Sequence record: MW679410.1
Source: Escherichia phage C6
Reading direction: 5' to 3' (one strand)
DNA: 64,000 bases
Shown here: positions 1 to 64,000 of the stretch, piece after piece
Layout of the letters: each line of letters begins with the position of its first letter
Position numbering within the stretch: the first letter of the stretch is position 1
Made by a program: the position numbers and the translations under genes
The notes under the pieces: generated by a model
Seen by the model: only the letters and a program-made list of their open reading frames with translations
What the model was told of the DNA's origin: nothing
The model's database searches: none

Positions 1-37
1 ACATTATACTCCAAGGGAGGAGATTCCTCCCTATGCT

Positions 38-736
38 TTAGAACGAGTGGCTTGAGCCTGCTTCCATAGCCAATACATAAGAAGCTTGTGAACCTTCAAA
101 CTTGGCTGCGAAACGAGCATCTTGACCTTCACCACGAGCCCATAGCAATACATGGTAATCGGCTGGCATCATTTTCATATTGGTTTTGTTGATAATGAAT
201 TTGAATTCAGGGCCATCATGGTCTGCAACCACTAAGGAATACAATGGACGCGCCAGGTCCTTATCATCAACTTGTTTGTAACCATTGATTACAATTTTAC
301 CATTGTCTACAGTGATTGCAAATGTATCAATACTCAGTCCAGAGGACACACGCATCAACTGTTGGTAATCTTCAGCTTTAAGGTCAAAAATAACTTCAGC
401 CACTGGGAACGGAATAGCTTTGCTTGGGAATGCAATTGTGCTTGGGTCGGCAATAGGCCACTTAATAGTTGAACGTTGGTCTTTAATAATTAAAGTGGTT
501 TGGTCTTCACTTACCGAAACTTCAGCACTATCGGATACCAATGACAGAATACTTAAGAAGCCGTTCAAATCATAAATTGCGGCTTCGATATCAAAGGTGT
601 CATTTACAGTAGCTTCACCATAACTTGCACCCGTTACTGAACGAGTTAGAATAGTGTTACCAGGTTTAAGCATGATACCTGGGTTAATACCGGAGAAGTT
701 TTTCAGAATGTTCAGAGTTTCTTTAGAGAATTTCAT
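38..736 (-). CDS. 45: DNA polymerase sliding clamp gp45
   Basis: 232 aa; N-terminus and length match recalled T4 gp45 (MK.SK.T..LKNF..INSGIML); synteny with rpbA/46/47. Confidence 0.95.
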   Translation of the reverse strand: MKFSKETLNILKNFSGINPGIMLKPGNTILTRSVTGASYGEATVNDTFDIEAAIYDLNGFLSILSLVSDSAEVSVSEDQTTLIIKDQRSTIKWPIADPSTIAFPSKAIPFPVAEVIFDLKAEDYQQLMRVSSGLSIDTFAITVDNGKIVINGYKQVDDKDLARPLYSLVVADHDGPEFKFIINKTNMKMMPADYHVLLWARGEGQDARFAAKFEGSQASYVLAMEAGSSHSF

Positions 737-761
737 AATGTTTCCTTATCAAGTCAAATTA

Positions 762-1175
762 TTAAGCAATAACGATCATTTGTTTACGAATGGATTCAGG
801 CAGAGATTCAATATACTCTGGAATCTGGGAAGCAACAATAGCACCAGCTTCAAGCAGTTGTTCGTCAAAATCTACGCAATAATCATCTTCGAGACGTTCA
901 GAACCATCACGGTCGATAACCAGTTTAGCACCTGCGGCCAGTGAATCATTATAGTGGCGACGCATAATTTCTACCCACTTATCGGATACGTCGTTATCAA
1001 TGATACCGTAGAGCATGAACTTAGTTTCTTGTGGAAGAGACTGCAGACGACGTGCAGAGTCGGTATCAATATTCAGTACCCATGATTTACGGATACGGTT
1101 TTGGTTATGTGGGTTGGAATCGGTACGAATGGTTTTAACTTGGATATCTTTAACAGTAATAGCGTTAGCAAACAT
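762..1175 (-). CDS. rpbA: RNA polymerase-binding protein RpbA (by position)
   Basis: Track ORF starts at TTG; trimmed to internal ATG (MFANAITV); lies between 45 and 45.2 as in T4; start uncertain. Confidence 0.5.
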   Translation of the reverse strand: MFANAITVKDIQVKTIRTDSNPHNQNRIRKSWVLNIDTDSARRLQSLPQETKFMLYGIIDNDVSDKWVEIMRRHYNDSLAAGAKLVIDRDGSERLEDDYCVDFDEQLLEAGAIVASQIPEYIESLPESIRKQMIVIA

Positions 1176-1194
1176 AATATTTTCTCTCATTTGG

Positions 1195-1235
1195 TTGGTA
1201 GATGTATTATAAATCAATATTTTAAAGCACTTAAT
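1195..1235 (-). promoter_or_regulatory. Candidate T4 middle promoter (MotA box TGCTTTA plus -10 TATAAT) upstream of rpbA
   Basis: Minus strand reads AAGTGCTTTAAAATATTGATTTATAAT; MotA-box-like element about 12 nt upstream of a -10 hexamer. Confidence 0.4.
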
Positions 1236-1427
1236 TTAATCAAAGTATTCATAAACGAACCAGGCAGGGTTCCTGTTCGACATGATTTTAACATACTCTG
1301 ACTTAAAAGCATTTCGGAGATAATCTTCAGTAACAAGATGTTCGTCACCGGAGAAGTTGTTAACTAAAACATACCGCTTTAGTTCAGGAACGGCCAACAA
1401 ATGCTGGCCTGTTATAAAATCACTCAT
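1236..1427 (-). CDS. Hypothetical protein (45.2-like position)
   Basis: 63 aa ATG ORF; 4-nt overlap with gene 46 stop; synteny. Confidence 0.6.
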   Translation of the reverse strand: MSDFITGQHLLAVPELKRYVLVNNFSGDEHLVTEDYLRNAFKSEYVKIMSNRNPAWFVYEYFD

Positions 1428-3106
1428 TCCATCACCGTGAATCGTCCAACTTTCTTCATTTGAAGATGTTGGCCATAAGCTTGTGGGTCATGGTCTCGGT
1501 GAGAGATAATGAACACGTTCGTATCCTCAAGGCTATTCAAGATGGTTGCAATGGTCTTAACGCCTTCAGCGTCAGTAGCACTGTCAAATACCTCATCAAG
1601 AATTAACGTGCTGATATTAACACCTGATACCTTTGAAGCAATATCACGCCATGTAAAAAGTAGTGCGATATCAATACGTGCTTTCTCACCCTGTGAAAAT
1701 GAAGCATAACTAAAGTCTTCACGTCCACGTGATTTAATCGTCTCATTGAACTCTTCGTCCAGTGTAAAGACGTAGTCGGCTTCCATAATCTTCAAATAAG
1801 AATTTATCTGCTTATTAAAGATAGGAATGTATTTCTTAATAATGGAACCTTTAATACCGGTGTCCTTCAACATTTCTGTCAGAATTCCACGATGATATTT
1901 TTCCATTACTAAGGACGATTTGGTAGAGACGATTTTATCAAGCTCTGCTTGAAGCGTGGCAATCTCTTCGGCGTTACTTACGAACTCAGCAGCTGCTTGG
2001 TCGATTAATACTTTAACTTTTTTAGCTTTCTCTACAGCAGTAATGGCTTGTTGCTTATGAGTAGCTATCTGAGATTTAATAGCCAGCGCTTTATTACGTT
2101 GTTCGGTTACTTGGTCCTTAATGAGCTTGAGTTCTTGGTACTGCTCATTAATCTTATCCAAAGATTTTTGAAGCTCAAAGTTCTTATCCTTAATTTTAGT
2201 AAGGATATTTCCATGCTCTTCCAATCCTTGCATACATGTAGGACAACTACCGCCGGTTTCGTATAATTTCACGACCTTAGTAAAGGTTGCCATATCATTC
2301 TTGATTGCAAATCCTTTATTGCTCAGGTCACTCATAGAGTCGCTAGGGTCATCATCGACGATGACATTGAGTAATTCATCAGTCAGTTTTTCTATGTTGC
2401 CCTTCGCAGTCCTGGCTTCTTTAACGAGCTCATCGTACATTGTTTGTAGACGTGCTGCATTTTCACCAGATAATTTACGCTGACGTTCTTCATTGTCATT
2501 ATAAATTTTAATTTGCTGGGTAATAGAATCCTGTTTAACGTCGATTACTTGGATTTGGCTATTGGTCTCACGAATCAAAGATTTGTTCAACTTGTCCATA
2601 TCCGCTAATACAGAAACCTCTAAGAGGTCTTCCACAAGCTTTCGGCGCGCAGGGGTCGACAAACCCATGAAAGGGGTATACCCTGCTGTACCAAGTACGA
2701 CAATCTGTTTGAAACTGGTATATGACATTCCGATAAGCTGTTCAAATTCTGCTTGGAAGTCTTTACTGCTGGCAGATTCATCAAGACGTTCACCGCCACA
2801 AGAGATTTCAAAAATATTGGGTTTTTGCCCGCGCTTGATATAGTATTCTTTGCCATCATATTCCATCCACAGTTCGACCAAAAGGTCTTTCTTATTACTT
2901 GAGTTAATCAACTGCCCTTTCTTAACATCACGAAAAGGCTTACCGAACAGAGCAAATGTAACGGCTTCAAGGAACGTAGATTTCCCAGCGCCATTTTTAC
3001 CGGTGACTAAGGTCTTTTGGACCTTATCAAGTTGGATTGTAATAGATTGCTGACCTACCGACATAATATTTTTATACGTTACTTTCTTTAACTTAAACGT
3101 TTTCAT
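1424..3106 (-). CDS. 46: Recombination endonuclease subunit gp46 (Rad50/SbcC-like ATPase)
   Basis: 560 aa, same length as T4 gp46; Walker A GKNGAGKST; long coiled-coil middle; C-terminal LILDEVFD signature. Confidence 0.95.
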   Translation of the reverse strand: MKTFKLKKVTYKNIMSVGQQSITIQLDKVQKTLVTGKNGAGKSTFLEAVTFALFGKPFRDVKKGQLINSSNKKDLLVELWMEYDGKEYYIKRGQKPNIFEISCGGERLDESASSKDFQAEFEQLIGMSYTSFKQIVVLGTAGYTPFMGLSTPARRKLVEDLLEVSVLADMDKLNKSLIRETNSQIQVIDVKQDSITQQIKIYNDNEERQRKLSGENAARLQTMYDELVKEARTAKGNIEKLTDELLNVIVDDDPSDSMSDLSNKGFAIKNDMATFTKVVKLYETGGSCPTCMQGLEEHGNILTKIKDKNFELQKSLDKINEQYQELKLIKDQVTEQRNKALAIKSQIATHKQQAITAVEKAKKVKVLIDQAAAEFVSNAEEIATLQAELDKIVSTKSSLVMEKYHRGILTEMLKDTGIKGSIIKKYIPIFNKQINSYLKIMEADYVFTLDEEFNETIKSRGREDFSYASFSQGEKARIDIALLFTWRDIASKVSGVNISTLILDEVFDSATDAEGVKTIATILNSLEDTNVFIISHRDHDPQAYGQHLQMKKVGRFTVME

Positions 3107-3327
3107 GTATTGTTCTCACGAATTGTTTGTTCAGCATATTCTAGCATTTCTTCGGAAGAAGCAAACACGTCGTCAAGTTCCATGGCCCATGAAACACCTT
3201 CAGAATATTCAGAAGTGACATACATAGTTCCGGTATACCAAGAACCATCCACGTCCCATTCTACATTACCGAACCAGCCATCGCCAATATGAAAATCATG
3301 TTTATACATTTTCATCATTATAAGCAT
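3103..3327 (-). CDS. Hypothetical protein (46.1-like)
   Basis: 74 aa; ATG start; 4-nt overlap with neighbours. Confidence 0.5.
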   Translation of the reverse strand: MLIMMKMYKHDFHIGDGWFGNVEWDVDGSWYTGTMYVTSEYSEGVSWAMELDDVFASSEEMLEYAEQTIRENNT

Positions 3328-3565
3328 CCTTGATGCATGATTCAGCCATATGAATTAATGTTTCTGGAGTATCATCTACCATTACATTAAAGCTAAATTC
3401 CACAGCCCAATCAGTAGCAACATAAACTTTAATAAGCTCGTTGGTATCGCGAGTGCTCACGGCTTCAAACCAGAACTTAATTGTATTAGGTTGTCCGTCG
3501 TCATCAATAACGATACAGTCGTGTTCTAGTTCAAGTCCTGATTTTTTGAATTCATCTAAAGTCAT
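3302..3565 (-). CDS. Hypothetical protein (46.2-like)
   Basis: 87 aa; ATG start; translationally coupled to gene 47. Confidence 0.5.
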   Translation of the reverse strand: MTLDEFKKSGLELEHDCIVIDDDGQPNTIKFWFEAVSTRDTNELIKVYVATDWAVEFSFNVMVDDTPETLIHMAESCIKDAYNDENV

Positions 3566-4584
3566 CGTGTAACCTCATTATAAAGTTGTGCAGCCATAGT
3601 CTTAAGGGCTTTAACATCGTCTTCAGTGTGGCCATCAGGAAGGGCATCGATATAATCATACATCATATCCAAGAGGGACTTAACTTCATCTTCCTCTTCA
3701 GAATCATCGATATCAACACTGTTATCTACCTTAGACACGATACGTAAAGAATGGACCACCTTTTCAAGCTCTGATTCGAACTTAGTAAGACCGTCATCAA
3801 TTTTATCGACTATAACACGAACTGCGATATTTGTAAAATCTTTGTAATCGATAGTCGCGTTAGGATAATGAATCTTACGGTGCCAACAGGTTTCATTAAT
3901 GATGAAATCCATCTTATGAGTTTCTGTGTCGAAAATCCAGAATCCGCGAGGGTCGTTCTCGTCACCAGCAGTCAGGGTCCATGGCGTACCAATATACTTA
4001 ACGTTTGCTGCATCAGAAATAGTATGGAAGTGTCCAGACCATACCTGCTTATACTTCTTAAGGAAATCAGGTTCTAAACCATGAGATTTCATTCCTTTAT
4101 AGAAATAGAAACCATTTAATTCCCAGTGACCTATACAGAAATCTGCTGTGGTATTTTTGATATGCTCCATGATATCGGTAGTGTTTTCTTCACACATCCA
4201 TGGAATCAAATCAATTTCGGTGCCATCAAAATTAACCGTAGTAGGTTTCTCAATAACCTTGATATGGTCATATTTACCCAGAACTTCTGAAGCTGCGTTC
4301 GGAGTTAGGGTATTTTTGTAGTGCATATCATGGTTGCCAACGATAGTATACATGGTAATGCCGTTGGCTTTAAGCAAATCGGAGATTTCGCGAGCGAATT
4401 CCATGCACTTGTGGGTAATTGCTTTACGAACGTCAAAGATATCACCGTACTGAATCCAGACAGTAATGCCATTTGCTTTAGAATAATTAATAGCGTCTTG
4501 GATACCTTGACGTTGGATATTTTGTACCCATACATCATCGGCCTTAACTCCAAGGTGCCAGTCACCTGTGTTTAATATTTTCAT
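3562..4584 (-). CDS. 47: Recombination endonuclease subunit gp47 (Mre11/SbcD-like nuclease)
   Basis: Start trimmed to MKILNTGDWHLG, matching the recalled T4 gp47 N-terminus; phosphoesterase motifs GDWHLG, GNHD. Confidence 0.95.
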   Translation of the reverse strand: MKILNTGDWHLGVKADDVWVQNIQRQGIQDAINYSKANGITVWIQYGDIFDVRKAITHKCMEFAREISDLLKANGITMYTIVGNHDMHYKNTLTPNAASEVLGKYDHIKVIEKPTTVNFDGTEIDLIPWMCEENTTDIMEHIKNTTADFCIGHWELNGFYFYKGMKSHGLEPDFLKKYKQVWSGHFHTISDAANVKYIGTPWTLTAGDENDPRGFWIFDTETHKMDFIINETCWHRKIHYPNATIDYKDFTNIAVRVIVDKIDDGLTKFESELEKVVHSLRIVSKVDNSVDIDDSEEEDEVKSLLDMMYDYIDALPDGHTEDDVKALKTMAAQLYNEVTR

Positions 4585-4724
4585 AAGCCAAGCGCCGTTA
4601 TCGCAGTGCAAAATAAAATTATTGAAATGAACCCGTCAGGAGTGGAAAAGAATCCTATCCAACAAGCTCGTGTGAATGTATAGAATGCCATGAATAGCAC
4701 GACATATCCTAAAAATAATTCCAT
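4581..4724 (-). CDS. Small hydrophobic ORF (47 aa), stop overlapping the gene 47 start
   Basis: Read from sequence (MELFLGYVVLFMAFYTFT...); SD GAGGAGAA upstream; below track length cut-off. Confidence 0.3.
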   Translation of the reverse strand: MELFLGYVVLFMAFYTFTRACWIGFFSTPDGFISIILFCTAITALGL

Positions 4725-4763
4725 ATGTTCTCCTCAGTTTAGACTATTGTACTCCGATATACC

Positions 4764-4795
4764 TAAAGCAAAAAAGGAGCCTAAGCTCCTTTACC
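4764..4795 (-). terminator. Rho-independent terminator (minus strand)
   Basis: Minus strand GGAGCTTAGGCTCC hairpin followed by TTTTTT. Confidence 0.5.
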
Positions 4796-5227
4796 AACTA
4801 ATACACCGTACAGAGGTTCGTGATTAGACCTGAACTTGATAGGCTTATATGTAATAGTACCTTCATTTTCTGCTTTAATACGAGCGGCTTCAAATTTAAG
4901 CAACATCTCATTTTTGTCAGATTTAATCTTATCAAAATCCATCGAATTCGTCATTCATACAACCTCTTAAACTTTTTCATATTCGTCATTCATAAGCTTA
5001 AAAATCAGGGTGTTCGTCTTTCATTAGCCACCTGTCCATGTTATCATCGTTGCCACCATTTCTTAAGTTGGTGTGAATCCACCCAAACCTTGGCTACAGG
5101 CTCAATCTGAAAAATACCATCAGAATATTGACCCATCATTTTGTATTCGGTTTCGGACTGCTTAATACAGATATTACCGTATGAGCGAAGTCTAAAGGCG
5201 GCTCCAATAAGAAGCCGTTTAAAGGGT

Positions 5228-5539
5228 TTATTTACTAGAGCCATTGACGATTTCCCAAATTTGTTTGCGGGTAGATTCCCACATCAATTGAACAAGTTCA
5301 TCAGTAACAGGTTGACGGTAAATACCACGTAATTTAATTAAAGCGTACTTATATGCTTCAAAGTTGTTTTCAAGTACAGCGCCTTGGGCATGGAGATTTA
5401 AACGACGGATTTCACGAGCATTCTTCTTAAGAATCTTAGCCGCTTGAGAATTAGCTTCTTTAATATTGTGCTCTTCTAAACGTTGCTGGGCTTCTTCAAT
5501 TTGCTCATCAGTCAATTGAGAAATGTCATGGCTTTGCAT
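5228..5539 (-). CDS. Hypothetical protein
   Basis: 103 aa; ATG with AAGGA SD; occupies the position where T4 has a-gt/47.1. Confidence 0.55.
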   Translation of the reverse strand: MQSHDISQLTDEQIEEAQQRLEEHNIKEANSQAAKILKKNAREIRRLNLHAQGAVLENNFEAYKYALIKLRGIYRQPVTDELVQLMWESTRKQIWEIVNGSSK

Positions 5540-5540
5540 A

Positions 5541-5771
5541 TTAATCCTTTGGAGTCAATTCAATAGTGAAGTAGAAATTAGCGTTCTCAACATGATAACG
5601 ATAATCTACGTTATTGTCAGGAGAAGTGAATTCAATATTCCTGACGTTAAGTGGGTCAATATCAATAGGAAGGCCTTTAACATCCCGTAATATCAATTTA
5701 ATAAAATAAGGGAGTGCTTCGAAGTCTTCCATTCCATCTAAAAGTGGAGTGATATTAATCTGATGTTCCAT
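5541..5771 (-). CDS. Hypothetical protein (start uncertain)
   Basis: Track ORF starts with a non-ATG codon inside gene 55; trimmed to internal Met (MEHQ...); alternative start MEDF at 5732. Confidence 0.4.
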
Positions 5772-6312
5772 ATAAAAAATCCAGTTCGCCAACTTTAGGT
5801 TCGGCACTCTTATCAGACCCTGGTGCTTTAGTTAAAGAGGTTTCATACTGAGTCATTTTGTCGTAGATATCTTGGATAAAGGTTTCATCTGCAATACCTA
5901 CCATGTCGTCATCATTACTGTCATAGACGTTATGGACGAAGTAGCTATATTTCTTTGCCATTTCTTTACGTTCTTTTTTGATACGCTGAACGAAGGCATT
6001 AAAACAAGCCATAGTGATATATGCATGTGGGTTGTCGTATTTTGTTTCGTCGAAGTTGTGAAGACCTTTAATCGAAGCTTCGATTCCGTCAGCAATCATT
6101 TCTTGCTTCCAAGATTGGGTATATCCTGAGAAGTTGAAACGTTTACTTAGTCCTTCAGCAATGAGCATAATAGCCAAGCCAATAACGTCGTTCTGGCGAA
6201 CTATTTTATTAGGATCGGTATTTTCTCTGAGCTCTGTTTTCCATTGGGTAATAGCTTTCAGAAGCTCCTTATTATTTACATAGTTATTTTTAGTCAGTTT
6301 AATTTCGGTCAT
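5755..6312 (-). CDS. 55: Late-transcription sigma factor gp55
   Basis: 185 aa, same length as T4 gp55; long identical blocks to recalled T4 sequence ([57 protein letters not shown]). Confidence 0.95.
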
Positions 6313-6378
6313 TGTTACCTCAGATAACTCAAATCATAGGTCTATTATATCATAGTATTTGAAGACCCTTTTAAAGCA

Positions 6379-6642
6379 TCAACGGAGTAAGCAATAAGCC
6401 TGAAATACTGTTTCAAGGATTTTTTTGAACTCTTCAAAGGAAGGAGCTCCTTCAAACCCTTGGCTTTGAATGTAAAGACAGAATTGTTGGTAAAGGACCA
6501 AATATTCTGATTGGTTATATTTGGAAATATGAGACTTCCATACTTCGGAAGTCTCTCCACAAATAAACTCAACATTCATATAGCTATCTATTAAGAAAAT
6601 CCCTAGTCCTTCGTAGGCGAGGGTAGTGGATACAGGGGTCAT
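6379..6642 (-). CDS. Hypothetical protein
   Basis: 87 aa minus-strand ORF in early block. Confidence 0.45.
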   Translation of the reverse strand: MTPVSTTLAYEGLGIFLIDSYMNVEFICGETSEVWKSHISKYNQSEYLVLYQQFCLYIQSQGFEGAPSFEEFKKILETVFQAYCLLR

Positions 6643-6905
6643 TGTAGGAATCGAGCTCCTTCCAGTGCATCATCAAGATTATCAAACTCATCGACGTAAT
6701 CAACACCGCCAACTTCGTCCTTCGCATACAACCAATACTGGTGGAATTCGTATTCAATAATAAAGTGGTCGCCCTCAATCTGGAGAACCCCATCGCCATT
6801 AAATTGAACTGCATAACCGGTAAAGCGGACATCATTCAGGAGTTCTTCTTTCATAGCAATCATTTCCAAGTTTTTATCGTAATTAGAGAGTTTTATTTTA
6901 ATCAT
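6639..6905 (-). CDS. Hypothetical acidic protein
   Basis: 88 aa; 4-nt overlaps with flanking ORFs. Confidence 0.5.
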   Translation of the reverse strand: MIKIKLSNYDKNLEMIAMKEELLNDVRFTGYAVQFNGDGVLQIEGDHFIIEYEFHQYWLYAKDEVGGVDYVDEFDNLDDALEGARFLQ

Positions 6906-7146
6906 TTAAATAATCCTCAAATTCATTTAATGTCATGCCTTCGTCCCAAGCTGTTTTAGGATTAGGCATTTTCATATAAGTGGTCTCAGAGCTTATAGGA
7001 AATATCCTGAAATCACGACGGATTACACTTAGCCTCTTAGCCGCTTTTATAACAGTTTCAATATTATCCATCATGGGTGTACGTTGGAAACCGGCTAAAG
7101 CTTTAAGGACGATTATAACCGATACACCTTCAGGCAAATTACTCAT
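6898..7146 (-). CDS. Hypothetical protein
   Basis: 82 aa; translationally coupled. Confidence 0.5.
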   Translation of the reverse strand: MSNLPEGVSVIIVLKALAGFQRTPMMDNIETVIKAAKRLSVIRRDFRIFPISSETTYMKMPNPKTAWDEGMTLNEFEDYLND

Positions 7147-7472
7147 TTTGCCGCCTTAACAATTTTAAGGTCGACGAATTTTTTCTTACGTTGGTTTTTC
7201 ATACGACGGATAGTTTTATCCGAGATTTCACCAGGGGCCCAAGCTTTAGATTCTACACCAAAGGCAGCGACATCGAATTCATCAAGGATATATTGAACCA
7301 GGATTTCACGAATACCGTTCTTACCAATTTTCTGGTCTTTAGAGTGCATGATTGGTAACAGTTCAGCAACCCATTGGTCAAGAACCTGAGGAGTTACAAA
7401 ACCGGTTTTCATCAGTTCGTTTACTTTATCGAAAGCGAAAGAGTTCAGTACGTTTTTAATAGCTTGTGACAT
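7143..7472 (-). CDS. Hypothetical protein
   Basis: Track start is TTG upstream of a promoter; trimmed to MSQAIKNV with SD GAGGAAA. Confidence 0.5.
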   Translation of the reverse strand: MSQAIKNVLNSFAFDKVNELMKTGFVTPQVLDQWVAELLPIMHSKDQKIGKNGIREILVQYILDEFDVAAFGVESKAWAPGEISDKTIRRMKNQRKKKFVDLKIVKAAK

Positions 7473-7511
7473 AATAATTTCCTCAGTTTTAAAGTTATAA
7501 TCCGTAGGACC

Positions 7512-7541
7512 ATTATACTCTGGTCCCAAGAGTTTGTAAAC
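7512..7541 (-). promoter_or_regulatory. T4 early-type sigma70 promoter (-35 GTTTAC, -10 TATAAT)
   Basis: Minus strand GTTTACAAACTCTTGGGACCAGAGTATAAT; 18-nt spacer. Confidence 0.55.
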
Positions 7542-7741
7542 TATTTTTGTGCTTTAGCACCTTTCCAACCTTCATACATCATTGCGGCGGAAATTAACAA
7601 AGCACCCGAGCAACTTGAATATTTGTGATTCCAAAACCAGTTTAGAAAAACTTCGTCATCAATACCTTGGGCCATCATATTTTCAAAGAACTGACGACGG
7701 GCTTCAGCAATACGTTGTGATAATTTAGATTCAGGATTCAT
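7541..7741 (-). CDS. Hypothetical protein (start trimmed)
   Basis: Track ORF 7541..7789 overlaps upstream ORF; internal Met chosen. Confidence 0.35.
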   Translation of the reverse strand: MNPESKLSQRIAEARRQFFENMMAQGIDDEVFLNWFWNHKYSSCSGALLISAAMMYEGWKGAKAQK

Positions 7742-7742
7742 T

Positions 7743-7874
7743 TTAAATTTTCCAATTGCCATTTTCATCAATGAATTCAATCCAGTCATTTACTGACCAC
7801 TTGGTTGTATCGCCTTTTGGAGCCACATTTAAAGTATATAACCCTTGCTTAAAAAGCATTCGTTTGATATTCAT
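7743..7874 (-). CDS. Hypothetical small protein (start trimmed)
   Basis: Track ORF 7743..7967 overlaps upstream ORF by 86 nt; internal Met chosen. Confidence 0.3.
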   Translation of the reverse strand: MNIKRMLFKQGLYTLNVAPKGDTTKWSVNDWIEFIDENGNWKI

Positions 7875-7881
7875 ATTTTCC

Positions 7882-8175
7882 TCAGCTGTAACGATAACAT
7901 TCGTTTGATTTACGTTTTGCAACTTGATGAGAAGTATTGTAATCAGGTTCATCGTCGTTGTAAACATCTTTTTTCAGCTTTCTCACTTCTTTACGAAGCT
8001 GGCGATTCATTTCATTCTTAACTTCAGAATCAACACCGCGCATACGTTTCCACTTGTCAGAACGGAAGATATTTTCTTCAACCAAATCCTGACTTACGCC
8101 GTCCGGTGCTTTACGACGTCCGGAATAATAAAAATCTTTTACAGACAATTCTTTACGACGGATAGTTTTACCCAT
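7882..8175 (-). CDS. Hypothetical basic protein
   Basis: 97 aa, Lys/Arg-rich. Confidence 0.45.
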   Translation of the reverse strand: MGKTIRRKELSVKDFYYSGRRKAPDGVSQDLVEENIFRSDKWKRMRGVDSEVKNEMNRQLRKEVRKLKKDVYNDDEPDYNTSHQVAKRKSNECYRYS

Positions 8176-8177
8176 AG

Positions 8178-8432
8178 TTACCTCAGCAGTTTGTATCCAA
8201 TAAGATTTTTAATGTATTGGACATCTTTGACATCCAAATCTAACTTAATATCTTTCAGGCGTTCGGCCAGAGTAAGAAATGTTACACGTTTCCAATTCTT
8301 AACAGGACAGCAATAAGTTTTAGGGCCGTTAGCGATTTCAATATTCTTATCAGTGATGGTGATAAAAATCAAACGTTCATCATCAAGATTAAGGGTGGCG
8401 ACATTTTTCATTGAGTGTAATTTCAGGCTCAT
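8178..8432 (-). CDS. Hypothetical protein
   Basis: 84 aa ATG ORF. Confidence 0.5.
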   Translation of the reverse strand: MSLKLHSMKNVATLNLDDERLIFITITDKNIEIANGPKTYCCPVKNWKRVTFLTLAERLKDIKLDLDVKDVQYIKNLIGYKLLR

Positions 8433-8611
8433 GATTTAATTTCCTTTGCTACTGAACAAAATAAAGAACGGTCGCACACCATCAATGGGGCATCAGGGTG
8501 AGTCAAAGGTTGATACCATACATCAAGATTTGTTACCTTTGTTACTTGAACAGGGTAGCCATTTACTGAATAATACTGGTCGACTTTAATTTCTTTATCT
8601 TGGATAGTCAT
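8429..8611 (-). CDS. Hypothetical protein
   Basis: 60 aa; SD GAGGAG; directly downstream of early promoter. Confidence 0.5.
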   Translation of the reverse strand: MTIQDKEIKVDQYYSVNGYPVQVTKVTNLDVWYQPLTHPDAPLMVCDRSLFCSVAKEIKS

Positions 8612-8640
8612 AATGTTCTCCTCATGTGTTGATAGGATAG

Positions 8641-8669
8641 ACTATAACACGTGAGGAGAGGAAGTAAAC
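8641..8669 (-). promoter_or_regulatory. T4 early-type promoter with inverted repeat that can pair with the downstream SD
   Basis: Minus strand GTTTAC, 17-nt spacer, TATAGT; CTCCTCACGTGTT in spacer is complementary to AACACATGAGGAG at the SD. Confidence 0.5.
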
Positions 8670-8670
8670 A

Positions 8671-8988
8671 CTAATCTTCAATTAAATCTTGGTCATAGCC
8701 AAGTTCAATCAAAAGTGATTTGAAGGCAGGAATATTTTCTATTTTCTTATTATCGACAAAGATGACAGGATAGCGTATCGCTAAGCTCTTGAAGCCTGCA
8801 CGTTTGGCCAATGATACTATAAGAGGCTTGTCATATACTGCGCCTGACGGCGTCTGGTTAATCACAGGATAGAAAGTATGTGGGATAGAAAGGGAATTTA
8901 GGAGCGATAGAACTGCAATGCACCCTGGACAGCGCATGACTGTCTCAGGGATACCGTAAATCTCAATTTTAGTTAACTTTTGGTCCAC
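8671..8988 (-). CDS. Thioredoxin-fold protein (glutaredoxin/NrdH-like, CPGC motif)
   Basis: 105 aa; IYG...CPGC redox-motif context; lies where T4 has nrdH-type genes. Confidence 0.45.
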   Translation of the reverse strand: MDQKLTKIEIYGIPETVMRCPGCIAVLSLLNSLSIPHTFYPVINQTPSGAVYDKPLIVSLAKRAGFKSLAIRYPVIFVDNKKIENIPAFKSLLIELGYDQDLIED

Positions 8989-9265
8989 AGGAAATAACTC
9001 CTTGGTAGTCCCAGGTTTTTAGAACTTCGTCCTCATTAGTTCCATACGGGACGTAAATCTGAATAAGAAAACCAGTGTCATCGAAAGAGAAATAAACAGT
9101 CGGTTTAATACCATGAATCTCTGACAGGGCATAGATGTCCTTGAGGTCTTCTTCCTTACCGACAAAGAATTCCGGGTTCAGGTCACAGTCATGGAAGTAC
9201 CAATCATCACCGAATTTGTCCCATGCGGTCCAATTGGTAGCTACATATTCTTCAAAACGTTTCAT
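8969..9265 (-). CDS. Hypothetical protein
   Basis: 98 aa ATG ORF. Confidence 0.5.
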   Translation of the reverse strand: MKRFEEYVATNWTAWDKFGDDWYFHDCDLNPEFFVGKEEDLKDIYALSEIHGIKPTVYFSFDDTGFLIQIYVPYGTNEDEVLKTWDYQGVISCGPKVN

Positions 9266-9489
9266 TCTTTCACCTTCATCATTTTGGAAATAACACCATG
9301 AACAGACTGGATTCGTTTTTCGAACTCGGACCCTTCAAGACCTTTTTCAGTACTCAGGGCGCCGATAATAACAAACAGTAATCCAAACGGGATGACCAGG
9401 ATTAAAAGGCATACGATAAACAGGGCAAATGTAATATTGGCCAGGATATCAGAAACAGCATTACGAAATTTGTTCATTAAAGAACCCAC
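9262..9489 (-). CDS. Small membrane protein
   Basis: 75 aa with one long hydrophobic helix. Confidence 0.5.
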   Translation of the reverse strand: MGSLMNKFRNAVSDILANITFALFIVCLLILVIPFGLLFVIIGALSTEKGLEGSEFEKRIQSVHGVISKMMKVKE

Positions 9490-9598
9490 ATGTTAGTTAC
9501 AACAAATAACCATTGAGCAGGATACTCAACACCCATAATACGAACCGCATCGTTAAGAGATTCGGCTAAAGCATAAAATGTGTAGCCATAAAAATTAA

Positions 9599-10072
9599 TC
9601 ATTTAAGCGATTTCCTCAGTTGTTTTTTGAATGAATCCACCATTTGTTTCTTAGTGGCAGATTCATTATAAGTCATTCCGTGTGAAAGCATTTCAGCAAT
9701 CATTTCTTCCTTACCTAACCTGCTGAACTCTTTGGTTTTATCAGGAACGAAATTAGGATGAATATTGTTTTCAGTATAATCAGCTTTCAGATAGACCAGC
9801 AAATTCTCTAACCATTCGAGGTAGTCAACGTTTTGACCTTTAAGACCAGAACGGTTGAACTTATGCTTCATTTGTCCTTCTGCTGCATTGCACAGGTTAC
9901 ATAGTAAACCACGAACCTTACCGGCTTTTGGCCCGTTTAACTCGTGGTCGTGGTCAAGGTGGTTACTTTGAACATCAGGGTTTAATTCACGTTTACAAAT
10001 CAAACACTTACCACATTGTGCATCATAAAGTTTTTGTTTTTCTTCTTTGTATAATTTGCCGGTCAACAACAT
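9599..10072 (-). CDS. 49: Endonuclease VII (Holliday junction resolvase) gp49
   Basis: 157 aa, same length as T4 gp49; near-identical to recalled T4 sequence (MLLTGKLYKEEKQK..NHLDHDHELNGPKAGKVRGLLCNLCNAAEGQMKHKFNRSGLKGQ). Confidence 0.95.
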   Translation of the reverse strand: MLLTGKLYKEEKQKLYDAQCGKCLICKRELNPDVQSNHLDHDHELNGPKAGKVRGLLCNLCNAAEGQMKHKFNRSGLKGQNVDYLEWLENLLVYLKADYTENNIHPNFVPDKTKEFSRLGKEEMIAEMLSHGMTYNESATKKQMVDSFKKQLRKSLK

Positions 10073-10079
10073 AATAAAC

Positions 10080-10112
10080 CCTTACCATTATTAGATAAGG
10101 GTATTTATTAAT
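10080..10112 (-). promoter_or_regulatory. Hairpin over the gene 49 translation initiation region with adjacent late-promoter-like AATAAATA
   Basis: Minus strand TAATAAATA-CCCTTA-loop-TAAGGG-TTTATT-ATG; matches known T4 gene 49 arrangement. Confidence 0.35.
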
Positions 10113-10667
10113 ATCCTAATAGTTTAGCAGTGCAACTTAGCACTAACAACAATCCGAATAAAACAACTCCGACCCAAAATACCGTAATAAGGGCATCCAT
10201 ATCAGACCCCATAGAACGAACGATGCAAACGTTTAAATTGACGAATCATCTTTTTAGTAGGACGGGTATATAATCCTATACAGGTGGCCATAAACTGGTC
10301 GGTAGGGCTTCCTTTGATAAGAAGTTTCCAGACCTTATCACCATTCAACTTTTCGGTATAGACTAATTTGGTTTTCATCAGAACGCCTTATCAGCAAAGC
10401 GAAGTTGAGCTTCAAGCCAATGGATATAGTCGGCTGCAGCTTTAATCAAATCGGATTCTAGGTCAGGTAAAGAACCCGAATCCGACAACTCGTAAAGCGA
10501 ATGTTCAATCAGACGGCCTTTGTGAAGGCCAATTTCAATTTTGGTACTCATATCCAAACTCCATATCGATTAAATCATTGTTTGAAGGTTCATTATACTC
10601 TATTTCGGAATCGTTGTAAACCGGTTCCTCTGGCTCGGTAGTTTCCCACCGAGCGACATACCATGGC

Positions 10668-10976
10668 TTAACGGTCACACCACCAACTCGATACTTCAAA
10701 ATCAGGTTCACCGTCTTCCCAATACCAAGGGCCAATTGGGTGCCAATCGCCATGTTCATCTTCTTCAAATTCTTCAGATTCAAGCCCAACGTATTGCCAT
10801 TGGACTTCATAAGCAGTGCCACCAATTACAACGGTGTTCTCACCATACGGGTGAGCTACAACAAAGTCAATACCTTCTGCTTTAGCCAACCAAACCATAT
10901 ATTCGTATAGCTTATATTCCAGGTCATCTTCGGTGCCATCACCTAGAAAAATGGTTTGTTCGTTTAATTCAATCAT
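10668..10976 (-). CDS. Hypothetical acidic protein
   Basis: 102 aa; Glu/Asp/Trp-rich. Confidence 0.45.
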   Translation of the reverse strand: MIELNEQTIFLGDGTEDDLEYKLYEYMVWLAKAEGIDFVVAHPYGENTVVIGGTAYEVQWQYVGLESEEFEEDEHGDWHPIGPWYWEDGEPDFEVSSWWCDR

Positions 10977-11218
10977 AATTCCACCATAAATTCAAATAGC
11001 TGGTCACGTACACAAGTATCAGTCCAACCCCATTCGGTGGCTTCTTCTTTTAACCAATCCGGGAGATTTGCCAATACGGTTTCTTTACTAGGCGCAGGAG
11101 TATCAAACTCTCTTGCGCAGGTTCCATAAGCTATATCAAATTCAGTCATTTGAAGTTCCAGAATGAAGCACCAACCAGAAATAAAGGCCAACAAATCATA
11201 GACGTCAGCCACCAACAA
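10973..11218 (-). CDS. Hypothetical protein
   Basis: 81 aa; coupled to downstream ORF. Confidence 0.45.
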   Translation of the reverse strand: MLVADVYDLLAFISGWCFILELQMTEFDIAYGTCAREFDTPAPSKETVLANLPDWLKEEATEWGWTDTCVRDQLFEFMVEL

Positions 11219-11309
11219 AAGTCACCTGCACCGAAATCATCTAATTTAGCTAGGGTCTTAGCATAACCAATACCGATGATAAGATACAAAATACCCAACA
11301 ATAATTCAA

Positions 11310-11573
11310 TCATTTGAAATACGCTCGCAGTTGGTCAAAGCCACCAATAGAAGTTCCGTCTGGAGCAAATACCTGAGGCATAGTCAAACCCACCTGAGAT
11401 TCGCGACCAAGAGCAGCCAAGAGTTCAGCAATCTTCTCGTCATCAAATACACCTTTTTCCGGCATTACGTTAATGAATTCGTAAGGTTGTTTCTTAACAT
11501 CAAGCAGACGTTTGGCATTATCACAGAAAACACAACGGTGAATATTTGAATCGTAACCATAAACTTTAAACAT
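11310..11573 (-). CDS. nrdC: Thioredoxin (glutaredoxin) NrdC
   Basis: 87 aa; near-identical to recalled T4 thioredoxin (MFKVYGYDSNIH.CV.CDNAKRLL.VKKQP.EFIN.MPEKGVFDDEKIAELL). Confidence 0.95.
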   Translation of the reverse strand: MFKVYGYDSNIHRCVFCDNAKRLLDVKKQPYEFINVMPEKGVFDDEKIAELLAALGRESQVGLTMPQVFAPDGTSIGGFDQLRAYFK

Positions 11574-11574
11574 T

Positions 11575-11811
11575 TTAAATTCCTAATATTTGTTTGAATG
11601 CTTCAGAACGGTCAAGTTCTGTTCCATATTTTTCCATGTGCTCATATTTTAAATCATACACATCAGATAGTATATTATTATACGAGCGAGTTAAAGCAGA
11701 TTTTAAAACTGAATAACTATCCGGGAATTTACCATGCTCTTTATAATAAGCTAGAGTAAGTTCGCGGACTGCCTTATCGGCAGCCTCTACATATTCTTTA
11801 CGCTTTGCCAT
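11575..11811 (-). CDS. Hypothetical protein (start trimmed to MAKRKEY)
   Basis: Track ORF has hydrophobic N-terminal extension overlapping upstream gene. Confidence 0.4.
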
Positions 11812-12139
11812 TTTCGTCTCGCTCAAATTTATGTTTACAATGGCGACATTTGTAACGAAGATTACTAGTCTGCCAATGGACCAATTGAACCTGTTCTGTG
11901 CCGCACTTAGGACAGTTAGGAACATTCTTAGAAGCTTGTTCTCGTCGTGCGACCATAGCCATTACAGCGTCCCAATTAACGACATCACCATAATCATCAC
12001 AGCCATGAATTTTACCAACCAATTCAGCTTCAACATCCGCGGCTTTAATAAATTTTAAAAGACCTTTATTAAGTCCCGCTGCGGGGGCCCATTCTGGAAA
12101 TGCAGTTTCTGCAATATCTTCAGCTAAACGTTGTTTCAT
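11798..12139 (-). CDS. Zinc-ribbon protein
   Basis: 113 aa; CPKCG...CRHC cysteine pairs. Confidence 0.5.
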
Positions 12140-13146
12140 TTCAGCAGCTCCAGAGCCTGTTCAAGACGGTCTAAACGATTGGTAGACTCTTCCCAAAGTT
12201 TCTTGGCAGCGGTATATTGCCCGGTCAGTTTTTTGTTGATAGCCAGGGCATCTTTATACGCTTTTTCTAAGGCAACGATTTCCGGTAACTTGGATTTAGT
12301 AATTGGTGTAGGGGCCATGATAGGGCTGTTCAAGTCGTTAATCAAGTCTTCTAATGTAGCAGGCTCTTTATCAGTATTCACAATTTCCTCACATTTTTCT
12401 TGGTAAATTTCAGCGTCAGTTTTTGGAACAGGGCATTTGATTTCGCGAACTGTTACTAAAGCTTCATATCCTTTCCAGCCTAAGTGGTGTTTGATTTCTT
12501 GAATCTCATATTTCTCTACTGTATCCATCAAAGCTAAAGCCTGTTCTACCATATTCAGGGTATTGTAGGAAATATCTTGGTATTTCGAAACTTCAACTTC
12601 ATCTTTAGGTTTCCAACTAGGCGACCAAATAATAGAAATAAGTACCTTCCCTTTATAGTTGTTTGTTTTAATCATGCCATTAGCCATAGGGTGGATAGTA
12701 CGGCAATCACCCTTTACAAAGGTTTTGGTTGCTGCTTTTAGAATTAATGCAGAGTTAGCCTTAAATTCGCCAGCCCAACGTTGTGGAAATAGGCCCTTAG
12801 GGTCGGTACCTTTAATTTTGACATACCCTTTTAAAACATCACCAAACCATTGGTAGCTAACAACGTGGCTAGAACCTGGATATTTCTCTTTGCCAAACTC
12901 TGAAAGGATGTCCTTATTGACCAGACGCGAAAGCAGTCGAGAACTTTTAAATGTATCTACGATATCAGTAATAAACAAACGACCCGCAATCTTTTCGATT
13001 TCATCTTTGAAACAACCAGATAGTGCTCCATCAATTTGGTCTACCCATTTATTGATATTAGAAACTATTACCACATATGGGGTTAATGGAGGGGTGTTGG
13101 CAGTGATATACGTAGTAAAGGCATTAATGTATTCAGTACGAGTCAT
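12136..13146 (-). CDS. Hypothetical protein with C-terminal coiled coil
   Basis: 336 aa; SD GAGGAGAA; early promoter directly upstream. Confidence 0.6.
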   Translation of the reverse strand: MTRTEYINAFTTYITANTPPLTPYVVIVSNINKWVDQIDGALSGCFKDEIEKIAGRLFITDIVDTFKSSRLLSRLVNKDILSEFGKEKYPGSSHVVSYQWFGDVLKGYVKIKGTDPKGLFPQRWAGEFKANSALILKAATKTFVKGDCRTIHPMANGMIKTNNYKGKVLISIIWSPSWKPKDEVEVSKYQDISYNTLNMVEQALALMDTVEKYEIQEIKHHLGWKGYEALVTVREIKCPVPKTDAEIYQEKCEEIVNTDKEPATLEDLINDLNSPIMAPTPITKSKLPEIVALEKAYKDALAINKKLTGQYTAAKKLWEESTNRLDRLEQALELLK

Positions 13147-13172
13147 GATATTCTCCTCAAGTTGATAGAAAG

Positions 13173-13202
13173 ATTATACTCCATCCATCCTTGGATGTAA
13201 AC
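13173..13202 (-). promoter_or_regulatory. T4 early-type promoter
   Basis: Minus strand GTTTAC, 18-nt spacer, TATAAT. Confidence 0.55.
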
Positions 13203-13203
13203 A

Positions 13204-14109
13204 TTATTTTAGAGCTAATACTGCCGCGCGGAGCTTGTCACGCTGGAGTTCCATGTTCTTGATGCGAATCAATACGTCTTGGATACTCTTTTTCTCATCT
13301 TCGATCTGACCGTTTAAACGGTGGATTGATTCCTGGATGTAGTCCTCATGATACTTCTCGATAGGTTTCATCGTAGGGTTAGTAACCACCATAGAATTAT
13401 CAGGTGCAATTTTCCAATGATATGGTTTGGAATTGAATGGACTCGGCACAGCCGTGGTTTTGAATTTGTCATAGGCTGCATACTGGCCTACACTGTCACA
13501 TGATACTGTAGAAGTAGAGATAGAGATACGTCGTTCCATTTGTGGTTCCTTTTGTTGGGATTGATAAGGGGCATAAGACAAAAGGTATTCGCGAGTTAGT
13601 TTAATATTAAAATAAACTGCATCAGCCCGACCAGAACAATCAGCGTATTCATCGGTTGTAACTTTATATGATTCCACAGCCTTAATACGAGTCATTGCTT
13701 CTCTGAATAAGGTTTCAAATGCTTCACGAAGGGCTTTATTACCTTTTGAGGTAGGACGGAAACGAACTTGAATACCGTCTGCCAAAATATTAATGACCAG
13801 GTTACGAGCCGTAAAATTAATATTCTTGATATTAACAGGAACCGTAGAAATGCGCCCTGCTGTAGCCAAGAGGTCTTTGATATTAGCTCGCAATGTTGCA
13901 CCGAACAGGTGGGCCGGGCAACGGCAATAATCGTTCAAAGAAGAGATATAAGTTCCTTTACGGCCTACGCCATAAGTATAATTACCATTACAAATATGGC
14001 CAAAGTCAGCTAGGCGGTCAATAGCGATACGACGTGTGGTATCAAAATCATATCGGGAATATTCTTTACGTGTTTTAATGTTCATATTAAAGTCCAAATA
14101 ATTTTTCAT
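13204..14109 (-). CDS. Hypothetical protein
   Basis: 301 aa ATG ORF. Confidence 0.6.
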   Translation of the reverse strand: MKNYLDFNMNIKTRKEYSRYDFDTTRRIAIDRLADFGHICNGNYTYGVGRKGTYISSLNDYCRCPAHLFGATLRANIKDLLATAGRISTVPVNIKNINFTARNLVINILADGIQVRFRPTSKGNKALREAFETLFREAMTRIKAVESYKVTTDEYADCSGRADAVYFNIKLTREYLLSYAPYQSQQKEPQMERRISISTSTVSCDSVGQYAAYDKFKTTAVPSPFNSKPYHWKIAPDNSMVVTNPTMKPIEKYHEDYIQESIHRLNGQIEDEKKSIQDVLIRIKNMELQRDKLRAAVLALK

Positions 14110-14290
14110 AGAATTTAGCGATTGGCCAGGTTATAATAAAAACTATCCCAAACATAACAAGAACTGGCCAGATAAAGGTGGCAAACACTGCTTCACCACC
14201 TGAGTTAATTTCCATATGATTACGACCAATAAGGACAGTAATGAATCCTATCACAAGGTATCCAAAAATAAAACTGATAATTATAGCCAT
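14087..14290 (-). CDS. Small membrane protein
   Basis: 67 aa with two hydrophobic helices. Confidence 0.5.
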   Translation of the reverse strand: MAIIISFIFGYLVIGFITVLIGRNHMEINSGGEAVFATFIWPVLVMFGIVFIITWPIAKFYEKLFGL

Positions 14291-14291
14291 A

Positions 14292-15137
14292 TTAATCCTT
14301 AAGAAGATTTAGGATATCGATATATTTTTGACGTTCAGCCTTAGCTTTAGCATTCAGACCAGAGAGTCGGAAAATCTCATCATCTTGTTGTTGGATTGTA
14401 ACATTCAAGCAAGTAAGCAAATTGCTAAAATACTCGATTTGAGATTGATGCTTCTCATTGCTGCGCACTGGCACAGGTTCCATTTTAGGAGCTTGTTCTG
14501 AATGACTTTTAACTTCATTACCTGGCTTAACAAGTTTAATACGCCAGCCTGTACTGGTATTAACATTATCGAAGGTAAGAATACCGCTACGTTCGAGTTC
14601 GGACAAAGCCAATCGAAGATGGAATTTCCAGTTGTCATATTGACAACCACTAAAAGTTGAAGTAAGATACTCGTTTTCGTTACCCGGTTGGTTGACAATA
14701 TTAAAGATAATCCAATCGCCTGAACCATTAGTCTTAAATGGCATTTGCTTATCTTTACCTAAAGCCAGACGAGCACCCAGTGCTAGTAAACGACGTTGGT
14801 TAGTACGAAGGTCTTTAACAACTTCATCAAATGACATCGCCGGGATTAAACGACCATAGAGGTCGTAGCCTTTGTTATAATTTCTAAGAATAATTCTGGC
14901 GTTAGCACGAGTCAACATACCGGCCCTGTGAAGAGATTTCATGACTCGGTCTTCTAACGTAAACAAACCTTTAGTCTTGTCAAAGATTTTAGTGAATTCA
15001 TCTACAGAAATACAAACTTCAAACTTTTCCCACATCATGGCCAAAACCTTTTCAACCACTTCTTTATTCAGTGGAATACGACCAAATTTAATAACCTTTT
15101 TAACTTCAGAACGAATTTGATTAATTGCCTGTGACAT
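14292..15137 (-). CDS. Hypothetical protein
   Basis: 281 aa; its 5' region GAGGAAATTATTATGTCACA is identical to that of ORF 7143..7472. Confidence 0.6.
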   Translation of the reverse strand: MSQAINQIRSEVKKVIKFGRIPLNKEVVEKVLAMMWEKFEVCISVDEFTKIFDKTKGLFTLEDRVMKSLHRAGMLTRANARIILRNYNKGYDLYGRLIPAMSFDEVVKDLRTNQRRLLALGARLALGKDKQMPFKTNGSGDWIIFNIVNQPGNENEYLTSTFSGCQYDNWKFHLRLALSELERSGILTFDNVNTSTGWRIKLVKPGNEVKSHSEQAPKMEPVPVRSNEKHQSQIEYFSNLLTCLNVTIQQQDDEIFRLSGLNAKAKAERQKYIDILNLLKD

Positions 15138-15200
15138 AATAATTTCCTCAGTAAGTAATTAAGAACCTAGAACCATTATACCATCCTTGGTATAAAGCGT

Positions 15201-15725
15201 TTATGCGAGAACCGTCTTTAAACGCTCTTCAAATTTCTGAAGCAGAGCTTGGCGTTCAGCTCGTTGTGATTTGTACTGCTCGATACGACCTGAAGTGAGG
15301 GCGTACTGTTCATTTACTGATTCCCGCATGAATTCAGGAATCTCTTTACAAGCTTTGATTTCGTCAAACTTATCAATAACCGCTTGTTCCTCGGCAATCA
15401 GATTATCGAAATAAGCGATATCAGATTTAACGTTTGCCAGGTCGGATTCGGTAGGCATTAAACGTTTGTTACGTTCAGCTTGATAAGCTTGATTGTTTTC
15501 ACGACTCCAGTAAAGAATACGTTTTTTGTTGGTGTTTTTATAGAGCTCTACAATACCAACTGAATCGATGATAGCAATCCAGTTCCAACGGCTTTTGTAA
15601 ATCTCTCCTCCGGCAACGGTAATCTCATTACCACAAGCAACGTCGTTAAAGAACTTGCTTTGTTTTTCAGATTTGAAATTACCATTATTAAAATTAATCA
15701 GTGAAAAAATATCTTTAGCGTTCAT
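15201..15725 (-). CDS. Hypothetical protein
   Basis: 174 aa; SD GGAGG; early promoter upstream. Confidence 0.6.
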   Translation of the reverse strand: MNAKDIFSLINFNNGNFKSEKQSKFFNDVACGNEITVAGGEIYKSRWNWIAIIDSVGIVELYKNTNKKRILYWSRENNQAYQAERNKRLMPTESDLANVKSDIAYFDNLIAEEQAVIDKFDEIKACKEIPEFMRESVNEQYALTSGRIEQYKSQRAERQALLQKFEERLKTVLA

Positions 15726-15751
15726 GATAACCTCCAGTAGTTGATAGGTCT

Positions 15752-15780
15752 ATAGTATCATTTCTGCCGGAGATGTAAAC
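15752..15780 (-). promoter_or_regulatory. T4 early-type promoter
   Basis: Minus strand GTTTAC, 17-nt spacer, TGATACTAT extended -10. Confidence 0.6.
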
Positions 15781-15782
15781 AA

Positions 15783-16124
15783 CTAATAGAAACTTTTTTC
15801 ACCGGCTTGTCCACTAAACCAAGCGGACTGGGTGTTCTCTTTCCGTCGGTGTTCAATACGAATGCGATATTCATTCCTGATGGCGCAGAGTTCACCTCGG
15901 AAGTCGCCTGCCAACTGTACCTGCTTGCGGTCTAGATTTATTAAGGCTTGGGTCTTCGCTGCCAAGAGCAGTCTCCTGTAGTCTCCTTCTTCACAATCAG
16001 TTTTATAAACTTTATTAGTATATCCGTCGATAAGTTCTTTATCATAGTCCTCGACAGATTGTTTCATAGCTTTGGAAAAAGTCTGACCTGCATTAAAAAG
16101 ATTGTAAATAAATTGTTCGAACAT
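15783..16124 (-). CDS. Hypothetical protein
   Basis: 113 aa ATG ORF. Confidence 0.5.
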   Translation of the reverse strand: MFEQFIYNLFNAGQTFSKAMKQSVEDYDKELIDGYTNKVYKTDCEEGDYRRLLLAAKTQALINLDRKQVQLAGDFRGELCAIRNEYRIRIEHRRKENTQSAWFSGQAGEKSFY

Positions 16125-16134
16125 AATTTCACCT

Positions 16135-17115
16135 TTATTTCAGAAGGGTAACTTCAGCGATTTCGTTCCAGTCATTTTTATCGGTGGCAATGAAGTCCGC
16201 CAGATAAAGAGCTGTACGTAATGATACGTTACGAAGACGAGATACATTAGCCTTCATCCATGCTAAAGCTTGATAAGTCTCAGCATCAGTCAGACCTCGA
16301 TTTTGCATCATATCAGTGGACAGGATAACGTCTTCAACACGAACCATAATCTCTTCGTTAGAGTGAACTCCGAGGTCTAAGTAAACTGAACGAGATACTA
16401 AAGCCTGGAGGTGTGGAGCAAGTTTAGTTCCACGCTCTAATTCACGGTCGATATCAACGTTGGTGATGAACACGATGGTGCCTTCGTATTCGAATTCTTT
16501 ATCGATGTTTTTGTCATCGAGATAAGAACTTGAAGTGCTCCAGCACACCTTACGTTTTTCACCGGTATCCAATGCTGCTTTTAACAGGTTCAGGATATCC
16601 ATATCAGAGAATACATCAACATCATCGATAAGAAGAACACTATTAGGGCCGCGGTTATTCCAAAGCTGCTCGTAAAGACCGATTCCACTAATCTTTCCGT
16701 TGATTGATTTATATTCGATAGTTTCATTTTCGTGGGCATTCTGTAATGCTTTATCCAAAGAATACGTTTTACCAATACCTGCGGCACCAGAGATGATAAG
16801 GGAACGAATTTTACCATCGATGATTCCGTTAGTCATCATGTTCATTACTTTAAAACGTTTGTTGATGCGATGTTTCATTTCTTCAGAGGATTCAGTAACA
16901 ACTGCAGGAGCTTCAGCACCTTCCATTTCAACGTCACATTTGAACACCCATACACCACGTTCAACACCATCAATCTGTACGAATACCTTGCCATCACCGA
17001 GGTGAGCTTCGGATTCATGAATTTTATTAGGGAACCAGGTTTTACCTGAACTCATGAACGTACCAGAGATTTCATTACCGCGATAGATACCTTTGTTGAT
17101 TTTGATAGTTAACAT
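16135..17115 (-). CDS. P-loop NTPase (AAA-like ATPase)
   Basis: Start trimmed to MLTIK (SD GGAGAA); Walker A GAAGIGKT and Walker B-like LLIDDVD. Confidence 0.6.
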   Translation of the reverse strand: MLTIKINKGIYRGNEISGTFMSSGKTWFPNKIHESEAHLGDGKVFVQIDGVERGVWVFKCDVEMEGAEAPAVVTESSEEMKHRINKRFKVMNMMTNGIIDGKIRSLIISGAAGIGKTYSLDKALQNAHENETIEYKSINGKISGIGLYEQLWNNRGPNSVLLIDDVDVFSDMDILNLLKAALDTGEKRKVCWSTSSSYLDDKNIDKEFEYEGTIVFITNVDIDRELERGTKLAPHLQALVSRSVYLDLGVHSNEEIMVRVEDVILSTDMMQNRGLTDAETYQALAWMKANVSRLRNVSLRTALYLADFIATDKNDWNEIAEVTLLK

Positions 17116-17152
17116 TATATTCTCCATTTCACTCAGTAGATTTGATAGGTCC

Positions 17153-17181
17153 ATAATAACATGCTCTACGAGGTTGTAAAC
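17153..17181 (-). promoter_or_regulatory. T4 early-type promoter
   Basis: Minus strand GTTTAC, 17-nt spacer, TATTAT. Confidence 0.55.
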
Positions 17182-17187
17182 TACTTT

Positions 17188-17195
17188 TATAAATA
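17188..17195 (+). promoter_or_regulatory. T4 late promoter TATAAATA
   Basis: Exact TATAAATA about 23 nt upstream of the ATG at 17218. Confidence 0.65.
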
Positions 17196-17217
17196 TTTTA
17201 TTTAAAGGAGAAGGTTT

Positions 17218-17973
17218 ATGATTATATCAGCAAAAACCATCGATGAATTGAACGAGAAGGTCCAGTTAGCATTAGACGATAACTGGCATCTTTTTGGTTC
17301 AACGGTAGTCCTTCCTAATACTGTAACTGATAACAGCGAACGATTCTTTCAAACGATGTCAAAATCAGTTACCCAGATTCCAGGACCTCCTGGACAAAAA
17401 GGTGATAAAGGTGACCCCGGAAATCCTGGCGACCCGGGAGTTCAAGGTGAACCAGGAAAGTCTTCATACCAATTATGGATTGATGAAGGTAATAGTGGAA
17501 CAGTAGATGATTTTTTGACTGCAATAGCAGGAAAGAGAAGAAAATCAGAAGTGTTTTGGAGTGGTATAAACGTTCTATTAACTAATGGTGCGACTTCAAA
17601 CATAATTAGTATTTTAAAGGGGATTCCGCCGACAGCAGGGACTCTATCTCCGTTTTTTAGAACTGCTGATGATAAGATGTGGCCATATAACCAAGACAGA
17701 AGCCTAATGTTTAAACTCAACCTTATTGGTAATTTTACAGGAGTCTCGCAAGCTCGAAGTATAACATTAAATTTCGTTGGAACCAACGGAAACACCTATA
17801 CACAGAACCGTCCAGAAAATGCTACAGATATTTTGTCTTTTACGACGTTCTTTAGCATTGATAAAGATGGGGCAATGGCAACCAATGGTACAGCTATAAC
17901 TGTTACGCCAAATGGCGGCAACTTTACAATAACCTCTGCATTGTTAGTAGCTGAACAAACAGTGACTTCATAA
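17218..17973 (+). CDS. Collagen-like repeat protein, fibre-like, late-expressed
   Basis: 251 aa; strong SD AAAGGAGAA; nine G-X-Y triplets (GPPGQKGDKGDPGNPGDPGVQGEPGKS) followed by SSYQLWIDEGNSGTVDDFL; opposite strand to all neighbours. Confidence 0.7.
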   Translation: MIISAKTIDELNEKVQLALDDNWHLFGSTVVLPNTVTDNSERFFQTMSKSVTQIPGPPGQKGDKGDPGNPGDPGVQGEPGKSSYQLWIDEGNSGTVDDFLTAIAGKRRKSEVFWSGINVLLTNGATSNIISILKGIPPTAGTLSPFFRTADDKMWPYNQDRSLMFKLNLIGNFTGVSQARSITLNFVGTNGNTYTQNRPENATDILSFTTFFSIDKDGAMATNGTAITVTPNGGNFTITSALLVAEQTVTS

Positions 17974-17975
17974 AC

Positions 17976-18000
17976 AAAAAAAGGGCCATATGGCCCTTAG
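17976..18000. terminator. Palindromic hairpin terminator (strong on minus strand)
   Basis: GGGCCATATGGCCC perfect palindrome; minus strand followed by TTTTTTT, plus strand preceded by AAAAAAA. Confidence 0.6.
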
Positions 18001-18236
18001 ATTGCACTCCAAAAATTATGGAATCTTATAGTATTGATAGCCCAGTTAACAAACCTGCGAGTTTGTTTGGGAGTTGGTTTACATACATATTTGACATTGA
18101 CTCGGCGTCCGGTTTCTTTACAGACGGCTTCAAGATACCAACGTCGAGTTTTATGAGGTCTTCCATACGATAGAAAGACGTTAATTTCTTCTTTAGCGGT
18201 AATAAGCGTTGTGGTTGTCAAGGTACACCTCTTCAA
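17997..18236 (-). CDS. Hypothetical basic protein (doubtful)
   Basis: 79 aa; overlaps 3' end of upstream ORF by 44 nt; only one Met. Confidence 0.3.
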   Translation of the reverse strand: MKRCTLTTTTLITAKEEINVFLSYGRPHKTRRWYLEAVCKETGRRVNVKYVCKPTPKQTRRFVNWAINTIRFHNFWSAI

Positions 18237-19203
18237 CGAACTTGTCCCAGAACTTCATATCTACCTTATCAGGCATACCATTCTTAGCGGCCCAGATAGC
18301 ATTAGTTTCGACTTCATCAACGATAGCTTCAAGTTCGGCCTGTACATCTTTAAAAGCATGAAGCCCTTGTTTGATTTCAAGGATAAACGGTGCTGTACGT
18401 AAAGGATATTGGAGGTCGCCTGTTTGATAGATTTCCTTCAACTGATAACCAGCACGATAAGCGTGGCTCAGAGCTTTCCAGTCAATACCTTCATTAGCTT
18501 CAGCTTTACGAGCACGTTCACCGTATTCCGCATCGAGCTTATTCAGAGATTGCTTGAGCTCGATTAATGACAGAGTGGTTTGGTATTTACGTCCGAGAAC
18601 AGTATAGAACGTTTGAGGTCCGGTTTTCTCATGGTTATGGAATACCCATTCACAGAACTCATTTTCAGGGAGTCGATGTTTGATATCTTCTACCTTAGTG
18701 CGACGTTGCTTAGTCGAACCGTCTTCTTGATAATCGACCCACTGTTCAGGAATCTGGTTAACAATAGCCAGTACACCACGCAGAGCAGCCAGTCGAGAAC
18801 CCTTAACGCCATATTTAGAAGCTTGCTTACGGACGTACCCTAAATAGGCTTTCATGTTGGTTGTATAGAACAGAGAACGGTTGCCTTGGATAAATTTCCA
18901 TACATCAGGTAAATCAGATTTAACCACCATTTCAGGTGGAGTGTGAATCATATCCAGAGCAACGGTTTCGCCTTCAGCCGCTAGTTTAAAGAAATATTTC
19001 AGACTGTAAAGCTCGTGGTCAACATCATCTTTAGTGTTTTTGGAAGCGGTGTTATTCGTATTCAGGTTGGTATGGTTCATAGCCGTACCTAACAGAATAT
19101 CACGCGGATGTGGAACAAAGATTTCTTTAAAATCGACATCAGATTCCGGAGTACTTGTTCCGTAAAGATGGCTACCGAAGTAGCCTTTCATAACTGTTCT
19201 CAT
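18193..19203 (-). CDS. Pol-beta superfamily nucleotidyltransferase
   Basis: 336 aa; N-terminal GS-x9-13-DxD motif (GSHLYGTSTPESDVDF). Confidence 0.55.
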   Translation of the reverse strand: MRTVMKGYFGSHLYGTSTPESDVDFKEIFVPHPRDILLGTAMNHTNLNTNNTASKNTKDDVDHELYSLKYFFKLAAEGETVALDMIHTPPEMVVKSDLPDVWKFIQGNRSLFYTTNMKAYLGYVRKQASKYGVKGSRLAALRGVLAIVNQIPEQWVDYQEDGSTKQRRTKVEDIKHRLPENEFCEWVFHNHEKTGPQTFYTVLGRKYQTTLSLIELKQSLNKLDAEYGERARKAEANEGIDWKALSHAYRAGYQLKEIYQTGDLQYPLRTAPFILEIKQGLHAFKDVQAELEAIVDEVETNAIWAAKNGMPDKVDMKFWDKFVEEVYLDNHNAYYR

Positions 19204-19652
19204 TCTTTGTCCTCGAAGTGGATTACCGGACAGACCTTAGATTTACGAGCTTTGATATATTGAATAACGATATTTTCTTTAATTTCCTTTCCTTCACGTT
19301 TAGCTTTAATTAGTTGCCATTCCTTTTCTTCTTTACGTAAATCATACCAGGCCCATAAACTCATTATACAATACACAATACCAACGGCTACCGCTAGAAT
19401 AAGAGCCAGTGTAACCAGTCCTAAAATAAAACCCAAACCCAAACCAACAGGAGTACTCAATACAAAGAACTGCTCCAATATACCGGCACCTGCAACAGTT
19501 AAGCCGAAAATAGTACTACCTGCAAGCACAGAACACATAAAGAACACCCAAACCATTTTCCAGAAGTATGCGCATAATGAGCGCGGACGTGAATAACTGG
19601 CATAAAAACGGTCATGTAGTTTAACGTGCCAAGAGTTTGTATTGATAATCAT
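19200..19652 (-). CDS. Integral membrane protein (about 3 TM helices)
   Basis: 150 aa; hydrophobic helices then Lys/Glu-rich tail; 4-nt overlap with downstream nucleotidyltransferase. Confidence 0.55.
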   Translation of the reverse strand: MIINTNSWHVKLHDRFYASYSRPRSLCAYFWKMVWVFFMCSVLAGSTIFGLTVAGAGILEQFFVLSTPVGLGLGFILGLVTLALILAVAVGIVYCIMSLWAWYDLRKEEKEWQLIKAKREGKEIKENIVIQYIKARKSKVCPVIHFEDKE

Positions 19653-19662
19653 AATATTTTCC

Positions 19663-20223
19663 TTAAGAGTTCATAGTTGGGATAACAGAGTTCAGATAAG
19701 AGACTAAAACTTTTAGCTCGTCCTTAGTAAATACCACTTCATTTTCACCGTCGTGTCTTTGGGTCAAGGATAGCAAATCACGACCCTGATGTTGATACAC
19801 GGTTAATTCAGTATCGTAATCCAGTTCTTCTTCATCACCTTCAAAGGTTTCACTAGAACGAATCACAGCATCTTGGCCTGGGACTTTCCATTCAACTTCT
19901 GGATGGCATTCTTCCTGGAACAGTTTAAAAATACATTTAAAGAAATTAGCAGAATCACTAATGCTTAGACATTCCCCATCCGTTTCCAAATTAAACCCGT
20001 TGTCATGGTTATAAATCTGGGCCCACATATCATCGTTAATATTAAATACACCTCTAAAACTACCCTTAAGATATTCATGTTTGTCCAAAACCTTTAAATC
20101 GTAAAGTGGTTTGATATCTTGGATAGTCAGTACGATTTTATCGTCTTCTTGTGAAAGCACAATTGCATTATCAACTACTTCAGCGGTCAGGTCACCAAAC
20201 AGCCCAGATGTTTCAATAATCAT
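19663..20223 (-). CDS. Hypothetical acidic protein
   Basis: 186 aa ATG ORF. Confidence 0.55.
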   Translation of the reverse strand: MIIETSGLFGDLTAEVVDNAIVLSQEDDKIVLTIQDIKPLYDLKVLDKHEYLKGSFRGVFNINDDMWAQIYNHDNGFNLETDGECLSISDSANFFKCIFKLFQEECHPEVEWKVPGQDAVIRSSETFEGDEEELDYDTELTVYQHQGRDLLSLTQRHDGENEVVFTKDELKVLVSYLNSVIPTMNS

Positions 20224-20233
20224 TTTCTGTTCC

Positions 20234-20416
20234 TCATTTCACATTTTGTTTAATAAAATTTAACAACTCTTTAAGAGCTTCATCTTCTTCTTTAGAAAGC
20301 CTGCTGCATTCACTAGCTGGGTAATCATTGCAAAACGCAGTTTCAAATCTAGCAACTGTACCTGCATAGGCCTCGATAAGCTCTTCAAGCTTTAAATGCT
20401 TTTCTTCGGTTTTCAT
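20234..20416 (-). CDS. Hypothetical small protein
   Basis: 60 aa. Confidence 0.4.
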   Translation of the reverse strand: MKTEEKHLKLEELIEAYAGTVARFETAFCNDYPASECSRLSKEEDEALKELLNFIKQNVK

Positions 20417-20419
20417 AAA

Positions 20420-20638
20420 TCACCGGTTATGTTTTAAAATACTATAAAGCTCTTCGACCTGGCTCGCATTCAGACAAATCATATCATTTTCTTGTTGGAG
20501 CGTAATTCCACCTTTTTCTTCCCAATCTTTAACAAAGATGTCATCGTCAGATTCTTCAACATCTGCCAAGAGGACAATAATACCATCTTCAGAATTACCA
20601 CTCGGATCATATAACATTACAGTTTCCTCGCTAACCAT
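20420..20638 (-). CDS. Hypothetical acidic protein (start trimmed)
   Basis: Track ORF 20420..20692; internal Met MVSEE chosen. Confidence 0.4.
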   Translation of the reverse strand: MVSEETVMLYDPSGNSEDGIIVLLADVEESDDDIFVKDWEEKGGITLQQENDMICLNASQVEELYSILKHNR

Positions 20639-20737
20639 GAAAAGAATAAACCAATTAAAACGGGCCCTACAACCATTGTTAACCAAGCCCAAGGTTCAAG
20701 ATAGTAAATCATCTTCATGCTCCTGTGCCATCGGCCA

Positions 20738-20920
20738 TTATGCTTTCAACTCATTAAGATACTCAACCAAGGCCGCTTTAGAGTTAGCCAAATCTCGTTT
20801 ACACTGCTCTATTCCGGAATATGAATAGCCTTCGCAATGTTCTACTGCAATATCATAAGAATCCCGTTCAATAGCAGTGGCTAGTTTAAGGATTTGTTCA
20901 ATCTGTTCAGTAGTTAACAT
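20738..20920 (-). CDS. Hypothetical small protein
   Basis: 60 aa. Confidence 0.4.
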   Translation of the reverse strand: MLTTEQIEQILKLATAIERDSYDIAVEHCEGYSYSGIEQCKRDLANSKAALVEYLNELKA

Positions 20921-20924
20921 AATA

Positions 20925-21161
20925 TCACCAGTATTTGTTGATGGTAGAAATTAATTCTTGGACCTGGGCTGTATTCAGTTTACACCCACAACCCTTTAAT
21001 GTGTCTTTAAGGAGCCACGGTTCCTTGAGCTCGTCCTTTTCCAGACGAATTCTGTATCCTCGATAATCGGCAAAGATACTTCGGTCGTCGAATATCTTAA
21101 TCTCAAGGATACGACCGTTGATTTCATATTCTAATGAAACCGTAGTACTTGCAAGTTTCAT
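20925..21161 (-). CDS. Hypothetical protein
   Basis: 78 aa; SD GAGGAAAA; downstream of early promoter. Confidence 0.5.
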   Translation of the reverse strand: MKLASTTVSLEYEINGRILEIKIFDDRSIFADYRGYRIRLEKDELKEPWLLKDTLKGCGCKLNTAQVQELISTINKYW

Positions 21162-21188
21162 ACTGTTTTCCTCATTAGTTGATAGGTC

Positions 21189-21217
21189 TATAGTATCATG
21201 TTCCTAGAGGATGTAAA
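21189..21217 (-). promoter_or_regulatory. T4 early-type promoter
   Basis: Minus strand GTTTAC, 17-nt spacer, TGATACTAT; conserved GATAGGTCTATAGTATCATG block. Confidence 0.6.
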
Positions 21218-21259
21218 CACTAAAAATGAAAAAAGGTCCCACCGAAGTGAGACCTTTGA

Positions 21260-21643
21260 TTATTCTAACGTCAGCAAATACTTAGTCTGGTAAAAGACGC
21301 CAGTGATATCGTCCAAAGTCGACTGGATGGCCTTAGGAAGGGTGTCATAGATTTTATCAGATGCTTTAAGAAGCTCGTCAAGAAAATCTACCGGGTCCTT
21401 AGGCAAGTCTGAAGCAGACGGTAATGATGCTTTATATTCTTTGCCACTGAATCCAAGATATTGCTCACTAAATTGGTCCAGAGGTCCTTGAACTTCTACA
21501 TAATAGAAGTCATACGCTTTGTGTCTTGCATAGCTTTTGGTTTCTAAATGGGCTGACTTAAAATAGGCTAAAGAAACCAGTAGCCAACCAATATAAGAAT
21601 CCACTTCAGACCCTCGACCGGGTACGAAATCATTGAACTTCAT
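21260..21643 (-). CDS. Hypothetical protein
   Basis: 127 aa ATG ORF. Confidence 0.5.
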   Translation of the reverse strand: MKFNDFVPGRGSEVDSYIGWLLVSLAYFKSAHLETKSYARHKAYDFYYVEVQGPLDQFSEQYLGFSGKEYKASLPSASDLPKDPVDFLDELLKASDKIYDTLPKAIQSTLDDITGVFYQTKYLLTLE

Positions 21644-21923
21644 CTTCCACCTTCATTAGTTTTACATAACGCTCTCCGATGGCGCGACCTTCAATTGAGC
21701 ATGCTTCTATAGTCCGACAACTTGAATTCTTCCAGGAAGCCGTAACATAGGCCCAATAGTCTTCGGAGGCCTTTACGCTAGGTCTACTCATTTGCGCATA
21801 AACAGGCATCGCACTACTAGCAAACGCGTCCATCAATTTATCATTGGTATCATTTGCTAGTGAAACTGAAGGGCCTAAACATCCCGCCATAAGGATACAA
21901 GCCGCTGTACGGAAAATATCCAT
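21630..21923 (-). CDS. rI: Lysis-inhibition regulator RI-like protein
   Basis: 97 aa as T4 RI; N-terminal signal-anchor; C-terminal similarity to recalled RI; position upstream of tk. Confidence 0.5.
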   Translation of the reverse strand: MDIFRTAACILMAGCLGPSVSLANDTNDKLMDAFASSAMPVYAQMSRPSVKASEDYWAYVTASWKNSSCRTIEACSIEGRAIGERYVKLMKVEDEVQ

Positions 21924-22015
21924 ACAAATGTCCTTTGTTGTTTTATACTATTTGCCTTTCGGCCTTAACCGATAGCGATTACCAAAAGCTAAAGCTCTAC
22001 GGTTAGTATTATTAT

Positions 22016-22294
22016 TTATAGCTTTTTAAGCTTACGACAATAAGAATAGAACACGTCGTTAAAATTATATTCAACCCAATTCCTCTGTATAGGCGAGGTA
22101 ATGGAAAGCATATAATGCGCTTTAATTAAATCCATCCCATTTTTATTAGGACACTCTTTATTATTAGCATTATACGTCGCTGCTACAACCTCTATCTCTC
22201 TTTTGTAAGCCACACCATCCATGATAGGCAAAAGAACAATATAAGAAATAGCCACAGCGAACGCTAGAATTAAAATCTTTGAATTTAGGTCCAT
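22016..22294 (-). CDS. Membrane-anchored hypothetical protein
   Basis: 92 aa with N-terminal hydrophobic segment. Confidence 0.45.
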   Translation of the reverse strand: MDLNSKILILAFAVAISYIVLLPIMDGVAYKREIEVVAATYNANNKECPNKNGMDLIKAHYMLSITSPIQRNWVEYNFNDVFYSYCRKLKKL

Positions 22295-22301
22295 AGTACC
22301 C

Positions 22302-22874
22302 TCAACTCGTTATTTCTATCCAGTGCTTCCTGCACAATGACACGTAAGAATCGTTGCCACCTATAGAAACTTGGGCTCCGTCCTTAATTGCGATACCATC
22401 TTGGATACGAGCCGTCATAGTAGCTTTACGGCCGCAATGGCACACACCTTTGTACTCAACGAGTTTATCTGCTGTAGCGAGTAATTCAGCAGAGCCAGGA
22501 AACAGTTTACCCTGAAAATCAGTTCTTAGTCCATAGCACATAACCGGAACATTATAATTGTCTACTATCTTTGCCAGTTGTTTTATCTGTACAGGTTCTA
22601 AGAATTGCGCTTCATCCACAAACACACAGTGGATATCTTTTTGAGATTCAGCCCAACGATAGAACTCGTATAGGTCCATATTCGGAGTCACTGCATTAGC
22701 CTCTTGGCTAATCCCTATACGAGACGAAATGCTATGGCTTGATTCTCTATTGTCTATCGCAGGCTTTAAAAGAAGTACGCCCATACCACGTTCTTTGTAG
22801 TTATGAGCGGCTGTTAGCAATGAAGCAGTCTTTCCAGAATTCATTGCAGCATAGTGAAAATAAAGTTGGGCCAT
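22302..22874 (-). CDS. tk: Thymidine kinase
   Basis: 190 aa; P-loop NSGKT; VDEAQF; C-terminal zinc motif CHCGRKA...C. Confidence 0.9.
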   Translation of the reverse strand: MAQLYFHYAAMNSGKTASLLTAAHNYKERGMGVLLLKPAIDNRESSHSISSRIGISQEANAVTPNMDLYEFYRWAESQKDIHCVFVDEAQFLEPVQIKQLAKIVDNYNVPVMCYGLRTDFQGKLFPGSAELLATADKLVEYKGVCHCGRKATMTARIQDGIAIKDGAQVSIGGNDSYVSLCRKHWIEITS

Positions 22875-22883
22875 ATTACCTTC

Positions 22884-23090
22884 TTAAAGACTATTTACAT
22901 AAGCTATTAATTCATTTTCTTTCTCATCAAATCGATTGGCAAATTCTTCCTGATGTTCGGGAGATAGCGGGCCGTATTCATCATAAAAGGCGTTTGCTTC
23001 TGTATGCTCGTCCAAAAGCTCATGGATAAGCTCAAACAATTTATCTTTCTGTTCTTTACTCAGACTCATAACCATTGCACCTTTAAGCAA
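22884..23090 (-). CDS. Hypothetical acidic protein
   Basis: 68 aa. Confidence 0.4.
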   Translation of the reverse strand: MLKGAMVMSLSKEQKDKLFELIHELLDEHTEANAFYDEYGPLSPEHQEEFANRFDEKENELIAYVNSL

Positions 23091-23278
23091 TATTCTTCTA
23101 CATGCTGTTTACGTTTATTTTTATCTATAAAAGTATATTCAACATATTCACCGATATACCATTTATCGGTGTTGTGTTGACTTTTTATAGGGCATTTAGT
23201 TACTCGGGTTTCGGTCCAGTGTCGAATAATTTCCGCTTTGTTTTTAGGGTCAAACGGATGCGGGTAATGGGCTTTCAT
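23066..23278 (-). CDS. Hypothetical protein
   Basis: 70 aa. Confidence 0.4.
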   Translation of the reverse strand: MKAHYPHPFDPKNKAEIIRHWTETRVTKCPIKSQHNTDKWYIGEYVEYTFIDKNKRKQHVEEYCLKVQWL

Positions 23279-23717
23279 AATCTACCACCACTAAATTAAT
23301 ATCAGGAGTAAACAAATTAATCAATTGATAAACCTTGTCCCAATCACCACCAGCAATACCACAACCAATGCGAGGAATATAAATTCTTGGTTTAAACAAA
23401 AGACCTTTTGCGGTACGGTTTAATTCTATCATACAGTTTACTAAAGCACCATAATCAAGATTAGGGCCTGGTTCATATTGGGTATATAAATTATAGCAAA
23501 TTTGGCCGTTATTACCTGTGGCTTGAGTAAACGTGCCAAGTTTTTCCAAATTGCCTAAATAAGTGGTTTTATCGATAGCGAGAATAGGTGGATAAGCCTT
23601 AGCCAATTGTCCGGCTACACCTGAACCCATTGTGTGGAAACAGTTACACCCGTGTGCAACATTATTACCTTGAAGAAATAGGGCGACGATATCGCCCTTA
23701 ATATAATCAATAATCAT
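23250..23717 (-). CDS. Macro-domain protein (TARG1/DarG-like ADP-ribose hydrolase fold)
   Basis: 155 aa; GDIVALFLQGNNVAHGCNCFHTMGSGVAGQLAKAYP and PRIGCGIAGGDWDKV resemble TARG1-type macro-domain motifs. Confidence 0.55.
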   Translation of the reverse strand: MIIDYIKGDIVALFLQGNNVAHGCNCFHTMGSGVAGQLAKAYPPILAIDKTTYLGNLEKLGTFTQATGNNGQICYNLYTQYEPGPNLDYGALVNCMIELNRTAKGLLFKPRIYIPRIGCGIAGGDWDKVYQLINLFTPDINLVVVDYESPLPASV

Positions 23718-24070
23718 TTAGAGTTTAATCCTCGATTGTAAGAATCAACGAGTCTGTCTACCATAGACGCGCACATTTCTTTGTACTTTTTATCAGATGG
23801 AATACATTCAGTAACGTTTAGACGTTGCTCGTATCTTTTAGAAAGAGTTTTCTCTTTCATTCTGCGATGCTCTACGTCGTTCTGTCCATCTTTAAAAGCA
23901 GCTGTGATTTTTGAACTGAATTCGATAACGCATTCAGTATTACTTGGATGACAATAATCTTTTGCTGTACGGGTAGCATACTCAACAATTGAATTATTGC
24001 TATCATCAACTTGTGACGCTAATACTCCCGGAGCGATCAACATAAGCGCTATAGTCATCTGTTTAATCAT
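23714..24070 (-). CDS. Secreted small protein (vs-like by position)
   Basis: 118 aa; N-terminal signal peptide MIKQMTIALMLIAPGVLAS. Confidence 0.45.
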   Translation of the reverse strand: MIKQMTIALMLIAPGVLASQVDDSNNSIVEYATRTAKDYCHPSNTECVIEFSSKITAAFKDGQNDVEHRRMKEKTLSKRYEQRLNVTECIPSDKKYKEMCASMVDRLVDSYNRGLNSK

Positions 24071-24610
24071 TTAATATACCGCCTCAAACATCTTTTTAGA
24101 TTTTAGGTAATTGGCCTTTTCTAGAACTTCAGAAGCATATTTACTGCCTGCTTTGACGTTCCAGCCCGCATTATAAGAAGCAATCGCTTTTCTCAGGTCA
24201 CCTTTGTGAACATCAATCCAATAAGACAGTTCAATGTAGGCCCAAGAGGCACTGTTCTGTCGTTTTTGGACCATACGAATTATTTCTTTGTCAGACATCT
24301 TCCAACCTACCTGTTGAACACGACTTCTTAACGTAGGCAAGTAATTTTGGAACATGCCATAAGCATGGTGCTTATCTTTATTTAAACCTTGATTAATTCC
24401 GGCGGATGATTCCTGCCATAGTAATCCGGCCATGATATATCCTAATCCTTTTTGATTAGGGTTTTCTTTGAACTTTCCCGACTTTTGGTATTGTTCACCG
24501 AAAGCATACGCATAATGTAAATTATCGAGTTGTTCATTACTGAAAGTAGGCTCTACGCTATGGGCAGACATACTAACTGTCAATAGTAAAGTGGCTAATA
24601 CTTTTTTCAT
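24071..24610 (-). CDS. Secreted lytic transglycosylase (SLT domain)
   Basis: 179 aa; signal peptide MKKVLATLLLTVSMSAHS; SLT motifs ES...AYGMFQ and SYNAG. Confidence 0.6.
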   Translation of the reverse strand: MKKVLATLLLTVSMSAHSVEPTFSNEQLDNLHYAYAFGEQYQKSGKFKENPNQKGLGYIMAGLLWQESSAGINQGLNKDKHHAYGMFQNYLPTLRSRVQQVGWKMSDKEIIRMVQKRQNSASWAYIELSYWIDVHKGDLRKAIASYNAGWNVKAGSKYASEVLEKANYLKSKKMFEAVY

Positions 24611-24622
24611 GAGACCTCATTA

Positions 24623-25081
24623 TTAAAGATAGATTACTTTAGTGCTTGTTTTACCTTCTAAACGTTTAGAGTTAACAAATGCCATACGGCATTTAAGGGA
24701 ATATCCTTTATCAGGATGTTTACGGTCTACTGTCATACCTAGCCATAAGGTTTTATCGGTAATTTCGAGACGCAATGGACGATACACTTTACCAGGGACA
24801 ATTTCAGATTCTACATCAGGCAGAGGTTCCTGGATTAAGAATTCATGGATTTCTTTAACATGGTTATGGAGTTGCTTGAATAAAGCAAAAACGTATTTTT
24901 CGTCGATTTCACGTTGGATAGCACGGTCCAACAAATGATTAGAGTACTTAATAAAGAAGGCTGGGACTCCGCTCTTAATGGCGGCTTTTTTGATGGACGC
25001 ATTCAGTTCACGGAATTCGGTTTCGAACTGACGACGTAATTTGTTGCGGCGGATGAATACTTCTGAATTAATTTCTGACAT
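24623..25081 (-). CDS. regB: RegB site-specific endoribonuclease
   Basis: 152 aa; strong match to recalled T4 RegB (EVFIRRNKLRR.FE.EFR...HLLDRAIQREIDE.YVF). Confidence 0.9.
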   Translation of the reverse strand: MSEINSEVFIRRNKLRRQFETEFRELNASIKKAAIKSGVPAFFIKYSNHLLDRAIQREIDEKYVFALFKQLHNHVKEIHEFLIQEPLPDVESEIVPGKVYRPLRLEITDKTLWLGMTVDRKHPDKGYSLKCRMAFVNSKRLEGKTSTKVIYL

Positions 25082-25109
25082 TTTGTAATCTCCTGTAGTT
25101 GATAGGTTT

Positions 25110-25138
25110 ATAGTATCATGTCTACAGGAGATGTAAAC
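25110..25138 (-). promoter_or_regulatory. T4 early-type promoter upstream of regB, with spacer/SD inverted repeat
   Basis: Minus strand GTTTAC, 17-nt spacer, TGATACTAT; 9-bp CTCCTGTAG in spacer is the perfect complement of CTACAGGAG at the regB SD. Confidence 0.6.
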
Positions 25139-25142
25139 TGCT

Positions 25143-25394
25143 TTATTCTTGGAATGGGGTAAGTTTTCCAGCAGCTGAACAAATTTCTACCAGTACAGGG
25201 TAAAACTCTTTCACTTGTTCAAGGCGTTGGGCGGCATACTGTACTTCGCCTTCTTCGAGACAAGCCAATTGGTCGTCAAGCAAGTATTTGTGGTAACCAG
25301 TACAGGCTTCACCGACGATACGCTGGAAATCTTGTAAACTTTCAATTTTCATCAGTATTTTTCCTCGGGTTGGAAAACGGAACGGCACGCCCAC
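25143..25394 (-). CDS. Hypothetical protein
   Basis: 83 aa. Confidence 0.45.
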   Translation of the reverse strand: MGVPFRFPTRGKILMKIESLQDFQRIVGEACTGYHKYLLDDQLACLEEGEVQYAAQRLEQVKEFYPVLVEICSAAGKLTPFQE

Positions 25395-25630
25395 ATGCTT
25401 GCTTCTTTCAAGCGTTCGATTGCTGTACGAATCTGGGCTAGGCGTTCATGGGTGAGGTTAAATTCTTCATCACTCATTTTATCAACACCCGAGCATGTAA
25501 AGGCTTCAACATATTCTTCTTCCAAGGCTTTAAAGATTAACCCCAATCGAACTTCAGCATCTTTAATCGCATTCACTTTACTGATTTTGTCGTCGGTATG
25601 CGGTTTGTAACCCTTGATATCTTCAATCAT
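25352..25630 (-). CDS. Hypothetical helical protein
   Basis: 92 aa; in the vs.3-vs.8 equivalent interval. Confidence 0.45.
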   Translation of the reverse strand: MIEDIKGYKPHTDDKISKVNAIKDAEVRLGLIFKALEEEYVEAFTCSGVDKMSDEEFNLTHERLAQIRTAIERLKEASMWACRSVFQPEEKY

Positions 25631-25845
25631 TTCACTTCCTCATCAGATGCAGTATCATATTCTACCAAACGAAGCCCATCATATCCACCACTAACAGAGA
25701 TATATGTGCTCGGATAAACGGTTTCTTTACCATTCCATTGTCCACCATCCCAGCATTCCAAAAAGCCTTGTTCGCCCTGTTCGTGGAACCAGTCAACAAA
25801 CATCTTCAGAGCTTCATCAGAGCCTTCAATTGTCAATTTAGACAT
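25627..25845 (-). CDS. Hypothetical protein
   Basis: 72 aa. Confidence 0.45.
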   Translation of the reverse strand: MSKLTIEGSDEALKMFVDWFHEQGEQGFLECWDGGQWNGKETVYPSTYISVSGGYDGLRLVEYDTASDEEVK

Positions 25846-26182
25846 ATTTCTTCCAGTCAGAAATCATATGAATCTCTTGGTCATAAGTTAAGAGACTGCG
25901 AGTAATAATACCCTTACAAGGCCCTGAGATGAACTCGAGAGTGAAGTAAGGAACCTGTTTCATTAATCGGATACTTGGGGCATGACATCTAAAACGAGAG
26001 CCCTTAAAGGGCCCTGTCATGAACACGTATTCTAGTGGGTAAAAATAAGCATATTCAAAATTCGCGGTAAGGTCCTCTCTTCGAACCTTACGTGAGAAAT
26101 AACAGAACTCAAAAAGTTCTTCATCAGTCATCATTGCATTCCTATCACAAAGAACAGAGGCAAAGGTTTGTCGCCTTGGCAC
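25838..26182 (-). CDS. Hypothetical protein
   Basis: 114 aa. Confidence 0.45.
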   Translation of the reverse strand: MPRRQTFASVLCDRNAMMTDEELFEFCYFSRKVRREDLTANFEYAYFYPLEYVFMTGPFKGSRFRCHAPSIRLMKQVPYFTLEFISGPCKGIITRSLLTYDQEIHMISDWKKYV

Positions 26183-26658
26183 ATAAATTTATTAATCATT
26201 ACCTGATAAGCTTCATAGAACTTATCCATTGCCGGAAGGCGCATCGGCTCTTCGATAATAATCAATAATCGAGTAACAGATAGTCCACGATACTTATGGA
26301 AATGGTCTTCATCAAGGAAACTGCGCACAGTATCATAGACAATAAAACCAGGACCTTCGACTTGGAGATGTGGTTGTGCCTTAGAAACCTGTTTTATTAC
26401 ATTACAAATTTCCCGCGAGCGATGCGAAGAACTTGACATAACAATCACATCATTACCTTTGGAAACCCAATCAGCTGCGAACTGAGCAAGGGCACTTGTT
26501 TTACCTGTTTGGCGTCCGCCATCAAGTCGAAGAGTACCAAACTCTTGCATTCTTGAAGCAGGTTCGTACCAGGTATATTGGTCTGAGTCTAAACGTTCAA
26601 TGGCGCGTTCAGCGAAGGCGTGCATTAAGGTTAGATAAATGGGAGTTAAAAATTTCAT
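26131..26658 (-). CDS. P-loop protein
   Basis: 175 aa; Walker A-like GGRQTGKTSA. Confidence 0.5.
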   Translation of the reverse strand: MKFLTPIYLTLMHAFAERAIERLDSDQYTWYEPASRMQEFGTLRLDGGRQTGKTSALAQFAADWVSKGNDVIVMSSSSHRSREICNVIKQVSKAQPHLQVEGPGFIVYDTVRSFLDEDHFHKYRGLSVTRLLIIIEEPMRLPAMDKFYEAYQVMINKFMCQGDKPLPLFFVIGMQ

Positions 26659-26819
26659 AGTAGTCTCTTAGTGGTGGGGCCATTCCTTGGCACATTAAGT
26701 CATCCATGTATCCGTATGTAAACCCTTTACCGCACTTGGGCTCGACCTTATTACAGGTAGGGAAAGGCCCATCACTCAGAGGACACGACGTTCATGAGGA
26801 GAGGGTCGGCTTGCCTTTA

Positions 26820-27119
26820 TTAGAAAGAACCAGAACCTTTAATTGTGTTCTGACGACCTTTATTTTCTAATTCAGAGTGGTCGATTTCATATGCTTGTGC
26901 TACGCCAAAGGCCTTTTTAACTTTAGCTAAAGAACCTTTAGATGTAACAATATTAAAAGTATTACCTTTGGTAAAATCAACCAAATCCACTTGTACACCC
27001 TGTTTACCGAGGCTTGCTACAATAGCATCAACATATTCTTGGTCTAAATTGCCTTGAACTCCAATTTGAAATGCTTTAGGAGCTTTGGCTTCTGTAATAA
27101 ATTCTTGATAAGTTTTCAT
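26820..27119 (-). CDS. Internal-protein-like protein with capsid-targeting sequence
   Basis: 99 aa; N-terminus MKTYQEFITEA matches the T4 internal-protein CTS. Confidence 0.65.
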   Translation of the reverse strand: MKTYQEFITEAKAPKAFQIGVQGNLDQEYVDAIVASLGKQGVQVDLVDFTKGNTFNIVTSKGSLAKVKKAFGVAQAYEIDHSELENKGRQNTIKGSGSF

Positions 27120-27144
27120 TGTTATTCCTTAAGTTGATAGAAGT

Positions 27145-27174
27145 ATTCTATCACGGATTTAATTAAGCGTAAAT
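27145..27174 (-). promoter_or_regulatory. Candidate early promoter
   Basis: Minus strand ATTTAC, 18-nt spacer, TAGAAT. Confidence 0.35.
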
Positions 27175-27579
27175 AGCCTTGCCATAATGTTTGTACCAGG
27201 TAGGACGCTGTGCAATTTTTTCGTCCAAACGGGCCTGAGATATAGCAATAGAAGCTTCGTGTGGAGTATAGTCACCACGGAATTCCTGAGGAATATCACT
27301 AATGTCCTGGACCGTAGTATCCTTGATATTAAAACCACGTTTTAAACATTCCGCTATAAGCTCGATTTGACGTTTACGTAAAAATTCAAGCTTATCATAA
27401 AAGAAAGTAACATGGCCGGTACCAAGGATAAAAGTAGAGCTAATTTTAAAATCACGAACACGTTTACCATTAGCAACATGCTTACGAACTGCACCGAAAA
27501 CACGTGGTAATTCGCGATATTCAGCCATTAAGTGTTGGTCGGCCAATTCAGATACTAAGGTAAGGTTAATACGAGTCAT
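27163..27579 (-). CDS. denV: Endonuclease V (pyrimidine-dimer DNA glycosylase) DenV
   Basis: Start trimmed to MTRINL (138 aa); near-identical to recalled T4 DenV. Confidence 0.95.
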
Positions 27580-27639
27580 TTTAGTGTTCTCCATGTTTGT
27601 GTGAGAACACTATATCACAGCTATTGTAAAAGTAAACTG

Positions 27640-27942
27640 TTATTTACCTTTAATTGCTTTAGCTGCTTCGGTAGCCGCTTGCTGAAGGTCATCCATAGAC
27701 ATACCAAACTTAGAAGCAAAGTTATCAATTTTCTTTTCGACAGAATTCAAAGGCTTGGCCTGTTTACCTTCATTAGCGCCCGGGAGAGCGAGAATACGCT
27801 CTTTCTCAATATAAAGGCTTACAAGTTTCTTACGGTCTTTATCTGGCAAATCATGAAATGAATGGGCCTTTTTATTTACGGCGGCTTCTAATTTACCTGC
27901 AGTTACGCGGGCTTCAGTGATAAATTCTTGATAGGTTTTCAT
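27640..27942 (-). CDS. ipII: Internal protein II
   Basis: 100 aa; CTS MKTYQEFITEA; position between denV and ipIII as in T4. Confidence 0.8.
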   Translation of the reverse strand: MKTYQEFITEARVTAGKLEAAVNKKAHSFHDLPDKDRKKLVSLYIEKERILALPGANEGKQAKPLNSVEKKIDNFASKFGMSMDDLQQAATEAAKAIKGK

Positions 27943-27983
27943 ATGTTTCCTTTAAAGGTAAATAGGTCTAAGTATTCGCTTTA

Positions 27984-28580
27984 TTAATTACCACGGGCCG
28001 CATTAGCAACGGCGTAAGCGTACTGGATATTAGCGTCTTTAAACGTACCTTTAGAGGTATCTAGTTCTGCCTTAAAGCCAGCTTTAGTCATAACATCAGC
28101 GAATTCTTTACGGAAAGCCATTGTATCAAGACCTTTCCATGTTGATTTGTGCTTGGCAAATTCAAGACCAGCGAAGTTGACAGCCTTAGCCAATTTATTA
28201 TCAATAGCCCATTTACCTGCTTTAGGTACAAATACCGGGCCTTTCTGTTTAGAGAACAGTTTTAAATTCCAGCGACGAAGGTCACCGTCGGCTTTAATAA
28301 AAGCTGCGTCCAAGTTACTAGCAACAACATCTTGGATATGGCCAAATTTAAGTCCATCAGCTTCAATATTTAGGTCGTTACGCCAGCGAAGTCCTTCCCA
28401 GGCGAAAGCTTTAAAGTCGGAAGCCTTTGTAGCTAAATACCGTTCAATAGGAGCTGTTTTAGCGTCAAAACCGTTTCCTGGGTTGTCAACGCCGTTTCCT
28501 CGGTAAGTCCACTCATCTTTATTAATGCCTTGGACCTTTCCTACAGAAGCTTCGGCGATAAATTCTTTATACGTTTTCAT
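27984..28580 (-). CDS. ipIII: Internal protein III
   Basis: 198 aa; CTS MKTYKEFIAEA; matches recalled T4 IPIII length and sequence blocks. Confidence 0.8.
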   Translation of the reverse strand: MKTYKEFIAEASVGKVQGINKDEWTYRGNGVDNPGNGFDAKTAPIERYLATKASDFKAFAWEGLRWRNDLNIEADGLKFGHIQDVVASNLDAAFIKADGDLRRWNLKLFSKQKGPVFVPKAGKWAIDNKLAKAVNFAGLEFAKHKSTWKGLDTMAFRKEFADVMTKAGFKAELDTSKGTFKDANIQYAYAVANAARGN

Positions 28581-28633
28581 ACGGGTTCCTTAAAGGTAAA
28601 TATTTTAATTGGTATGTTCAAGTAACTGTAGAT

Positions 28634-28662
28634 ATACTATCACAATTCTAGGAGATGTAAAC
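28634..28662 (-). promoter_or_regulatory. T4 early-type promoter upstream of ipIII
   Basis: Minus strand GTTTAC, 17-nt spacer, TAGTAT. Confidence 0.5.
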
Positions 28663-29061
28663 TTATTTGTAGGTTTTCATCCAATTCTTGAACAAAGCCG
28701 CGACGTCTTTCTCTTTAACGTTCAGTTTAACGTCCAACATTTTACCACCCGCTGCTCTCGTTTGGCGAATCTTAGCAGTACCGGTTTCACCATTCCACTC
28801 AACATAATACTGTCCAGTGTTCATTGCAATACCGTCACCGTAGTCTTCATTTTTAGAAGTGGTGAAGGCCAGCTTCATAGTCTTAGAGACGCGAGCCTGC
28901 ATGCCTGTCTGCAGAGCGTTACGAACTCGAATAACCTGAGGAGTGGCCTGGGTCAGGTTCTCATTCAGTTCTTCAGTGAACTCTTCAGATTCAAACATAT
29001 CCAAAAGTTCTTTAGATGCAGGAATTACATTCTCTGCGATAAATTCATTATAAGTTTTCAT
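28663..29061 (-). CDS. Additional CTS-bearing internal-protein-like protein
   Basis: 132 aa; N-terminus [11 protein letters not shown]; C-terminus ends ...NWMKTYK, a vestigial CTS start. Confidence 0.6.
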
Positions 29062-29542
29062 ATGCTTTCCAAGTACCTGTTTTAAATGTAGAAATCACGC
29101 GCTTAGCACGATTAGGAGTTTGTCTATACCAACGAGATTGGGCCAGGTTAACTGCCGCATCGTCCCAACGTTTCTGTTGGAGCATACGTAAAGAGTTAGT
29201 GAACCCGGCTACACCTGCTTCACCCATCTGGAAGACCATGTTAATTAAAGCACAACGACGAACTTCGTCCAGCACATCATAAACAGGTTTCAATTTAGGA
29301 TTACGCAGAATAGCTCTACGAGCATTTTCAACCGATCGGTTAAAGAGTTGCTCAGCTTCAGCCATAGTAATACGGCCATTACAAACCCGGCCCATAAGCT
29401 TATCAAGTTCAGCGCGAGCAACATCTTTAGATGGGTTCTTGGTAACCAACTGACCAATCCCAATAGTCCAATAACCTTCGGTGTCTTTATAAAGATTTAA
29501 ATCAAGACCTTCGTCTTGACGTAACATATCAAAAATATCCAT
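29048..29542 (-). CDS. e: Lysozyme (endolysin) gene e
   Basis: 164 aa, same as T4 lysozyme; extensive identity to recalled T4L (IFEMLR.DEGL.L.IYKDTEGY.TIGIG...[32 protein letters not shown]). Confidence 0.97.
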
Positions 29543-29572
29543 AATACCTCCTGAGTATAGGAGGTATTTATA
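29543..29572 (-). promoter_or_regulatory. Gene e hairpin sequestering the SD, with embedded late promoter TATAAATA
   Basis: 10-bp inverted repeat AATACCTCCT/AGGAGGTATT includes the SD; minus-strand TATAAATA overlaps the 5' arm; known T4 gene e arrangement. Confidence 0.7.
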
Positions 29573-30022
29573 TCAAAAGAGCGAATCTAAAACCTTAAAC
29601 ATCGACGGGCCCATGACATATTCCCATTGTGGACGTTTAATCAAAGCGAATGCATCGAATTCAGGAATCGTGCGACCGTCAGGGAATGTATGGTAAGCTG
29701 TACATTTGCAATCCTTGAACTGCTCGTGTTCCACAGGCACAGTATATAAGAACAGGTGTAGATTCTTATTGCTTGAATATTTGAACTCACCTAGGTCTTT
29801 CAGGAACGCAGGGTCGTATGCTGTGAATCCAATCTCTTCTTCGGTTTCACGCATCGCCGCTTGAATAGGCTCTTCGCCTGGTTCTACATGACCTTTAGGG
29901 ATGTCCCATTTATGACGCATATTCTCTGGATTACGAGAGCCTGTTACACGGCCCATGACCAGTTCTTTATCAACGGTCATGAATAAAATACCTGCCGATA
30001 ATTCTTTCGCTTTCTTACTCAT
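29573..30022 (-). CDS. nudE: Nudix hydrolase NudE
   Basis: Start trimmed to MSKKAKE; Nudix box GHVEPGEEPIQAAMRETEEEIGF. Confidence 0.85.
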   Translation of the reverse strand: MSKKAKELSAGILFMTVDKELVMGRVTGSRNPENMRHKWDIPKGHVEPGEEPIQAAMRETEEEIGFTAYDPAFLKDLGEFKYSSNKNLHLFLYTVPVEHEQFKDCKCTAYHTFPDGRTIPEFDAFALIKRPQWEYVMGPSMFKVLDSLF

Positions 30023-30260
30023 CGTCTCGTTCCCATGATTGTTTAAAAATATCTCGTATAATAATTTCAACACACGTTTCTGTTGACGGACTTTCACTAT
30101 CAGATATTTGGACCATATAATCAGAAATAGGTCGGAACATATCCAAGTCGCTTTCTAAATCTTCTTTGATTTTCTCTTCTGATGTTCCGGTGTCATAGGA
30201 ATACAGATAAGAATCACATGACTCGGATTTAATATAAATTGCAATACTCATTTGCGGCAT
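30015..30260 (-). CDS. Hypothetical acidic protein (doubtful start)
   Basis: 81 aa; overlaps nudE start region. Confidence 0.3.
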   Translation of the reverse strand: MPQMSIAIYIKSESCDSYLYSYDTGTSEEKIKEDLESDLDMFRPISDYMVQISDSESPSTETCVEIIIRDIFKQSWERDDE

Positions 30261-30835
30261 TCCTCAATAAAGGAGTTCAATGTATTTTTCTTGGTGTTAT
30301 CATCATATACCTTTTTAACTTTAGAAATACGAAAAGGTACTTCGATAACCGAGGTCCATAAAAATGATGCAATAAGACCCGAGATAGCTGCAGACATCGC
30401 TGAAGCAAATACACAAATAGGCAGGTCATTATCTGTTGTCAGGAAAAACCAAAGGAGTGGAAAAAATAATATTCCCATCCAAACATAGAACCTAGAACTC
30501 ACTAATTTGTCATATTCGTCACTCCATGCACGAAAGCCGTATTTTTTGCTATAACAAATCAATGGGTCAGGTGTCTGTTCTTTGAGCGGTTCTGGTTGCC
30601 AACCGTTTACAATATAGCCCATTTTATATTCCTCAATTAAAAGCCGTTTCATTTCAGCAGTACAACCTGACCAATCTATCGTACTAGCTGGAATTCCTTC
30701 ATCACCATCATCAATATTTCGCCAGGACTTTTTAATAATCATATGCTCACCACTTGGGATAATAATTCCGGCATTTTCCGACCGACGGATGAAGTTTGTA
30801 TCAATGCCCATACACCCGGGTTCATAAAGGGCCAT
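30248..30835 (-). CDS. Membrane protein
   Basis: 195 aa; hydrophobic helices in C-terminal half. Confidence 0.5.
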   Translation of the reverse strand: MALYEPGCMGIDTNFIRRSENAGIIIPSGEHMIIKKSWRNIDDGDEGIPASTIDWSGCTAEMKRLLIEEYKMGYIVNGWQPEPLKEQTPDPLICYSKKYGFRAWSDEYDKLVSSRFYVWMGILFFPLLWFFLTTDNDLPICVFASAMSAAISGLIASFLWTSVIEVPFRISKVKKVYDDNTKKNTLNSFIEECRK

Positions 30836-31524
30836 TACCAGCCCTCCATAGGGAATTCCAGATATACTTGAGCATTAACACGGATTTCATTAGTAATCTT
30901 TTTAACACGGTCGGTATTACGAGACACACGACCAAACCAGCGCCAACCGTTACTTACTGCACGAGAACCCGTATGCCATGTCTGCCAATCAAACTGGAGC
31001 AACGTGCGGTCAGGAGCATCCCACTTGGTTAATTCATTAGACTCAATTTTTTCCAGAACTTCTTTATGCCACTGACGATAGATAAGTTCGCCTTCAGGAA
31101 TCTGGCTAAATTGCGCAGTTCCGGTTGCAAAATGGGTAGGACACACATCAGCGTTAACAAGACCAAGAATATGTTCAGAATGGTAACGAGGATTATCATA
31201 ATCAGGCTGCCCTGCGGTAATAAAGTGTTGACCGACCGGAATATCCGGGCGTGGTACATCATCATGGTGGAAGCCTGGAATTGCAGGGTACCAGCCGGGC
31301 ATTAACATGTGTACACGGGAATCAAATACAATATCAGGGCCACATTGCCAATCTTCAGGCAGGTTTTCAATAAAGCTACGAGTAATAGGACCGCCGTGTT
31401 TATGAGCAAAATAAGCATCGCAATTAAAGAACATAGGCTCATTTTTAATCATATCATTACTGATATCTTGAGCAAAATTACCTACTATAGAAGCTTTAGA
31501 ATTAAAAGTTTTTGGGCCATTCAT
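30835..31524 (-). CDS. Hypothetical protein
   Basis: 229 aa; His/Asp-rich motifs; no confident family assignment. Confidence 0.5.
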   Translation of the reverse strand: MNGPKTFNSKASIVGNFAQDISNDMIKNEPMFFNCDAYFAHKHGGPITRSFIENLPEDWQCGPDIVFDSRVHMLMPGWYPAIPGFHHDDVPRPDIPVGQHFITAGQPDYDNPRYHSEHILGLVNADVCPTHFATGTAQFSQIPEGELIYRQWHKEVLEKIESNELTKWDAPDRTLLQFDWQTWHTGSRAVSNGWRWFGRVSRNTDRVKKITNEIRVNAQVYLEFPMEGW

Positions 31525-31538
31525 AATATTTTCCTCAC

Positions 31539-31751
31539 TTACTTTTTGTTGAAAAAGTACATTTTACCTTTAGGGGATAAGGATACACGAAGTGCGTTAC
31601 CAATACCAACTGAACATTTAACCAGGTCAGCAGATTTCAATTCACCAAATGCTTGACGAAGGTCACCGTCACGAGTGTTAACCATCAGGCATTTAGCACC
31701 AGCTGCACGAACTTCGTTTAACATGTTGATTGCTTGGTTAGAAAGTTTCAT
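31539..31751 (-). CDS. Hypothetical protein (start trimmed to MKLSNQ)
   Basis: Track start lies upstream of the promoter; internal ATG with SD GGAGAA. Confidence 0.45.
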   Translation of the reverse strand: MKLSNQAINMLNEVRAAGAKCLMVNTRDGDLRQAFGELKSADLVKCSVGIGNALRVSLSPKGKMYFFNKK

Positions 31752-31788
31752 TTTATTCTCCGTTTCACTCTGTTGTTTTGATAGGTCT

Positions 31789-31817
31789 ATAGTATCATGC
31801 CTATAGACCTTGTAAAC
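31789..31817 (-). promoter_or_regulatory. T4 early-type promoter with 10-bp dyad
   Basis: Minus strand GTTTAC, 17-nt spacer, TACTAT; AGGTCTATAG...CTATAGACCT dyad; 45-bp block identical to the one near 40790. Confidence 0.6.
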
Positions 31818-31829
31818 AATTTTATGCAA

Positions 31830-32789
31830 TTATTTTTCGAAAGGACGAATTAAATGATGATTATCTTGGAAACGCTTGATGTAGTCGTTTTCACCTAAAG
31901 TCTTGTACATATTAACCACAGCTTGGTAGTTTTCCCAGGCATACTCGCGGAACCAACCTGAAGTGATTGAGGTACACACTTTCTCAAGGGCCATATAGAA
32001 ACTTAATGATGGTGAAATATTGAAGTCATTAGGAACCTGTGAACGTTCTAGTGCCAGGACACAAGTTTCTTCATACACACCAGCCAATTTAATAGCTTCA
32101 GGCAAAGCCTCGAACTTCTCACGAGAAGTCATGACTTCAGAACCTTCCTTCATATAAAAGGTATATGCAGGGCGTCCGGCCAATGCCACAGCTTCATGGA
32201 TAGAGTCATGGTCTAGGGTATAAATGGTGTCATTAAAGAACGATGATTTGTTTACATCTAATTTAGGATGAGAATAGCTCAACGTTTCTTTTTGACGTTG
32301 CAGCATAATTTCCTGGAGTTCTTCATTCAGGGTGATACCTTTATTACGAAGGTATTTGATGTGGGACATAGTTTTCAGGAAGAACGGATTATTCTTCAGG
32401 AAACGATGAGAGGTTTTGATAGCCAGACAGATATCAGGCGTAGCCCAATAGAAACCTGTAAGACGGTCCTTTTTAATATGATTTTCAGCATATTTCAGGA
32501 GACGATAACTTGAGGTGAAATCTTCGTCTTGGAGCTCACCAGTGATTTCACGTACGTTAGTCAGAGCACGAACGATATATGCTTCAAAATAGGTTTCTTT
32601 ACCGTTGTACATGCATTTAAAAGCCTGGACATCAGGGTTATCCACAGGAACATGGGCGCCGAACATCCGAGCTTTAAAGTGATTCCATGAGCCTTGGTCG
32701 GCAATGAAATCCCAATCAGAATTTTCGATATACTTATTTTCAATCAGACCAGCGTGGTGCAGTGCACGAGAACCAATAACTAGCATCAT
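31830..32789 (-). CDS. Hypothetical protein
   Basis: Start trimmed to MMLVIGS with SD GAGGAAA; 319 aa. Confidence 0.55.
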   Translation of the reverse strand: MMLVIGSRALHHAGLIENKYIENSDWDFIADQGSWNHFKARMFGAHVPVDNPDVQAFKCMYNGKETYFEAYIVRALTNVREITGELQDEDFTSSYRLLKYAENHIKKDRLTGFYWATPDICLAIKTSHRFLKNNPFFLKTMSHIKYLRNKGITLNEELQEIMLQRQKETLSYSHPKLDVNKSSFFNDTIYTLDHDSIHEAVALAGRPAYTFYMKEGSEVMTSREKFEALPEAIKLAGVYEETCVLALERSQVPNDFNISPSLSFYMALEKVCTSITSGWFREYAWENYQAVVNMYKTLGENDYIKRFQDNHHLIRPFEK

Positions 32790-32808
32790 AATATTTTCCT
32801 CAGTAAAC

Positions 32809-33048
32809 TTAAATTTCGGCAACGTAAGTGTTATGCAATTCCCACATATCATTGGAATTACTCTCAACGATAGGAATTATCTCATTAGAAATTTCTTCTG
32901 CATAAGGGTCATTGATACAGTGAGCATCTTCAAAACGAACACCGTAATCAGACTTCTTATAAGCAAAGCCATAAATCTTTTTAAACTTGGCACGAGTAAT
33001 GCGTACTGGTTCATTAGACTTATCGGACATCGGAGCGTAATACCACAT
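32809..33048 (-). CDS. Hypothetical protein
   Basis: 79 aa. Confidence 0.45.
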   Translation of the reverse strand: MWYYAPMSDKSNEPVRITRAKFKKIYGFAYKKSDYGVRFEDAHCINDPYAEEISNEIIPIVESNSNDMWELHNTYVAEI

Positions 33049-33091
33049 ATGTTCTCCTCATGTTTGTGTAGGGTAATAGTAACACGTATTT

Positions 33092-33421
33092 TTAGAGTTG
33101 TACATCACTTCTGCAATATTCTAAAAATAATTTATCGTTGTCTACCGTATCCCAACGACGCCAAGATGGATTCCAGACCAAAGCGTTGTCACCACAATCA
33201 TTGAGCTTAAAATGGTCGTAGTACATAGCTATACGTCTAGTTTCGTCACCAGAGAACCCCAGTATAGGCTCGCCATGGGTGTGATACATATGATGGTGCA
33301 TTGAGAGGTCGCATTTGTAAAACATCTCACGTTTACCACGAACGAACAAGAAAGCTTGCCCATTCATATAGAATTCTTTATCTGTTTTCAAAAGATATTT
33401 GAATACTGAATCTTTATGCAT
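33092..33421 (-). CDS. Hypothetical His-rich protein (start trimmed)
   Basis: Track ORF 33092..33442; internal Met MHKDS chosen. Confidence 0.4.
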   Translation of the reverse strand: MHKDSVFKYLLKTDKEFYMNGQAFLFVRGKREMFYKCDLSMHHHMYHTHGEPILGFSGDETRRIAMYYDHFKLNDCGDNALVWNPSWRRWDTVDNDKLFLEYCRSDVQL

Positions 33422-33451
33422 AAATCCTCCTACCACATCCATGTGGTTAAA

Positions 33452-33679
33452 TTATTTTCCTAACGAAACACGAGTAGGTTTTTTACCAAAATAGTCTTCA
33501 TAAGAACCATCTAAACGGCCTGCTTTAGACCGACAATACGAATCATACTTTTTGTAATAAGTCATCTCGGTATTATAACGTGGGTGTCTATCGGCCATAA
33601 TAATACTTAGTGGCCAACCTTTGGCATAATCGCGAAGACTGTTTATTTTACGAATGTATCGTTTTTTCAATTTTAGCAT
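33452..33679 (-). CDS. Hypothetical basic protein
   Basis: 75 aa. Confidence 0.4.
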   Translation of the reverse strand: MLKLKKRYIRKINSLRDYAKGWPLSIIMADRHPRYNTEMTYYKKYDSYCRSKAGRLDGSYEDYFGKKPTRVSLGK

Positions 33680-33897
33680 GAGCTTGGGTACCAGATTTCA
33701 CCATCGGCACGAGCAACGAAGGTACGACCAGCTTCTTCACCATAACAAGAGCTGTTCAGCCAATCTTCGAGACGAACTTCGCCGTCATAATCGTCGAGCT
33801 CAACACCAAAATCCTGAGCAGAAGCCATATCTTTTACTTTCTTATACAGTGCAGCCAGTTCAAGTGCCGCTTTTTCTAATTCATTAATAGTAGTCAT
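33673..33897 (-). CDS. C-terminal W-x-S-S-C-tail family, member A
   Basis: Start trimmed to MTTINELEK (SD AAGGTGA); ends GEIWYPSSC-stop. Confidence 0.5.
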   Translation of the reverse strand: MTTINELEKAALELAALYKKVKDMASAQDFGVELDDYDGEVRLEDWLNSSCYGEEAGRTFVARADGEIWYPSSC

Positions 33898-33907
33898 TTT
33901 TATCACC

Positions 33908-34117
33908 TTAGCAAGACATAGAGGATGTAAACCAGAAACCTTCACCTTCTGGAATACCGTAATCATCACGGACCCATTCGTAATCATCATATTCCGGACT
34001 AGAAGCTGGAATATATTCTTCGCCACCAGCGTGGAAGTGCTGACCTGTTTCGTCAGCCACGGACTGGCCTTTACGTACTAATTCGCGGATTTGTTTTTCA
34101 ATTTCATCAATAGTCAT
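33908..34117 (-). CDS. C-terminal W-x-S-S-C-tail family, member B
   Basis: Start trimmed to MTIDEIEK (SD AAGGAAA); ends GFWFTSSMSC-stop. Confidence 0.5.
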   Translation of the reverse strand: MTIDEIEKQIRELVRKGQSVADETGQHFHAGGEEYIPASSPEYDDYEWVRDDYGIPEGEGFWFTSSMSC

Positions 34118-34127
34118 TTTTATTTCC

Positions 34128-34325
34128 TTAGCATTCGTAAGAGGAGGACACCCAAGAGGTACCACTAATAGTAATACAACCGTTATAAAGCGTGATATGT
34201 CGTTCTAGGTCACGAACACCATCGATATAGATATCAGCTTCTTCGCGTTCTTCTTTACAAATCTGGATAACGTTTTCAATAGCTGCCGCGGCAGTACGGA
34301 TTGCACAATCTAGTTCACGAGACAT
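34128..34325 (-). CDS. C-terminal W-x-S-S-C-tail family, member C
   Basis: 65 aa; SD AAGGAA; ends TSWVSSSYEC-stop. Confidence 0.5.
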   Translation of the reverse strand: MSRELDCAIRTAAAAIENVIQICKEEREEADIYIDGVRDLERHITLYNGCITISGTSWVSSSYEC

Positions 34326-34334
34326 AATAATTCC

Positions 34335-34616
34335 TTAACATTCAGAAGAAGAGGATACCCATCCACCATTTTCTAGGCTGGTAGTGTAATCATGTTGGTT
34401 TACAATAGCGTACTGAGCTTCACCGTATTCTTCCCAGTGGGCAAGGTCGGCTTTCAGGGCGCCAGGAGAATAATAGTCACCGCCCATACCGCGAGCAGGG
34501 TATATATTAAAATGAGTCTCATATTTGTTAGCAATTTCCTCAGCACGACGAATAGCTTTATGGATATCATTTACTGCTTCAGCCAGTTCTTTATTTTTAC
34601 GGTAATCATTCATCAT
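34335..34616 (-). CDS. C-terminal W-x-S-S-C-tail family, member D
   Basis: 93 aa; SD AAGGAAA; ends GGWVSSSSEC-stop. Confidence 0.55.
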   Translation of the reverse strand: MMNDYRKNKELAEAVNDIHKAIRRAEEIANKYETHFNIYPARGMGGDYYSPGALKADLAHWEEYGEAQYAIVNQHDYTTSLENGGWVSSSSEC

Positions 34617-34625
34617 AGCGTTTCC

Positions 34626-34916
34626 TTAGCACATTGCTGAAGAGGAGACCCAAGCACCAACTGTAACGACGCCGTTTTCAACTTCACCGCCGTTGTTTTC
34701 AATTTCATCTTTAAACCACTGGGAGCATTCATAACCGACAGGATAATATGTACGGCCTGAACCATAATCACCGGTACCGAATTGGATACCATACTTATCG
34801 GCAATAGCTTCACATTCATGTTCGATGGTATTCACTTTACGCAACAGGTCATAGATGGCTTTTTCTGCAGATTTTTCGTCGTTGTGTTCTGGGATTTCAA
34901 TTTCAATTTTATTCAT
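34626..34916 (-). CDS. C-terminal W-x-S-S-C-tail family, member E
   Basis: 96 aa; SD AGGAA; ends GAWVSSSAMC-stop. Confidence 0.55.
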   Translation of the reverse strand: MNKIEIEIPEHNDEKSAEKAIYDLLRKVNTIEHECEAIADKYGIQFGTGDYGSGRTYYPVGYECSQWFKDEIENNGGEVENGVVTVGAWVSSSAMC

Positions 34917-35266
34917 GATTTACATTCCTTAATAAAGATTTCAAGGTCATTACGTTTAGTTTGATTTACATACTCATTATAATTAGCCATCTCTAAAGCA
35001 TATCTCTTACGGATGGGAGCATTCAAAGCGTTTGTATGGCAAATATCATACACAACAGGGATAAAATAAGCCACGACAGCAGGAGCGATTATCATATAGA
35101 AACCCATCTCAATAGGCATGACTCCTTCGATTGCCGCCATAACCGTGGTCATTACCAGACCAACCAGACCTCCTAGCATACCGGTGACAATTCCCATAAA
35201 TAAGGAAATAGCAATATCATATTCAGCCAATTGATAAACATGTGATGAAAGACTAGGCCGTTCCAT
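34913..35266 (-). CDS. Small membrane protein (start trimmed to MERPS)
   Basis: 117 aa; two hydrophobic helices; stop overlaps ATG of family member E. Confidence 0.45.
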   Translation of the reverse strand: MERPSLSSHVYQLAEYDIAISLFMGIVTGMLGGLVGLVMTTVMAAIEGVMPIEMGFYMIIAPAVVAYFIPVVYDICHTNALNAPIRKRYALEMANYNEYVNQTKRNDLEIFIKECKS

Positions 35267-35795
35267 TTTGAACCTCTTTAGCGTATTCGCGACATTCAGC
35301 AATAAAACGATTAAGCTTCCGTTGTTGTTTTCGAATCTCTGATGTATACTCATTAGCCAAAATAATAAGCTCATCTTTATCGTAATTTTTAATATCCGAA
35401 TAACTCGGGCGGCGGTCGACCATACCAAAGTGGTCACCATTTTCTAACATCAAATAGCATACTAAATGGTAATCATCGTCAGCATCAACAAGCTGTTTAC
35501 AATCACTTGGTTCATTTAAAGCGTATACTGAATAGCATAATCCAGAGAATTCCACTCGTTGAATACCCAGATTTAAGTCAATAATTTCTAAAGCTTCTGC
35601 AAAAGAAAGGTCCTCAGCTAAAGCAAAGATAAAAGGTAATTTGCTAGTGTATCCACGGCTATTTGTTCGACTTAAGAAATCATTGGAATAACCTAAGTCT
35701 TGGCGAATTCTATAAAGAACTGAATTAGTTTCATGTGAAAGACCACTATGCTTAAACCAATCAATATTTGATATCAGGTCATCATATAAACTCAT
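35253..35795 (-). CDS. Hypothetical protein
   Basis: 180 aa ATG ORF. Confidence 0.55.
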   Translation of the reverse strand: MSLYDDLISNIDWFKHSGLSHETNSVLYRIRQDLGYSNDFLSRTNSRGYTSKLPFIFALAEDLSFAEALEIIDLNLGIQRVEFSGLCYSVYALNEPSDCKQLVDADDDYHLVCYLMLENGDHFGMVDRRPSYSDIKNYDKDELIILANEYTSEIRKQQRKLNRFIAECREYAKEVQNGTA

Positions 35796-35843
35796 AATAT
35801 TCTCCTCTCCTCCAAATAGGGAGACCGAAGTCTCCCGGTAACA

Positions 35844-36437
35844 TTACTTAAGTGAATTAATGTAGTCGTCGATATCAGCAGAAGTCGTATCCATTCCAAC
35901 TTGTGGGCCTTTAAATGTTTCTACACGCAGCAGGGTATCTTCAATATCAATCTTAGTCAATGCAGCGATTTCAACAACATCATCGGCAGTAGCAATACCA
36001 AGGGCAGCCATATTACGAGTTTCACGGATGTACTCGAGCTTAACGGCTAGTTCCTGACGAGAGTCATCAAGTTCCTTGACCTTCAGTTTAATTTCATTAC
36101 GCATTTCGATATAATCATCGGCTTTCTTACGAAGCTGAGTAGCTGTACGACGATAAAGGAGACCGAGTTTAGCATGTACCTGGACATCAGCGCCTTCGGC
36201 AATCAGTTTACGAATTTCACGTTCTTTAGAAGCAGCGAGCTGGTCTTTTTCATTAGCCAACGCACGAATACGTTTTTCTTCATTCACAGACTTAACATGA
36301 GCAGTCTGGAGTTCAGTGATTTTATCAATCAGGGTAGAAGCAGCTTTAGTATACTGGTCTTCGATTGACAGGTTCTGAGTCATTGCGGTGCCCAGTTTAG
36401 AACGAATGAATTCAACGAGTTTCTTTAAAGTGTTCAT
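35844..36437 (-). CDS. Coiled-coil protein (PspA-like character, tentative)
   Basis: 197 aa; heptad-rich helical sequence; SD AAGGAAA. Confidence 0.5.
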
Positions 36438-36479
36438 AGTATTTCCTTCAGTTGATTAAGATTTATAATCCATGAGGAC

Positions 36480-36509
36480 ATTATACCCTGTCCTCTGAGG
36501 GTTGTAAAC
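36480..36509 (-). promoter_or_regulatory. T4 early-type promoter
   Basis: Minus strand GTTTAC, 18-nt spacer, TATAAT; GAGGACA...TGTCCTC dyad around the -10. Confidence 0.55.
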
Positions 36510-36512
36510 ATT

Positions 36513-36785
36513 TTATTTCATTTTTGCTAGGCAGATTTCATTGGCTTCCCATTGAGCTTGCTTAATAATAGCTTTGGATACAGGAGCCCTTTGGCCATAA
36601 GTTTTTGACGTTGAGAGAACAATACATTTGTTTGCTTCATTATGCCAGCCCCATGATTTTTCGCCATGGGTACCTTTAACTACAGCTGACACCTCAACAG
36701 AGCAACCACCATCAGAAATCTTGGTTTCGACAATCCATTCATTTCTCTCGGCTGCTTCAAGTTCTAATCTAGTTTTTTTCTTCAT
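36513..36785 (-). CDS. Hypothetical protein
   Basis: 90 aa. Confidence 0.5.
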   Translation of the reverse strand: MKKKTRLELEAAERNEWIVETKISDGGCSVEVSAVVKGTHGEKSWGWHNEANKCIVLSTSKTYGQRAPVSKAIIKQAQWEANEICLAKMK

Positions 36786-36969
36786 ACATGGCAGCCCAAT
36801 CAGTTTTTGCCAAGTTGAAAGTAAGAGCTTTCTCTAATTCTTTGGCAGCTTTTTGTTGTTCAGGTGTTAATGAATTATACAACTCTTGCATTTCTTTATC
36901 TTCGATATTCATTATGTTCTCCTCAAATTACGGGCTCATAATATCTTAATCATGAGCCCATGTAAACTT

Positions 36970-37233
36970 TTATTTCATATTATTGAAATAATCTTCCGCA
37001 TCAAAATCGTTATCATGATAAACTTTGGTAGACGATTTGGCGTAACCTTCAGCTGAGAACATATTAATCACAACTTTAATTGTATACCACTGTCCATCTT
37101 CATTACCCATTACTGCATAGGTTTCATACACTGGGTGTTCAGGACCGATAACCTTAATATCGTTAACTGTGGCACCAAATTCTTCCGGAACGCATTTCAT
37201 AAAGAAATTAAACAATTCACCATAATTATCCAT
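36970..37233 (-). CDS. Hypothetical protein (start trimmed to MDNYGELF)
   Basis: Track start is GTG; internal ATG with SD AAGGAGA. Confidence 0.5.
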   Translation of the reverse strand: MDNYGELFNFFMKCVPEEFGATVNDIKVIGPEHPVYETYAVMGNEDGQWYTIKVVINMFSAEGYAKSSTKVYHDNDFDAEDYFNNMK

Positions 37234-37268
37234 TTTACTCTCCTTCACTCTGTTGTTTTGATAGGTCT

Positions 37269-37297
37269 ATAGTATCATGTTTAAAGTAGGTGTAAAC
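37269..37297 (-). promoter_or_regulatory. T4 early-type promoter
   Basis: Minus strand GTTTAC, 17-nt spacer, TGATACTAT. Confidence 0.6.
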
Positions 37298-37356
37298 AAC
37301 TTTGTGAAATTATTTTTAGTCTAAACCCCCAAAAAGGAGACCGAAGTCTCCTTTCA

Positions 37357-37974
37357 TTATTTACGGGTCTTTTCGAACTGAGCGGCGTCACCAGCAAGGC
37401 GGCGTGCTTGACGAAGTTTGTTGTCGATTTCTTCGTGCATAGGCTGGGTATACTTAAGGCCTTCAACCGTCAGATAGAGACGATAAAGGTCTGGGGTATC
37501 CAGGTTGTTAATGTGCTGTCCGTTACGAAGAGCATTGAACTCTCGAACGAGTTGTTTAGTTTCAGATTCGATTTCCGAAACCAAAGAAGCCAGTTGATTA
37601 TATTTTTTAACTATAGTGCTGGTGTCAAACTTGATTTTAGGTTTAGGAGCTTCTTTTACCGGTTCGGCTTTAGGCGTTGGTTTCGGCGCTGCAACTTTGG
37701 TCTGGGCCACAGGTTTAGCAACAGGAGCTTTAGCTGGTTTAGCAGGCTTAGTAGCGCCGCCAGCTACGATATCTTTAAAAGCTTTGGAAGCTTTGTAATA
37801 TTCTTTCTGGTTACTAGTATCAAAACCATACATATCATAAACGTTTTTAAAGAACTCAGTACTAGTTTTAGCCCCAGAAATTTTATCATAAGCGGCTTGC
37901 CACATATCTTTAGTCATGCGCACGCCGGCTTCAGTCAGAATGTTTTCGTTCAAAAATTCATTGTAAGTTTTCAT
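37357..37974 (-). CDS. CTS-bearing internal-protein-like protein with Pro/Ala/Lys-rich linker
   Basis: 205 aa; N-terminus MKTYNEFLNEN; low-complexity KPAKPAKAPVAKPVAQTKVAAPKPTPKAEPVKEAPKPK segment. Confidence 0.6.
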   Translation of the reverse strand: MKTYNEFLNENILTEAGVRMTKDMWQAAYDKISGAKTSTEFFKNVYDMYGFDTSNQKEYYKASKAFKDIVAGGATKPAKPAKAPVAKPVAQTKVAAPKPTPKAEPVKEAPKPKIKFDTSTIVKKYNQLASLVSEIESETKQLVREFNALRNGQHINNLDTPDLYRLYLTVEGLKYTQPMHEEIDNKLRQARRLAGDAAQFEKTRK

Positions 37975-38007
37975 TATTGTTTCCTGTGTTAATTAACTTA
38001 TCTATTT

Positions 38008-38040
38008 ATACAAAAAAGGCCCAACCTTTCGGAAGGGCCT
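38008..38040 (-). terminator. Rho-independent terminator ending the tRNA transcript
   Basis: Minus strand AAAGGCCC-loop-GGGCCTTTTTTG. Confidence 0.55.
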
Positions 38041-38217
38041 TTAACCTAGGGTAACCTTGTCGGGGTTCCACCTGCTAGGCAAGTGTTCAAAAATAAGGTG
38101 CGCCGTTTCAGCTGTGAGATAAGGGACTTTAAGAGGAACTCATGTACGCCTTAAAGTCGGGTCTTATTCAGGGAACTTCAGTCCGACGACTTACCGGTAG
38201 CGACCCGGTTTCTTGTT
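38041..38217 (-). ncRNA. Candidate structured small RNA downstream of tRNA-Arg
   Basis: About 175 nt without a protein ORF; several stem-loops (e.g. GACTTTAAG...CTTAAAGTC); no tRNA cloverleaf found. Confidence 0.25.
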
Positions 38218-38293
38218 TGGCCGAGACAGTAGGGATCGAACCTACGACCCAGGACTTAGAAGGTCCTTGCTCTTCCTTCTGAGCTATGCCTCG
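38218..38293 (-). tRNA. tRNA-Arg (anticodon UCU)
   Basis: Manual cloverleaf: 7-bp acceptor, GGTTCGATCC T-arm, anticodon loop CTTCTAA, encoded CCA. Confidence 0.75.
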
Positions 38294-38297
38294 TATT

Positions 38298-38372
38298 TGG
38301 CGGACATGCATGGATTCGAACCATGGACCAATTGATTAACAGTCAACTGCTCTGCCACTGAGCTACACATCC
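38298..38372 (-). tRNA. tRNA-Asn (anticodon GUU), putative
   Basis: Manual cloverleaf: T-loop TTCGAAT, anticodon loop CTGTTAA, encoded CCA; acceptor has two G-U pairs. Confidence 0.55.
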
Positions 38373-38376
38373 AAAT

Positions 38377-38450
38377 TGGTGGCCCTGGGTGGAATCGAAC
38401 CACCATCCAGCGATTATGAGTCGCTCGCTTGACCGTCCAGCTACAGGGCC
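38377..38450 (-). tRNA. tRNA-Ile/Met (anticodon CAU)
   Basis: Manual cloverleaf: perfect 7-bp acceptor, T-loop TTCGATT, anticodon loop CTCATAA, encoded CCA; T4 tRNA-Ile also uses CAU. Confidence 0.75.
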
Positions 38451-38455
38451 TTAAT

Positions 38456-38728
38456 TTAAATTACAAATCCAGCAGGAGCATTATCATCTTTAGCCATGTG
38501 CTGAATTGTATGATAAGTCATTTCTTCAGGAGCAACCAGATAAGCCGCAGCGTTAACTAGTGGAATTATTTTTGGTTTAGCGAATGTGCTATCGGCAATT
38601 GTCATAAAGGGCTCGCCGTCGGTCTCAACTTCGCCAAATTGACATTCATATGAAATAGAACAACGTTTGGTAGTTGTTGTCTTGGTTTCCGGGTCATAAA
38701 AAGCTAATTTTAATACTAACATAAACAC
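38456..38728 (-). CDS. Hypothetical protein
   Basis: 90 aa. Confidence 0.45.
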   Translation of the reverse strand: MFMLVLKLAFYDPETKTTTTKRCSISYECQFGEVETDGEPFMTIADSTFAKPKIIPLVNAAAYLVAPEEMTYHTIQHMAKDDNAPAGFVI

Positions 38729-38852
38729 CTCAAATAAAAATTAAGTAAAGTAAGTTTGATTAATAGACCTTGTCTATTATGAAAGGTTCTTTGAGGGAAG
38801 AACCTTTGGTAATAGAGGGTATTAATGATAGAGTAATAATATCACATAATTC

Positions 38853-39338
38853 TTAAAGCATATCAAGTGCTTTAACACTAGGTATTTGGATTTCTTCTTC
38901 AACGATGTACAGCTTAACATAAGAAATTACGCGCATGAAATCGCCGTCATATTCACAAGCCATACCAAGGAGCTCAGTAAGGGCTTCATTCAAGTAGTAT
39001 GCTTCTTCATCGTCATTCAACAAGGCTTCTAAGTCTTGAATACCTAGGACCTTATCCAAAAATTCAGGAGTCAACTGACCGGATTTTACACCAGATTCAA
39101 TGTGAGCAATAACCAAATGCTTAACTACGTCCCAGTCTTCGTTACCACATTTATTGTGGTTGTTGCAATGCGAACCATGGAAAAGTTCTAAGATGTATTT
39201 GTACTGTTGGATTTCCTGTTCTTCTACACCAAATACAGTCTGGGTTTTATAGTTATCACCATCATTTTCCCAAGTTTCGATTTCAAGAACATAACCTTTA
39301 GGAATAACTTGTCCAAATTTAATATTCATTGTGGCCAC
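38853..39338 (-). CDS. Hypothetical acidic protein
   Basis: 161 aa ATG ORF. Confidence 0.55.
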   Translation of the reverse strand: MATMNIKFGQVIPKGYVLEIETWENDGDNYKTQTVFGVEEQEIQQYKYILELFHGSHCNNHNKCGNEDWDVVKHLVIAHIESGVKSGQLTPEFLDKVLGIQDLEALLNDDEEAYYLNEALTELLGMACEYDGDFMRVISYVKLYIVEEEIQIPSVKALDML

Positions 39339-39616
39339 ATATTAATGTAATCAAGTTTAATAGAAGCAATCTTCAAAGGATTTTTAAATATGTCATATTC
39401 GACCAATCCGTTTTCAGTTGCGGTATAAAAAGTAAAGTTAACAGAATTATAACGATGGCTGTTAACTTTGAGTTTAACATCACTTGAACTACGGCCAATA
39501 TTAACCTGTTGAACATCAAGCACAGCATCTTTGCCGTAATTTCGAATCAACAACTCGGCTGCAACCTGATCGGATTTATAGCCATTCTCTGGATTAGTAA
39601 CCTTAACGTATAGCAT
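39326..39616 (-). CDS. Hypothetical protein
   Basis: 96 aa. Confidence 0.5.
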   Translation of the reverse strand: MLYVKVTNPENGYKSDQVAAELLIRNYGKDAVLDVQQVNIGRSSSDVKLKVNSHRYNSVNFTFYTATENGLVEYDIFKNPLKIASIKLDYINMWPQ

Positions 39617-39997
39617 TTAACCCTCGTCTACAATTGTGTGGGTATTGGCATTAACAATTTGCCACCAGTCAAAACGATTAGACCCATATTGAGGCTTATT
39701 CTCGTTTTCTTTAATGATATCACGTAGTTCATCTTCAGTAGCAGCTTTTGCGATTAAGTCGGCATAGCCGCCACGAGGATAATAGTTATCACCTGCGAAA
39801 AGTAAAAAGTTTGTTTTGATATTATTGAACTCTTCAAGAGTAATAACCGTTCCGTTTGGTTGAACAATATCTATATAACTATATCCTAATTTCTGAGCTT
39901 CGGAAACCGCTTCAAGCAGGGTATCATGGGCCCATCCAATTTGACAATCGGGTTTTTCGGATGGATTAGCTTGGTAGTCCGCATACACTTTATACAT
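39617..39997 (-). CDS. Hypothetical protein (start trimmed to MYKVYADY)
   Basis: Track ORF 39617..40045; internal Met avoids overlap with upstream gene. Confidence 0.45.
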   Translation of the reverse strand: MYKVYADYQANPSEKPDCQIGWAHDTLLEAVSEAQKLGYSYIDIVQPNGTVITLEEFNNIKTNFLLFAGDNYYPRGGYADLIAKAATEDELRDIIKENENKPQYGSNRFDWWQIVNANTHTIVDEG

Positions 39998-39998
39998 T

Positions 39999-40184
39999 TT
40001 ACTCACCTTTAGAGATTTTATCCATAACAAAAGAGATTGAACCAATTAAAAATGCCACTACTAAAGAGATTATATTCTCGGAAGTTGAAAGCATATCGAG
40101 CATGAATCCTGCAAACATACTAAAGCCAAAAGCAGTAACGGCGGCCAGTGCAGTAACATTTCTAATTAATTCACAACGTTTCAT
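39999..40184 (-). CDS. Small membrane protein (start trimmed to MKRCE)
   Basis: SD GGAGAA; two hydrophobic helices. Confidence 0.45.
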   Translation of the reverse strand: MKRCELIRNVTALAAVTAFGFSMFAGFMLDMLSTSENIISLVVAFLIGSISFVMDKISKGE

Positions 40185-40220
40185 TTTATTCTCCAATCAC
40201 TCATTTGTTTTGATAGGGCT

Positions 40221-40250
40221 ATAGTACCATCACTAGAGCCCGTTGTAAAC
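40221..40250 (-). promoter_or_regulatory. T4 early-type promoter with covarying dyad
   Basis: Minus strand GTTTAC, 18-nt spacer, TACTAT; dyad GGGCTCTAGT/ACTATAGCCC in the same position as the AGGTCTATAG dyads. Confidence 0.5.
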
Positions 40251-40252
40251 AA

Positions 40253-40525
40253 TTATTTTAAATAAATTGCATACTTTTTATAACCAGCCGTTTCGTGACG
40301 CAGCCCTTTTTCATTAGCAAAACGTTCAATATTGTTAATTTGATTCCGGTCAAGCTCTGAAGTATCAAAAACAAAAAAATTTCGCTTATTGCCTAAAGTT
40401 ACGTGATTAGTCAAATCAATGTTATAGAGATGATTTATATCATCAATCATAGTCTTAACAGATTTGTTAATTTTTACTTCCTCATTAAGAATAGATTCAG
40501 AGATAAATTCTTGATAAGTTTTCAT
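40253..40525 (-). CDS. CTS-bearing internal-protein-like protein (ipI-locus position)
   Basis: 90 aa; N-terminus MKTYQEFISES. Confidence 0.6.
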   Translation of the reverse strand: MKTYQEFISESILNEEVKINKSVKTMIDDINHLYNIDLTNHVTLGNKRNFFVFDTSELDRNQINNIERFANEKGLRHETAGYKKYAIYLK

Positions 40526-40526
40526 T

Positions 40527-40752
40527 TTATTCTACGCCAGCGGCTTTCAAAAGTTTTTTAAGATTGGCCGTGCCTTGAGCAGAAAATGTGACCTTGCCGT
40601 CTTTTTCGCCGATACTCCCGGTCAATTTAGCAAGTTTATCACTAGGGATTTTTTTAAAATCAGCCAATGTACCGTCAAAGGTTTTTGTAACAACTGGCAG
40701 TTGGTCTTCGTGTTTTTTTAGCTTCGGTAATAAATTCTTGATAAGTTTTCAT
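40527..40752 (-). pseudogene. Frameshifted CTS-bearing gene (A7/T7 homopolymer)
   Basis: ATG-MKTYQEFITEAKK then stop after 25 codons; removing one base of the 7-nt homopolymer near 40713-40719 restores a 74-aa ORF ending at 40527; no intact ORF in the track. Confidence 0.5.
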
Positions 40753-40789
40753 TTTGATTTCCGTTTGGTTAGTTTGTTTTGATAGGTCT

Positions 40790-40818
40790 ATAGTATCATG
40801 CCTATAGACCTTGTAAAC
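40790..40818 (-). promoter_or_regulatory. T4 early-type promoter with 10-bp dyad
   Basis: Identical 45-bp block to the one at 31777-31820. Confidence 0.6.
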
Positions 40819-40825
40819 AACTTTT

Positions 40826-41503
<678 letters not shown>

Positions 41504-41511
<8 letters not shown>

Positions 41512-42265
41512 TTTTATTTCCTAATAATTTATCAATAGTAGTGTATAGTTCAGAAAGAGTGCCGTTATTTTCAACAACAACGTCACCAGGTAAAATTGGT
41601 AGACCCGCTTCAGTGATGTGCGAGTCTTGTACTTGACCGGTTTCAGAGCGAACCACATGAATAATCGTAGCACCCATCGCTCTGAGCGAATCAATTTCGT
41701 GTGTTTGACGAACATCAGGTACGACATAGTATTTCGCATCAGAGTATATTTTATCAAAATAGTCTAAAGCGAACAACTTAACCCAATACATCTTATCAAA
41801 TTGGTTAACAATAATATCAGTCCCAAGGGTCTGCATGAGACGACGTACTGACCAATTGTTATTTTTATTTATTACTTCAAACAGTTGGTCTTTTGTTTCT
41901 TCAGACAGATACTGGACTGGGGTAAGACCATAATGATATGCGGTACGAACATCCATTCCTGGAATAGGAAGGATATTATTCAGTTTGACAATAGCATTTT
42001 CAAAGATATCAATCACATCATATGGTTTTAAAGGAAGGATTTCTTCACGGTCGTAACCTATACCTTCAAAACAGTTAAAATCGAGTTTAGGCATATAACT
42101 ACGGTCGAATACAGGGTCATCAGAGATGTATTCATAAGCTTCAGCCAGATACTTTTTAATAGGACCTGCGAGCTGAAATTTTACCGAATCCATATTTTCG
42201 ATTACATAGTTAGCAACGGTATCCTTACCGCTACGTTTGATTCCTACAATTGATATTAGTTTCAT
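41504..42265 (-). CDS. 1: Deoxynucleoside monophosphate kinase, gene 1
   Basis: 253 aa; P-loop GIKRSGKDT; blocks matching recalled T4 gp1 (WSVRRLMQ.LGTD.IVN.FD.MYWVKLFALDY, ATIIHVVR). Confidence 0.9.
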
Positions 42266-42855
42266 TATTTTCTCATAGATGGATGCATAGACATACGAGC
42301 CACTCGTTGTTCGGCATACGAATCAATTTGTGGACGACCTGTAACTATTGTACCATCTATTTCTACAGCAAACGATTTGAAGTTGAATGTTGCTGTGGCA
42401 ATTATCGCTGGGTCAGAATCCTCTTTATAAGAGTACTGGATTTCCGAGAGGTCGGATGGCCAACCACCGTAGTAATGAATGCTCATTACTATTTTCTGTT
42501 TGTTGTTATCAAGGATGTGGAGGGTGATAGCTTCTGGTTGACCTTTAGGATGCCAGGCTTCTGAATCATGGGTTACGTAGTTGTTTAATGACAACATCCA
42601 CTTATAAACGTCAAGCCATGATTTCAATTCACGGTCTACAAGAAAGTTCACAATCAATGGGTCGAATTCTACAGTAGAACCTGGAAGCTTAGCACGATGT
42701 ATACCCTGGGTCGATCCTGGGACGTCTGAGATCGGAATATGGATACCAGGTAGTGTTACATCTTGCACGTTCAATTTGAATGCCTGCGTCATTCCTGCAT
42801 CACTAACCTCTAAGATAAAGTTGGTGGTGTTAGTTTGGTTAAATAAACCGTTCAT
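42265..42855 (-). CDS. 3: Tail completion / sheath stabiliser gp3
   Basis: Position between gene 1 and gene 2; size near T4 gp3; start may be the internal Met. Confidence 0.7.
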   Translation of the reverse strand: MNGLFNQTNTTNFILEVSDAGMTQAFKLNVQDVTLPGIHIPISDVPGSTQGIHRAKLPGSTVEFDPLIVNFLVDRELKSWLDVYKWMLSLNNYVTHDSEAWHPKGQPEAITLHILDNNKQKIVMSIHYYGGWPSDLSEIQYSYKEDSDPAIIATATFNFKSFAVEIDGTIVTGRPQIDSYAEQRVARMSMHPSMRK

Positions 42856-43603
42856 AGGATTCCTATATTGCTTAAGTCCCAGACAGTGTATAATGGTCCT
42901 AGGTCTGTTCCATTCAATAACTGGCTGGGATAATAGATTATTTTATAAATTCACGTAGTCTTACTGGTGTCATAAAAGGCCATTTGGCTATAGTTGGTTT
43001 TATCCAGTATCTTTCGTGACATGTAGCTTTAAATGCCCGAACCATATCTTTGGCCTCTTCTATAGTATCCACACCAAATTGTTCACAAGTTTCCTTTCTG
43101 GCTTTATCCCATCTCCTTTTAGAAAGCTCTGATTGGAGTTCTTTATTGGCAAAATGGCCATTATTCCTATTATGAGTGGTTCCTTTTGTAGGACTCCATC
43201 CTCGTCCCTTTACAAATCCTTCAGGAATCGGTTCACCCGGAAACAGCTTAATACACTTCTTGCCATTATTATAATAAACCTTTCCTGTTTGGGTTGCCGT
43301 GATATTCTCAGAGTGCTTACGTTTAAGCCAGCCGTAAAGCTTATTATAACGACGAGGGCCTTGAGTCATTGTCATAGCTGCAAAAGTTAGACCAGGATGT
43401 CCTGGATGCATTTTAACTAATAGTTGATGTGCTAAATAATGTTCTTCAGGAGTTAAATCAACTAAGTTTGTAGATTCATCACCTCCACCCATACATCTAG
43501 GTAAAATATGATGAGATTCGGTATAACAGGATAGTGCTCGTCCTTGAGCACGTGTAATTAATGAAGAATATATTTTCTGGTAATTCATTATGCATTCTTC
43601 CAA
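42856..43603 (-). mobile_element. Free-standing HNH homing-endonuclease insertion between genes 3 and 2
   Basis: Genes 3 and 2 are adjacent in T4 as I recall; here an HNH ORF lies between them. Confidence 0.55.
42938..43588 (-). CDS. HNH homing endonuclease
   Basis: Start trimmed to MNYQKIY (ATG overlaps gene 2 stop); HNH motif HHILPRCMGGGDESTNLVDLTPEEHYLAH. Confidence 0.75.
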   Translation of the reverse strand: MNYQKIYSSLITRAQGRALSCYTESHHILPRCMGGGDESTNLVDLTPEEHYLAHQLLVKMHPGHPGLTFAAMTMTQGPRRYNKLYGWLKRKHSENITATQTGKVYYNNGKKCIKLFPGEPIPEGFVKGRGWSPTKGTTHNRNNGHFANKELQSELSKRRWDKARKETCEQFGVDTIEEAKDMVRAFKATCHERYWIKPTIAKWPFMTPVRLREFIK

Positions 43604-44415
43604 ACTTTCTGAGCTGAGTAACGCTTGCCTTTCGATACAAATTGCTGAAGTGGTAATCCTATTACATTAGCCCAATCAGCAGGTTTTATCTCTACTAAAG
43701 GTCCTTTAATATTTCCAGGGATATAAGCCTTAATCATCACGTCGGCTCCAGCGAATCCTTTTACCTTACTCCAATCGATTTTTAATTTAGTCGAGTTCGT
43801 AATGGTAGGCGTACTCGCGTATTGCTTCAGCAATTCTTCCAGAAATTGTTGGCGTGCTTTAGGCGGGATATAGTGTAAGTTCAGCCCGTACATTAAATTA
43901 TGCTTACCTAACCCAAGATAAATGATTAAAGGATATTTGTCCCAGTATGGTAGGGTATCCTTATGTTTGGCATCATAGATATAAGCATAAAGCTTACCGG
44001 GAGATGGTTTAGATACCTGGTGTCCACGAATTCCTTTCTTTAATGTTTCTGTAAACCATTTAGCTGATTTATTGTTTACAGCGGCGCCTTCGTTAGCAAT
44101 CTTATCACGAATACTCTTTCTAAAACTATTCACCAAAATTAATTGGCGTTCGGCTTTGGTTAATTTATTGCCAGGTTTATTCTGAAGTTTTTCAACCTGT
44201 ACAGCAGTTTTAATTCGACTCGAATATCGAGACATCGCAGATGTAAAGCTAGAATATTTAATGCCTTTATCTTCAGCGAATTTCTTAGCCGAGACACCTT
44301 TAGCCTTAGCTTTAGCGTATTCAACACCTAAAGCTATCCATTGTTGTTCTGAACGGGTAGGCTTGGAACCCTTTGTGGTTTCAGTAGCCTCATTGATGTA
44401 GGAAAATATACTCAT
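43588..44415 (-). CDS. 2: DNA end protector gp2
   Basis: Start trimmed to MSIFSYI (275 aa); position between 3 and 4. Confidence 0.8.
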
Positions 44416-44861
44416 CCTTTCCATCCTAATTTTTTCAGTGAATGTTCGGTAATCAATCTAAAGGTGATACCCATTTTATCTGCTGTAGCTTTAGCTGCTT
44501 TCCACTTATCAGTATTAACAGACCAAGTATAATGTTCGTTGATATATCTCTTTTTAGCAGCTGTAGTCATTTTAACAGGCACCGCAGGAGCATGGGTTTC
44601 TTTAAAAGGTTTGACTTCAAAAAAGAATTGTTGGCCTGTATCAAATTTAACCCAGAAGTCCATAAAATATCGTCTTTTCTTTCCTTCGGCATTGCAAAAG
44701 TATGGGATAACCACCTCTTCTGAATTCCACTGGACTACATTAGGATGGTTGTCAAGCCAACGCATAAACCATGCTTCCCAAGAGGAACGATATTGGATTT
44801 TCTTCCAATCACCTTTATATTTTTGTAAGTTTGTAGGTTTAAATTTCCCTGAGTAAGCCAT
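44412..44861 (-). CDS. 4: Head completion protein gp4
   Basis: 149 aa (T4 gp4 about 150 aa); divergent to gene 53. Confidence 0.8.
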
Positions 44862-44872
44862 AGTTGCCTCCT

Positions 44873-44880
44873 TATAAATA
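44873..44880 (+). promoter_or_regulatory. T4 late promoter TATAAATA for gene 53
   Basis: Exact TATAAATA 28 nt upstream of ATG 44908. Confidence 0.7.
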
Positions 44881-44887
44881 TTAATAT

Positions 44888-44895
44888 TATTTATA
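44888..44895 (-). promoter_or_regulatory. T4 late promoter TATAAATA for genes 4-2-3 (divergent)
   Basis: Plus-strand TATTTATA, i.e. TATAAATA on minus, upstream of gene 4 start at 44861. Confidence 0.6.
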
Positions 44896-44907
44896 CTCGG
44901 AGGCCCT

Positions 44908-45510
44908 ATGCTCTTCTCATTTTTCGATCCTATCGATTACGAATCAAAAACAGTCAAGCCGGATTCGGGCTCATTAACAAATGCCGATGTACTGAGCGTG
45001 CCGATGACTGATATATTTAGAAATTATAAAGAATATTTTGATAAAGTGGCTAAAAATTATACACTAAAGACTTATTATATCAACGGGGCTCCTCGTCCAG
45101 AAGAATTGGCCAATCAACTTTATGGCAACGTCCAATTATATTGGGTTTTATTGATGTGCAATAATATATATGACCCCTATTACGGCTGGATTACAGGTCA
45201 AGAAGTTGCATATCAAGCGGCAATCCAAAGATATTCTACTGCAGGTGGTAATCAAGTTCTTTATCACGTTAATGAAAAGGGTGAGAAATTCTGGAATCTT
45301 GTTAATACTCCAGAAAACCCGTATACTTGGTATGATAAAGGCGATACAGAAAAACGTTATCCTCAATATGAGGGCCCTTTGGCCGCAGTAGATATTTACG
45401 AGGATGCTATTCGTAAAAATGAATATAAGCGCGAAATAAAGATTGTAGACCCTAATGATATTGAGTCCTTTATTTCTGCCCTTATTCGCGAAATGGAGAA
45501 AGCCCTCTAA
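44908..45510 (+). CDS. 53: Baseplate wedge protein gp53
   Basis: 200 aa; position before gene 5; late promoter. Confidence 0.85.
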   Translation: MLFSFFDPIDYESKTVKPDSGSLTNADVLSVPMTDIFRNYKEYFDKVAKNYTLKTYYINGAPRPEELANQLYGNVQLYWVLLMCNNIYDPYYGWITGQEVAYQAAIQRYSTAGGNQVLYHVNEKGEKFWNLVNTPENPYTWYDKGDTEKRYPQYEGPLAAVDIYEDAIRKNEYKREIKIVDPNDIESFISALIREMEKAL

Positions 45511-47252
45511 TGATTAACATGTCTGATAATGTAAGTTGGTTCGTCGGTGTAGTTGAAGACCGAATGGACCCACTCAAACAGGGCCGCGTGCGTGTACGCG
45601 TATGGGGTATGCATCCCTATGAAAAAGTACAGGGCCCTGTAAAAGGCCTTCGTACAGAAGATTTACCATGGATGTCGGTATTAATGCCTACATCTTCTGC
45701 CTCTGTTTCTGGTATACAAACCGCTATGACTGGTATGGTCCCTGGTACACAAGTTTATGGCCACTTTCTTGATAAATGGAAATTAAACGGGCTTGTCCTT
45801 GGTACATACGGTTCCGCTTCAAAACAAAAAGCAAACCCTAATGAAGGCTTTAGTGACCCAACAGGCCAATATCCGCTTTATTTAGGTAACGATGCCGCTG
45901 CACTAAACCGAGGTGGTGAAGTTGGATATGATGCAACTTCTAACGTAATACAAGATGCAAACACTGATGTAGGTATTAATCCTGATGGTTTAGATTTAAG
46001 TCAAGTCAAGCCTGACGATAATCCTAATTTCACAATAGAAAACATGCTTCATCGTGATGAAGGGCTTAGACTGAAGGTATATTGGGACACTGAAGGATAT
46101 CCTACTATAGGTATAGGTCACCTTATTACGCCACAACCTATTAGAGATATGAACCAGATAAACAAAATATTATCTAATCAGGTAGGTCGAGAAGTTAAAG
46201 GTAACCCTGGTGCAATATCAATGGACGAGGCTTCTAAATTATTCCAAGAAGACCTTAAAAAAGTCCAAAACGATATAGGCAGGCATAGTGTTGTAGGTCC
46301 TGTTTACAATAAAGAAAACCGTTCAAGGCAAATGGCTCTTGAAAACATGGCTTTCCAAATGGGATTAGGTGGATTGGCTAAATTCCGTGGTATGCTCAGT
46401 GCTATGTTAATAGGTGATTATAAAAAGGCATTTGAGGAAGCTCGTAATTCAGTGTGGTTTAACCAAACTAAAGGACGTGCATCAAGGGTGTCAATGATTA
46501 TCCTCACAGGTAACATGGAATCATATGGTATTATGGCCCCTAAAGAAAGGTCATTTAAAGGGCGTTCGTATAGAATGATTCAAACCTTTGCAGCCCCTAC
46601 AAATTCAGACCCTGCCGACCCATGGACTCCAGAAGATACAAGGATTCTTTTTAAAGAACCCGATTCTAGTTATAAAGGCGAATATCCATATGTCCAAACC
46701 ATGCAAACTGAAGGTGGACATGTCCAAGAATTTGATAACACCCCAGGTCAAGAACGTTATCGTTTAATCCATCCAACCGGTAGTTATGAAGAAGTTGCTC
46801 CTGATGGTCGCAAAACTTCTAAGACGGTAGCCGATGGGTATTATATGACCCAAGGCGATTCTAATACTTATGTTGGTGGTAATAATAAAGTCAACATAGG
46901 TGGTGATGAAACCTATTATAATATGGCAAACGTGCGCCGTCAAACTGACGGGTCCGAAAGCATCCATATTCGTGGTAATGAAACCAAAACAGTAGAAGGT
47001 GATGGAACCCTTATTGTTAAAGGAAACGTTACGGTTATTGTCGAGGGTAATGCAGATATAACTGTTAAGGGTGATGCAAAAACACTAGTTGAAGGCAACC
47101 ATGATTATACAGTAAATGGAAACGTTAAATGGTCGGTAAATGGAAACGTTGATATGACTGTTGCAGGCAATTGGTCTGAAACTATGTCAACCATGAGTTC
47201 TATCGCATCAGGTCAATATACTATTGATGGTTCGAGGATTGACATTGGCTAA
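45510..47252 (+). CDS. 5: Baseplate hub and tail lysozyme gp5
   Basis: 580 aa; N-terminus matches recalled T4 gp5; central T4-lysozyme-like domain (EGLRLKVYWDTEGYPTIGIGHLIT); C-terminal beta-helix repeats. Confidence 0.95.
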   Translation: MINMSDNVSWFVGVVEDRMDPLKQGRVRVRVWGMHPYEKVQGPVKGLRTEDLPWMSVLMPTSSASVSGIQTAMTGMVPGTQVYGHFLDKWKLNGLVLGTYGSASKQKANPNEGFSDPTGQYPLYLGNDAAALNRGGEVGYDATSNVIQDANTDVGINPDGLDLSQVKPDDNPNFTIENMLHRDEGLRLKVYWDTEGYPTIGIGHLITPQPIRDMNQINKILSNQVGREVKGNPGAISMDEASKLFQEDLKKVQNDIGRHSVVGPVYNKENRSRQMALENMAFQMGLGGLAKFRGMLSAMLIGDYKKAFEEARNSVWFNQTKGRASRVSMIILTGNMESYGIMAPKERSFKGRSYRMIQTFAAPTNSDPADPWTPEDTRILFKEPDSSYKGEYPYVQTMQTEGGHVQEFDNTPGQERYRLIHPTGSYEEVAPDGRKTSKTVADGYYMTQGDSNTYVGGNNKVNIGGDETYYNMANVRRQTDGSESIHIRGNETKTVEGDGTLIVKGNVTVIVEGNADITVKGDAKTLVEGNHDYTVNGNVKWSVNGNVDMTVAGNWSETMSTMSSIASGQYTIDGSRIDIG

Positions 47253-47286
47253 TATTTTACCTATGAGCACAGATTTAGGAGACTCC

Positions 47287-47784
47287 ATGGAAGGAAGCTC
47301 TATCGATGTTACGTTTACCGCTCAATTAGAAACAAACGAAACATTAGTTGAAATAAATATAACAGAATATGAGCCTACAGAAGGCATTATTGTCGATGGG
47401 GCCCGTTTATATGGAACCTATGAATCAGTATTTGGATTCTCTGAGGATGCATTAAAATACCGATTAAATGATGAATTTAAAACTGCAGGCTCATGGAAAG
47501 ATTTACCAGAGGACAAGAGCACTCAATTATACCTCTGGAAAGCTCCTAGTAATCTCCAGAAGACGTTTTCTTACACAGTCACATTAACCTATGACTTTCA
47601 AGAAGAGTCATCAGGAGGTGATACAGGGAGCTCAGGAGGGAGTAATTCTAGAGCCGGTAACGAAACAGACCCTCCTCCAGCACCTGTAAGAAAAACCCTT
47701 ACTAAGGTTTATACCAAGGTTATAGTGGGTAATTGGAGCAAGTGGGCTTCACAATTAAGAGAATATGTATACGCGAGGCCATAA
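47287..47784 (+). CDS. 5.1: gp5.1
   Basis: Start trimmed to MEGSS with SD AGGAGA; position after gene 5. Confidence 0.6.
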
Positions 47785-48077
47785 TGTCAGGCTTAAGTTA
47801 TAACCAATGTATAACAGCAGGTCATGAAGCATGGCCTCCTACAGTAATAAATGCCACCCAAGGTAAAGTATTTACAGGTGGTATTCCTGTATTAGTTGCA
47901 GGAGACCCTATTACAGAACACACAGAAATTAAAAAACCATATGAAACCCACGGTGGGGTAACCCAACCTAGAACATCTAAGGTATATGTTACAGGCAAAA
48001 AGGCTGTCCAGATGGCAGACCCTATTTCATGCGGAGATACAGTCGCACAAGCCTCATCCAAAGTATTCATAAAATAG
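47784..48077 (+). CDS. 5.4: PAAR-repeat spike tip protein gp5.4
   Basis: Start trimmed to MSGLSYNQC (97 aa as T4 gp5.4). Confidence 0.8.
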
Positions 48078-48085
48078 GAATTAAA

Positions 48086-50044
48086 ATGGCTACTCCTACG
48101 AATTACCAATTAACAAGAACCGTTAACGCTATCCCAAAAGTATTTGTGGGAGCTACGTTTGAAGAAATTAAAAAGAATATTATAGATTGGCTTTCTAGCC
48201 AGGACGAATTTAAGGATTATGATTTCGTTGGTTCTCGAATGAATATCCTTATTGATATGCTTGCTTATAATACCCTTTATATGCAACAGTTTGCTAACAC
48301 CGCGCTCTATGAATCATTTATTGGTACGGCTAACATGCGTTCTTCAGTAGTCCAGGCTGCACAAGATAATGGGTATCTTCCTAGTTCTAAATCAGCGGCA
48401 AAAACCACCGTAATGCTTACGTGTACTCAAGCCCTTAATGAAAAGAATATTCGTATTCCACGTGGTACTAAATTCCTGGCTTATGCTCGTGATACATCCG
48501 CCGATCCATATGCTTTTGTGACCACTGATAACGTTATTGCAGTTCGTGATGTTAATAACCAGTATTGGCCCATTGTTTCTCTGGCTCAAGGACGTATTAT
48601 TCGTACCGAACTTAAATATGACCCTAAAACTCCTATTCTTATTCGTGACCCGGATATTGATAGACAAGAAGTTAAACTTTATGTTGATGGTGCAGAATGG
48701 ATTAACTGGACCAATAAATCAATGGTTCATGCTGGTAGCACCTCGACAATTTACTATATGCGCGAAACCGTAGATGGTAATACTGAATTCTTCTTTGGTG
48801 AGGGTGAAGCCGAGAAATCTGTTGCAGGTGGAGTATTAGAAGCTAATTATATTGGCGGTCTAAAACCTGTTAAAGATTCTACCATTGTTATAGAATACCT
48901 TCGTACAGATGGTGAAGTTGCAAACGGTGCTGTCGACTTCAGTTATGCCGACTCCTTGGCTTATATTACTGTAGAAAAAATTACCGAAAACTATAACGAC
49001 GACCCTGATTATGTTGGCGCCGATGGTGGTGGTGACCCTGAAGATATTGAACGTATTCGCGAGTTGGCTGTAGTTAAGCGCGAAGCCCAGATGCGTGCTG
49101 TAACAGGAACCGACTACGATACATTCGTATCCGAACGTTTTGGTTCTATTGTACAAGCAGTACAAACCTTTACAGACCCAAATAAACCAGGTTATGCTTT
49201 TGTAACCATTAAACCTAAATCAGGGTTGTATTTGACCGCGGTCCAACGTGAAGATATTCAAGACTACCTAAAAGAATTTAACTTGGCCCCTATTACCGCT
49301 TCTGTTATTTCTCCCGATTATTTGTTCTTAAAGCATAAAATTAAGGTTTCGTATGCCTTGAATAAATTACAGGAATCTGAACAGTGGTTATCGGCTCAAA
49401 TTCTTTCTCAGATAGACCGTTATTATATTAACGAAGTAGAAATTTTTAACCATGGATTTGCCAAGTCAAAAATGCTGACTTATATTGATAATGCTGACCA
49501 TAGTATTTTAGGCTCCTCTGCTACCATAACAATGGTTCGTGAAGTATTGAACTTTTTCAAAACCCCTGAATCAGGTATTAAATACTATAATCAATACACT
49601 AACCGTTCTGTGGTTTCTAGTGAATTTGAGTTTGTCCCTACTATCGTTTCTGAAGACAGCCTGGCATATAATGTCAGAATTGCGGCTACAGATAAAGACG
49701 AACGTGGTGATGGTAAAATTGTTATTGGTCCTTTCCGTCCCGGAGATGTAATCGAAAACCAATATATTAAACCATATACAGGAAATGACTTTGATAAAAT
49801 GCCTGCTCCTGCAGACCAATCCGTTTATTACGTTATAGGTGAAATTGATTATTATTCAGATTTCATTTTCTGGGACATTGCGGCTATCGGTTTATCGTCC
49901 GATCGTTTTGAAGTTCAATCTATAGAACTTTATGCGGGACCTGACCAAGACAACATCTTTACCAAAGACGGTTCGTTAATCGTATTTGAAGATGACCTCC
50001 GCCCTCAATACACGACCATTGAATTAGAACCTATTACAATATAA
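48086..50044 (+). CDS. 6: Baseplate wedge protein gp6
   Basis: Start trimmed to MATPTNYQL with SD; about 652 aa versus T4 660 aa; synteny. Confidence 0.9.
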   Translation: MATPTNYQLTRTVNAIPKVFVGATFEEIKKNIIDWLSSQDEFKDYDFVGSRMNILIDMLAYNTLYMQQFANTALYESFIGTANMRSSVVQAAQDNGYLPSSKSAAKTTVMLTCTQALNEKNIRIPRGTKFLAYARDTSADPYAFVTTDNVIAVRDVNNQYWPIVSLAQGRIIRTELKYDPKTPILIRDPDIDRQEVKLYVDGAEWINWTNKSMVHAGSTSTIYYMRETVDGNTEFFFGEGEAEKSVAGGVLEANYIGGLKPVKDSTIVIEYLRTDGEVANGAVDFSYADSLAYITVEKITENYNDDPDYVGADGGGDPEDIERIRELAVVKREAQMRAVTGTDYDTFVSERFGSIVQAVQTFTDPNKPGYAFVTIKPKSGLYLTAVQREDIQDYLKEFNLAPITASVISPDYLFLKHKIKVSYALNKLQESEQWLSAQILSQIDRYYINEVEIFNHGFAKSKMLTYIDNADHSILGSSATITMVREVLNFFKTPESGIKYYNQYTNRSVVSSEFEFVPTIVSEDSLAYNVRIAATDKDERGDGKIVIGPFRPGDVIENQYIKPYTGNDFDKMPAPADQSVYYVIGEIDYYSDFIFWDIAAIGLSSDRFEVQSIELYAGPDQDNIFTKDGSLIVFEDDLRPQYTTIELEPITI

Positions 50045-50072
50045 GCCTCTTAGGAGGCTTTGAGGAGATTTA

Positions 50073-53000
50073 ATGTCTGTGCAAGCGCCTTCCGTTACTA
50101 GTTTGAGAATTGATAAACTCTCGGCTAACCATGTAAGTATTCTTTGGGATGACGTAGGCGCCAATTTCTATTATTTCGTAGAACTGGCCCAAACCAAGGA
50201 TGCGGGTGAATCTATACCCGATGATAAGTTATTTTGGAGAAATTTAGGTTACACCCCGAACAATAACTGGTTCGAAGAAAGATTTATTTCTCCTAATTCG
50301 TTTTATAAAATGCGTGTCGCTGTAGCTGCTCAAGGATTTGAACAATCCGACTGGGTTTATACAGAAGAATTCGAGACATTTTCTACTAACGCATATACCT
50401 TCGAGCATATGCGTGAATTCACTTTATCCAATAAATTCATTGAAGAAAAATTTACCAAAAATAACCAGAGTTACGTGGATTTTAATAGTGATGCCATTAT
50501 GGCTTCTATGATGACCGAAGATTTTACTTGGACTCCGGCATATTCACACCTTTCTTCAATTTCCAATTATGTATTAAAAGCCGACCGCTTCCACGAGATT
50601 CAAGGAAGTATCCAAGCTGTTTGTAAAGACCCTAATCGTTCTATTTTAATGGAGCTTGGTGGCGTACTTTACCTTTTAGAAAGATTCCAGAACACTGCTA
50701 AGGTATCTAACGATAAGGCCCAGAACTGGCATTATATCCGTTTGTTTAATGATAGAGTAGGTAATCCGGTTTCACGTACGGCTCATTATCAAACAGACAC
50801 GACAACTTATGTTCTAGGTTATGACCGTATATTTTACGGACGTAAATCAAGTGATATTCGTTGGTCTGCTGATGATGTACGATTTAGCTCACAAGACGTG
50901 ACATTTGCCAAAATTGGTAGTGATATCGACCTGGACTTTGAAATCGAAATTTTCGGTTCTTATGCTCGTTTACCATTAGCTATTTCTACTATCGCAGAAG
51001 CTATGTGCGCTTCGGATGATTTTATTTACGTTGCTGCTCGTGACAGAGTTTATAAAGCAAAAACTACTGATGCCCCTATTGATACCGACCCGGGTTCTCC
51101 TACTTATGGTGAAAAAATATTTGAAAGCGGATATTCGACAATAACCGGTAATCCTAAAGCAGTTTGTTATAAATTGGATTCTATCCAAGGAAATACCTTT
51201 GCCTTAATTACGGGTGAAGTTAAAGAAGAAAGAATGGACCCTACTAAAGAAGAAAACGTGGTTGATTCCGAATCTAAAGGTGTTTATTGGTTGGATGTCG
51301 AAACTGATACATGGACCCGAGTATTTGGTAATACTGAAGAAGAGAGACGTCGTATTGAGCATGGTTATACTAGCATGTCTACCGATGGCGAAGAAATATT
51401 CTTTAGCTCAAGTAACTTCAAATATGAAGTAGAAGTTGATAACGAATTACCTTTGGAATACCCTATTATGGCTTCAGCGGTAAAATACGTTAAGGACGAA
51501 CAGTGGATTCACGATAAACATTATCTGATGATGAGCTTTAGAGCTAACAGTAAGTCAGATTTTAAAGAATTCAAACCTGGTCGAATGGCCTATTATGCTG
51601 AACCATTCTTTAGTTGGTCTAGACGTGACGGGACCCGTTCTTGGATTACCACAAGTAATCATGCAATGGTTGTTTATAATGATGCCTTGTATCAGAAAAT
51701 TATTGATTTAAACAGTGGTTCTTCTCCTGAACGTATTATTCGTGAAATTTGGGATAAAGGCTTTTGTACCGTAACATGTCCTAACATCGAATTCAATGGG
51801 TTTAAAAAATACTCTTCAGGTATAATGATTCACAAATCATCGGGTGAATTGGTTGGATATTTCGAGTTCGACTACCGAGTTCGAGATGAAGTTAGAATAA
51901 TCTGGAAGCCTAAAGAAATAATGTTTACGGCTGAACTTCAAAACCAAGAGCATGAAATTCCATGGACCCCTAAAGAGGAAACCGGCGAACAAGACCCAGA
52001 TTTGCGTCCTTTATTGGTTAAAATGGTTCCTGATAGTTATTTGCTTCAAGATTCTAACTTTGAAAAATTCTGCGAATATTACCTCCAGTTTATTAGTGAT
52101 GGCTCCGGCACTCATTATAATAATCTATTAAATCTTATTCGTAACCAATACCCTAGAGAAGAAGATGCGTGGGAATACTTATGGTCTGAAATCTATAAAC
52201 GCAATATCTATTTGTCTAAAGAAAAACGCGACGAAGTAGTTCGTTTCTTCCAAGCAAGACAATCGGATTTCTGGTCTACAAAAGGTACCGAAGCTTCATA
52301 TAAATTCCTGTTTAAATTGCTTTATAACGAAGATGTTGAAATTGACATCGAGTCCAAGAACTCGATTGAATATGATATCATCGTAGAATCCGACAATATC
52401 AGTGAAGATATCGTAGGCCAAACGATTTATACCCCTACAGGAAGAAGTAATGTTACTTATATAGAACGAAATTACAAAGATGGTAAATTGCAATGGCGTT
52501 TAACCATTCACAATCTTTTAGGCCGTTTTATAGTTGGACAAGAGATTAAATCTGAACGCACCTCATTTAAAGGTATGATAGTGCAGGGTGTACGCGGTAA
52601 AGAATTGTTAAGTAACAATATCGATTATATTAACCGTAACCGTTCTTATTATGTTATGACTATTAAATCCAACCTCCCTACTTCTCGATACCGTAATGAC
52701 GTGTTGAGATTTGTCCACCCTGTAGGATTTGGTTTTATAGGTATTACGTTGCTTTCTATGTTTGTTAATGTTGGTTTGACATTAAAGCACACGGAAACCA
52801 TTATTAATATACTTAAGAACTATAAGTGGGACTCAGGTCTTCCGTCCGAGTGGTACGATAGAGTTGCTGTAATCGGATTTGATGGTAATATAGAAAGAGA
52901 CCCTAGAACAGGACTTCCGGTTTATAACGTTGGACCTAAAGCAGGCGAGCCGTTCCCTATTCCTGTTGATTATGATGCAGAAAATGATTTCTCTGTATTC

Positions 53001-53165
53001 CAAGGTCAATTACCTCATGAACGTATTAAAAAGCATAGTCCTTTATTTGACCAAAGTGCAGTAACATTTTCAAAATGGCGTGCTTTAGTTGATGACAGAC
53101 TTAAAGCTGATATTGGAAACCCTAGAGACCCGCAAGACCCAACTCAGGTAAAAATTGATGATTAA
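50073..53165 (+). CDS. 7: Baseplate wedge initiator gp7
   Basis: 1030 aa (T4 gp7 about 1032 aa); synteny. Confidence 0.9.
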   Translation: MSVQAPSVTSLRIDKLSANHVSILWDDVGANFYYFVELAQTKDAGESIPDDKLFWRNLGYTPNNNWFEERFISPNSFYKMRVAVAAQGFEQSDWVYTEEFETFSTNAYTFEHMREFTLSNKFIEEKFTKNNQSYVDFNSDAIMASMMTEDFTWTPAYSHLSSISNYVLKADRFHEIQGSIQAVCKDPNRSILMELGGVLYLLERFQNTAKVSNDKAQNWHYIRLFNDRVGNPVSRTAHYQTDTTTYVLGYDRIFYGRKSSDIRWSADDVRFSSQDVTFAKIGSDIDLDFEIEIFGSYARLPLAISTIAEAMCASDDFIYVAARDRVYKAKTTDAPIDTDPGSPTYGEKIFESGYSTITGNPKAVCYKLDSIQGNTFALITGEVKEERMDPTKEENVVDSESKGVYWLDVETDTWTRVFGNTEEERRRIEHGYTSMSTDGEEIFFSSSNFKYEVEVDNELPLEYPIMASAVKYVKDEQWIHDKHYLMMSFRANSKSDFKEFKPGRMAYYAEPFFSWSRRDGTRSWITTSNHAMVVYNDALYQKIIDLNSGSSPERIIREIWDKGFCTVTCPNIEFNGFKKYSSGIMIHKSSGELVGYFEFDYRVRDEVRIIWKPKEIMFTAELQNQEHEIPWTPKEETGEQDPDLRPLLVKMVPDSYLLQDSNFEKFCEYYLQFISDGSGTHYNNLLNLIRNQYPREEDAWEYLWSEIYKRNIYLSKEKRDEVVRFFQARQSDFWSTKGTEASYKFLFKLLYNEDVEIDIESKNSIEYDIIVESDNISEDIVGQTIYTPTGRSNVTYIERNYKDGKLQWRLTIHNLLGRFIVGQEIKSERTSFKGMIVQGVRGKELLSNNIDYINRNRSYYVMTIKSNLPTSRYRNDVLRFVHPVGFGFIGITLLSMFVNVGLTLKHTETIINILKNYKWDSGLPSEWYDRVAVIGFDGNIERDPRTGLPVYNVGPKAGEPFPIPVDYDAENDFSVFQGQLPHERIKKHSPLFDQSAVTFSKWRALVDDRLKADIGNPRDPQDPTQVKIDD

Positions 53166-54162
53166 TTCAACAGTAATATACCGTTCTATTGTTACTTCTA
53201 AATTTAGAACGGAAAAGATGTATAACTTTTACAGAACAATCGGTGATGGTGAAGACCAGAACACGATGTATGTATCTTTCGGGAGAGCCCAACCATGGGC
53301 TCCTAACGAAAACGACCCAGGCTTTGCACCACCTTATCCTGTAGATGATTCTGAGGGCGTAGAAGACGTCTGGACAAACATGATGGGTTGTGTTAAGGTT
53401 TATAAGAGTATGTTGGATTGTGTTGTTCCTCGCAAAGACTGGGGCGATACCTCTTATCCTAACCCTTTCACTTTCCAAATCGGTGAAATTGTAGTGGCTA
53501 ACAGCCAACCTCAAAACCGTACTGATGTTGGTGCAGGTTGGATGGTTTATCGTTGTGTAGACGTGCCTGAATCAGGAGCATGTTCTATTTTATCTCTTGA
53601 TAACAAAACCGAGTGTATTAAACTTGGCGGTAAATGGACTGCTAACGTTCCTTCAGTTAAAGCTCCAGCAGGACAAGGCGATACGGAAGGTATGGTAGAC
53701 ACTGGTGATGGTTATCTTTGGGAATACCTTTATGAGATTCCACCTGATGTAAGTATCAACCGTTGCACTAATGAATATATTGTGGTTCCATGGCCAGAAG
53801 AAATTGCTGAAGACCCTGAACGTTGGGGATACGAGAATAACCTTACTTGGCAGCAAGATGATTATGGTTTAATTTATCGTATTAAAGGCAATACTATTCG
53901 TTTTAAAGCATTCTTGGATTCAGTTTACTTCCCTGAATTTAGTCTGCCTGGTAACAAAGGGTTTAGACAGCTTTCGATAATTTCTAACCCGTTAGAAGCT
54001 AAAGCTCACCCATCCGATCCGATCATTAAAGCTGAAAAAGAGTACTATGATGTTATAGACCTCTCCCGCCATTCAGGTGAAATGATTTATATGGAAAACC
54101 GTCCTCCGGTTATTCGTTCCATGGACCAAACAGAAGAAATTAACATTATCTTCGAATTCTAA
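53158..54162 (+). CDS. 8: Baseplate wedge protein gp8
   Basis: Start trimmed to second Met (334 aa); extensive identity to recalled T4 gp8. Confidence 0.95.
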   Translation: MINSTVIYRSIVTSKFRTEKMYNFYRTIGDGEDQNTMYVSFGRAQPWAPNENDPGFAPPYPVDDSEGVEDVWTNMMGCVKVYKSMLDCVVPRKDWGDTSYPNPFTFQIGEIVVANSQPQNRTDVGAGWMVYRCVDVPESGACSILSLDNKTECIKLGGKWTANVPSVKAPAGQGDTEGMVDTGDGYLWEYLYEIPPDVSINRCTNEYIVVPWPEEIAEDPERWGYENNLTWQQDDYGLIYRIKGNTIRFKAFLDSVYFPEFSLPGNKGFRQLSIISNPLEAKAHPSDPIIKAEKEYYDVIDLSRHSGEMIYMENRPPVIRSMDQTEEINIIFEF

Positions 54163-54188
54163 TAAGGGCCGCAAGGCCCTTTCGGGGG
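54163..54188 (+). terminator. Hairpin terminator after gene 8
   Basis: AGGGCC-GCAA-GGCCCT followed by TTT. Confidence 0.45.
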
Positions 54189-54196
54189 TATAAATA
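54189..54196 (+). promoter_or_regulatory. T4 late promoter TATAAATA for gene 9
   Basis: Exact TATAAATA about 27 nt upstream of ATG 54223. Confidence 0.7.
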
Positions 54197-54222
54197 CATT
54201 ATATCAATAATGAGGCATACCT

Positions 54223-55083
54223 ATGATTAAGCAAACTGGTAAGTTACTAATTGACGTCGGTGAGATTGGTAATGCCAGCACCGGCGACATCTTATATGAC
54301 GGTGGTGTTAAACTGAACACCGACTTAAACAACATCTATAATACTTTTGGCGACCAACGTAAAACAGCCCTTACAGGCGAAACTACCGGTCAAAAATTAC
54401 ATGCCACTGGATACTATCAAAAATTCGGTGATACTGACCAAGCAGGTTCTGTTGATTTAGGCTCTTTGGTGGATGTCGATGCTTCTACGGGTTCTATAGT
54501 TTTAACAACTGTAAAAGGAGCTGTGGGCGAAGGTATTGAAATAATTAACTCTAATGGAAGTATTTCAGCTACCAACTATCTTGAAATCCGTATATTGGAT
54601 TCGTTTTTGAACCATCCTACATCAAGCTTAAGAATAGTAACTCCTTATACTCGAATTCTTTTATGGTGTGTAAGTGATATAAATGGTATAGCTGTATGGG
54701 ATTATTCTATTGAGAGTATGTTTGGTGACAAACGAGTACCATTAAATAGAACATATAACATTTCTAACGTACCTAGAGATATCCCAGTGGTTTTTTCAGG
54801 TCAATATTCTTTAGTTAAGCTTTTAGTTACGGCAGTAAATGCCAATGAAACCATTTATAAAGCTTCTGAATATCTTTTGTTTATGGATAACCAAGCTAAA
54901 AAAATATATTCTACGGAATACGCTGTTATCCGTCGTGGACAAGCCACTGATGAAGACGAAATTTACAATCTCGATTTTAAATTTGATACATCCAACTATA
55001 TAGTGGCTACGGCATCATCTGAAATCCCTATGAGATTGGCAATTAAAGTCGTAGATACCCAAACTATTGGAGTCCCAGTATAA
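54223..55083 (+). CDS. 9: Baseplate protein gp9 (long tail fibre socket)
   Basis: 286 aa (T4 288 aa); synteny. Confidence 0.9.
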   Translation: MIKQTGKLLIDVGEIGNASTGDILYDGGVKLNTDLNNIYNTFGDQRKTALTGETTGQKLHATGYYQKFGDTDQAGSVDLGSLVDVDASTGSIVLTTVKGAVGEGIEIINSNGSISATNYLEIRILDSFLNHPTSSLRIVTPYTRILLWCVSDINGIAVWDYSIESMFGDKRVPLNRTYNISNVPRDIPVVFSGQYSLVKLLVTAVNANETIYKASEYLLFMDNQAKKIYSTEYAVIRRGQATDEDEIYNLDFKFDTSNYIVATASSEIPMRLAIKVVDTQTIGVPV

Positions 55084-56894
55084 TGAAACAAGAATTAAAA
55101 ATCGGCCAGGCCGTTGACGATGGCTCCGGAGATTACCTGCGCGCAGGTGGTCTAAAAATCAATAATAACTTTAATGAGTTATATTATCAATTAGGTGATG
55201 GAGATAATCCACACGCTGCTGGTGCCTGGAAACAATATTCTACTGCAGACGGTCCTTTACTTAATGCCGTTATGGGTCATAGCTATACATTGAATACTCA
55301 AGGTGGAAGGATTAACGTTCAACTTCCTAAAGGCACCCCATCAGAATATAACTTTGTAATTCGTTTACGTGACGTTTATTCCTCTTGGCAAGCTAACCCT
55401 GTGACTATTATACCGGCCCCAGGCGATACAATTAAAGGTTCCGCTGTACAGGTTGAAATAGCTCGTAATTTTGCTGACCTTGAACTTGTTTACTGTGCCC
55501 CAGGACGTTGGGAATATGTTGAGAACAAGCAAGTTAACCGTATTCCAAATAACGACCTCGCTACTGTAGCAACTAAACAGTTTATTGCCACTGAAGGCCA
55601 GACCGATTTCTTGGATATTTTCCCAGGTCTAACCTATAATATTTCAAGTCTTAGCGTTATCCAACGTGGTAACAACTTGTTCTACGGTGTGGATGATGTA
55701 TTTGATGAAGCTACTTCTGAGTTTGGTAGCCCAGGCGCAAACCCGGGTGAATTAGTTGAATTGAACGGTAAAGATATCCGTTTGAAATATCCTTGTGAAG
55801 CTGGCGATACGGTAATTATTAAATCATATAACGATGGATTGGCCCAATGGCGTAGTTCTTATAATCGTCGCGATATTACTATTTTAGATAGAACCCTGAC
55901 CCATGAAACCACAGTTAATGGTTCTAAAGTAGTATTAGACCTTTCTACTATACAGACTATTACATCGGCAGAATTAAACGTTTCTCCTACAAGCCCTATT
56001 AACCCTAATGCTTGTCAGGTAATGCTTAACAGTACTTTATTGCATCAAGCTGGTACTGCAGGGTTCCCTGCTTTCTATTGTGAAGGTGTTGATACAGATG
56101 ATGCAGGCCTTTGTGCAGATTCAGGTGGTGTATGGACCCAATCTAAATCTGATTATATTTTGAATATAGCAGATGATGACAAAATAGAGTCATTTGAATT
56201 TGGACGTAAACTGGAACATGGCGATATCCTTACTGTGATTTGGTATAATAACGATATCGGTACCACTATGACTATTGATGAGATTTTAGATACCACAAAC
56301 GATATCTATATTTCTCAAGGTCCTTCGGTATCTTTGACTGGCCAGGTTCGTATTACTGATGTGGATAATCCATTTTCTCCTAACTTTGAACCTGTAGCAG
56401 AATCTGAAGTTTCTATTAATACGGCAGCAGTGATGTTTGATTTGTTCCACCCTATTGGAACGATTTATGAGAACACCGTGAACCCTAATAACCCTGCAAC
56501 TTATATGGGTATGGGTAGCTGGAAACGTCTGTCTGATAGTTTCCTTGTAGGTTGGTCTCCGGATGCTGACTCGTTGTTCAATGCGAACAATAATGATTTA
56601 GACTCTGGTGGTGTTCCTAAATCTACTGCAGGCGGTACAGGTGGTTCTCATAATATTTCCATTAAATATGAAAACGTTCCTGAACTTAATACAGACGACA
56701 ATGTATTAGTTGCTGATGATAATGGCCCTATTGTTATTGGTGGTTGTTTGGTAGACCCGGATGCCCAAGGCCCGGCTTATACAAAATATCGTGAAGATAA
56801 AGCTACGATAAACAAACAGCAATCTACATCGCCTATTCCTATTGATACTTTGCCTCCATATACAACCGTTTATCGCTGGGTGAGGATTGCGTAA
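55083..56894 (+). CDS. 10: Baseplate wedge protein gp10
   Basis: 603 aa (T4 602 aa); synteny. Confidence 0.9.
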   Translation: MKQELKIGQAVDDGSGDYLRAGGLKINNNFNELYYQLGDGDNPHAAGAWKQYSTADGPLLNAVMGHSYTLNTQGGRINVQLPKGTPSEYNFVIRLRDVYSSWQANPVTIIPAPGDTIKGSAVQVEIARNFADLELVYCAPGRWEYVENKQVNRIPNNDLATVATKQFIATEGQTDFLDIFPGLTYNISSLSVIQRGNNLFYGVDDVFDEATSEFGSPGANPGELVELNGKDIRLKYPCEAGDTVIIKSYNDGLAQWRSSYNRRDITILDRTLTHETTVNGSKVVLDLSTIQTITSAELNVSPTSPINPNACQVMLNSTLLHQAGTAGFPAFYCEGVDTDDAGLCADSGGVWTQSKSDYILNIADDDKIESFEFGRKLEHGDILTVIWYNNDIGTTMTIDEILDTTNDIYISQGPSVSLTGQVRITDVDNPFSPNFEPVAESEVSINTAAVMFDLFHPIGTIYENTVNPNNPATYMGMGSWKRLSDSFLVGWSPDADSLFNANNNDLDSGGVPKSTAGGTGGSHNISIKYENVPELNTDDNVLVADDNGPIVIGGCLVDPDAQGPAYTKYREDKATINKQQSTSPIPIDTLPPYTTVYRWVRIA

Positions 56895-57559
56895 TGACTT
56901 TAACAGAAATGAAAAGCGGGTTAAAATCCCGCCTTGCCGACTTTTTAGAATTTTCTTTTACAACTAATCAACCTGCCGCAGTGGCAGGTCAACGCCCTAT
57001 TGGTGGTCCATCGGCAAACCAAACCCAAAAAGGCGTTTATTATCCTACAGTCCAAAGTGCTATTGATGATATTGCTTTCCGTGCAGAACTTCCCGTTAAT
57101 GCAGTGATAACTACTACTGAAAACAGGGCACCTGGCTTTATTCAACAATCAGATAAATTAACTTTCTCTGGCTCCATTTCTTCTGGTGGCGAATTAGGCG
57201 ATACGGTTATTATTAAGGTATTCGGTTTGCCTGTTGAAGTTATTGTAGGTGATTCTTCGGTCCTGGTTGCTTCTAAAGTTAACGATGCTTTTATAAGCGC
57301 TATTGCCGATAGTTATATTTTGGCAGAAACGTCTATCGACCCTCTAGACCAGTCTACTTTAAACATTAAATATAATGACTACCAAAACCATATTTTTGAG
57401 CCATTTAAACAAGCAGGATGCACCATTTCTCAGACTATAGTTCAAGAGCCTCGTGCAGGTTATGGATACTGGGAATATTTAGGTTCTACTACAGAATCTA
57501 TGACAGGTGGAACCGTAAATGGAACAACAACCTTATATCACTATAAGCGAGTAAGTTAA
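56894..57559 (+). CDS. 11: Baseplate wedge protein gp11
   Basis: 221 aa (T4 219 aa); synteny. Confidence 0.9.
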   Translation: MTLTEMKSGLKSRLADFLEFSFTTNQPAAVAGQRPIGGPSANQTQKGVYYPTVQSAIDDIAFRAELPVNAVITTTENRAPGFIQQSDKLTFSGSISSGGELGDTVIIKVFGLPVEVIVGDSSVLVASKVNDAFISAIADSYILAETSIDPLDQSTLNIKYNDYQNHIFEPFKQAGCTISQTIVQEPRAGYGYWEYLGSTTESMTGGTVNGTTTLYHYKRVS

Positions 57560-59091
57560 TGTCTACAAATACACTAAAACACATAAGTGATAAATCAGAA
57601 TTTAAAACATTCGACCCTACCGGGTCGAATTTTGACCCCTCTATTACTAATGTCCAGGATGCATTGGCGTCTATTTCCGCTATAGGTGTTACAGGTAATA
57701 TACCTTCGGCTTCTGAAACAGAACAGGGTATTATTAGATTAGCGACCCAACAAGAAGTTATTGATGGCACTGATACTTTCTCTGCGGTAACTCCGGCCAC
57801 TTTAAAAGGCCGTTTAGATATTCCTACTCAAGCAACAGAAACTTATGTAGGTATCACCCGTTACGCCACTAATGCTGAAGCCATTGCTGGGACAGAAACC
57901 CAGGCTGCAATCGTAGCATCGTCTTTGAAAGCTACTATAGATTATACGTTCACCAATCGTTTAGCCACAGAGAACACTACAGGCGTACTCAAGATTTCAA
58001 CCCTGCCGGCTGCTCTAGCAGGTACAGACGATACAACGGCAATGACACCTCTGAAAACCGCTCAGGCAATTGGTGCCGCTACATCCGCATTACCGACTTA
58101 TGCCAGTGCTACTCAAACTACTGAGGGTATTGTTAGAATCGCAACAAATGCCGAAGTGGCAAGTGGGTCGTTAACTAATGGTGTGGCTATTTCTCCATCA
58201 GGGCTTATTTCTTTAACTTCTAATACTTCTCGACGTGGACTGGTTCAATTAGCCACTGGAGCTGAAGTTTCAGCCGGAACTGACCCTAATAAAGCTATTA
58301 CACCTCAAACACTTTTGTCAAGAACAGGTAATACCGGTAGAATAGGCCTTCTTAAAACCACAACTACCGTAGGTTCTGGTGATAGTAATACGGCATTGGC
58401 ATATAATGCTAACGTTATTTCTACCACAGGCGGCACCATTAATGGTACTTTAAACGTTAACGGTACTTTACGTCGCAATGGGCGTGATGTTGTTACTATC
58501 GACCAATTAAAAGATTCTGTCCCTATCGGTACTATTGTTATGTGGGGAGGCCAGATTAATAATATCCCTGCAGGTTGGGCTGTTTGTGATGGTGGTAACT
58601 CCGGTGAACAAGGATTCCGAAATGTAGTTGGTAGTAAATGGGGTTCAACCGGCGCTCGTCCTGATTTCCGTGGATTATATCCTCGCGGTGCAAACCAAAC
58701 TAATGACGGTGGATTAAAAGAATGGGACGCTAACGTCAGAATTAGAGATGCCAAAGGTAATGATGCCAAAGGTAAACCTAAATTAGGTGTAGGTTGTGGT
58801 TCATATGGCCATGGTACTGTACAAGCCCAGCAACTTCGTTTCCATAAACACGCCGGCGGCTTTGGTGAACATGACAATGCGGGTGCATTTGGTAATACCG
58901 TTCGTTCCAACTTTGCTGGTACTCGTAAAGGCCTGGACTGGGATAACCGTTCTTACTTTACAAACGAAGGATACGAAATTGACGGTTCAGGTTCACGAGA
59001 TTCAAGAACTACTCTAAACAGCGAAGGGTTGGTTGGTAACGAAAACCGTCCTTGGACTATGTCCATCCTATTCATTATTAAAGTTGCTTAA
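57559..59091 (+). CDS. 12: Short tail fibre gp12
   Basis: 510 aa; Thr/Ala/Gly-rich repeats typical of gp12; synteny. Confidence 0.9.
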   Translation: MSTNTLKHISDKSEFKTFDPTGSNFDPSITNVQDALASISAIGVTGNIPSASETEQGIIRLATQQEVIDGTDTFSAVTPATLKGRLDIPTQATETYVGITRYATNAEAIAGTETQAAIVASSLKATIDYTFTNRLATENTTGVLKISTLPAALAGTDDTTAMTPLKTAQAIGAATSALPTYASATQTTEGIVRIATNAEVASGSLTNGVAISPSGLISLTSNTSRRGLVQLATGAEVSAGTDPNKAITPQTLLSRTGNTGRIGLLKTTTTVGSGDSNTALAYNANVISTTGGTINGTLNVNGTLRRNGRDVVTIDQLKDSVPIGTIVMWGGQINNIPAGWAVCDGGNSGEQGFRNVVGSKWGSTGARPDFRGLYPRGANQTNDGGLKEWDANVRIRDAKGNDAKGKPKLGVGCGSYGHGTVQAQQLRFHKHAGGFGEHDNAGAFGNTVRSNFAGTRKGLDWDNRSYFTNEGYEIDGSGSRDSRTTLNSEGLVGNENRPWTMSILFIIKVA

Positions 59092-59100
59092 GGAAATAAA

Positions 59101-60645
59101 ATGATTGACAAACTGAGTATTAAAGAACTTCCGTTTGTCGATGGTGTACCCGATGCATCCCAAGAGCGTATCCGTTGGATACGCAATGGAGAATGTATTG
59201 AAGGAGCCACGACTAAATACGGTCACGACGGTAATTTGAATGCCCCTGCTTTAGGAGTACAAACCAACGTAGTTAGATTAGAAGAAAACAGTATAGCTTC
59301 TAAAGACAAAATTAACGAGCTTGTGGATAACGTTAATTTGATTAATGAAGCCCTAGATATTTCTACTGATACGGGTGTTATTCAGCAAATTGAAAAGAAC
59401 CGAGTTGATATACTGGCTGTGGATGAAAAGGCTTCCGAAACTAAACAAGAATTGGGTGACTTAACCGTTAATTTTAATTTTTTAGAAGAAGATGTAGGTT
59501 ATTACGACCCGTCTTTAGATGGCCCATATCTCACCGTCAGAGAAAATATAAATCTTCTTAAATCTGAAATTGGTCATTATGCGAACCAGGATATAAACAG
59601 CCAACCGCTTCCTCCAGGTGAAACTTCTGAAGCCACCGGCATGAAACGTCGCATTATGGATAATACCAGTGCTATTGTCGACCATTCACAACGTATAGAT
59701 ACCCTTGAAAAGAATTACGAAGATTCTGATGTAGGGCAACTTGGGCTTAAGATTAACGAAATTCGTGAAGAACTCGGCCCTCATATCGATACCGTAGGTA
59801 AACAACCAGCGTATACCAGGATTTCTACTCTTGAAACTGCTGCTATAAGCTTTAACGAATCAATAGATTCTATCAAAACCAGTATAGGTTTTAATAAAGG
59901 CCCTATTGATACAAGAGTAACCACGCTGGAAACTAAAACTTCCACTTTAGAAAACACGGTTAATAACGGTTTGGTTCCTAGAGTTACTGCGGTGGAAACC
60001 GCTATCGGTGCGGCAGATACCCCTACTTCTATTAACGGTAGATTAGGTGGCTTACGTACCGATGTTAATGAACTAAAAACTATAGTAGGTGCTAGTTCAT
60101 CCGAAGGGCTTCGTTTCCAGGTTTCCGATATAGACCGTAAAATTGGTGCCGATGTAAGTCCGGCTGCGGGAACAATTAATAAACGTTTGAATGACCTTAC
60201 GACTCAAGGTAATACTTCAGCCTCAACTATTCAGGATTTACAGGCTGAAATTGGTAACAACCAAACGGGTATTAAAGGTTCTATTCTTAAAATTACCAAC
60301 CAAATTGAAGGAACAAACCCTAACGGTAGTACTGTAGAAGAACGAGGGTTAATAAATTCTGTTAAAGGCCTTGAAGCTCAAATGCCTACTAAATTGAGTG
60401 ATGCTCCTGCCGATGGTAAATTATACGGACGTAAAGATGCGGCTTGGGCTGAAATCCTTGGCACTACAGAAATTGATACAGTCAAAGCTTCTTTATTGGT
60501 GGCTGAAGGTAAAATCACTGCACTAGAAACTGAGTTGGCTAAACGCCCTCCTGTTGCTCCTGTGGCTGACGGACTTCCGTATGTTCTGGTTGATAACGCA
60601 TGGGTACTATTGTCAGATTTTGTGACTTTAAACCCAGCACCATAA
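59101..60645 (+). CDS. wac: Fibritin (whisker) Wac
   Basis: 514 aa; long coiled-coil heptads; C-terminal foldon-like GLPYVLVDNAWVLLSDF. Confidence 0.9.
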   Translation: MIDKLSIKELPFVDGVPDASQERIRWIRNGECIEGATTKYGHDGNLNAPALGVQTNVVRLEENSIASKDKINELVDNVNLINEALDISTDTGVIQQIEKNRVDILAVDEKASETKQELGDLTVNFNFLEEDVGYYDPSLDGPYLTVRENINLLKSEIGHYANQDINSQPLPPGETSEATGMKRRIMDNTSAIVDHSQRIDTLEKNYEDSDVGQLGLKINEIREELGPHIDTVGKQPAYTRISTLETAAISFNESIDSIKTSIGFNKGPIDTRVTTLETKTSTLENTVNNGLVPRVTAVETAIGAADTPTSINGRLGGLRTDVNELKTIVGASSSEGLRFQVSDIDRKIGADVSPAAGTINKRLNDLTTQGNTSASTIQDLQAEIGNNQTGIKGSILKITNQIEGTNPNGSTVEERGLINSVKGLEAQMPTKLSDAPADGKLYGRKDAAWAEILGTTEIDTVKASLLVAEGKITALETELAKRPPVAPVADGLPYVLVDNAWVLLSDFVTLNPAP

Positions 60646-60646
60646 T

Positions 60647-60670
60647 AAAAGGGCTTCGGCCCTTTTTTGC
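60647..60670 (+). terminator. Rho-independent terminator after wac
   Basis: AAGGGC-TTCG-GCCCTT followed by TTTTTT. Confidence 0.7.
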
Positions 60671-60678
60671 TATAAATA
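60671..60678 (+). promoter_or_regulatory. T4 late promoter TATAAATA for gene 13
   Basis: Exact TATAAATA 22 nt upstream of ATG 60700. Confidence 0.7.
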
Positions 60679-60699
60679 CGGTTATTAGAGGAATAAAAC

Positions 60700-61632
60700 A
60701 TGGCAAGCGAATCATTTAACCCTAAGCAACTCAAGGACGCTATCCTGCGCCGCCTGGGTGCGCCGATTACAAATATTGAAGTAACTACAGACCAAGTATA
60801 CGATTGCATCCAGCGAGCCCTAGAGCTCTACGGTGAGTATCATTATAACGGGTATAACAAAGGTTATCAGGCTTTTTATATCGGTCATGACGATGAAGAA
60901 AAATTCCGTAATGGGGTATTTGACCTTAAAGGCCGTAATATATTTGCAGTGACACAAATTTTGAGAACCAATGTAGGTTCTTTAACATCTATGGACGGGC
61001 AAGCAACTTATCCATGGTTTACTGATTTTGTATTAGGCCTAGCCGGAATTAATGGTGGGTTAGGGTCTTCGTGTAACAGTTTCGGACCTAATGCCTTCGG
61101 TGCTGACCTTGGTTATTTTACCCAACTAATGCAATATCGTTCTATGATGCAGGACCTTTTGGTTCCACTACCTGATTATTGGTATAATGATGCCACTGAA
61201 CAGTTGAAGGTAATGGGTAACTTTGTTAAAGGCGATTTTATTGTAATTGAAGTTTATACTCGCTCTTTTAATGGGGTTGATTCTATGGTAGGAAATACCG
61301 TAGGATACGGTTATGCTTCAGCTTGTGGTGAAGATGCATGGAGCCCGGGTGCTATTTGGGATAATCCAGCGCGTCGTATTTCTGGTATGCGTGTAGGTGA
61401 GGACCTTGGTCTTCAAGATGGTGCATATAATAACCGTTGGGTTAAAGATTATGCTACGGCATTGGTTAAAGAAGTCAATGGTAATATTTTGGCCAAACAC
61501 CAAGGCATGCAACTTGCAGGTGGAACCACCGTGGATGGTATTCGATTGATTGAAGAAGCTCGTTTAGAAAAAGAACGTCTTCGTGAAGAATTAGATTTGC
61601 TCGACCCACCAACACCTATTTTAATTGGATAA
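60700..61632 (+). CDS. 13: Neck protein gp13
   Basis: 310 aa (T4 309 aa); synteny. Confidence 0.9.
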
Positions 61633-61634
61633 TT

Positions 61635-62408
61635 ATGGCTACTTTCGATTCGAGTTTATTCGCTAAGCTAGAAGATAATACTGGCTATGCTAATACGAAC
61701 GAAACTGAAATAATGAACCCTTTCGTCAACTTTTATCGCCATGAGAATACCCAAACATTGGCTGATGCTTTAGTTGCTGAGTCTATTCAAATGCGTGGTA
61801 TTGAGCTTTATTATATACCACGTGAATACGTTAAACCAGACCAGCTATTTGGCGAAGACCTTCAGAACAAATTTACTAAAGCCTGGAAGTTTGCAGGATA
61901 TTTGGATTCCTTTGAAGGTTATTCCGGTGACAATACTTATTTCAGTAAGTTCGGTATGATGGTTAATGATGAAGTAACAATCACAATTAACCCTAACCTT
62001 TTTAAACATCAATGCAATGGCACTGAACCTGTTTCAGGCGACTTGATTTATTTCCCAATGGACAACAGCCTATTCGAAATTAACTGGGTACAACCTTACG
62101 ACCCATTCTATCAAGTGGGTGCTAACGTCCAGCGTCGAATCACTGCTACCAAGTTCATTTACAATGGTGAAGAACTTCGTCCTGAATTACAGAGAAATGA
62201 AGGTATTAATATTCCTGAGTTTAGTGAGCTTGATTTAATGCCTGTTAAGAATATCGACGGGTTGGCTGATATCTCTGACATTCAATACGAAGAGGTCAAT
62301 GAGATTAATGCTGAAGCGGCTGAATTCGTACATCCTTATGTTGTAATTAATGGACGAGGAGAAAATGCTCCTCCTACAGCATTTGATGATGCTTTTTTAG
62401 ATGATTAA
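61635..62408 (+). CDS. 14: Neck protein gp14
   Basis: 257 aa (T4 256 aa); synteny. Confidence 0.9.
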
Positions 62409-62446
62409 ATAATACATGGCGCATGGTGCGCCATTTAGGAGGTTTG

Positions 62447-63313
62447 ATGTTTGGACATTGGTATAATAGTTCGCTACGTCGCTATATTGTTTTGATGGGT
62501 GATTTATTTTCCCATGTTCAAGTAGCACGTCAAAGAGAAGATACAGGACTTAAATTTATTAAGGTTCCTATTACGTATGCTTCTAAAGAAAGATTTATGG
62601 CAAATTTGGGTAAATGGACTGCTGTTCAAAATATTCCAAACCCTAATATGTCTCCTAAAGAACGAGCTGAACAAAAAGCTAAAGTGGAAACAGTTCTTCC
62701 ACGTATGAACCTTCAAATGGTTGATATGCTTTATAACTCACAATACAAAACAGCTCTTCAGAACAGAACCCAAATTCAATTTGAGAATGGTGACCCGAGA
62801 AAACGAGTTAGCCAATATTCTCCTACTCCGGTTAAAATGATTTTCGAACTGGGTATTTACACTAGAACCCAAGATGATATGTTCCAAATTGTGGAACAGA
62901 TTATGCCTTATTTCCAACCTCATTTTAATACTACAATTACCGAACTCTATACAAACGAGATTAAATTTGACCGTGATATTCGTATTGTGTTCCAGTCTAT
63001 TGCAATGGACGAACAATTAGAAGGTGATACCTCTTCTCGTCGTCGTTTAGAATGGTCTATGATGTTTGAGGTTAACGGGTGGTTATATCCTCCAGTTAAA
63101 GAAATGGAAGGCGAAATTAAAACCATTTATCTTGATTTCTTTGCTAATTCAAAGGAACTCGCTCCTGAAGGTAATTTCGAATCGGTTGATAGCGAAGTGG
63201 TTCCGAGAAATGTAGAACAAACAGAATGGGATGGAAGCTCCGTTCAAACATATTCACAAGATATTCCAGTGCCTGTCGAGCCCGCGCCTCCAGCACCAAG
63301 GAGAAACCCATGA
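62447..63313 (+). CDS. 15: Tail sheath stabiliser / tail completion gp15
   Basis: Start trimmed to MFGHWYNSS; strong match to recalled T4 gp15. Confidence 0.9.
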
Positions 63314-63801
63314 GCGATTTAGATATCAGTAAATTAATGGATATTACCGACCTCCCTGGAGTGACCGGGGAGGAAGTTACAGCCTATGAACCAATAGTAT
63401 TAAAAGAAGTAGAAAGTAATCCACAGAACCGTACTCCTGATTTGGAAGACGACTATTCTGTGGTTCGTAGAAATCTCCATTTTCAACAGCAAATGTTAAT
63501 GGATGCCGGTAAAATATTTTTAGAAGTCGCTAAGAACGCTGAATCGCCGCGTCATATGGAAGTATTTGCCACATTAATGGGACAGATGACTACCACTAAC
63601 AAAGAGCTTTTAAAACTTCATAAAGAAATGAAAGATATTACCGCTGAACAAATCGGTACTAAAGGTGGAGAGCCTAATCAAACTAATATCCAAAATGCCA
63701 CTATTTTTATGGGTTCACCGACCGATTTAATGGATGAAGTGGGCGACGCTTATGAAGCCCAGGAAGAACGTGAGAAGGTAATTAATGGAACAACCAGTTA
63801 A
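63310..63801 (+). CDS. 16: Terminase small subunit gp16
   Basis: Start trimmed to MSDLDISKL (163 aa); near-identical blocks to recalled T4 gp16; ATGA overlap with gene 15 stop. Confidence 0.95.
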
Positions 63802-64000
63802 CGTATTAAGCGATGACCATCCACTAAACGAAGGCAAGACTATAGTCATTAAGCCACCGGGTTCGCTTGAACGTAAAACAGAAGAAGGTATCAATTGGAT
63901 TAAATCCCAATGGGACGACAAATGGTACCCTGAAAAGTTTAGTGATTATTTACGCATCCATAAAATAGTTAAAATTCCTAATAACGGGGACCGTCCAAAC
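63785..64000 (+). CDS. 17: Terminase large subunit gp17 (5' partial, runs off window)
   Basis: [15 protein letters not shown]...[28 protein letters not shown] matches recalled T4 gp17 N-terminus. Confidence 0.95.

Follow-up and report, generated by a model that had tools for sequence, protein, structure and literature searches.

T4-like phages differ in how they modify the cytosines of their DNA. In T4, gp42 provides hydroxymethylcytosine (hmC) and the glucosyltransferases a-gt and b-gt act alongside it; a-gt sits in a run of genes ordered 47 / 47.1 / a-gt / mobB / a-gt.2 / a-gt.3 / a-gt.4 / a-gt.5 / 55, in which the names a-gt.2 to a-gt.5 reflect only adjacency to a-gt. RB69 (Mosigvirus) uses a different chemistry: experiments have established its gp48 as a 5-hydroxy-dCMP synthase, which converts dCMP to 5-hydroxy-dCMP and not to 5-hydroxymethyl-dCMP (PMC13326640), and the 5-hydroxycytosine of its DNA is mono- and di-arabinosylated (PMC13326640, PMC13390438). 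The Shewanella phage Thanatos, which has a single transferase of this kind, is mono-arabinosylated, while for the first arabinosyltransferase in vitro activity has not been shown even for RB69 or DLP3 (PMC13326640). The same study predicts that 5-hydroxycytosine (5hodC) biosynthesis extends to the Dhakaviruses (PMC13326640). For one of these, JS98, homologues of genes 42, 56, alc and denB, and no glucosyltransferases, were stated in 2010 (PMC2993671). Finally, accessory genes of T4-type genomes are known to be shuffled at promoter/terminator modules (PMC2839356, PMC4122927).

Here, we compare this region of a 64-kb stretch of phage DNA, referred to in its entirety as the window, with these systems. 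The reading that we consider well supported, and likely to hold, is that of a JS98-like phage without hmC glucosylation, in which a cassette between gene 43/imm and uvsX would make arabinosyl-5-hydroxycytosine, the interval between 47 and 55 is an ordinary gene block, and a short direct repeat in that block is the scar of insertions or deletions.

A conserved small-gene block between genes 47 and 55

DNA identity and gene order assign the window to a T4-type phage of the genus Dhakavirus, the JS98-like group. It is 95-98% identical at the DNA level to the Dhakavirus genomes IME341, IME08, AnYang, JS98 and JS10, with about 95-97% for IME341 and IME08; two of its 25-kb segments match IME341, IME08 and AnYang at 95-96% identity over 94-96% of their length, and the gene order of its 46-55 region is identical to that of JS98. 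The left part of the window has its genes on the minus strand throughout, arranged as in T4: 45 (38-736), rpbA, 45.2, 46 (1424-3106), 46.1, 46.2, 47 and 55, with 46.1 present here and not in IME341. The interval of interest, from the start codon of gene 47 to the stop codon of gene 55, spans 4585-5754 (1170 bp) and is bounded and filled by the following genes:

3562-4584, minus strand: gene 47 (ATG at 4584, stop at 3562), SbcD/Mre11-like recombination nuclease subunit; PHROG 100, E = 5e-136; 71% identity with T4 gp47
4581-4724, minus strand: orthologue of 47.1, 47 aa, predicted membrane protein; 78% identity to T4 47.1; PHROG 6693
4781-4954, minus strand: orthologue of a-gt.2, 57 aa (53 aa if the internal ATG at 4942 is used); 57% identity to T4 a-gt.2; Pfam DUF5486
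5044-5244, minus strand: orthologue of a-gt.3, 66 aa; 45% identity to T4 a-gt.3; PHROG 1648
5228-5539, minus strand: orthologue of a-gt.4, 103 aa; 41% identity to T4 a-gt.4; Pfam DUF2654
5541-5771, minus strand: orthologue of a-gt.5, 76 aa, or 88 aa if an upstream GTG is the start; 41% identity to T4 a-gt.5; Pfam DUF5491
5755-6312, minus strand: gene 55, late sigma factor; PHROG 234, E = 9e-69; 79% identity with T4 gp55

The genes are tightly packed: the ATG of gene 47 (4584) overlaps the stop codon of 47.1, and a-gt.5 and the 3' end of gene 55 have 17 nt in common, exactly as annotated in JS98. The first-pass annotation of this DNA, made from the sequence alone, had described an interval of about 1.1 kb with small ORFs only and without a-gt. 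Both statements agree with our analysis, in which neither an a-gt-sized ORF in the interval nor a tblastn match to a-gt in the window was found. Its inventory of small ORFs (47, about 53, 103 and about 77-88 aa) named four real genes and overlooked the 66-aa a-gt.3, which brings the total to five.

All five small genes have orthologues in T4, at 41-78% amino acid identity, and T4 likewise has a terminator and a MotA-box promoter after a-gt.2. The likeness within the genus is much closer: JS98, JS10, IME08 and IME341 share the order 47, 47.1, a-gt.2, a-gt.3, a-gt.4, a-gt.5, 55 as well as the terminator and MotA box of the window at 92-98% DNA identity. They differ from it only by small indels, among them the number of copies of a short repeat (three in the window and JS98, two in IME341). 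47.1 is missing from the Dhakavirus contigs L009, L010 and L014. On this comparison, the interval is an ordinary conserved block of small genes, namely 47.1, a-gt.2, a-gt.3, a-gt.4 and a-gt.5, and the absence of a-gt is not special to this phage but a trait of its genus, described in 2010 (PMC2993671).

The slot occupied by a-gt in T4

What, then, lies at the position where T4 has mobB and a-gt? In the window, this is a 56-bp spacer between a-gt.2 and 47.1 with two predicted elements:

4773-4792, minus strand: predicted hairpin of an intrinsic terminator, which lies where a-gt.2 ends and overlaps the stop codon of that gene; AAAGGAGC-TTAG-GCTCCTTT, then a T run
4745-4773, minus strand: putative MotA-type middle-promoter motif ahead of 47.1/47, found by pattern scan; TTTTGCTTTA, 12 nt, TACAAT

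Read in the direction of transcription, the hairpin (4792-4773) is followed by TTTTGCTTTA, 12 nt, TACAAT, the Shine-Dalgarno sequence GAGGAG and then 47.1. A terminator had already been noticed in the interval, and the hairpin bears this out: its folding energy is -13.3 kcal/mol (z = -2.3), and T4 and RB69 share it, with substitutions in both arms of the stem (GGAGC/GCTCC versus GGAACTC/GAGTTCC), all four hairpins compared having folding energies of -12 to -14 kcal/mol. In T4 and RB69, the terminator of a-gt.2 is followed by the same MotA box, and a strict MotA-promoter pattern has only 4 minus-strand matches in the 64 kb, the slot motif among them. This T4-specific pattern was more informative for the interval than a scan for sigma-70-type promoters, which gave no enrichment over shuffled sequences; the late-promoter motif TATAAATA does not occur within 4300-6600. 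The motifs thus suggest that the spacer acts as a terminator and a middle promoter, and the terminator has no demonstrated link to DNA modification.

T4 is built differently. There, the elements after the a-gt.2 stop codon are, in order, the hairpin GGAGC-TTCG-GCTCC, the MotA box TTGCTTTA, 12 nt, TAAAAT and then mobB, while a-gt is followed by a second hairpin, AGGGC-TTCG-GCCCT, with TTAGCTTTA, TATAAT and then 47.1. T4 therefore holds mobB, an HNH homing endonuclease gene, and a-gt (400 aa) between two terminator/promoter modules, whereas the window has one module and no insert. A search of the 56-bp spacer for remnants of a-gt or mobB found none, and judged by these motifs the slot is a single terminator/middle-promoter module without a trace of a-gt. 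RB69 also has an empty slot, with no a-gt between 47 and 55, and additionally lacks 47.1. Klebsiella phage Mineola (Jiaodavirus), which has the same a-gt.5 to a-gt.2 block beside 55 and 47, has this slot filled by an a-gt 66% identical to that of T4, and both mobB and 47.1 are absent. The 66% identity between the T4 and Mineola a-gt, against 71% for the neighbouring gp47, fits a long residence of the gene in this slot.

Among Dhakavirus contigs, the slot is empty, holds 47.1 or contains ORFs of 205-269 aa, two of which show weak, sub-threshold signatures of homing endonucleases (NUMOD, GIY-YIG). By analogy, this variation looks like the modular shuffling of T4-like phages at promoter and terminator boundaries (PMC2839356, PMC4122927). 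The same work describes PeSLs, composite promoter/terminator cassettes of T4-like phages; as here, they place a stem-loop and a promoter at the boundary of a variable slot, and in T4 related stem-loop/promoter copies flank the insert. PeSLs were, however, defined with early promoters, whereas the motif in the window is of the MotA (middle) type.

We also searched the window together with the complete genome of IME341, its closest relative. With T4 a-gt (400 aa), the best tblastn E values were 0.86 in the window and 0.07 in complete IME341, both short chance matches; T4 b-gt had no match at E < 1 in either, and the beta-glucosyl-alpha-glucosyltransferase (ba-gt) of RB14 (T2/T6-type) reached at best E = 0.046 over 35 aa, which is no homologue. 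The first-pass annotation had proposed to look elsewhere in the genome for a glucosyltransferase of equivalent function, and this search, covering the window and complete IME341, brought up no homologue of a-gt, b-gt or ba-gt and hence nothing that contradicts its claim. A Pfam scan of 20 large ORFs of the window also found no glycosyltransferase family; this is a weak negative that leaves room for another unrecognised transferase, since Pfam equally misses a 297-aa transferase of the relatives (see below). As judged from these searches, alpha-glucosylation of the phage DNA almost certainly does not take place. That an a-gt of this phage has moved to the roughly 105 kb of the genome beyond the window is hardly credible, even though accessory genes of T4-type genomes do shuffle at promoter/terminator modules (PMC2839356, PMC4122927): complete IME341 has no match, none of the top 40 matches to the 47-55 region of the window is among 40 a-gt-bearing records (a spread sample of 657), and a glucosyltransferase acting on hmC would be without substrate if the base is 5-hydroxycytosine.

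The repeat-built spacer between a-gt.3 and a-gt.2

The second conspicuous feature of the interval lies upstream of the slot, at the beginning of a-gt.2:

4946-5035, minus strand: repeat-built spacer; ATGAA(A/T)GACGAA occurs three times, twice as part of an exact 14-nt repeat, together with a 13-codon truncated ORF whose last residues before the stop codon are KDEHPDF

A 13-bp direct repeat had been reported to occur twice near 4945-4994. The repeat is indeed present, at 4946-4959 and 4981-4994, 35 nt apart, and its exact length is 14 nt (ATTCGTCATTCATA). On the coding strand it reads ATGAATGACGAAT and forms the start region of a-gt.2, with a diverged third copy, ATGAAAGACGAAC, just upstream. 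A 14-mer that recurs within 100 nt is found at just three loci of the 64-kb window, which makes a chance origin unlikely.

Comparison with relatives suggests how the spacer was built. The 13-codon ORF of the window is the stump MDRWLMKDEHPDF, followed by a stop codon, of a 28-codon ORF that in relatives ends in DEHPDF and a stop. The short repeat occurs once in contig L015, twice in IME341, Bp7, L010 and L011, and three times in the window and JS98; in L009, L014 and L016 an additional ORF of 28 codons, with the DEHPDF ending, is found instead. The two-copy form, as in IME341, equals the form of the window minus 31 nt between two GACGAA units. The 14-nt repeat is therefore best read as the probable trace that repeat-mediated gains and losses of tiny ORFs have left in a hyperplastic spacer. 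We regard it as improbable that it is instead a functional regulatory element, that is, a protein-binding site or a translational control of a-gt.2. In favour of such an element, the repeat is exact and rare in the window, and it contains the start codon region of a-gt.2 and adjoins a Shine-Dalgarno-like AAGAGG. However, phages with 93-98% identity elsewhere have anything from 1 to 4 copies; the indels that separate the variants, some of which add or remove the 28-codon ORF, begin and end precisely at repeat units, and the 35-nt spacing is not conserved. No link between the repeat and DNA modification has been demonstrated.

Predicted cytosine chemistry of the Dhakaviruses

If the phage does not glucosylate its cytosines, how would it modify them? 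The first-pass annotation had concluded that it probably modifies its hydroxymethylcytosine differently from T4, or not by alpha-glucosylation, and had pointed to arabinosyltransferases as genes to look for. The genes that appear to answer this question lie outside the window. In IME341, homologues of the modification genes of the RB69/DLP3/HY126 type are found in one array between gene 43/imm and uvsX, which starts about 5.4 kb beyond the left edge of the window and places the cassette 5-10 kb outside it:

IME341, 557 aa: NTP_transferase and APH domains; 41-43% identity to RB69 gp52:53
IME341, 119 aa: HAD-like phosphatase; 63% identity to RB69 gp51
IME341, 178 aa: P-loop kinase; 37% identity to RB69 gp45
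IME341 gp236, 232 aa: thymidylate-synthase-like; 79% identity to RB69 gp48, 25% to T4 gp42
IME341, 297 aa: single protein modelled as a GT-B glycosyltransferase; 65-70% identity to RB69 gp46 and gp47

RB69 and the Dhakavirus relatives of the window thus share gp45, gp46:47, gp48, gp51 and gp52:53 homologues at the same position between 43 and uvsX. The two systems are not identical: a search of complete IME341 found no homologue of RB69 gp3 (p003, the second transferase), gp50 (p050) or gp55 (p055, the arabinose-5-phosphate isomerase), and the IME341 array begins with a gene for a 166-aa lipoprotein. Since the decisive genes lie outside the window, their presence in this phage has to be judged from its relatives. 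All eight public contigs that encode the exact product of the window's gene 45, and that are otherwise 92-98% identical to the window, contain the same six-gene array, and a copy of the 297-aa gene at at least 95% identity is found in 49 phage records, next to 51 records with the 47-55 region of the window at at least 90%. This makes it probable that the phage carries the cassette in its own genome.

The 232-aa ThyA-like enzyme of the array matches the PDB entries 9iqc/9iqu, whose sequences are about 99% identical to RB69 gp48, with E = 1e-125, compared with 5e-6 for T4 gp42. The direction of the earlier claim, a modification other than alpha-glucosylation, holds up, there being no a-gt, b-gt or ba-gt homologue in the window or in IME341; its hmC premise is probably wrong, because the enzyme that the relatives have in place of gp42 is 79% identical to RB69 gp48 and only 25% to T4 gp42. 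The modified base is thus probably 5-hydroxycytosine and not hydroxymethylcytosine. The 297-aa protein has no Pfam match and no match in a PDB sequence search, so that a comparison of folds was needed. Its AlphaFold model (55-sequence alignment; pLDDT 95.1, pTM 0.90) retrieves GT-B enzymes with Foldseek, namely MshA (3c4q), BshA, HepE and UDP-GlcNAc 2-epimerases, at E values of 1e-6 to 1e-4, and is in agreement with the published model of RB69 gp46:47. We therefore model it as a GT-B glycosyltransferase, and in the relatives a homologue of the RB69 candidate for the first arabinosyltransferase accordingly stands beside the synthase gene.

On this basis, a pathway can be proposed. A flavin-type 5-hydroxy-dCMP synthase would take the place of T4 gp42; a bifunctional arabinose-phosphate kinase/UDP-sugar pyrophosphorylase, together with the HAD phosphatase of the same cassette, would provide the activated sugar; and one GT-B glycosyltransferase would place arabinose on the 5-hydroxycytosine that replaces cytosine in the DNA. 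The cassette also encodes the P-loop kinase, and a dNMP kinase of the phage is encoded within the window itself, at 41504-42265. The product would probably carry a single arabinose per base, as the second RB69 transferase (gp3) is missing, and the sugar precursor would be arabinose-5-phosphate of the host, as the phage isomerase is missing too. E. coli makes its own arabinose-5-phosphate via KdsD/GutQ, which could render a phage isomerase dispensable, and both missing proteins may be accessory to the system.

How secure is this assignment, considering that our literature search found no nucleoside analysis of any Dhakavirus? One alternative is a DNA with non-glycosylated hydroxymethylcytosine or 5-hydroxycytosine, in which the phage relies on anti-restriction proteins. 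This option was raised for JS98 in 2010 (PMC2993671), and it would be in keeping with the missing a-gt, b-gt and ba-gt homologues and with a first arabinosyltransferase step that has not been reconstituted in vitro (PMC13326640). Against it stand the intact sugar-nucleotide synthesis gene, HAD phosphatase and modelled GT-B transferase that the relatives keep in an operon with the ThyA-like gene, and the transferase is at least 95% identical across about 49 genomes. Such conservation of the cassette is hard to explain unless it is used, and we consider a bare base very unlikely. A closer competitor, if still an unlikely one, is that what the cassette adds is not arabinose, or that the number of sugars differs, giving a variant modification not yet described. 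The sugar or the chain length could differ, because the enzyme that activates the sugar shares no more than 41-43% identity with RB69 gp52:53 and the isomerase, gp50 and the second transferase have no homologue in IME341; nor did we find any published chemistry for the genus. However, three of the enzymes closely resemble those of RB69, namely the base synthase at 79% identity, the transferase at 65-70% and the phosphatase at 63%; the host KdsD/GutQ can stand in for the isomerase, and Thanatos, with its single transferase, is mono-arabinosylated (PMC13326640). We therefore favour arabinosyl-5-hydroxycytosine as the predicted modification.

Both parts of this picture are already known, the missing glucosyltransferases since 2010 (PMC2993671) and the predicted chemistry since 2026 (PMC13326640), and the locus adds nothing new to them. 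More tentatively, and as a possibility to which we give limited credence, Dhakaviruses may run a minimal form of 5-hydroxycytosine glycosylation, with one transferase, no isomerase or gp50-like enzyme and arabinose-5-phosphate drawn from the host, the product being mono-arabinosylated or carrying another pentose. If this were true, type IV restriction and other defences would affect them differently from both T4 and RB69. Depending on its cytosine modification, a T4-like phage evades or sets off different defences, be they restriction, CRISPR or type IV (GmrSD/BrxU-like) systems, and its DNA can or cannot be cut, sequenced or engineered with standard enzymes. In practice, this phage should be treated as RB69-type (arabosyl-5-hydroxycytosine) and not as T4-type (glucosyl-hmC), in line with the published expectation for the genus.

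Genes outside the a-gt slot

IME341 (L003, a close Dhakavirus relative), 13121-13621: gene that lies between imm and the sugar-activation gene; its 166-aa product carries a lipoprotein signal peptide
Window 3103-3327, minus strand: 46.1-like gene, 74 aa, DUF5487
Window 6312-12136: region from gene 55 to the nrdC-type genes
Window 8671-8988: nrdH
Window 17218-17973, plus strand: 251-aa ORF with a collagen-like repeat and PF16532

In every Dhakavirus contig, the first gene of the modification array is the lipoprotein gene, whose product starts with the signal peptide MKKLIIAMSILLSGC... and has no homologue in RB69 or T4 within the regions compared. The 46.1-like gene is common to the window and JS98; IME341 and several other close relatives do not have it, and DNA alignments with these phages break at its site. 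Beyond gene 55, nrdH is present. T4 encodes its anaerobic ribonucleotide reductase (nrdD, nrdG) between 55 and 49; no homologue of either gene was found in the 64-kb window or the whole IME341 genome. Within the nrdC region, the 251-aa ORF, which combines its collagen-like repeat with an Sf6-type tail-needle-knob domain (E = 7e-33), is oriented opposite to every neighbour.

A mobB-like ORF between genes 3 and 2

Window 42938-43588, minus strand, ATG at 43588: ORF of about 216 aa, mobB/mobC-like

Flanked by genes 3 and 2, this ORF shares 48% identity over 107 aa with T4 mobB and is also similar to mobC. IME341 does not have it, which suggests that a homing-endonuclease gene was inserted here recently.

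The a-gt slot in relatives and in T4

L011 5803-6558, L015 2751-3560 and L016 2233-2850 (Dhakavirus contigs): slot ORFs of 205-269 aa
T4 (L001) 16598-16630 and 18705-18740: paired modules around the mobB/a-gt insert

In these three contigs, the ORFs fill the place between a-gt.2 and 47, and two of them match homing-endonuclease domains (NUMOD, GIY-YIG) weakly, below threshold; 47.1 itself is missing in three further contigs (L009, L010, L014). The a-gt slot of T4 is a recurrent insertion site. The T4 insert has one of two similar modules on each side, in both of which a hairpin precedes a GCTTTA box and a -10 element; such bracketing suggests how recombination could add or remove the mobB/a-gt cassette.

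Follow-up and report, generated by a model that had tools for sequence, protein, structure and literature searches.

Can the spacer of an early promoter, once it is transcribed, hide the ribosome site of the very gene that this promoter drives? The gap between the nrdH-like gene and the gene for the gp55.6 homologue in Escherichia phage C6 (MW679410.1) raises this question: The first-pass annotation of the window, i.e., of the whole stretch of 64,000 nucleotides analysed here, had claimed that the spacer of the promoter upstream of 55.6 is complementary, with one mismatch, to the Shine–Dalgarno (SD) region, and that the same architecture is found at regB and at gene e.

Gene Arrangement and Promoter Upstream of 55.6

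All features of the locus lie on the minus strand. Those that concern the transcription of 55.6 are the following:

8671..8988, minus strand: nrdH-like glutaredoxin gene, the upstream neighbour (open reading frame list; annotated as nrdH/glutaredoxin in IME08 and LHE83)
8680..8710, minus strand: A+U-rich hairpin in the last nrdH codons (folding; at the position of the T-even PeSL stem-loop, PMC4122927)
8669..8664, minus strand: −35 hexamer GTTTAC of the T4 early-promoter type (sequence, promoter scan)
8663..8647, minus strand: 17-nt promoter spacer TTCCTCTCCTCACGTGT, which bears most of the hairpin 5′ arm (sequence)
8649..8641, minus strand: extended −10 element TGt-TATAGT, hexamer at 8646..8641 (sequence, promoter scan)
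8429..8611, minus strand: gp55.6 homologue of 60 aa, ATG at 8611..8609 (open reading frame list, phrog_2283)
9665..9692, minus strand: candidate MotA-type middle promoter, AATGCTTTCA followed by TATAAT, about 1 kb upstream (motif search)

The promoter sits in the 59-nt intergenic space between the nrdH-like gene, whose TAG stop (8673..8671) lies 11 nt 5′ of the hairpin 5′ arm, and 55.6, whose own stop overlaps the start of the next open reading frame (ATGA, 8432..8429). TATAGT matches the T-even consensus TAYWAT at five of six positions, the region upstream of the promoter is A+T-rich (ATTTAATTGAAGATTAGT), and the promoter scan returned TTTACT, a 16-nt spacer and TATAGT, with TG before the second hexamer. 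An early-type promoter is also found at the equivalent place before 55.6 in T4, T2, RB69 and Dhakavirus. Based on the usual distance of 6–8 nt to a sigma-70 −10 hexamer, transcription is predicted to start at 8635..8633, with the A at 8633 as the likeliest position; the RefSeq T4 record, in which we looked for mapped start sites, carries no promoter annotation.

The terminator scan found no strong terminator from gene 49 to 55.6: Its sole site is the core of the nrdH-end hairpin (8703..8688), which was flagged as a weak terminator-like site of 5 bp. This weak hairpin might already restrict read-through into 55.6. The candidate middle promoter at 9665..9692 is a possible source of read-through RNA once the early promoters are shut off, and the mapped P55.8 middle promoters of T4 lie at the equivalent place (PMC2988021). 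The motif search detected no late TATAAATA box within 8 kb of 55.6 on the minus strand.

A Predicted Hairpin Covers the 55.6 Ribosome Site

The elements of the hairpin, together with the RegB gene to which its SD sequence relates, are located as follows:

8658..8646, minus strand: arm 1, CTCCTCACGTGTT, 13 nt (sequence)
8630..8618, minus strand: arm 2, AACACATGAGGAG, 13 nt (sequence)
8646..8659, minus strand: full 5′ arm UCUCCUCACGUGUU, present only in RNA begun upstream of the promoter (folding)
8631..8645, minus strand: 15-nt loop; the predicted start site and all but one of the six −10 hexamer bases lie in it (folding)
8617..8630, minus strand: full 3′ arm AACACAUGAGGAGA, which includes the SD sequence GAGGAG (folding)
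8623..8618, minus strand: SD sequence GAGGAG, which contains the RegB core motif GGAG (sequence)
24623..25081: RegB gene of the window (annotation)

The claimed complementarity is borne out: The two arms match at 12 of 13 positions, with a single C·A mismatch (8651 opposite 8625), and the addition of a U–A pair (8659/8617) extends this to 13 of 14 complementary positions. The isolated hairpin has a predicted stability of −21.1 kcal/mol, and its 111-nt context reaches −23.5 kcal/mol (z = −2.1; 10 of 200 shuffles are equally stable). RNA folding, which had been proposed as a check, gave the expected dichotomy. In RNAs that start 60–150 nt upstream or at the −35 hexamer, the SD sequence is paired with a probability of 1.0, so that a stable hairpin buries the ribosome site in read-through RNA. 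The hairpin cannot form in promoter-initiated RNA: Transcripts starting at 8633–8638 have no 5′ arm and a minimum free energy of only −3.8 kcal/mol. For calibration, the same method was applied to the T4 hairpins at e and 49, which are experimentally established, and to that of I-TevII, which is described in reviews; the predictions are comparable.

A reading of the stem as an intrinsic (Rho-independent) terminator was rejected because the U-run is missing: The terminator scan does not report the stem, and no T-run follows it, the next bases being AACAUUAUGACU. The covariance models of Rfam 15 gave no match in 8400..8900 at E ≤ 1. Across the whole window, their matches are three tRNAs only.

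A hairpin at this place could also shield GGAG from RegB in polycistronic RNA, or couple the translation of 55.6 to ribosomes finishing nrdH; taken together, we regard these two ideas as quite improbable. The window encodes RegB, GGAG followed by AACAUUA fits the RegB/S1 consensus GGAGRAYARAA at five of seven positions (PMC1702504), and RNA structure is known to guard against RegB cleavage (PMC3014915). Shielding a ribosome site that is unusable would, however, bring no obvious gain, save for a stabilization of the downstream message. As regards coupling, the unwinding activity of a ribosome reaches only about 5–7 nt beyond the A-site codon, and with the nrdH stop ending 11 nt before the 5′ arm, a terminating ribosome should not open the stem. 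We judge nrdH translational coupling unlikely because of this stop-to-stem gap.

The Complementarity Is Placed Non-Randomly

Might the inverted repeat simply reflect the chance encounter of a pyrimidine-rich spacer with a purine-rich ribosome site? What speaks for chance is that hairpins of this kind are not enriched: Counting 13-bp stems with at most one mismatch and a loop of 3–45 nt over the whole window, we found 3 and expected 3.05 from dinucleotide shuffles. Because the count matches the shuffle expectation, the inverted repeat is not remarkable in itself, and we dropped the argument that it is rare. The placement of the repeat is a different matter. The duplex between the 55.6 spacer and its own ribosome-site window amounts to −18.0 kcal/mol, compared to a mean of −8.1 kcal/mol for shuffled spacers, and none of 2000 composition-preserving spacer shuffles pairs as well (p ≤ 0.0005).

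This result is not confined to 55.6. In 15 GTTTAC cassettes of the window, pairing with the cognate leader is stronger for the actual spacers than for shuffled ones (Fisher p = 2e-10), and own leaders surpass those of other cassettes as spacer partners (permutation p = 5e-5); this test of cognate versus foreign leaders gives p = 0.001 when restricted to the ribosome-site window. Moreover, a masked ribosome site, i.e., one with an upstream partner, is found at 11 of the 76 gene starts in the window, and a promoter lies within 80 nt upstream of 8 of these 11 starts versus 13 of the 65 unmasked ones (Fisher p = 0.001). An accidental origin is already disfavoured by the shuffles, and we consider it highly improbable.

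Related Cassettes in the Window and in Other T4-Like Phages

The minus strand of the window holds 18 sites of the form GTTTAC-N16-18-TAnnnT, most of which are intergenic and share a common ...CTATCAAC... leader. Cassettes related to the 55.6 element are:

25081..25138, minus strand: regB cassette; spacer ATCTCCTGTAG (25132..25122) perfectly complementary to CTACAGGAGAT (25098..25088), over the ribosome site (folding/duplex test)
15725..15780, minus strand: cassette of the nrdC.8 homologue; spacer ATCTCCGGCAG (15774..15764) pairs with CTACTGGAGGT (15740..15730) (folding/duplex test)
21161..21218, minus strand: cassette before a 78-aa open reading frame; TCCTCTAG (21211..21204) pairs with CTAATGAGGA (21178..21169), with a 2-nt bulge (folding/duplex test)
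27579..27637, minus strand: denV cassette; TAGTGTTCTC (27611..27602) pairs with GAGAACACTA (27591..27582) (folding)

The architecture claimed for regB is indeed present there, with the spacer lying opposite the ribosome site. At denV, it is the −10/+1 region, and not the spacer, that masks the ribosome site. In about as many cassettes (40818, 40250, 36967, 36509, 31817, and 7541), the spacer pairs with the +1 region and not with the ribosome site, and several of the spacer/+1 stems form perfect palindromes around a loop of 8 nt. At the interior positions of strong promoter stems, non-Watson–Crick oppositions are G·U seven times and A·C once, an excess that suggests selection acting on the sense RNA. 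The C·A mismatch of the 55.6 stem corresponds to G·U on the antisense strand, and the 55.6 locus alone does not discriminate as to RNA strand or DNA.

In T4, the ribosome site pairs with the promoter spacer in the cassettes of regB, denV, nrdC.8, and motB.2, with duplexes of −14 to −22 kcal/mol (shuffle p ≤ 0.01). These cassettes have the same geometry as the 55.6 element (GTTTAC, spacer, −10 element, ...CTATCAAC... leader, ribosome site), and their spacers contain CTCC or CCTC with a gene-specific extension, whereas their arm sequences are unlike those of the 55.6 element in the window. Three genes, regB, denV, and nrdC.8, are masked both in the window and in T4 with non-homologous arms, i.e., the masking is conserved with changed sequence. 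Comparable cassettes are present elsewhere, both at further loci and in further genera; in Mosigvirus and Marfavirus phages, the common leader is joined to different spacers.

At 55.6 itself, masking is not universal, because the pairing is absent in T4 and T2 (no significant spacer–leader pairing, shuffle p = 0.27–0.6) and because VR7-type phages have a different hairpin, which is GC-based and lies over the −35 hexamer. The lack of pairing in T4 and T2 rules out the element as a conserved trait of gene 55.6 across the subfamily; the T4 55.6 promoter is preceded by a terminator-like hairpin instead of being masked. In RB69-type phages, the GAGGA of 55.6 is masked (P paired 0.99) by a spacer of unrelated sequence, TCCTC(G/A)ATAGAT (shuffle p = 0.003–0.016). 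Within Dhakavirus, the mismatch is repaired in MN04 (13 of 13 positions, −26.2 kcal/mol), arm changes in MX01 and VR5 retain pairing via G·U or U–A, and the G to A variant of IME08 weakens the stem; altogether, of six substitutions in the 5′ arm, five allow pairing. Among the seven distinct Dhakavirus variants, the 3′ arm does not vary and no pair is changed on both sides; taken alone, the covariation test in this genus is uninformative. Chance as the origin of the 55.6 repeat draws some support from this missing two-sided covariation and from the unpaired T4 orthologue; it is at odds with the repetition of the design at several promoters in the window and in T4, with the independent version in RB69-type phages, and with the high share of tolerated 5′-arm substitutions.

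Relation to PeSL Cassettes

The cassettes resemble a known module. PeSLs (Arbiol et al. 2010; Comeau et al. 2014) are repeated intergenic units composed of an A+T-rich region, a strong sigma-70-like promoter (TTTACW-N17-TAYWAT in T4/PST), a stem-loop, a ribosome site, and an ATG; they reside in variable early regions, have been exchanged between genes, and are documented recombination sites (PMC2839356, PMC4122927). The 55.6 cassette shares their T-even early promoter, the A+T-rich upstream region, and the repeated module that ends in ribosome site and ATG, and the gene shuffling is reflected in the cassette copies within the window and in swaps relative to T4. Published PeSL stem-loops occupy five positions relative to −35 and −10, the one in T4/PST being just upstream of the promoter (PMC4122927). 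At our locus, this position just upstream of the −35 hexamer is taken by the hairpin at 8710..8680 and not by the masking stem, which, unlike published PeSLs, spans the −10 element and the start site, ends on the ribosome site, and has no U-tract after it. PeSL stem-loops have been credited with termination or attenuation and with a role in recombination (PMC2839356, PMC4122927). The PeSL papers make no mention of ribosome-site pairing or translation, and in the 2010 paper neither the word “translation” nor the word “ribosome” appears even once (PMC2839356).

For this reason, the 55.6 stem has to be weighed against a generic PeSL-type stem-loop, which would attenuate transcription or shield nrdH transcripts as a 3′ hairpin and would overlap the ribosome site incidentally, its arms lying in the sole free sequence of the 59-nt gap. 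In half of the cassettes, the partner of the spacer is the +1 region and the ribosome site stays free; given these cassettes, a general hairpin function independent of translation is possible. Furthermore, RB49/phi1 PeSL stem-loops cut downstream lacZ as much as a strong terminator does, with the reporter demonstration of terminator/attenuator activity concerning one RB49 PeSL only (PMC2839356). The nrdH/55.6 junction carries terminator-like hairpins in T4 and RB69 and the GC hairpin in VR7, and a boundary device thus seems conserved. We nevertheless rate this explanation as unlikely: The U-tract is missing, the 3′ arm fits the ribosome site exactly, masked ribosome sites are enriched beside promoters, and the masking of regB, denV, and nrdC.8 has been kept in two genera with different arms, even with the 5′ arm of denV moved from the spacer to the −10 region. 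It is also partly compatible with a role in translation, since blocked translation combined with Rho would resemble attenuation.

The inverted repeat might, on the other hand, work on the DNA, either as a cruciform or single-strand hairpin that tunes promoter opening or as a recombination site for cassette shuffling. Consistent with the latter are the documented recombination at PeSL cassettes (PMC2839356, PMC4122927) and the fact that genes have clearly swapped cassettes: The regB cassette of the window is nearly identical to the denV cassette of T4, and the cassette that precedes the 55.2 homologue in the window (at 7541) to the motB cassette of T4. The palindromic spacer/+1 stems would suit a DNA role as well. 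Recombination, however, requires direct and not inverted repeats, and a loop of 15 nt, as in the 55.6 stem, strongly disfavours cruciform extrusion. Together with the acceptance of G·U but rarely of A·C in the sister stems, as expected for sense-strand RNA and not for DNA, this loop disfavours a DNA cruciform or an antisense RNA, and we see very little chance that the repeat acts at the DNA level.

Proposed Mechanism

With slightly better than even confidence, we read the 55.6 element as a T-even early-promoter cassette in which the spacer doubles as an anti-ribosome-site sequence, so that translation would depend on the origin of the transcript. A polymerase arriving from the gene 49/55.8/nrdH unit would transcribe the spacer first and the SD region about 28 nt later; both would then close into the 14-position hairpin and hide GAGGAG from the 30S subunit. 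A polymerase starting at the 55.6 promoter itself would begin inside the loop (at about 8633) and place only the 3′ arm in the RNA, whose ribosome site would remain free because the 5′ arm is missing. If read-through RNA is masked in this way, the only source of gp55.6 would be transcripts of its own immediate-early promoter; longer RNAs that outlast the switch-off of early promoters would not yield it. The next open reading frame is probably gated likewise by translational coupling because its start overlaps the 55.6 stop. Untranslated read-through RNA may, in addition, be open to Rho, in which case the hairpin would attenuate or insulate the transcription unit.

The logic is familiar from T4. 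In e, soc, 49, I-TevI/II/III, and segB of T4 as well as in mobE of Aeh1, the SD sequence and/or the start codon is held in a helix in upstream transcripts, and in e-type hairpins an internal promoter yields translated transcripts without the 5′ arm (PMC3014915, PMC2988022). According to the review by Edgell, the internal promoter is late (TATAAATA, gp55) and the gene is late in all cases described (PMC2988022). The 55.6 element shares with e, soc, 49, and I-TevI the SD sequence in a stable helix in upstream-initiated RNA, here as a prediction, and with the e type a promoter so placed that its own transcripts would miss the 5′ arm, given the predicted start; the predicted stabilities are similar, too. 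Unlike in the late-gene hairpins, the promoter is of the sigma-70-type early class (GTTTAC-N17-TGtTATAGT), and the 5′ arm is the −35/−10 spacer itself. Moreover, the switch at 55.6 would limit translation to the immediate-early burst, whereas the late-gene switch of T4 delays translation. The parallel that the first-pass annotation drew to gene e accordingly holds in part: Gene e of the window (29048..29542) follows the e-type design and thus the same logic, but it is driven by a late TATAAATA promoter, with the 5′ arm placed downstream of the box and not in a sigma-70 spacer. The best reading of the 55.6 element, by analogy, is that it applies the logic of T4 e/soc/49/I-TevI with an early promoter, inside a PeSL-like cassette.

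Implications for T-Even Early Expression

The recurrence of the pairing invites a broader, tentative proposal, toward which we lean less than half-way: Spacer-to-ribosome-site pairing could be a general rule of T-even early cassettes, including those of T4, such that regB, denV, nrdC.8, motB.2, and in some genera 55.6 would be translatable only from own-promoter RNA, with read-through copies silenced. In the literature searched, T4 included, we found PeSLs and the late-gene hairpins but no description of pairing between an early-promoter spacer and a ribosome site, though older works may mention it. For temporal control in phages, T4 serves as the reference, and its known masking hairpins have been described for late genes only. 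If early promoters were routinely built in this manner, the −35/−10 spacer would gain a second job at the RNA level, and it would matter which promoter made an mRNA, beyond whether a gene is transcribed.

Under such a rule, each mobile promoter cassette would constitute an autonomous, insulated expression unit, and the synthesis of RegB, DenV, and others would be tied to the 2–3 minutes for which early promoters live. This could explain the short early burst of regB, denV, and other nuclease and repair genes, the shuffling of cassettes between genes without disturbance of their neighbours, and the attenuator behaviour of PeSL stem-loops; via Rho acting on untranslated RNA, the rule could add both to this PeSL “attenuator” activity and to the distinction between immediate-early and delayed-early expression. 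The idea is directly testable in T4 with existing genetics. At 55.6, the local consequence would be modest because gp55.6 is a protein of no known function; as a design for synthetic operons, the element is compact, with about 60 nt that would serve as promoter, insulator, and ribosome site together.

A Promoter Spacer That Pairs with the Ribosome Site of Gene 55.6

The minus-strand ORF at 8429..8611 is the homologue, in Dhakavirus genomes, of T4 gene 55.6, whose 60-aa product gp55.6 (phrog_2283) is present in 729 phage records, T4, T2 and RB69 among them. The region around the promoter is 90–96% identical to the Dhakavirus phages JS98, IME08, LHE83 and WG01 of the T-even subfamily and matches no Rfam family. 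The gene is preceded by nrdH, which in turn follows 55.8-like ORFs and gene 49, and the next ORF overlaps its stop codon (ATGA, 8432..8429). An early promoter occupies the nrdH/55.6 junction:

8671..8988, minus strand: nrdH glutaredoxin gene, upstream of 55.6
8673..8671, minus strand: nrdH stop codon
8669..8664, minus strand: -35 element GTTTAC, followed by the 17-nt spacer TTCCTCTCCTCACGTGT
8646..8641, minus strand: -10 element TATAGT with TG in front, a site with TG extension in the promoter scan
up to the ATG at 8611, minus strand: leader CTATCCTATCAACACATGAGGAGAACATT

Further upstream, the 3' part of gene 49 holds a candidate MotA-dependent middle promoter (9665..9692, minus strand; AATGCTTTCA, 12 nt, TATAAT), which precedes the 55.8-like ORFs, nrdH and 55.6; in T4, the middle promoters P55.8 were mapped at the place equivalent to the candidate 9692 site (PMC2988021).

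The first-pass annotation had proposed that the spacer is complementary, with one mismatch, to the segment covering the Shine–Dalgarno sequence, and these arms are present: between 8658..8646 and 8630..8618, 12 of 13 positions are complementary, the exception being a C·A mismatch, and an extra U-A pair (8659/8617) extends the stem to 13 of 14 paired positions. Whether the RNA starts at the -35 element or 60 or 150 nt upstream, the hairpin appears in the minimum-energy structure. Folding, which had been suggested as a check, thus yields a stable structure in read-through RNA, i.e., RNA begun upstream of the cassette promoter: the isolated stem-loop amounts to -21.1 kcal/mol, and each of the six ribosome-site bases has a pairing probability of 1.0. 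Since transcription from sigma-70 promoters normally starts 6–8 nt after the -10 hexamer, the start is predicted at 8635..8633, most likely at the A at 8633. RNA from this predicted start, or even from 8638, lacks the 5' arm altogether, and its folding energy is just -3.8 kcal/mol.

Taken alone, the inverted repeat is not more than chance: 13-bp stems with one mismatch are not enriched (three in the window versus 3.05 in dinucleotide shuffles), and the z-score for folding the 111-nt context is just -2.1. The non-random feature is the placement of the hairpin. The duplex between spacer and ribosome-site window reaches -18.0 kcal/mol, compared with a mean of -8.1 kcal/mol for shuffled spacers, and none of 2000 composition-preserving spacer shuffles was as strong.

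A Recurrent Class of Early-Promoter Cassettes

When ribosome-site accessibility was scanned at 76 confidently called gene starts (context -100..+30), the 55.6 element ranked first, with several genes of the same layout close behind. This layout comprises GTTTAC, a 17-nt spacer, TAYTAT, a conserved (A/G)ACCTATCAAC leader and a spacer-paired ribosome site; in a further group of cassettes, the spacer pairs with the first transcribed bases and encloses the -10 element:

24623..25081: regB, spacer/ribosome-site pairing ATCTCCTGTAG / CTACAGGAGAT
15201..15725: nrdC.8 homologue, ribosome site paired with spacer
20925..21161: 78-aa ORF, ribosome site paired with spacer
27163..27579, minus strand: denV (cassette 27579..27637), masked by the -10/+1 region, not the spacer
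40818, 40250, 36967, 36509, 31817 and 7541: cassettes with spacer/+1 pairing

The likeness to regB claimed by the annotation is borne out by 11 perfect pairs between the regB spacer and ribosome site, while at denV the end of the -10 hexamer and the first transcribed bases pair with the ribosome site (TAGTGTTCTC / GAGAACACTA). Across 15 cassettes, pairing between a spacer and its own leader is stronger than that of shuffled spacers (Fisher-combined p = 2e-10) and stronger than pairing with leaders taken from the remaining cassettes (permutation p = 5e-5; restricted to the ribosome-site window, p = 0.001). A promoter lies within the 80 nt upstream at 8 of 11 starts masked by an upstream partner versus 13 of 65 unmasked ones (p = 0.001). 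The window also holds three tandem tRNA genes (38221..38450, minus strand; Rfam tRNA, 62–70 bits); the 46-aa plus-strand ORF overlapping them, a product of crude gene calling, is probably spurious.

The late-promoter cases number two and include gene e; late-promoter boxes are also found in a palindromic intergenic region:

29048..29542, minus strand: 164-aa ORF, called gene e (T4 lysozyme) in the annotation; site 29540..29572
44862..44907: palindromic region between the divergent genes 44412..44861 (minus strand) and 44908..45510 (plus strand)

Gene e is the textbook example of a masking hairpin with a late promoter, and that of the window served as an internal positive control: its TATAAATA late promoter is directly followed by an ACCUCCU...AGGAGGU hairpin over the ribosome site (pairing probability 0.99). 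The annotation had also likened the 55.6 element to gene e, correctly as regards the masked ribosome site, but the gene e promoter is late, not early. The palindromic region holds a TATAAATA late-promoter box on each strand, at 44873 (plus) and 44895 (minus), and a GCCTCC...GGAGGC hairpin is predicted to cover both ribosome sites in longer RNAs (pairing probabilities 1.0 and 0.83), the 5' arm for one gene being the complement of the other's ribosome site. Applied to T4, the method recovers two hairpins established by experiment, those of e and 49, as well as the I-TevII hairpin that reviews describe.

We repeated the spacer–leader test on T4 positions 1–77000: of the 24 GTTTAC promoters adjoining genes, 9 reach p <= 0.002 for the pairing (combined p = 4e-13). 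The ribosome site is clearly masked at four (regB, denV, nrdC.8, motB.2), and the +1 region is paired at five (ipI, ipII, mobD.2, dmd, motB). At regB, denV and nrdC.8, masking is found in T4 and phage C6 alike with different arm sequences, and the denV 5' arm even differs in position, being the spacer in T4 (ATCTCCTGTAG / CTACAGGAGA) and the -10/+1 region in the window. This conservation of structure without sequence is, in our view, the strongest argument that ribosome-site masking is itself selected, a function that we consider somewhat favored. The alternative, in which a promoter-associated hairpin of more general use masks the site only incidentally, seems to us rather unlikely. The interior non-Watson–Crick positions of strong stems (nine or more Watson–Crick pairs) comprise seven G·U and one A·C, which favors a structure on the sense RNA over one on DNA or antisense RNA. 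Promoter cassettes as a whole appear to have moved from gene to gene: that of T4 denV is all but identical to the regB cassette of the window (25081..25138), and that of T4 motB (aaactcttgggaccagag TATAAT ggtcc) to the one before the 55.2 homologue (7472..7541).

The nrdH/55.6 Junction in Related Phages

A sigma-70-type promoter is kept at the same position before 55.6 in all four genera examined, with a weaker -35 element (GTGTAC) in VR7-type phages. In the 54 Dhakavirus records of 90% or greater identity, the 76-nt element never drops below 94.7% identity, and the stem varies only at four adjacent 5'-arm bases: in MN04 the C·A mismatch becomes U-A, giving a perfect 13/13 stem of -26.2 kcal/mol, MX01 and VR5 retain pairing via G·U, U·G or U-A, and IME08 loses one G-C pair. 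Because the 3' arm is invariant, there is no two-sided covariation in this alignment, which alone proves nothing. RB69-type phages (Mosigvirus) have another spacer, ATCCTC(G/A)ATAGAT, which pairs with ...ATCTAC...GAGGA (ribosome-site pairing probability 0.99; shuffle p 0.003–0.016). T4 and T2 show no significant spacer–leader pairing at 55.6 (p = 0.27–0.6); a terminator-like hairpin directly follows nrdH in T4, T2 and also RB69. The VR7-type phages (Gaprivervirus) have their -35/spacer part replaced by a GC-rich hairpin, AAAGGGG-TGTACAAG-CCCCTTT, which overlaps the -35 element and carries the -35-like GTGTAC in its loop; the leader 3' of the -10 element is still homologous to that of Dhakavirus, so that the cassette is a mosaic. 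Each lineage thus possesses some junction device by which 55.6 could be kept apart from upstream expression, and its form varies by lineage.

Proposed Mechanism

We infer all functional steps of the following mechanism. A polymerase arriving from upstream would copy first the spacer and next the ribosome site, whereupon the hairpin would close and shut out the 30S subunit; the RNA of a polymerase starting at the cassette promoter would lack the 5' arm and be translated. The read-through RNA would likely stem from the gene 49/55.8 unit and the candidate MotA-type promoter at 9692. Between the end of the nrdH stop codon and the stem lie 11 nt; by known ribosome geometry, a ribosome terminating there should leave the stem closed. 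Rho might terminate the untranslated read-through RNA, with an outcome resembling attenuation. As T4 early promoters are switched off 2–3 minutes post infection (PMC3014915), gp55.6 synthesis would be confined to an immediate-early burst, and the next ORF, given its overlap with the 55.6 stop codon, would probably be restricted likewise. The ribosome site exposed in the short RNA reads GGAG followed by AACAUUA and fits the RegB/S1 consensus GGAGRAYARAA (PMC1702504) at five of seven positions, from which we speculate that RegB may inactivate it.

Relation to Known Hairpins

The T4 hairpins of e, soc, 49, I-TevI and related genes keep the ribosome site hidden in long transcripts, and translatable RNA comes from a promoter within the structure (PMC3014915; PMC2988022); promoter and gene are late in every case, as is explicit in the Edgell review (PMC2988022). 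The 55.6 element resembles these hairpins in its working, but with reversed timing, an early promoter and the spacer itself as 5' arm; because the defining late promoter is absent, we do not file it with them. It also fits the description of PeSL (promoter-early stem-loop) cassettes, repeated modules of early promoter and stem-loop with a ribosome site and ATG at their end, which are proposed to terminate upstream transcription and mediate gene shuffling (PMC2839356; PMC4122927). However, PeSL stem-loops are defined solely relative to -35/-10 and in T4/PST lie upstream of the promoter (PMC2839356; PMC4122927), and the published accounts do not discuss ribosome-site pairing or translation. No published description of an early-promoter masking hairpin was found in a search that covered the older literature incompletely.

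The pairing noted in the annotation is hence real and non-random, and its interpretation is supported as far as computation goes. The 55.6 element belongs to a class of early-promoter cassettes that recurs in T-even phages and is best described as a variant on two known kinds, masking hairpins with an internal promoter and PeSLs; the class matters more than the 55.6 locus alone, being also present, and directly testable, in T4. Two cassettes 9 kb apart on the minus strand (40818..40765 and 31817..31764) are identical over ~45 nt (GTTTAC aaggtctataggcatga TACTAT agacctatcaaaacaa), and in each the spacer and +1 region form a 10-bp palindrome. Direct repeats of this kind have been proposed as substrates for PeSL-mediated deletion or mini-circle formation.

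Follow-up and report, generated by a model that had tools for sequence, protein, structure and literature searches.

A putative accessory head fibre with a DUF1737 anchor, a collagen-like stalk and an Sf6-type knob, encoded within the early region of the Dhakavirus Escherichia phage C6

The plus-strand gene at 17218..17973 of Escherichia phage C6, a Dhakavirus, is interpreted here as encoding an accessory late virion fibre that would consist of a DUF1737 anchor, a collagen stalk and a trimeric Sf6-type knob and would most likely be carried on the head; we assign this reading a probability of about one half. The gene was studied within a window of 64,000 nucleotides (the whole stretch of DNA that was analysed), where it is a genuine gene with an ORF of 251 aa plus a stop codon amid minus-strand early genes, and its product matches a hypothetical protein of this phage with 100% identity. 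Incorporation into the virion, a location on the head rather than the tail and a function as an adhesin are what we infer for the protein. An initial annotation of this DNA had proposed a fibre or decoration protein, a proposal supported by the architecture, in which a collagen stalk links a homologue of the DUF1737 anchor to an Sf6/TNF-like knob. The features of the locus are the following:

17153..17180, minus strand: early sigma-70-type promoter GTTTACA-16-TGtTATTAT, driving nrdC.10 (10/12 matches, TG present)
17188..17195, plus strand: T4-type late promoter TATAAATA, exact, with the ATG 22 nt downstream; left edge of the inserted segment
17204..17210, plus strand: Shine-Dalgarno sequence AAAGGAG, 7 nt to the ATG, read directly from the sequence
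17218..17973, plus strand: coding sequence of the predicted DUF1737-collagen-neck-knob fibre protein (ORF translation; dN/dS 0.1-0.3 vs homologues)
17218..17373, plus strand: divergent DUF1737 domain, residues 1-52, strand-helix-strand-strand, from profile and fold comparison; proposed capsid anchor
17383..17463, plus strand: nine uninterrupted G-X-Y triplets, residues 56-82, collagen-like stalk, followed by SSYQLWIDEGNSGTVDDFL
17464..17523, plus strand: SSYQLWIDEGNSGTVDDFLT neck motif, residues 83-102, with two short predicted helices (H83-89, H96-104)
17524..17970, plus strand: Sf6-type knob PF16532, residues 103-251, TNF/C1q-like jelly roll (Pfam, PHROG, PDB, AlphaFold2)
17981..17998, no strand assigned: palindromic hairpin AAGGGCC-ATAT-GGCCCTT, perfect 7-bp stem and 4-nt loop
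17997..18221, minus strand: small basic ORF (DUF7279, phrog_8921), 74 aa from an internal TTG, part of the insert in C6, MN04 and the RZ group

The C-terminal part of the protein, previously regarded as an anonymous Asn/Thr-rich domain of roughly 150 aa, belongs instead to a known family. Residues 103-247 matched PF16532 (Phage_tail_NK) in Pfam with 114.1 bits (E 7e-33, cut-off 27), as did all 24 of the 24 aligned relatives with this family, and the knob was recovered in searches with phrog_1030 (E 4e-65) and with PDB entry 3RWN (E 9e-32). The structure prediction that had been recommended for this domain produced an AlphaFold2 knob model with pLDDT of 85-97, which Foldseek superimposed on 3RWN/4K6B with E 1e-16, TM 0.88-0.90 and rmsd 2.1-2.3 Å. 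The residues that contact L-glutamate at the subunit interfaces of the Sf6/HS1 knobs have been listed (PMC3741392), and those of Sf6 (E146, K200, S248 and D250) correspond to E111, K166, S213 and D215 in the C6 protein; three of these four positions do not vary among the 24 relatives, and the remaining one is conserved at 90% or more. The family was noted in T4-like phages as early as 2013 (PMC3741392) and is already present in databases, where RefSeq labels it "tail needle knob". Homology together with the collagen repeat suggests that the knob trimerises.

The protein could alternatively be a tail-associated fibre or tail-tip knob that, from the baseplate or the tail tip, takes part in adsorption or triggers DNA delivery like Sf6 gp9, given that characterised relatives of the knob are confined to the tips of P22-like tail needles, that TNF-like knobs cap the central spike of the staphylococcal phage phi812 (9eul) and that the collagen plus SxYxxW motif weakly matches many PHROG tail-fibre families. 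However, the homology to Sf6 gp9 is limited to the knob (residues 103-247): the PDB and Pfam matches end there, the plug and trimeric coiled-coil shaft of the P22/Sf6 needle (gp26/gp9) were not found and the N-terminus is a DUF1737 domain. In addition, the location of the gene within the early nrdC region and its absence from IME08 and most relatives are not those of an essential gene of a P22/Sf6 tail module; near-identical phages do without it, so it serves no essential site on the tail. The tails of T4-like phages terminate in gp5/gp5.4 and are not known to carry a needle. A tail location is judged improbable, and the RefSeq label is probably misleading on location.

The assignment of the N-terminal domain relies on profile and fold comparison. 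In Pfam, the C6 protein scored 13.8 bits against DUF1737 (PF08410), below the 24-bit threshold, and its relative P0040 reached 26.2 bits. Alignment of the family N-termini with DUF1737 proteins by hhalign, including the N-terminus of the phi24B NanS-p protein, gave a probability of 99.4% (E 1e-21), and in the reciprocal search of 1.8 billion representatives the family profile retrieved stand-alone DUF1737 proteins. AlphaFold2 models of the N-terminus (pLDDT ~72) contain the elements E2-5, H8-20, E23-32 and E42-49, the DUF1737 fold being one helix with three antiparallel strands, and the best fold matches outside the family in BFVD were DUF1737 proteins (TMq 0.72-0.87). Sequence searches for a solved structure of this domain returned only spurious GCN4-type matches, its fold had no match below E 0.29 in the PDB, and PHROGs searched with the N-terminus alone gave no match. 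A second DUF1737 gene was not found in the 64-kb window.

A cryo-EM preprint shows the DUF1737 domain of phi24B gp84 in hexameric form at the central pore of the capsid hexons and reports that, after release, cleavage removes most of gp84 from the capsid (bioRxiv 10.64898/2026.04.10.717836). The gp84 residues quoted in that preprint (Tyr42, Gly54 and SISSP) agree with the translated gene. No part of the domain aligns less well than the loop carrying the aromatic "tooth" of gp84 (Tyr42); in this poorly alignable loop the proteins of fHe-Yen9-01, PEi20 and RB43 have an aromatic residue, and those of C6 and RZ have none. The capsid-anchor role is an analogy drawn from this single podovirus preprint, in which the capsid protein is a different one. 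In Carvaje-like siphophages, the slot immediately 3' of terL and before the portal gene is occupied in one phage by DUF1737 plus knob and, in a relative with an 88%-identical terL, by tandem DUF1737 plus an unrelated repeat protein. These comparisons argue for a constant DUF1737 anchor with a variable payload, and the Carvaje copy, which lies outside the tail module, also speaks against the tail location.

Anchor and knob are joined by the nine G-X-Y triplets followed by SSYQLWIDEGNSGTVDDFL that the initial annotation had recognised and that were confirmed at residues 56-82. The triplets are rich in Pro, Lys, Asp and Glu and would measure ~8 nm if triple-helical; the stalk has pLDDT <50 in the AlphaFold2 monomer model. 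The collagen family PF01391 was scored at 22.8 bits in the C6 protein (cut-off 27.2) and reached E 8e-18 in homologues. The number of G-X-Y repeats varies from 0 to 40 across the proteins of the knob family, and from 0 to 22 in those with a DUF1737 N-terminus. Motifs resembling the neck matched PHROG tail-fibre families and the staphylococcal phage fibre 6v8i.

In the head-fibre model proposed here, residues 1-52 would dock the protein on the particle, most likely on the hexamers of the major capsid protein, residues 56-82 would form a short collagen triple helix (~8 nm) leading into a helical neck, and residues 103-251 would assemble into a trimeric TNF/C1q-like knob with one L-glutamate buried per subunit interface, the distal surface of which would be presented to a ligand such as a glycan or protein of the host or environmental surface. 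The decoration of hexon centres has precedents in T4 Hoc and in the collagen-like trimer of SPP1 gp12 (PMC7602432). It counts against this model that AnYang, a Dhakavirus with the knob gene, also encodes an intact Hoc-like protein, and T4 Hoc sits at the hexamer centre (PMC7602432); in addition, fitting a trimeric stalk to a DUF1737 ring with six-fold symmetry requires two fibres per hexon or partial occupancy. Mutual exclusion with hoc was considered and discarded: hoc is reduced to fragments in RB43, but in AnYang it coexists with the knob gene.

It is possible, though rather unlikely, that the product is a late soluble factor outside the virion, trimeric and lectin-like, freed at lysis to coat debris or neighbour cells, mask receptors or act in some other way away from the particle. 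TNF-like trimers include the secreted bacterial lectins BC2L-C and PLTL, the gene is moron-like in being dispensable, and the phi24B protein itself is mostly cleaved from the capsid after release. Against this, the N-terminal domain is homologous to a capsid-bound domain and its sequence has no signal peptide or lipobox, the anchor-stalk-head order with variable stalk length is typical of fibres displayed on particles, and the Carvaje-like gene is translationally coupled to terL among morphogenesis genes. Neither transcript or virion-proteome data nor a functional study was found for any full-length homologue in the literature on these phages and this architecture; the only mass-spectrometry match was a Kuttervirus protein consisting of the knob alone, and because non-structural proteins were present in that sample too, it was not taken as proof.

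Leaving aside those that do no more than overlap a minus-strand ORF, the gene is the sole plus-strand gene of at least 110 aa between ~8.3 and ~44.9 kb. Its solitary position among minus-strand early genes had been described correctly, but it is not an oddity, since the endolysin and rI genes in the same window also have their own TATAAATA and opposite-strand late singletons are the usual arrangement in T4. The strong Shine-Dalgarno sequence that had been claimed is indeed present, with AAAGGAG at 17204-17210, 7 nt from the ATG. The hairpin at 17981-17998 had been thought to bound the gene and also to terminate the converging operon. On the minus strand, the only one on which a T-run follows, it is the canonical intrinsic terminator of the nrdC.11 transcript, whereas on the plus strand, where it lies 3' of the knob gene, it has no U-tract. 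A 56-nt stretch including this hairpin has a folding energy of -13.4 kcal/mol (z = -2.6), and a stem-loop lies 3' of the stop codon in 8/8 of the homologues inspected. Known RNA families were not found around the knob gene.

The exact T4 late promoter reported in the initial annotation was recovered as TATAAATA at 17188-17195. This sequence occurs 8 times in the window vs 7.6 expected by chance, and its significance by count, being not above chance, was replaced by positional and comparative evidence. Seven of the eight copies are followed after 21-28 nt by a same-strand start codon, namely those of the knob gene, gp53, gp9, gp13, endolysin, gp4 and a phrog_2280 protein, and the eighth is found 89 nt before an rI-like gene; all four copies on the plus strand precede plus-strand genes. 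Exact copies are located 5' of the homologues in AnYang, MN04, fHe-Yen9-01, PEi20 and the metagenomic contig L013, and thus recur in four contexts unrelated in sequence (Dhakavirus, Tegunavirus, Kanagawavirus and a metagenomic T4-like contig). The RB43 homologue has CATAAATA upstream; the Gaprivervirus (RZ-group) copies lack the canonical TATAAATA, which counts against a late fibre. Judging from these signals, the knob gene is probably switched on late, and we infer that it is transcribed from its own TATAAATA, in late orientation, inside an early hyperplastic region.

Full-length relatives, with identities down to 37-47%, were detected in at least five T4-like genera, in one metagenomic T4-like contig and also in a siphovirus; each of the T4-like ones is an opposite-strand singleton near nrdC.11. 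In place of the DNA segment at ~17189-18199, IME08 has 43 bp, and the segment was present in only 15 phage records vs 414 that match its flanks, in agreement with the earlier suggestion of an acquired cassette; the knob gene is an accessory gene, absent from most close relatives. A foreign base composition was not found, GC being 0.39-0.40 and similar to the flanks. C6 and AnYang are 100% identical in the 5' half of the gene and ~65-70% in the knob half, with the reverse pattern vs the RZ group; the C6 gene is a mosaic of two alleles.

The DUF7279 ORF occurs without the knob gene in E33, and AnYang has the knob gene without this ORF; since it is also found alone, it is probably a separate cassette. 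A conserved partner gene 3' of the knob gene was sought and rejected, as the small ORFs of C6, PEi20 and RB43 are non-homologous and the DUF7279 ORF occurs without the knob.

With such a sporadic distribution, and in a hyperplastic region known as a site of ORFan turnover (PMC4122927), the ORF might be a non-functional hitch-hiker on a recombination-prone cassette. This is very hard to reconcile with the intact full-length homologues that persist across genera and in a siphovirus at the identities given above, with the 14 invariant columns in the alignment of relatives, ligand-contact residues among them, and with the conservation of promoter, Shine-Dalgarno sequence and terminator among the homologues. 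The values of dN/dS (0.1-0.3, with dS saturated) likewise show purifying selection on the knob gene.

The insertion site itself, between nrdC.11 and nrdC.10, resembles the PeSL (promoter-early stem-loop) cassettes described in the hyperplastic regions of T4-like phages (PMC4122927; Arbiol 2010, Comeau 2014), as a terminator/early-promoter element with alternative cargo. IME08, without the knob gene, has only the stem-loop terminator and the early promoter at this site; the promoter sequence of 17153..17180 is also present there and was therefore not imported with the gene. E33 has other genes at the site and a duplicated promoter segment, and AnYang carries the knob gene with a different stem-loop. 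A minus-strand early promoter beyond the gene had been noted rightly; this "insulating" promoter is part of the older PeSL element, and phages that lack the gene have a stem-loop at the corresponding place. Placed between stem-loop and early promoter, the knob gene would be gained, lost and re-assorted through recombination. In PeSL cassettes, as at the C6 site, a composite terminator/early promoter accompanies different genes in different phages; the cassettes described contain early genes in early orientation, whereas in C6 a gene with a late promoter runs antisense between the stem-loop and the promoter.

A broader proposal, which we advance tentatively and hold somewhat less likely than even, is that DUF1737 is a portable anchor for interchangeable payloads on HK97-fold hexamers of podo-, sipho- and T4-like myoviruses. 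Some T4-like phages would then have a second, C1q-like class of head fibre besides or instead of Hoc, the knob of which would be shuffled between genera like a receptor-binding domain, with a stalk-less version in RB43-type phages, where hoc is reduced to fragments. If the protein is displayed on the head, it would represent a swappable, unrecognised decoration system beside Hoc and Soc in T4-like phages, bear on how phages stick to hosts, mucus and surfaces, offer a natural display anchor of ~50 residues for phage engineering and correct a "tail needle knob" label that places dozens of myovirus proteins in the wrong part of the particle; if it is not in the virion, it would be one more accessory late gene with its role unassigned.

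Among known systems, the tail-needle knob of Sf6 gp9 and HS1 is homologous to the C-terminal 145 residues of the C6 protein (~40% identity), with the same predicted fold and all four L-glutamate contacts conserved. Unlike Sf6 gp9, the C6 protein has a DUF1737 domain and a collagen stalk in place of the N-terminal plug and coiled-coil shaft, and it is encoded by an accessory gene of a T4-like myovirus, Sf6 gp9 being essential. The order of parts (N-terminal anchor, Gly-X-Y stalk, TNF-like knob) is that of the PRD1 P5 spike and of the C1q/TNF design, and PRD1 P5 has a collagen motif. In the fold search PRD1 P5, C1q-like proteins, collagen X NC1 and EDA ranked after the Sf6 knobs; the likeness to PRD1 P5 and C1q is at the fold level only (9-14% identity), and PRD1 P5, unlike the C6 protein, belongs to the vertices of a double-jelly-roll virus that contains a membrane.

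SPP1 gp12 and T4 Hoc are parallels on paper, as both are dispensable, late, elongated proteins that project from capsid hexamers and are thought to be adhesive, and SPP1 gp12 indicates that a collagen trimer can occupy a quasi-six-fold site (PMC7602432). T4 Hoc is a monomer of Ig-like domains, SPP1 gp12 has no globular head, and a sequence relationship of the C6 protein to either was not found. In phi24B gp84, a NanS-p esterase, the N-terminal ~50 residues are homologous to those of the C6 protein, with one helix and three strands in both, and the logic of a small N-terminal anchor bearing a larger distal module is common to the two. They differ in the capsid protein, which is T4-like gp23 in C6 and that of a T=9 podovirus in phi24B, and in the payload, which is an esterase in gp84 and, in C6, a collagen-stalked knob that would be trimeric.

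The window derives from a T4-like Dhakavirus, and in this region it is 95.6% identical to Escherichia phage MN04. Coding sequence is on the minus strand from ~8 kb to 44.9 kb with the exception of a single ORF, the knob gene, which is flanked by nrdC.10 and nrdC.11; plus-strand late baseplate and neck genes start at 44908. The signals that the initial annotation had placed around this gene were all located, and are listed here together with the neighbouring genes:

17115, minus strand: most likely start (Met14) of nrdC.10, an AAA-like NTPase
17180..17153, minus strand: good early promoter
17188-17195, plus strand: late-promoter motif TATAAATA
17204-17210, plus strand: strong SD, AAAGGAG
17218-17973, plus strand: knob gene (251 aa), with nine G-X-Y triplets at residues 56-82 followed by SSYQLWIDEGNSGTVDDFL
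17981-17998: perfect palindromic hairpin
17997-18236, minus strand: small basic DUF7279 ORF
18193-19203, minus strand: nrdC.11, an RlaP-type nucleotidyltransferase

The hairpin had been proposed to serve both converging units. A T-run follows it on the minus strand only, hence it is the terminator proper of the nrdC.11 transcript and just a 3' hairpin for the knob gene; a stem-loop is located 3' of the gene in 8/8 homologues inspected. As to nrdC.10, its longest-ORF start (17154, minus strand) is upstream of the -10 element of its own early promoter, while Met14 is preceded by GGAG and agrees with the PHROG profile start and with the MN04, E33 and PEi20 annotations (981 nt); the start annotated in IME08 looks over-extended.

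In the window TATAAATA occurs 8 times vs 7.6 expected from shuffled sequence, a chance-level count. Its positions are not random: four plus-strand copies are 21-27 nt upstream of the starts of the knob gene, gp53, gp9 and gp13, three minus-strand copies precede the endolysin, gp4 and phrog_2280 genes by 22-28 nt, and the remaining minus-strand copy is 89 nt upstream of an rI-like gene. The comparative case for a late promoter is stronger than this positional one, as the exact motif was found upstream of knob homologues in four contexts (Dhakavirus, Tegunavirus fHe-Yen9-01, Kanagawavirus PEi20 and a metagenomic T4-like contig) with otherwise unrelated intergenic sequence. The RB43 homologue is preceded by CATAAATA. 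In the RZ group (Gaprivervirus phages with the knob gene) no canonical TATAAATA was detected upstream of the gene, the closest sequence being ACTAAATA (phage RZ, L005 2884-3000); Gaprivervirus copies show 84% aa identity. Elsewhere in the window, the gene of the 205-aa phrog_2280 protein (37357-37974, minus strand), with its exact TATAAATA at 38003-38010, 28 nt upstream of the start, is a candidate uncharacterised late gene within the early region, and two exact copies on opposite strands, 8 nt apart (44873-44895), form compact divergent late promoters between gp4 (head completion) and gp53 (baseplate wedge).

The C-terminal knob belongs to an already known domain; it matches phrog_1030 (E 4e-65) and, at 40% identity, the crystal structures 3RWN and 4K6B (E about 1e-31). 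Structure prediction of this part, which had been suggested as a check, gave an AlphaFold2 model with pLDDT 85-97 and TM 0.88-0.90 on 3RWN. With this model as query, the matches ranking after Sf6-type knobs were TNF/C1q-like trimers (ExsFA/BxpB, C1q-like proteins, PRD1 P5, EDA, collagen X NC1 and the TNF-like lectins BC2L-C and PLTL). Leavitt et al. 2013 (PMC3741392) described four residues in contact with a buried L-glutamate of the Sf6 and HS1 knobs; these map to E111, K166, S213 and D215, which are invariant or nearly so among 24 relatives. RefSeq names the relatives "tail needle knob"; a tail-tip or baseplate location, as this name and that of the PHROG imply, is quite unlikely: the protein does not qualify as a needle protein, having neither plug domain nor coiled coil, and its gene is not essential and is outside any tail module.

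The N-terminal 50 residues match Pfam DUF1737 weakly (13.8 bits, sub-threshold). The assignment is real in spite of this score, as evidenced by several comparisons: a profile of the family N-termini retrieved stand-alone DUF1737 proteins from 1.8 billion representative proteins; a comparison of profiles against a DUF1737 set that contained the phi24B NanS-p esterase N-terminus gave 99.4% probability (E 1e-21); the predicted topology is strand-helix-strand-strand; and the closest structural matches outside the family, among viral models, are proteins named DUF1737. In the Stx phage phi24B, cryo-EM reported in an April 2026 preprint (bioRxiv 10.64898/2026.04.10.717836) located the DUF1737 domain of the gp84 esterase on hexamers of the major capsid protein, where it forms a hexamer at the central pore; the domain is described as a helix with three antiparallel strands, and one residue in a loop acts as "tooth". 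On this evidence DUF1737 is a capsid anchor with a distal payload. In the siphophage Carvaje the gene directly after terL, before portal, encodes DUF1737, neck and knob, and in a relative with 88% identical terL this position is taken by a pair of DUF1737 domains with an unrelated repeat protein behind them. The anchor-knob spacer contains 0 G-X-Y triplets in RB43 and Carvaje, 8-9 in Dhakavirus and Gaprivervirus, 15 in fHe-Yen9-01 and 22 in a metagenomic DUF1737-bearing relative. Both the slot swap and the spacer variation fit an anchor-plus-payload design. P0039 of a Carvaje-like metagenomic phage (L014 8001-9563, 520 aa), encoded in the slot after terL that the knob protein has in Carvaje, contains 2 tandem DUF1737 domains, ~7 IxWR-type repeats and a C-terminal domain.

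Full-length homologues were found in 42 phage records. In Dhakavirus, Gaprivervirus, Tegunavirus, Kanagawavirus, Pseudotevenvirus and a metagenomic T4-like contig the gene always stands by itself close to nrdC.11, on the strand opposite to the early genes around it. In the C6 lineage the gene is sporadic, the flanks matching 414 records and the gene DNA 15. In IME08 a 43-bp stem-loop segment replaces 17189-18199, with the same early promoter right behind it; in AnYang the knob gene comes with another stem-loop and the DUF7279 ORF is missing; in E33 the knob gene is missing, and the site holds the DUF7279 ORF, one more small gene and a promoter segment in duplicate. The IME08 arrangement is the composite terminator/early-promoter element (PeSL) at which, according to Comeau, Arbiol and Krisch (PMC4122927), T4-like hyperplastic regions recombine, and comparison of the three sites places the knob gene antisense between both halves of such an element. 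The boundary elements thought to insulate the gene do exist, but are largely pre-existing. The nrdC.11/nrdC.10 junction of E33 (L004 3184-3530, 4762-5190) illustrates cassette turnover of this type: it contains a different gene, of 84 aa, with the early-promoter segment repeated ahead of it (window 17140-17188, 90% identity), and a homing endonuclease next to nrdC.11. The DUF7279 ORF (phrog_8921, E 3e-37; start probably an internal TTG at 18221) overlaps the nrdC.11 3' end, has its stop codon within the terminator hairpin, and is shared by MN04, the RZ group and E33 and missing in AnYang and IME08; it seems to be a cassette of its own that uses the same hot spot.

The C6 allele itself is a recombinant with a crossover near codons 80-110. 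Its 5' part (promoters, DUF1737 and collagen, to about 17400) is 100% identical to AnYang and 60-75% to the RZ group, and the knob part 64-71% and 88-97%, respectively, the latter value holding from about 17500 up to and including the terminator and the small ORF. The flanks have the same base composition, and dN/dS is 0.1-0.3, with distant pairs saturated at synonymous sites. A functionless hitch-hiker is highly improbable, being contradicted by conservation and purifying selection.

By kind, the product would be a virion decoration or fibre protein. A late-expressed trimeric protein with a collagen-stalked knob is very probable, and its association with the virion rather probable. Most likely a homotrimer is made late, in which the knob would nucleate both the trimer and the nine-triplet collagen helix; in C1q-type proteins the knob nucleates trimerisation and the collagen helix. 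Attachment of the fibre to the particle would be through the three DUF1737 domains, with capsid hexamers as the most plausible site, and the knob, kept about 8-10 nm away from the particle, would bind an external ligand. This full head-fibre reading is given a probability of about 0.5. Against it, the anchor role comes from a single preprint, on a different capsid; the DUF1737 score of this protein itself is sub-threshold; in C6 the tooth loop is not conserved; the RZ group is without a canonical late promoter; an intact Hoc-like gene is also present in AnYang; and the trimeric stalk and the DUF1737 ring differ in symmetry (3 versus 6). That the product, also made late, acts as a soluble lectin-like factor is possible though doubtful. 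A simple exclusion between hoc and the knob gene is ruled out, as AnYang has both. For RB43 the hoc annotation (L011 15353-15856) consists of no more than two short ORFs of 61 and 47 aa, named "Hoc-like head decoration", and RB43-type phages have a stalk-less DUF1737-knob protein.

The protein is already in GenBank as a 100% identical hypothetical protein of Escherichia phage C6. In the literature searched, no account was found of an architecture that joins DUF1737, collagen and knob, of the consistent placement as a late singleton, of the mosaicism of the gene or of the implication that the protein would be on the head and not on the tail. T4 Hoc and SPP1 gp12 are established decorations of hexon centres; gp12 is a collagen-like trimer and sits at a quasi-six-fold site (PMC7602432).

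Follow-up and report, generated by a model that had tools for sequence, protein, structure and literature searches.

The window analysed here is a 64,000-nucleotide stretch of the genome of Escherichia phage C6 (sequence record MW679410.1). Its minus strand carries two overlapping genes, one encoding a nucleotidyltransferase (NTase) and the other a small membrane protein. The features of the locus are as follows.

17981..17998, no strand assigned: palindromic G+C-rich hairpin AAGGGCCATATGGCCCTT with a T-run, between convergent genes, likely terminator of the nrdC.11 unit.
17997..18236, minus strand: small DUF7279 ORF, last gene of the putative unit (Pfam DUF7279, 3.7e-9; PHROG 8921, 3e-37).
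18193..19203, minus strand: nrdC.11 ortholog, a 336-aa RlaP-family (PF10127) Pol-beta-type nucleotidyltransferase (ORF list, BLASTP, Pfam, PHROG, AlphaFold).
19018..19020, minus strand: codon of D62, which is probably the third catalytic carboxylate and lies on a predicted strand (61-67) (conservation, profile-profile alignment, model).
19129..19176, minus strand: NTase signature, codons of residues 10-25 GSHLYGTSTPESDVDF, with G10-S11 and metal-binding D22 and D24 (alignment).
19200..19652, minus strand: 150-aa membrane protein (PHROG 944, "RB69 ORF104c-like") whose N- and C-terminal motifs are conserved and probably cytoplasmic (ORF list, PHROG, hydropathy, AlphaFold).
19210..19214, minus strand: Shine-Dalgarno sequence GAGGA of nrdC.11, located within the final codons of the membrane ORF (sequence reading).
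19663..20223, minus strand: mobD.1/y05I-like gene, the upstream syntenic neighbour (Pfam T4_y05I_N, 2e-42; T4_y05I_C, 2e-20; IME08 mobD.1).
21190..21217, minus strand: promoter-like site TTTACA-16-TACTAT with TG, candidate start of the unit (consensus match only).

Both ORFs begin with ATG, encoding 336 and 150 residues, respectively, and each has its own Shine-Dalgarno sequence, which is GAGGA for the NTase and AAGGA for the membrane protein. The initial annotation, made from the sequence of the window, had described a 4-nt overlap between them and a GS-x9-13-D-x-D motif at the start of the NTase. Both descriptions are accurate: the overlap is an ATGA common to the two genes, in which the stop of the upstream gene lies over the start of the downstream one, and the N-terminus of the NTase (MRTVMKGYFGSHLYGTSTPESDVDF) features G10-S11, 10 residues, and D22-V-D24. 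In a 5.8-billion-protein collection, 2602 NTase homologs were found, with E values down to 1e-224; there were 3154 cluster representatives when clustering at 50% identity, and tblastn located the gene in 1547 phage records. The nearest relatives in the database, at 97-98% identity, come from VR7/VR25-type Escherichia phages. The membrane protein has 71 homologs, and 27 columns of their alignment are invariant. Given these numbers, both ORFs are real genes rather than chance ORFs.

Neither a terminator-like nor a good promoter-like site was found between the membrane gene and the NTase gene, and no convincing MotA-type middle or late promoter was present in the same interval. On the minus strand, the closest hairpins resembling terminators lie at 21257..21232, a strong hairpin just upstream of the promoter-like site, and at 17998..17981. 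These positions suggest one unit of about eight small genes rather than a two-gene operon, and units of this size are typical of T-even early regions. The co-transcription proposed in the initial annotation is thus plausible, as no terminator separates the two genes, but it would concern all the genes (about eight) between the hairpins and not a pair. Promoter calls are weak, since a sigma-70-like scan found no more sites in the region than in shuffled sequences. Overlaps of exactly 4 nt are not special in this genome. A crude gene call gave 104 same-strand adjacent gene pairs in the window; the overlap measures exactly 4 nt in 14 of them, and 45 (43%) overlap to some extent. The DUF7279 ORF, which as listed overlaps the 3' end of nrdC.11 by 44 nt, is found downstream of nrdC.11 in several relatives.

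The product of the upstream gene had been described as a three-helix membrane protein. Its hydropathy profile shows a single continuous hydrophobic stretch at residues ~26-103, and the AlphaFold model, of moderate confidence (pLDDT 72.6), features two long helices (26-62 and 68-119) arranged as a hairpin. In the model, the conserved N-terminal strand (residues 2-4) is paired with the conserved C-terminal strand (145-147). Because of the two-helix model and the paired terminal strands, the protein is probably a two-transmembrane (2-TM) hairpin whose N- and C-termini are both cytoplasmic, rather than a three-helix protein. The IME08 counterpart is annotated as "similar to RB69 ORF104c". No Pfam family matches the protein above threshold; matches to Oleosin, PgaD, SpoIIGA and holin families are all below gathering and reflect hydrophobic composition. 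Searches against the PDB returned no sequence or fold match, and PADLOC returned noise only.

The NTase is 81% identical to T4 NrdC.11 (NP_049709, "nucleotidyltransferase") in an ungapped BLASTP alignment covering 336 of 336 residues. Gene order agrees with this assignment. The order mobD.1 - slot - nrdC.11 - nrdC.10 is common to T4 and IME08, and in the window, as in the tk - rI - mobD.1 - nrdC.11 - nrdC.10 arrangement, a mobD.1/y05I gene lies upstream of the NTase gene and a nrdC.10 homolog lies downstream. The position is kept in the window, in T4, in the Dhakavirus IME08 and in most of 30 viral loci. ORF 18193..19203 is, by sequence comparison, the ortholog of phage T4 nrdC.11, a gene that the initial annotation had been unable to name and that is, to our knowledge, present in every T-even genome. 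The T4 and C6 proteins share length and catalytic motif, and both genes lie in the tk-nrdC early region, with mobD.1 on one side and nrdC.10 on the other. The two loci differ in their immediate flanks. The HNH homing endonuclease gene mobD lies directly upstream of nrdC.11 in T4, whereas in the window, and likewise in T2, RB69-type and Dhakavirus phages, this place is taken by the 150-aa membrane gene; moreover, a plus-strand tail-needle-knob ORF and the DUF7279 ORF separate nrdC.11 from nrdC.10 in the window.

Family searches assign the protein, as a divergent member, to the RlaP (RNA-ligase-associated Pol-beta, PF10127) family. The Pfam match (40.7 bits, gathering threshold 23) is restricted to residues 8-134 of the protein and to positions 25-142 of the 249-position model. 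Among the matches listed, PF10127 is carried, according to precomputed assignments, by all NTase homologs, and the protein also matches PHROG 388 "nucleotidyltransferase" (E=5e-132). The gene is already known: orthologs of nrdC.11 were matched to a nucleotidyltransferase COG in 2006 (PMC1524935), the RlaP assignment dates from 2016-2025, and "T4NrdC.11" was placed in cluster 5 of an RlaP sequence-similarity network in a December 2025 preprint (PMC12776372). Hence the identification alone adds little, as it concerns a known T4 gene and a family that has been named and recently characterised.

An alignment of 63 NTase sequences, 32-82% identical, revealed that G10, S11, G15, S21, D22, D24, N56, Y131, K243, H247, R250 and P267 are invariant, while D60, D62 and D84 are conserved in at least 90% of the sequences. 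The NrdC.11 clade was compared by profile-profile alignment (hhalign) with a canonical RlaP profile built from 10 proteins recovered from cellular loci. The two profiles align over residues 6-133 only (probability 93%, E=2.6e-7). In this region, D22, D24 and D62 align with the invariant D39, D41 and D72 of canonical RlaP, and the S/G motif is also aligned. The NTase thus has the hG[GS]...DxD motif and the third carboxylate of RlaP proteins. Accordingly, the acidic triad, the lack of which in an alignment would have told against a nucleotidyltransferase, is present, and the description of the protein as a nucleotidyltransferase of the Pol-beta type, its catalytic motif being intact, is borne out by the Pfam RlaP match and by the conservation of G10, S11, D22, D24 and D62.

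In the AlphaFold model of the NTase (pLDDT 93.5), the N-terminal NTase domain has an alpha/beta fold, residues 154-208 form a beta-rich insertion and the C-terminal half is helical. Beyond residue 133, hhalign found no counterpart in canonical RlaP for the C-terminal 200 residues, which include the insertion and the invariant K243, H247 and R250; consequently, the substrate or the product of the enzyme could differ from those of canonical RlaP. Three queries, namely the protein itself, a profile of the NrdC.11 clade and the canonical RlaP profile, returned nothing significant in sequence searches of a PDB set evidently lacking an RlaP structure, and Foldseek searches of the same set gave weak matches to the NTase core only (best E 5e-3). 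The canonical RlaP proteins of Pseudomonas fluorescens and P. aeruginosa, which are encoded in RtcB operons, share with the NTase the Pfam family, a homologous NTase domain of ~130 residues with its catalytic aspartates, probably the general succession of an NTase and a helical domain, and the association with RNA ligase or repair genes. The PfRlaP crystal structure features a C-terminal helical domain and a terminal helix that is packed on the NTase domain (PMC12776372). In contrast to canonical RlaP, NrdC.11-clade proteins are ~80 residues longer and carry the beta-rich insertion; moreover, enzymatic activity has been demonstrated for the canonical type only.

According to an earlier prediction, RlaP proteins replace nucleotides missing from RNA ends ahead of ligation (PMC7824862). 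Two enzymes of the family, both from Pseudomonas, have been shown to extend the 3'-OH of RNA by one or two NMPs; they prefer Mn2+ and do not act on DNA or protein (PMC12776372). They can partly restore the aminoacylation of a tRNA missing one nucleotide, and they label rRNA-sized and full-length tRNA species with little NTP specificity (PMC12776372). In vitro, family members favour the 3' end of the 5' tRNA half (PMC12776372). RlaP products, carrying 3'-OH ends, suit 5'-phosphate ligases such as T4 Rnl1. By analogy with these distant Pseudomonas proteins, NrdC.11-clade enzymes may add nucleotides to the 3'-OH of RNA.

The gene context of the clade was surveyed in cellular genomes. One genome was scanned for each prokaryotic species, which yielded 80 loci encoding full-length homologs, 34-51% identical to the NTase. 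Neighbouring proteins were clustered, clusters were identified by Pfam, and repair genes were counted within 6 kb. RtcB genes were found in 12 loci, Ro60/TROVE genes in 6, the Pnkp ligase domain in 3, a PseT-like kinase in 2 and a Rnl1-type ligase in 1. Overall, a ligase, Ro60 or Pnkp gene, singly or in combination, is present in 17 of the 80 loci. For instance, the gene order in a Nitrosospira contig (L070) is Ro60 - RtcB - RtcA - NrdC.11-like - RlaP - Hen1 - AAA, and a 4-kb contig (L038) carries NrdC.11-like, NT5C and PNKP genes, one further gene and a T4-type RNA ligase gene. These counts and the two arrangements indicate that the RNA-ligase association behind the RlaP name holds for the NrdC.11 clade itself, and such a clade-specific context is independent support for a role in RNA repair. 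A distant homolog encoded on a 1.8-kb contig had no informative gene context.

The T4 RNA repair pathway, directed against the anticodon nucleases PrrC and RloC, comprises PseT, a polynucleotide kinase/3'-phosphatase that heals ends, and Rnl1, which seals them. RloC excises the wobble base, both cutting the tRNA and removing a nucleotide. We consider it reasonably probable that the NTase acts between PseT and Rnl1, extending the 5' fragment of a cleaved tRNA at its 3'-OH by one or two untemplated nucleotides. According to this scheme, a host anticodon nuclease such as RloC would cut the tRNA and remove a nucleotide, PseT would heal the ends, the NTase would put the lost nucleotide back on the 3'-OH of the 5' fragment, and Rnl1 would then seal the refilled tRNA, which would be usable after ligation. 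Cut tRNAs would accordingly be the in vivo target of NrdC.11. The proposal is based on the orthology, the family, the catalytic residues, the cellular repair neighbourhood and the fact that the phage lineage has pseT and rnlA, both encoded by the related Dhakavirus IME08.

The parallel with the PseT and Rnl1 pathway is strengthened by L038, in which a NrdC.11-like gene is found beside PNKP and T4-type ligase genes. In contrast, neither pseT nor rnlA lies next to nrdC.11 in T-even genomes. In the literature searched, we found no report of a genetic link between nrdC.11 and the T4 RNA repair pathway. T4 stays viable under laboratory conditions when the gene is deleted (PMC9825161), so that no phenotype ties it to tRNA repair. 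An RNA- or tRNA-modifying enzyme had been mentioned in the initial annotation as an alternative to a signalling function, and the RlaP family assignment, the catalytic residues and the RNA-repair gene context tip the evidence towards this alternative. The classic T4 tRNA-repair pathway probably has a candidate third component, NrdC.11, which could explain how T-even phages cope with RloC-type nucleases, whose removal of a nucleotide acts against simple re-ligation.

The signalling function, a cyclase with a membrane effector, would make of the two genes a nucleotide-signalling or guard module resembling CBASS or Hailong, which features the HalB NTase and the HalA channel. A nucleotide or oligonucleotide signal produced by the NTase would gate the membrane protein through its conserved cytoplasmic termini, the phage possibly using the module for superinfection exclusion or for the control of lysis timing, and T4 would have lost the function when mobD invaded the junction. 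HalB is the nearest solved structural neighbour of the NrdC.11-type NTase, but the match extends over 133 residues of the generic NTase core (13% identity) and is not accompanied by any signal at the sequence level, and HalB has ~217 residues compared with the 336 of the NTase. HalA forms tetrameric channels with an oligonucleotide-binding crown on the cytoplasmic side; the predicted 150-aa two-helix hairpin has no fold or sequence match to HalA or to any other effector. Neither protein has a CD-NTase or SMODS match in Pfam or PADLOC, and no cGAS/DncV-type structure is among the fold matches listed. PADLOC did not match the NTase, a result that is not decisive for Hailong, as the 2023 release used may predate its description. 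The distribution of the membrane gene was analysed in 30 viral loci and in T4, T2 and IME08. The gene abuts nrdC.11 with the same overlap in Dhakavirus and Gaprivervirus phages, in T2-type phages and in L015. Being found in T2, RB69-type, Dhakavirus and Gaprivervirus phages, the abutting arrangement is probably ancestral in enterobacterial T-evens, which would fit a module. In contrast, the pairing is not obligate, as it is in Hailong operons. One or two unrelated ORFs separate the genes in six loci (an HNH endonuclease in L005; also L013, L014, L018, L023 and L024), and the membrane gene is absent from L011 and from T4, in which nrdC.11 is intact and the slot upstream is held by the homing endonuclease gene mobD (PMC2988022). 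No membrane ORF lies directly upstream of the NTase gene in the Aeromonas/Acinetobacter-type loci and more distant ones analysed (L025-L027 and L032), and L031 features only a weak partial match ~2 kb away. None of the 80 cellular loci contains a homolog of the membrane gene, and in only one of 69 is the NTase homolog directly preceded by a small multi-TM ORF of any kind. The membrane protein also diverges much faster, being 28-40% identical where the NTase is 68-82% identical. The membrane gene is therefore an accessory gene in its own right, which evolves fast in enterobacterial T-even phages and is a syntenic and dispensable neighbour rather than an obligate partner of the NTase; nothing observed suggests that the enzyme requires it. 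Its patchy presence, fast divergence and absence from cellular loci, the frequency of overlaps in the window and the putative unit of about eight genes all argue that the pairing reflects inherited synteny at a junction often invaded by mobile elements, unlike a functional module, and a signalling or guard role is extremely unlikely.

A non-RNA substrate, which could be a protein (as for MntA- or AMPylase-like enzymes), an aminoglycoside-like small molecule (as for ANT/KNTase-like enzymes) or DNA, is suggested by structural neighbours that include the ANT(4') kanamycin NTase, a lincosamide NTase and MNT/HEPN proteins. The NCBIfam MntA match is weak, reaching 13.1 bits over residues 8-25 with a cutoff of 60; no HEPN gene is adjacent, and an MntA/MNT antitoxin of a type VII toxin-antitoxin system was rejected. 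A CCA-adding enzyme or poly(A) polymerase (PF01743) was also discarded, as the PolyA_pol head domain gave no match at E<=0.1. Of the families named in the initial annotation, CD-NTase, SMODS, CCA-adding enzymes, poly(A) polymerases and MNT, none accommodates the protein, which belongs by sequence to RlaP, and action on a non-RNA substrate appears highly unlikely. The NTase could instead act on RNA 3' ends other than those of cut anticodon loops, either repairing the 3'-CCA of tRNAs after attack by host toxins or tailing host or phage RNA to influence its decay or stability. This would be compatible with the same family and catalytic core, with the broad labelling and low NTP specificity of the Pseudomonas enzymes, with a distant phage-like contig that features RlaP near a CCA-adding enzyme, and with the distinct C-terminal half, which could confer a different RNA specificity. 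Among the gene neighbours of this clade, however, ligases and end-healing enzymes (RtcB, RtcA, Pnkp/Hen1, PNKP, Rnl1) predominate over enzymes of decay or CCA maturation, and the in vitro preference for the 5' tRNA half also points to cleaved tRNAs. We therefore regard another RNA target as possible but rather doubtful, and repair of cleaved tRNAs between PseT and Rnl1 as the preferred reading.

The relationship between the NrdC.11 type and canonical RlaP is illustrated by tandem genes. In 26 of the 80 cellular loci, a canonical full-length RlaP gene (PF10127, E=5e-79) directly follows the NrdC.11-like gene, an arrangement that implies non-redundant roles and that, together with the clade-specific C-terminal half, is the chief source of doubt about the proposed mechanism. 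Since the tandems occur inside RtcB, Pnkp-Hen1 and Ro60 operons, the two types seem to do different jobs, and the data suggest that these jobs are complementary rather than identical.

The junction immediately upstream of the nucleotidyltransferase (NTase) gene nrdC.11 is an insertion hot spot. It is located at the following positions in the compared viral loci:

L001, 10430..11209: insertion junction 5' of nrdC.11
L005, 3237..4001: insertion junction 5' of nrdC.11
L013, L014, L018, L023 and L024, just upstream of 4001: insertion junction 5' of nrdC.11

The HNH endonuclease gene mobD occupies this junction in T4, a different HNH-type ORF (254 aa) is found in L005, and unrelated ORFs fill the junction in the five further loci. 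The 5' end of nrdC.11 is highly conserved and may be a homing-endonuclease target.

The following features flank nrdC.11 in the window:

19200..19652, minus strand: membrane protein, with conserved termini at residues 1-35 and 125-147
17997..18236, minus strand: DUF7279 small ORF, opening at TTG
17218..17973, plus strand: 251-aa ORF, Pfam Phage_tail_NK match (7e-33)
16135..17154, minus strand: nrdC.10 homolog, 339 aa, P-loop GAAGIGKT

The termini of the membrane protein, which feature the motifs MIINxNSWHxKxHDxFY...RPxSLCAYFWK (NH2 terminus, C27 invariant) and QYIKARKxKVCPxIxF (COOH terminus, C141 invariant), are far more conserved than its membrane helices. In the predicted model, a small sheet joins the two ends. 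The conservation of the termini and their pairing in the model therefore suggest that they form a putative cytoplasmic functional surface.

The DUF7279 ORF, the last gene of the putative nrdC.11 transcription unit, opens only at a TTG located 44 nt within nrdC.11 and preceded by a poor Shine-Dalgarno sequence, because the ATG at which its relatives start (MKVFLSYG...) is replaced by ATT in the window (..EINVFLSYG..). This may reflect a start-codon mutation, the use of ATT as start codon, or a gene in decay.

The plus-strand ORF is flanked by the nrdC.11 unit and nrdC.10, in convergent orientation, and encodes a protein featuring an Sf6-type tail-needle-knob domain and a collagen-like G-x-y repeat. 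The location of a tail-type domain within a T4-like early region is unusual. Phages RZ and MN04 carry this ORF too; in L023 it maps to a different position. The nrdC.10 product also shows AAA/STAND NTPase Pfam matches below threshold. Among T-even phages, nrdC.10 is the best-conserved neighbour of nrdC.11 (71-99% identity); it was not found in cellular loci encoding NrdC.11-type NTases. The MoxR-type AAA gene in the repair operon of the Nitrosospira contig L070 is unrelated to nrdC.10.

In 26/80 cellular loci, the NrdC.11-type gene is directly followed by a gene encoding a canonical RlaP of 255 aa. In L070, for instance, the gene order is Ro60-RtcB-RtcA-NrdC.11-like-RlaP-Hen1-AAA. The two proteins look like a non-redundant pair; the NrdC.11 type is the sole RlaP type carried by T-even phages. 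The loci concerned, and a further RlaP-bearing contig, are as follows:

L040, L046, L067, L070, L086, L088, L090, L097, L110, L112 and others, about 6900..7800: NrdC.11-type/canonical RlaP tandem
L034, 6974..7978 and 11703..12969, and L035: distant phage-like contig carrying RlaP

In the latter, the RlaP gene is followed by a gene for an AcrVA2-like (PF26125) protein and, 5 kb downstream, by one for a CCA-adding-type enzyme (PolyA_pol + HD).

Many GenBank/UniRef records name NrdC.11 orthologs "thioredoxin" (e.g., P0011, P0026, P0040 and P0067 in the homolog list), which looks like an annotation error spread from the gene name nrdC; one ortholog is labelled "putative HNH homing endonuclease". 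The window also carries tRNA genes:

38218..38450, minus strand: tRNA gene cluster with three members (Arg-TCT, Asn-GTT and Met-CAT)
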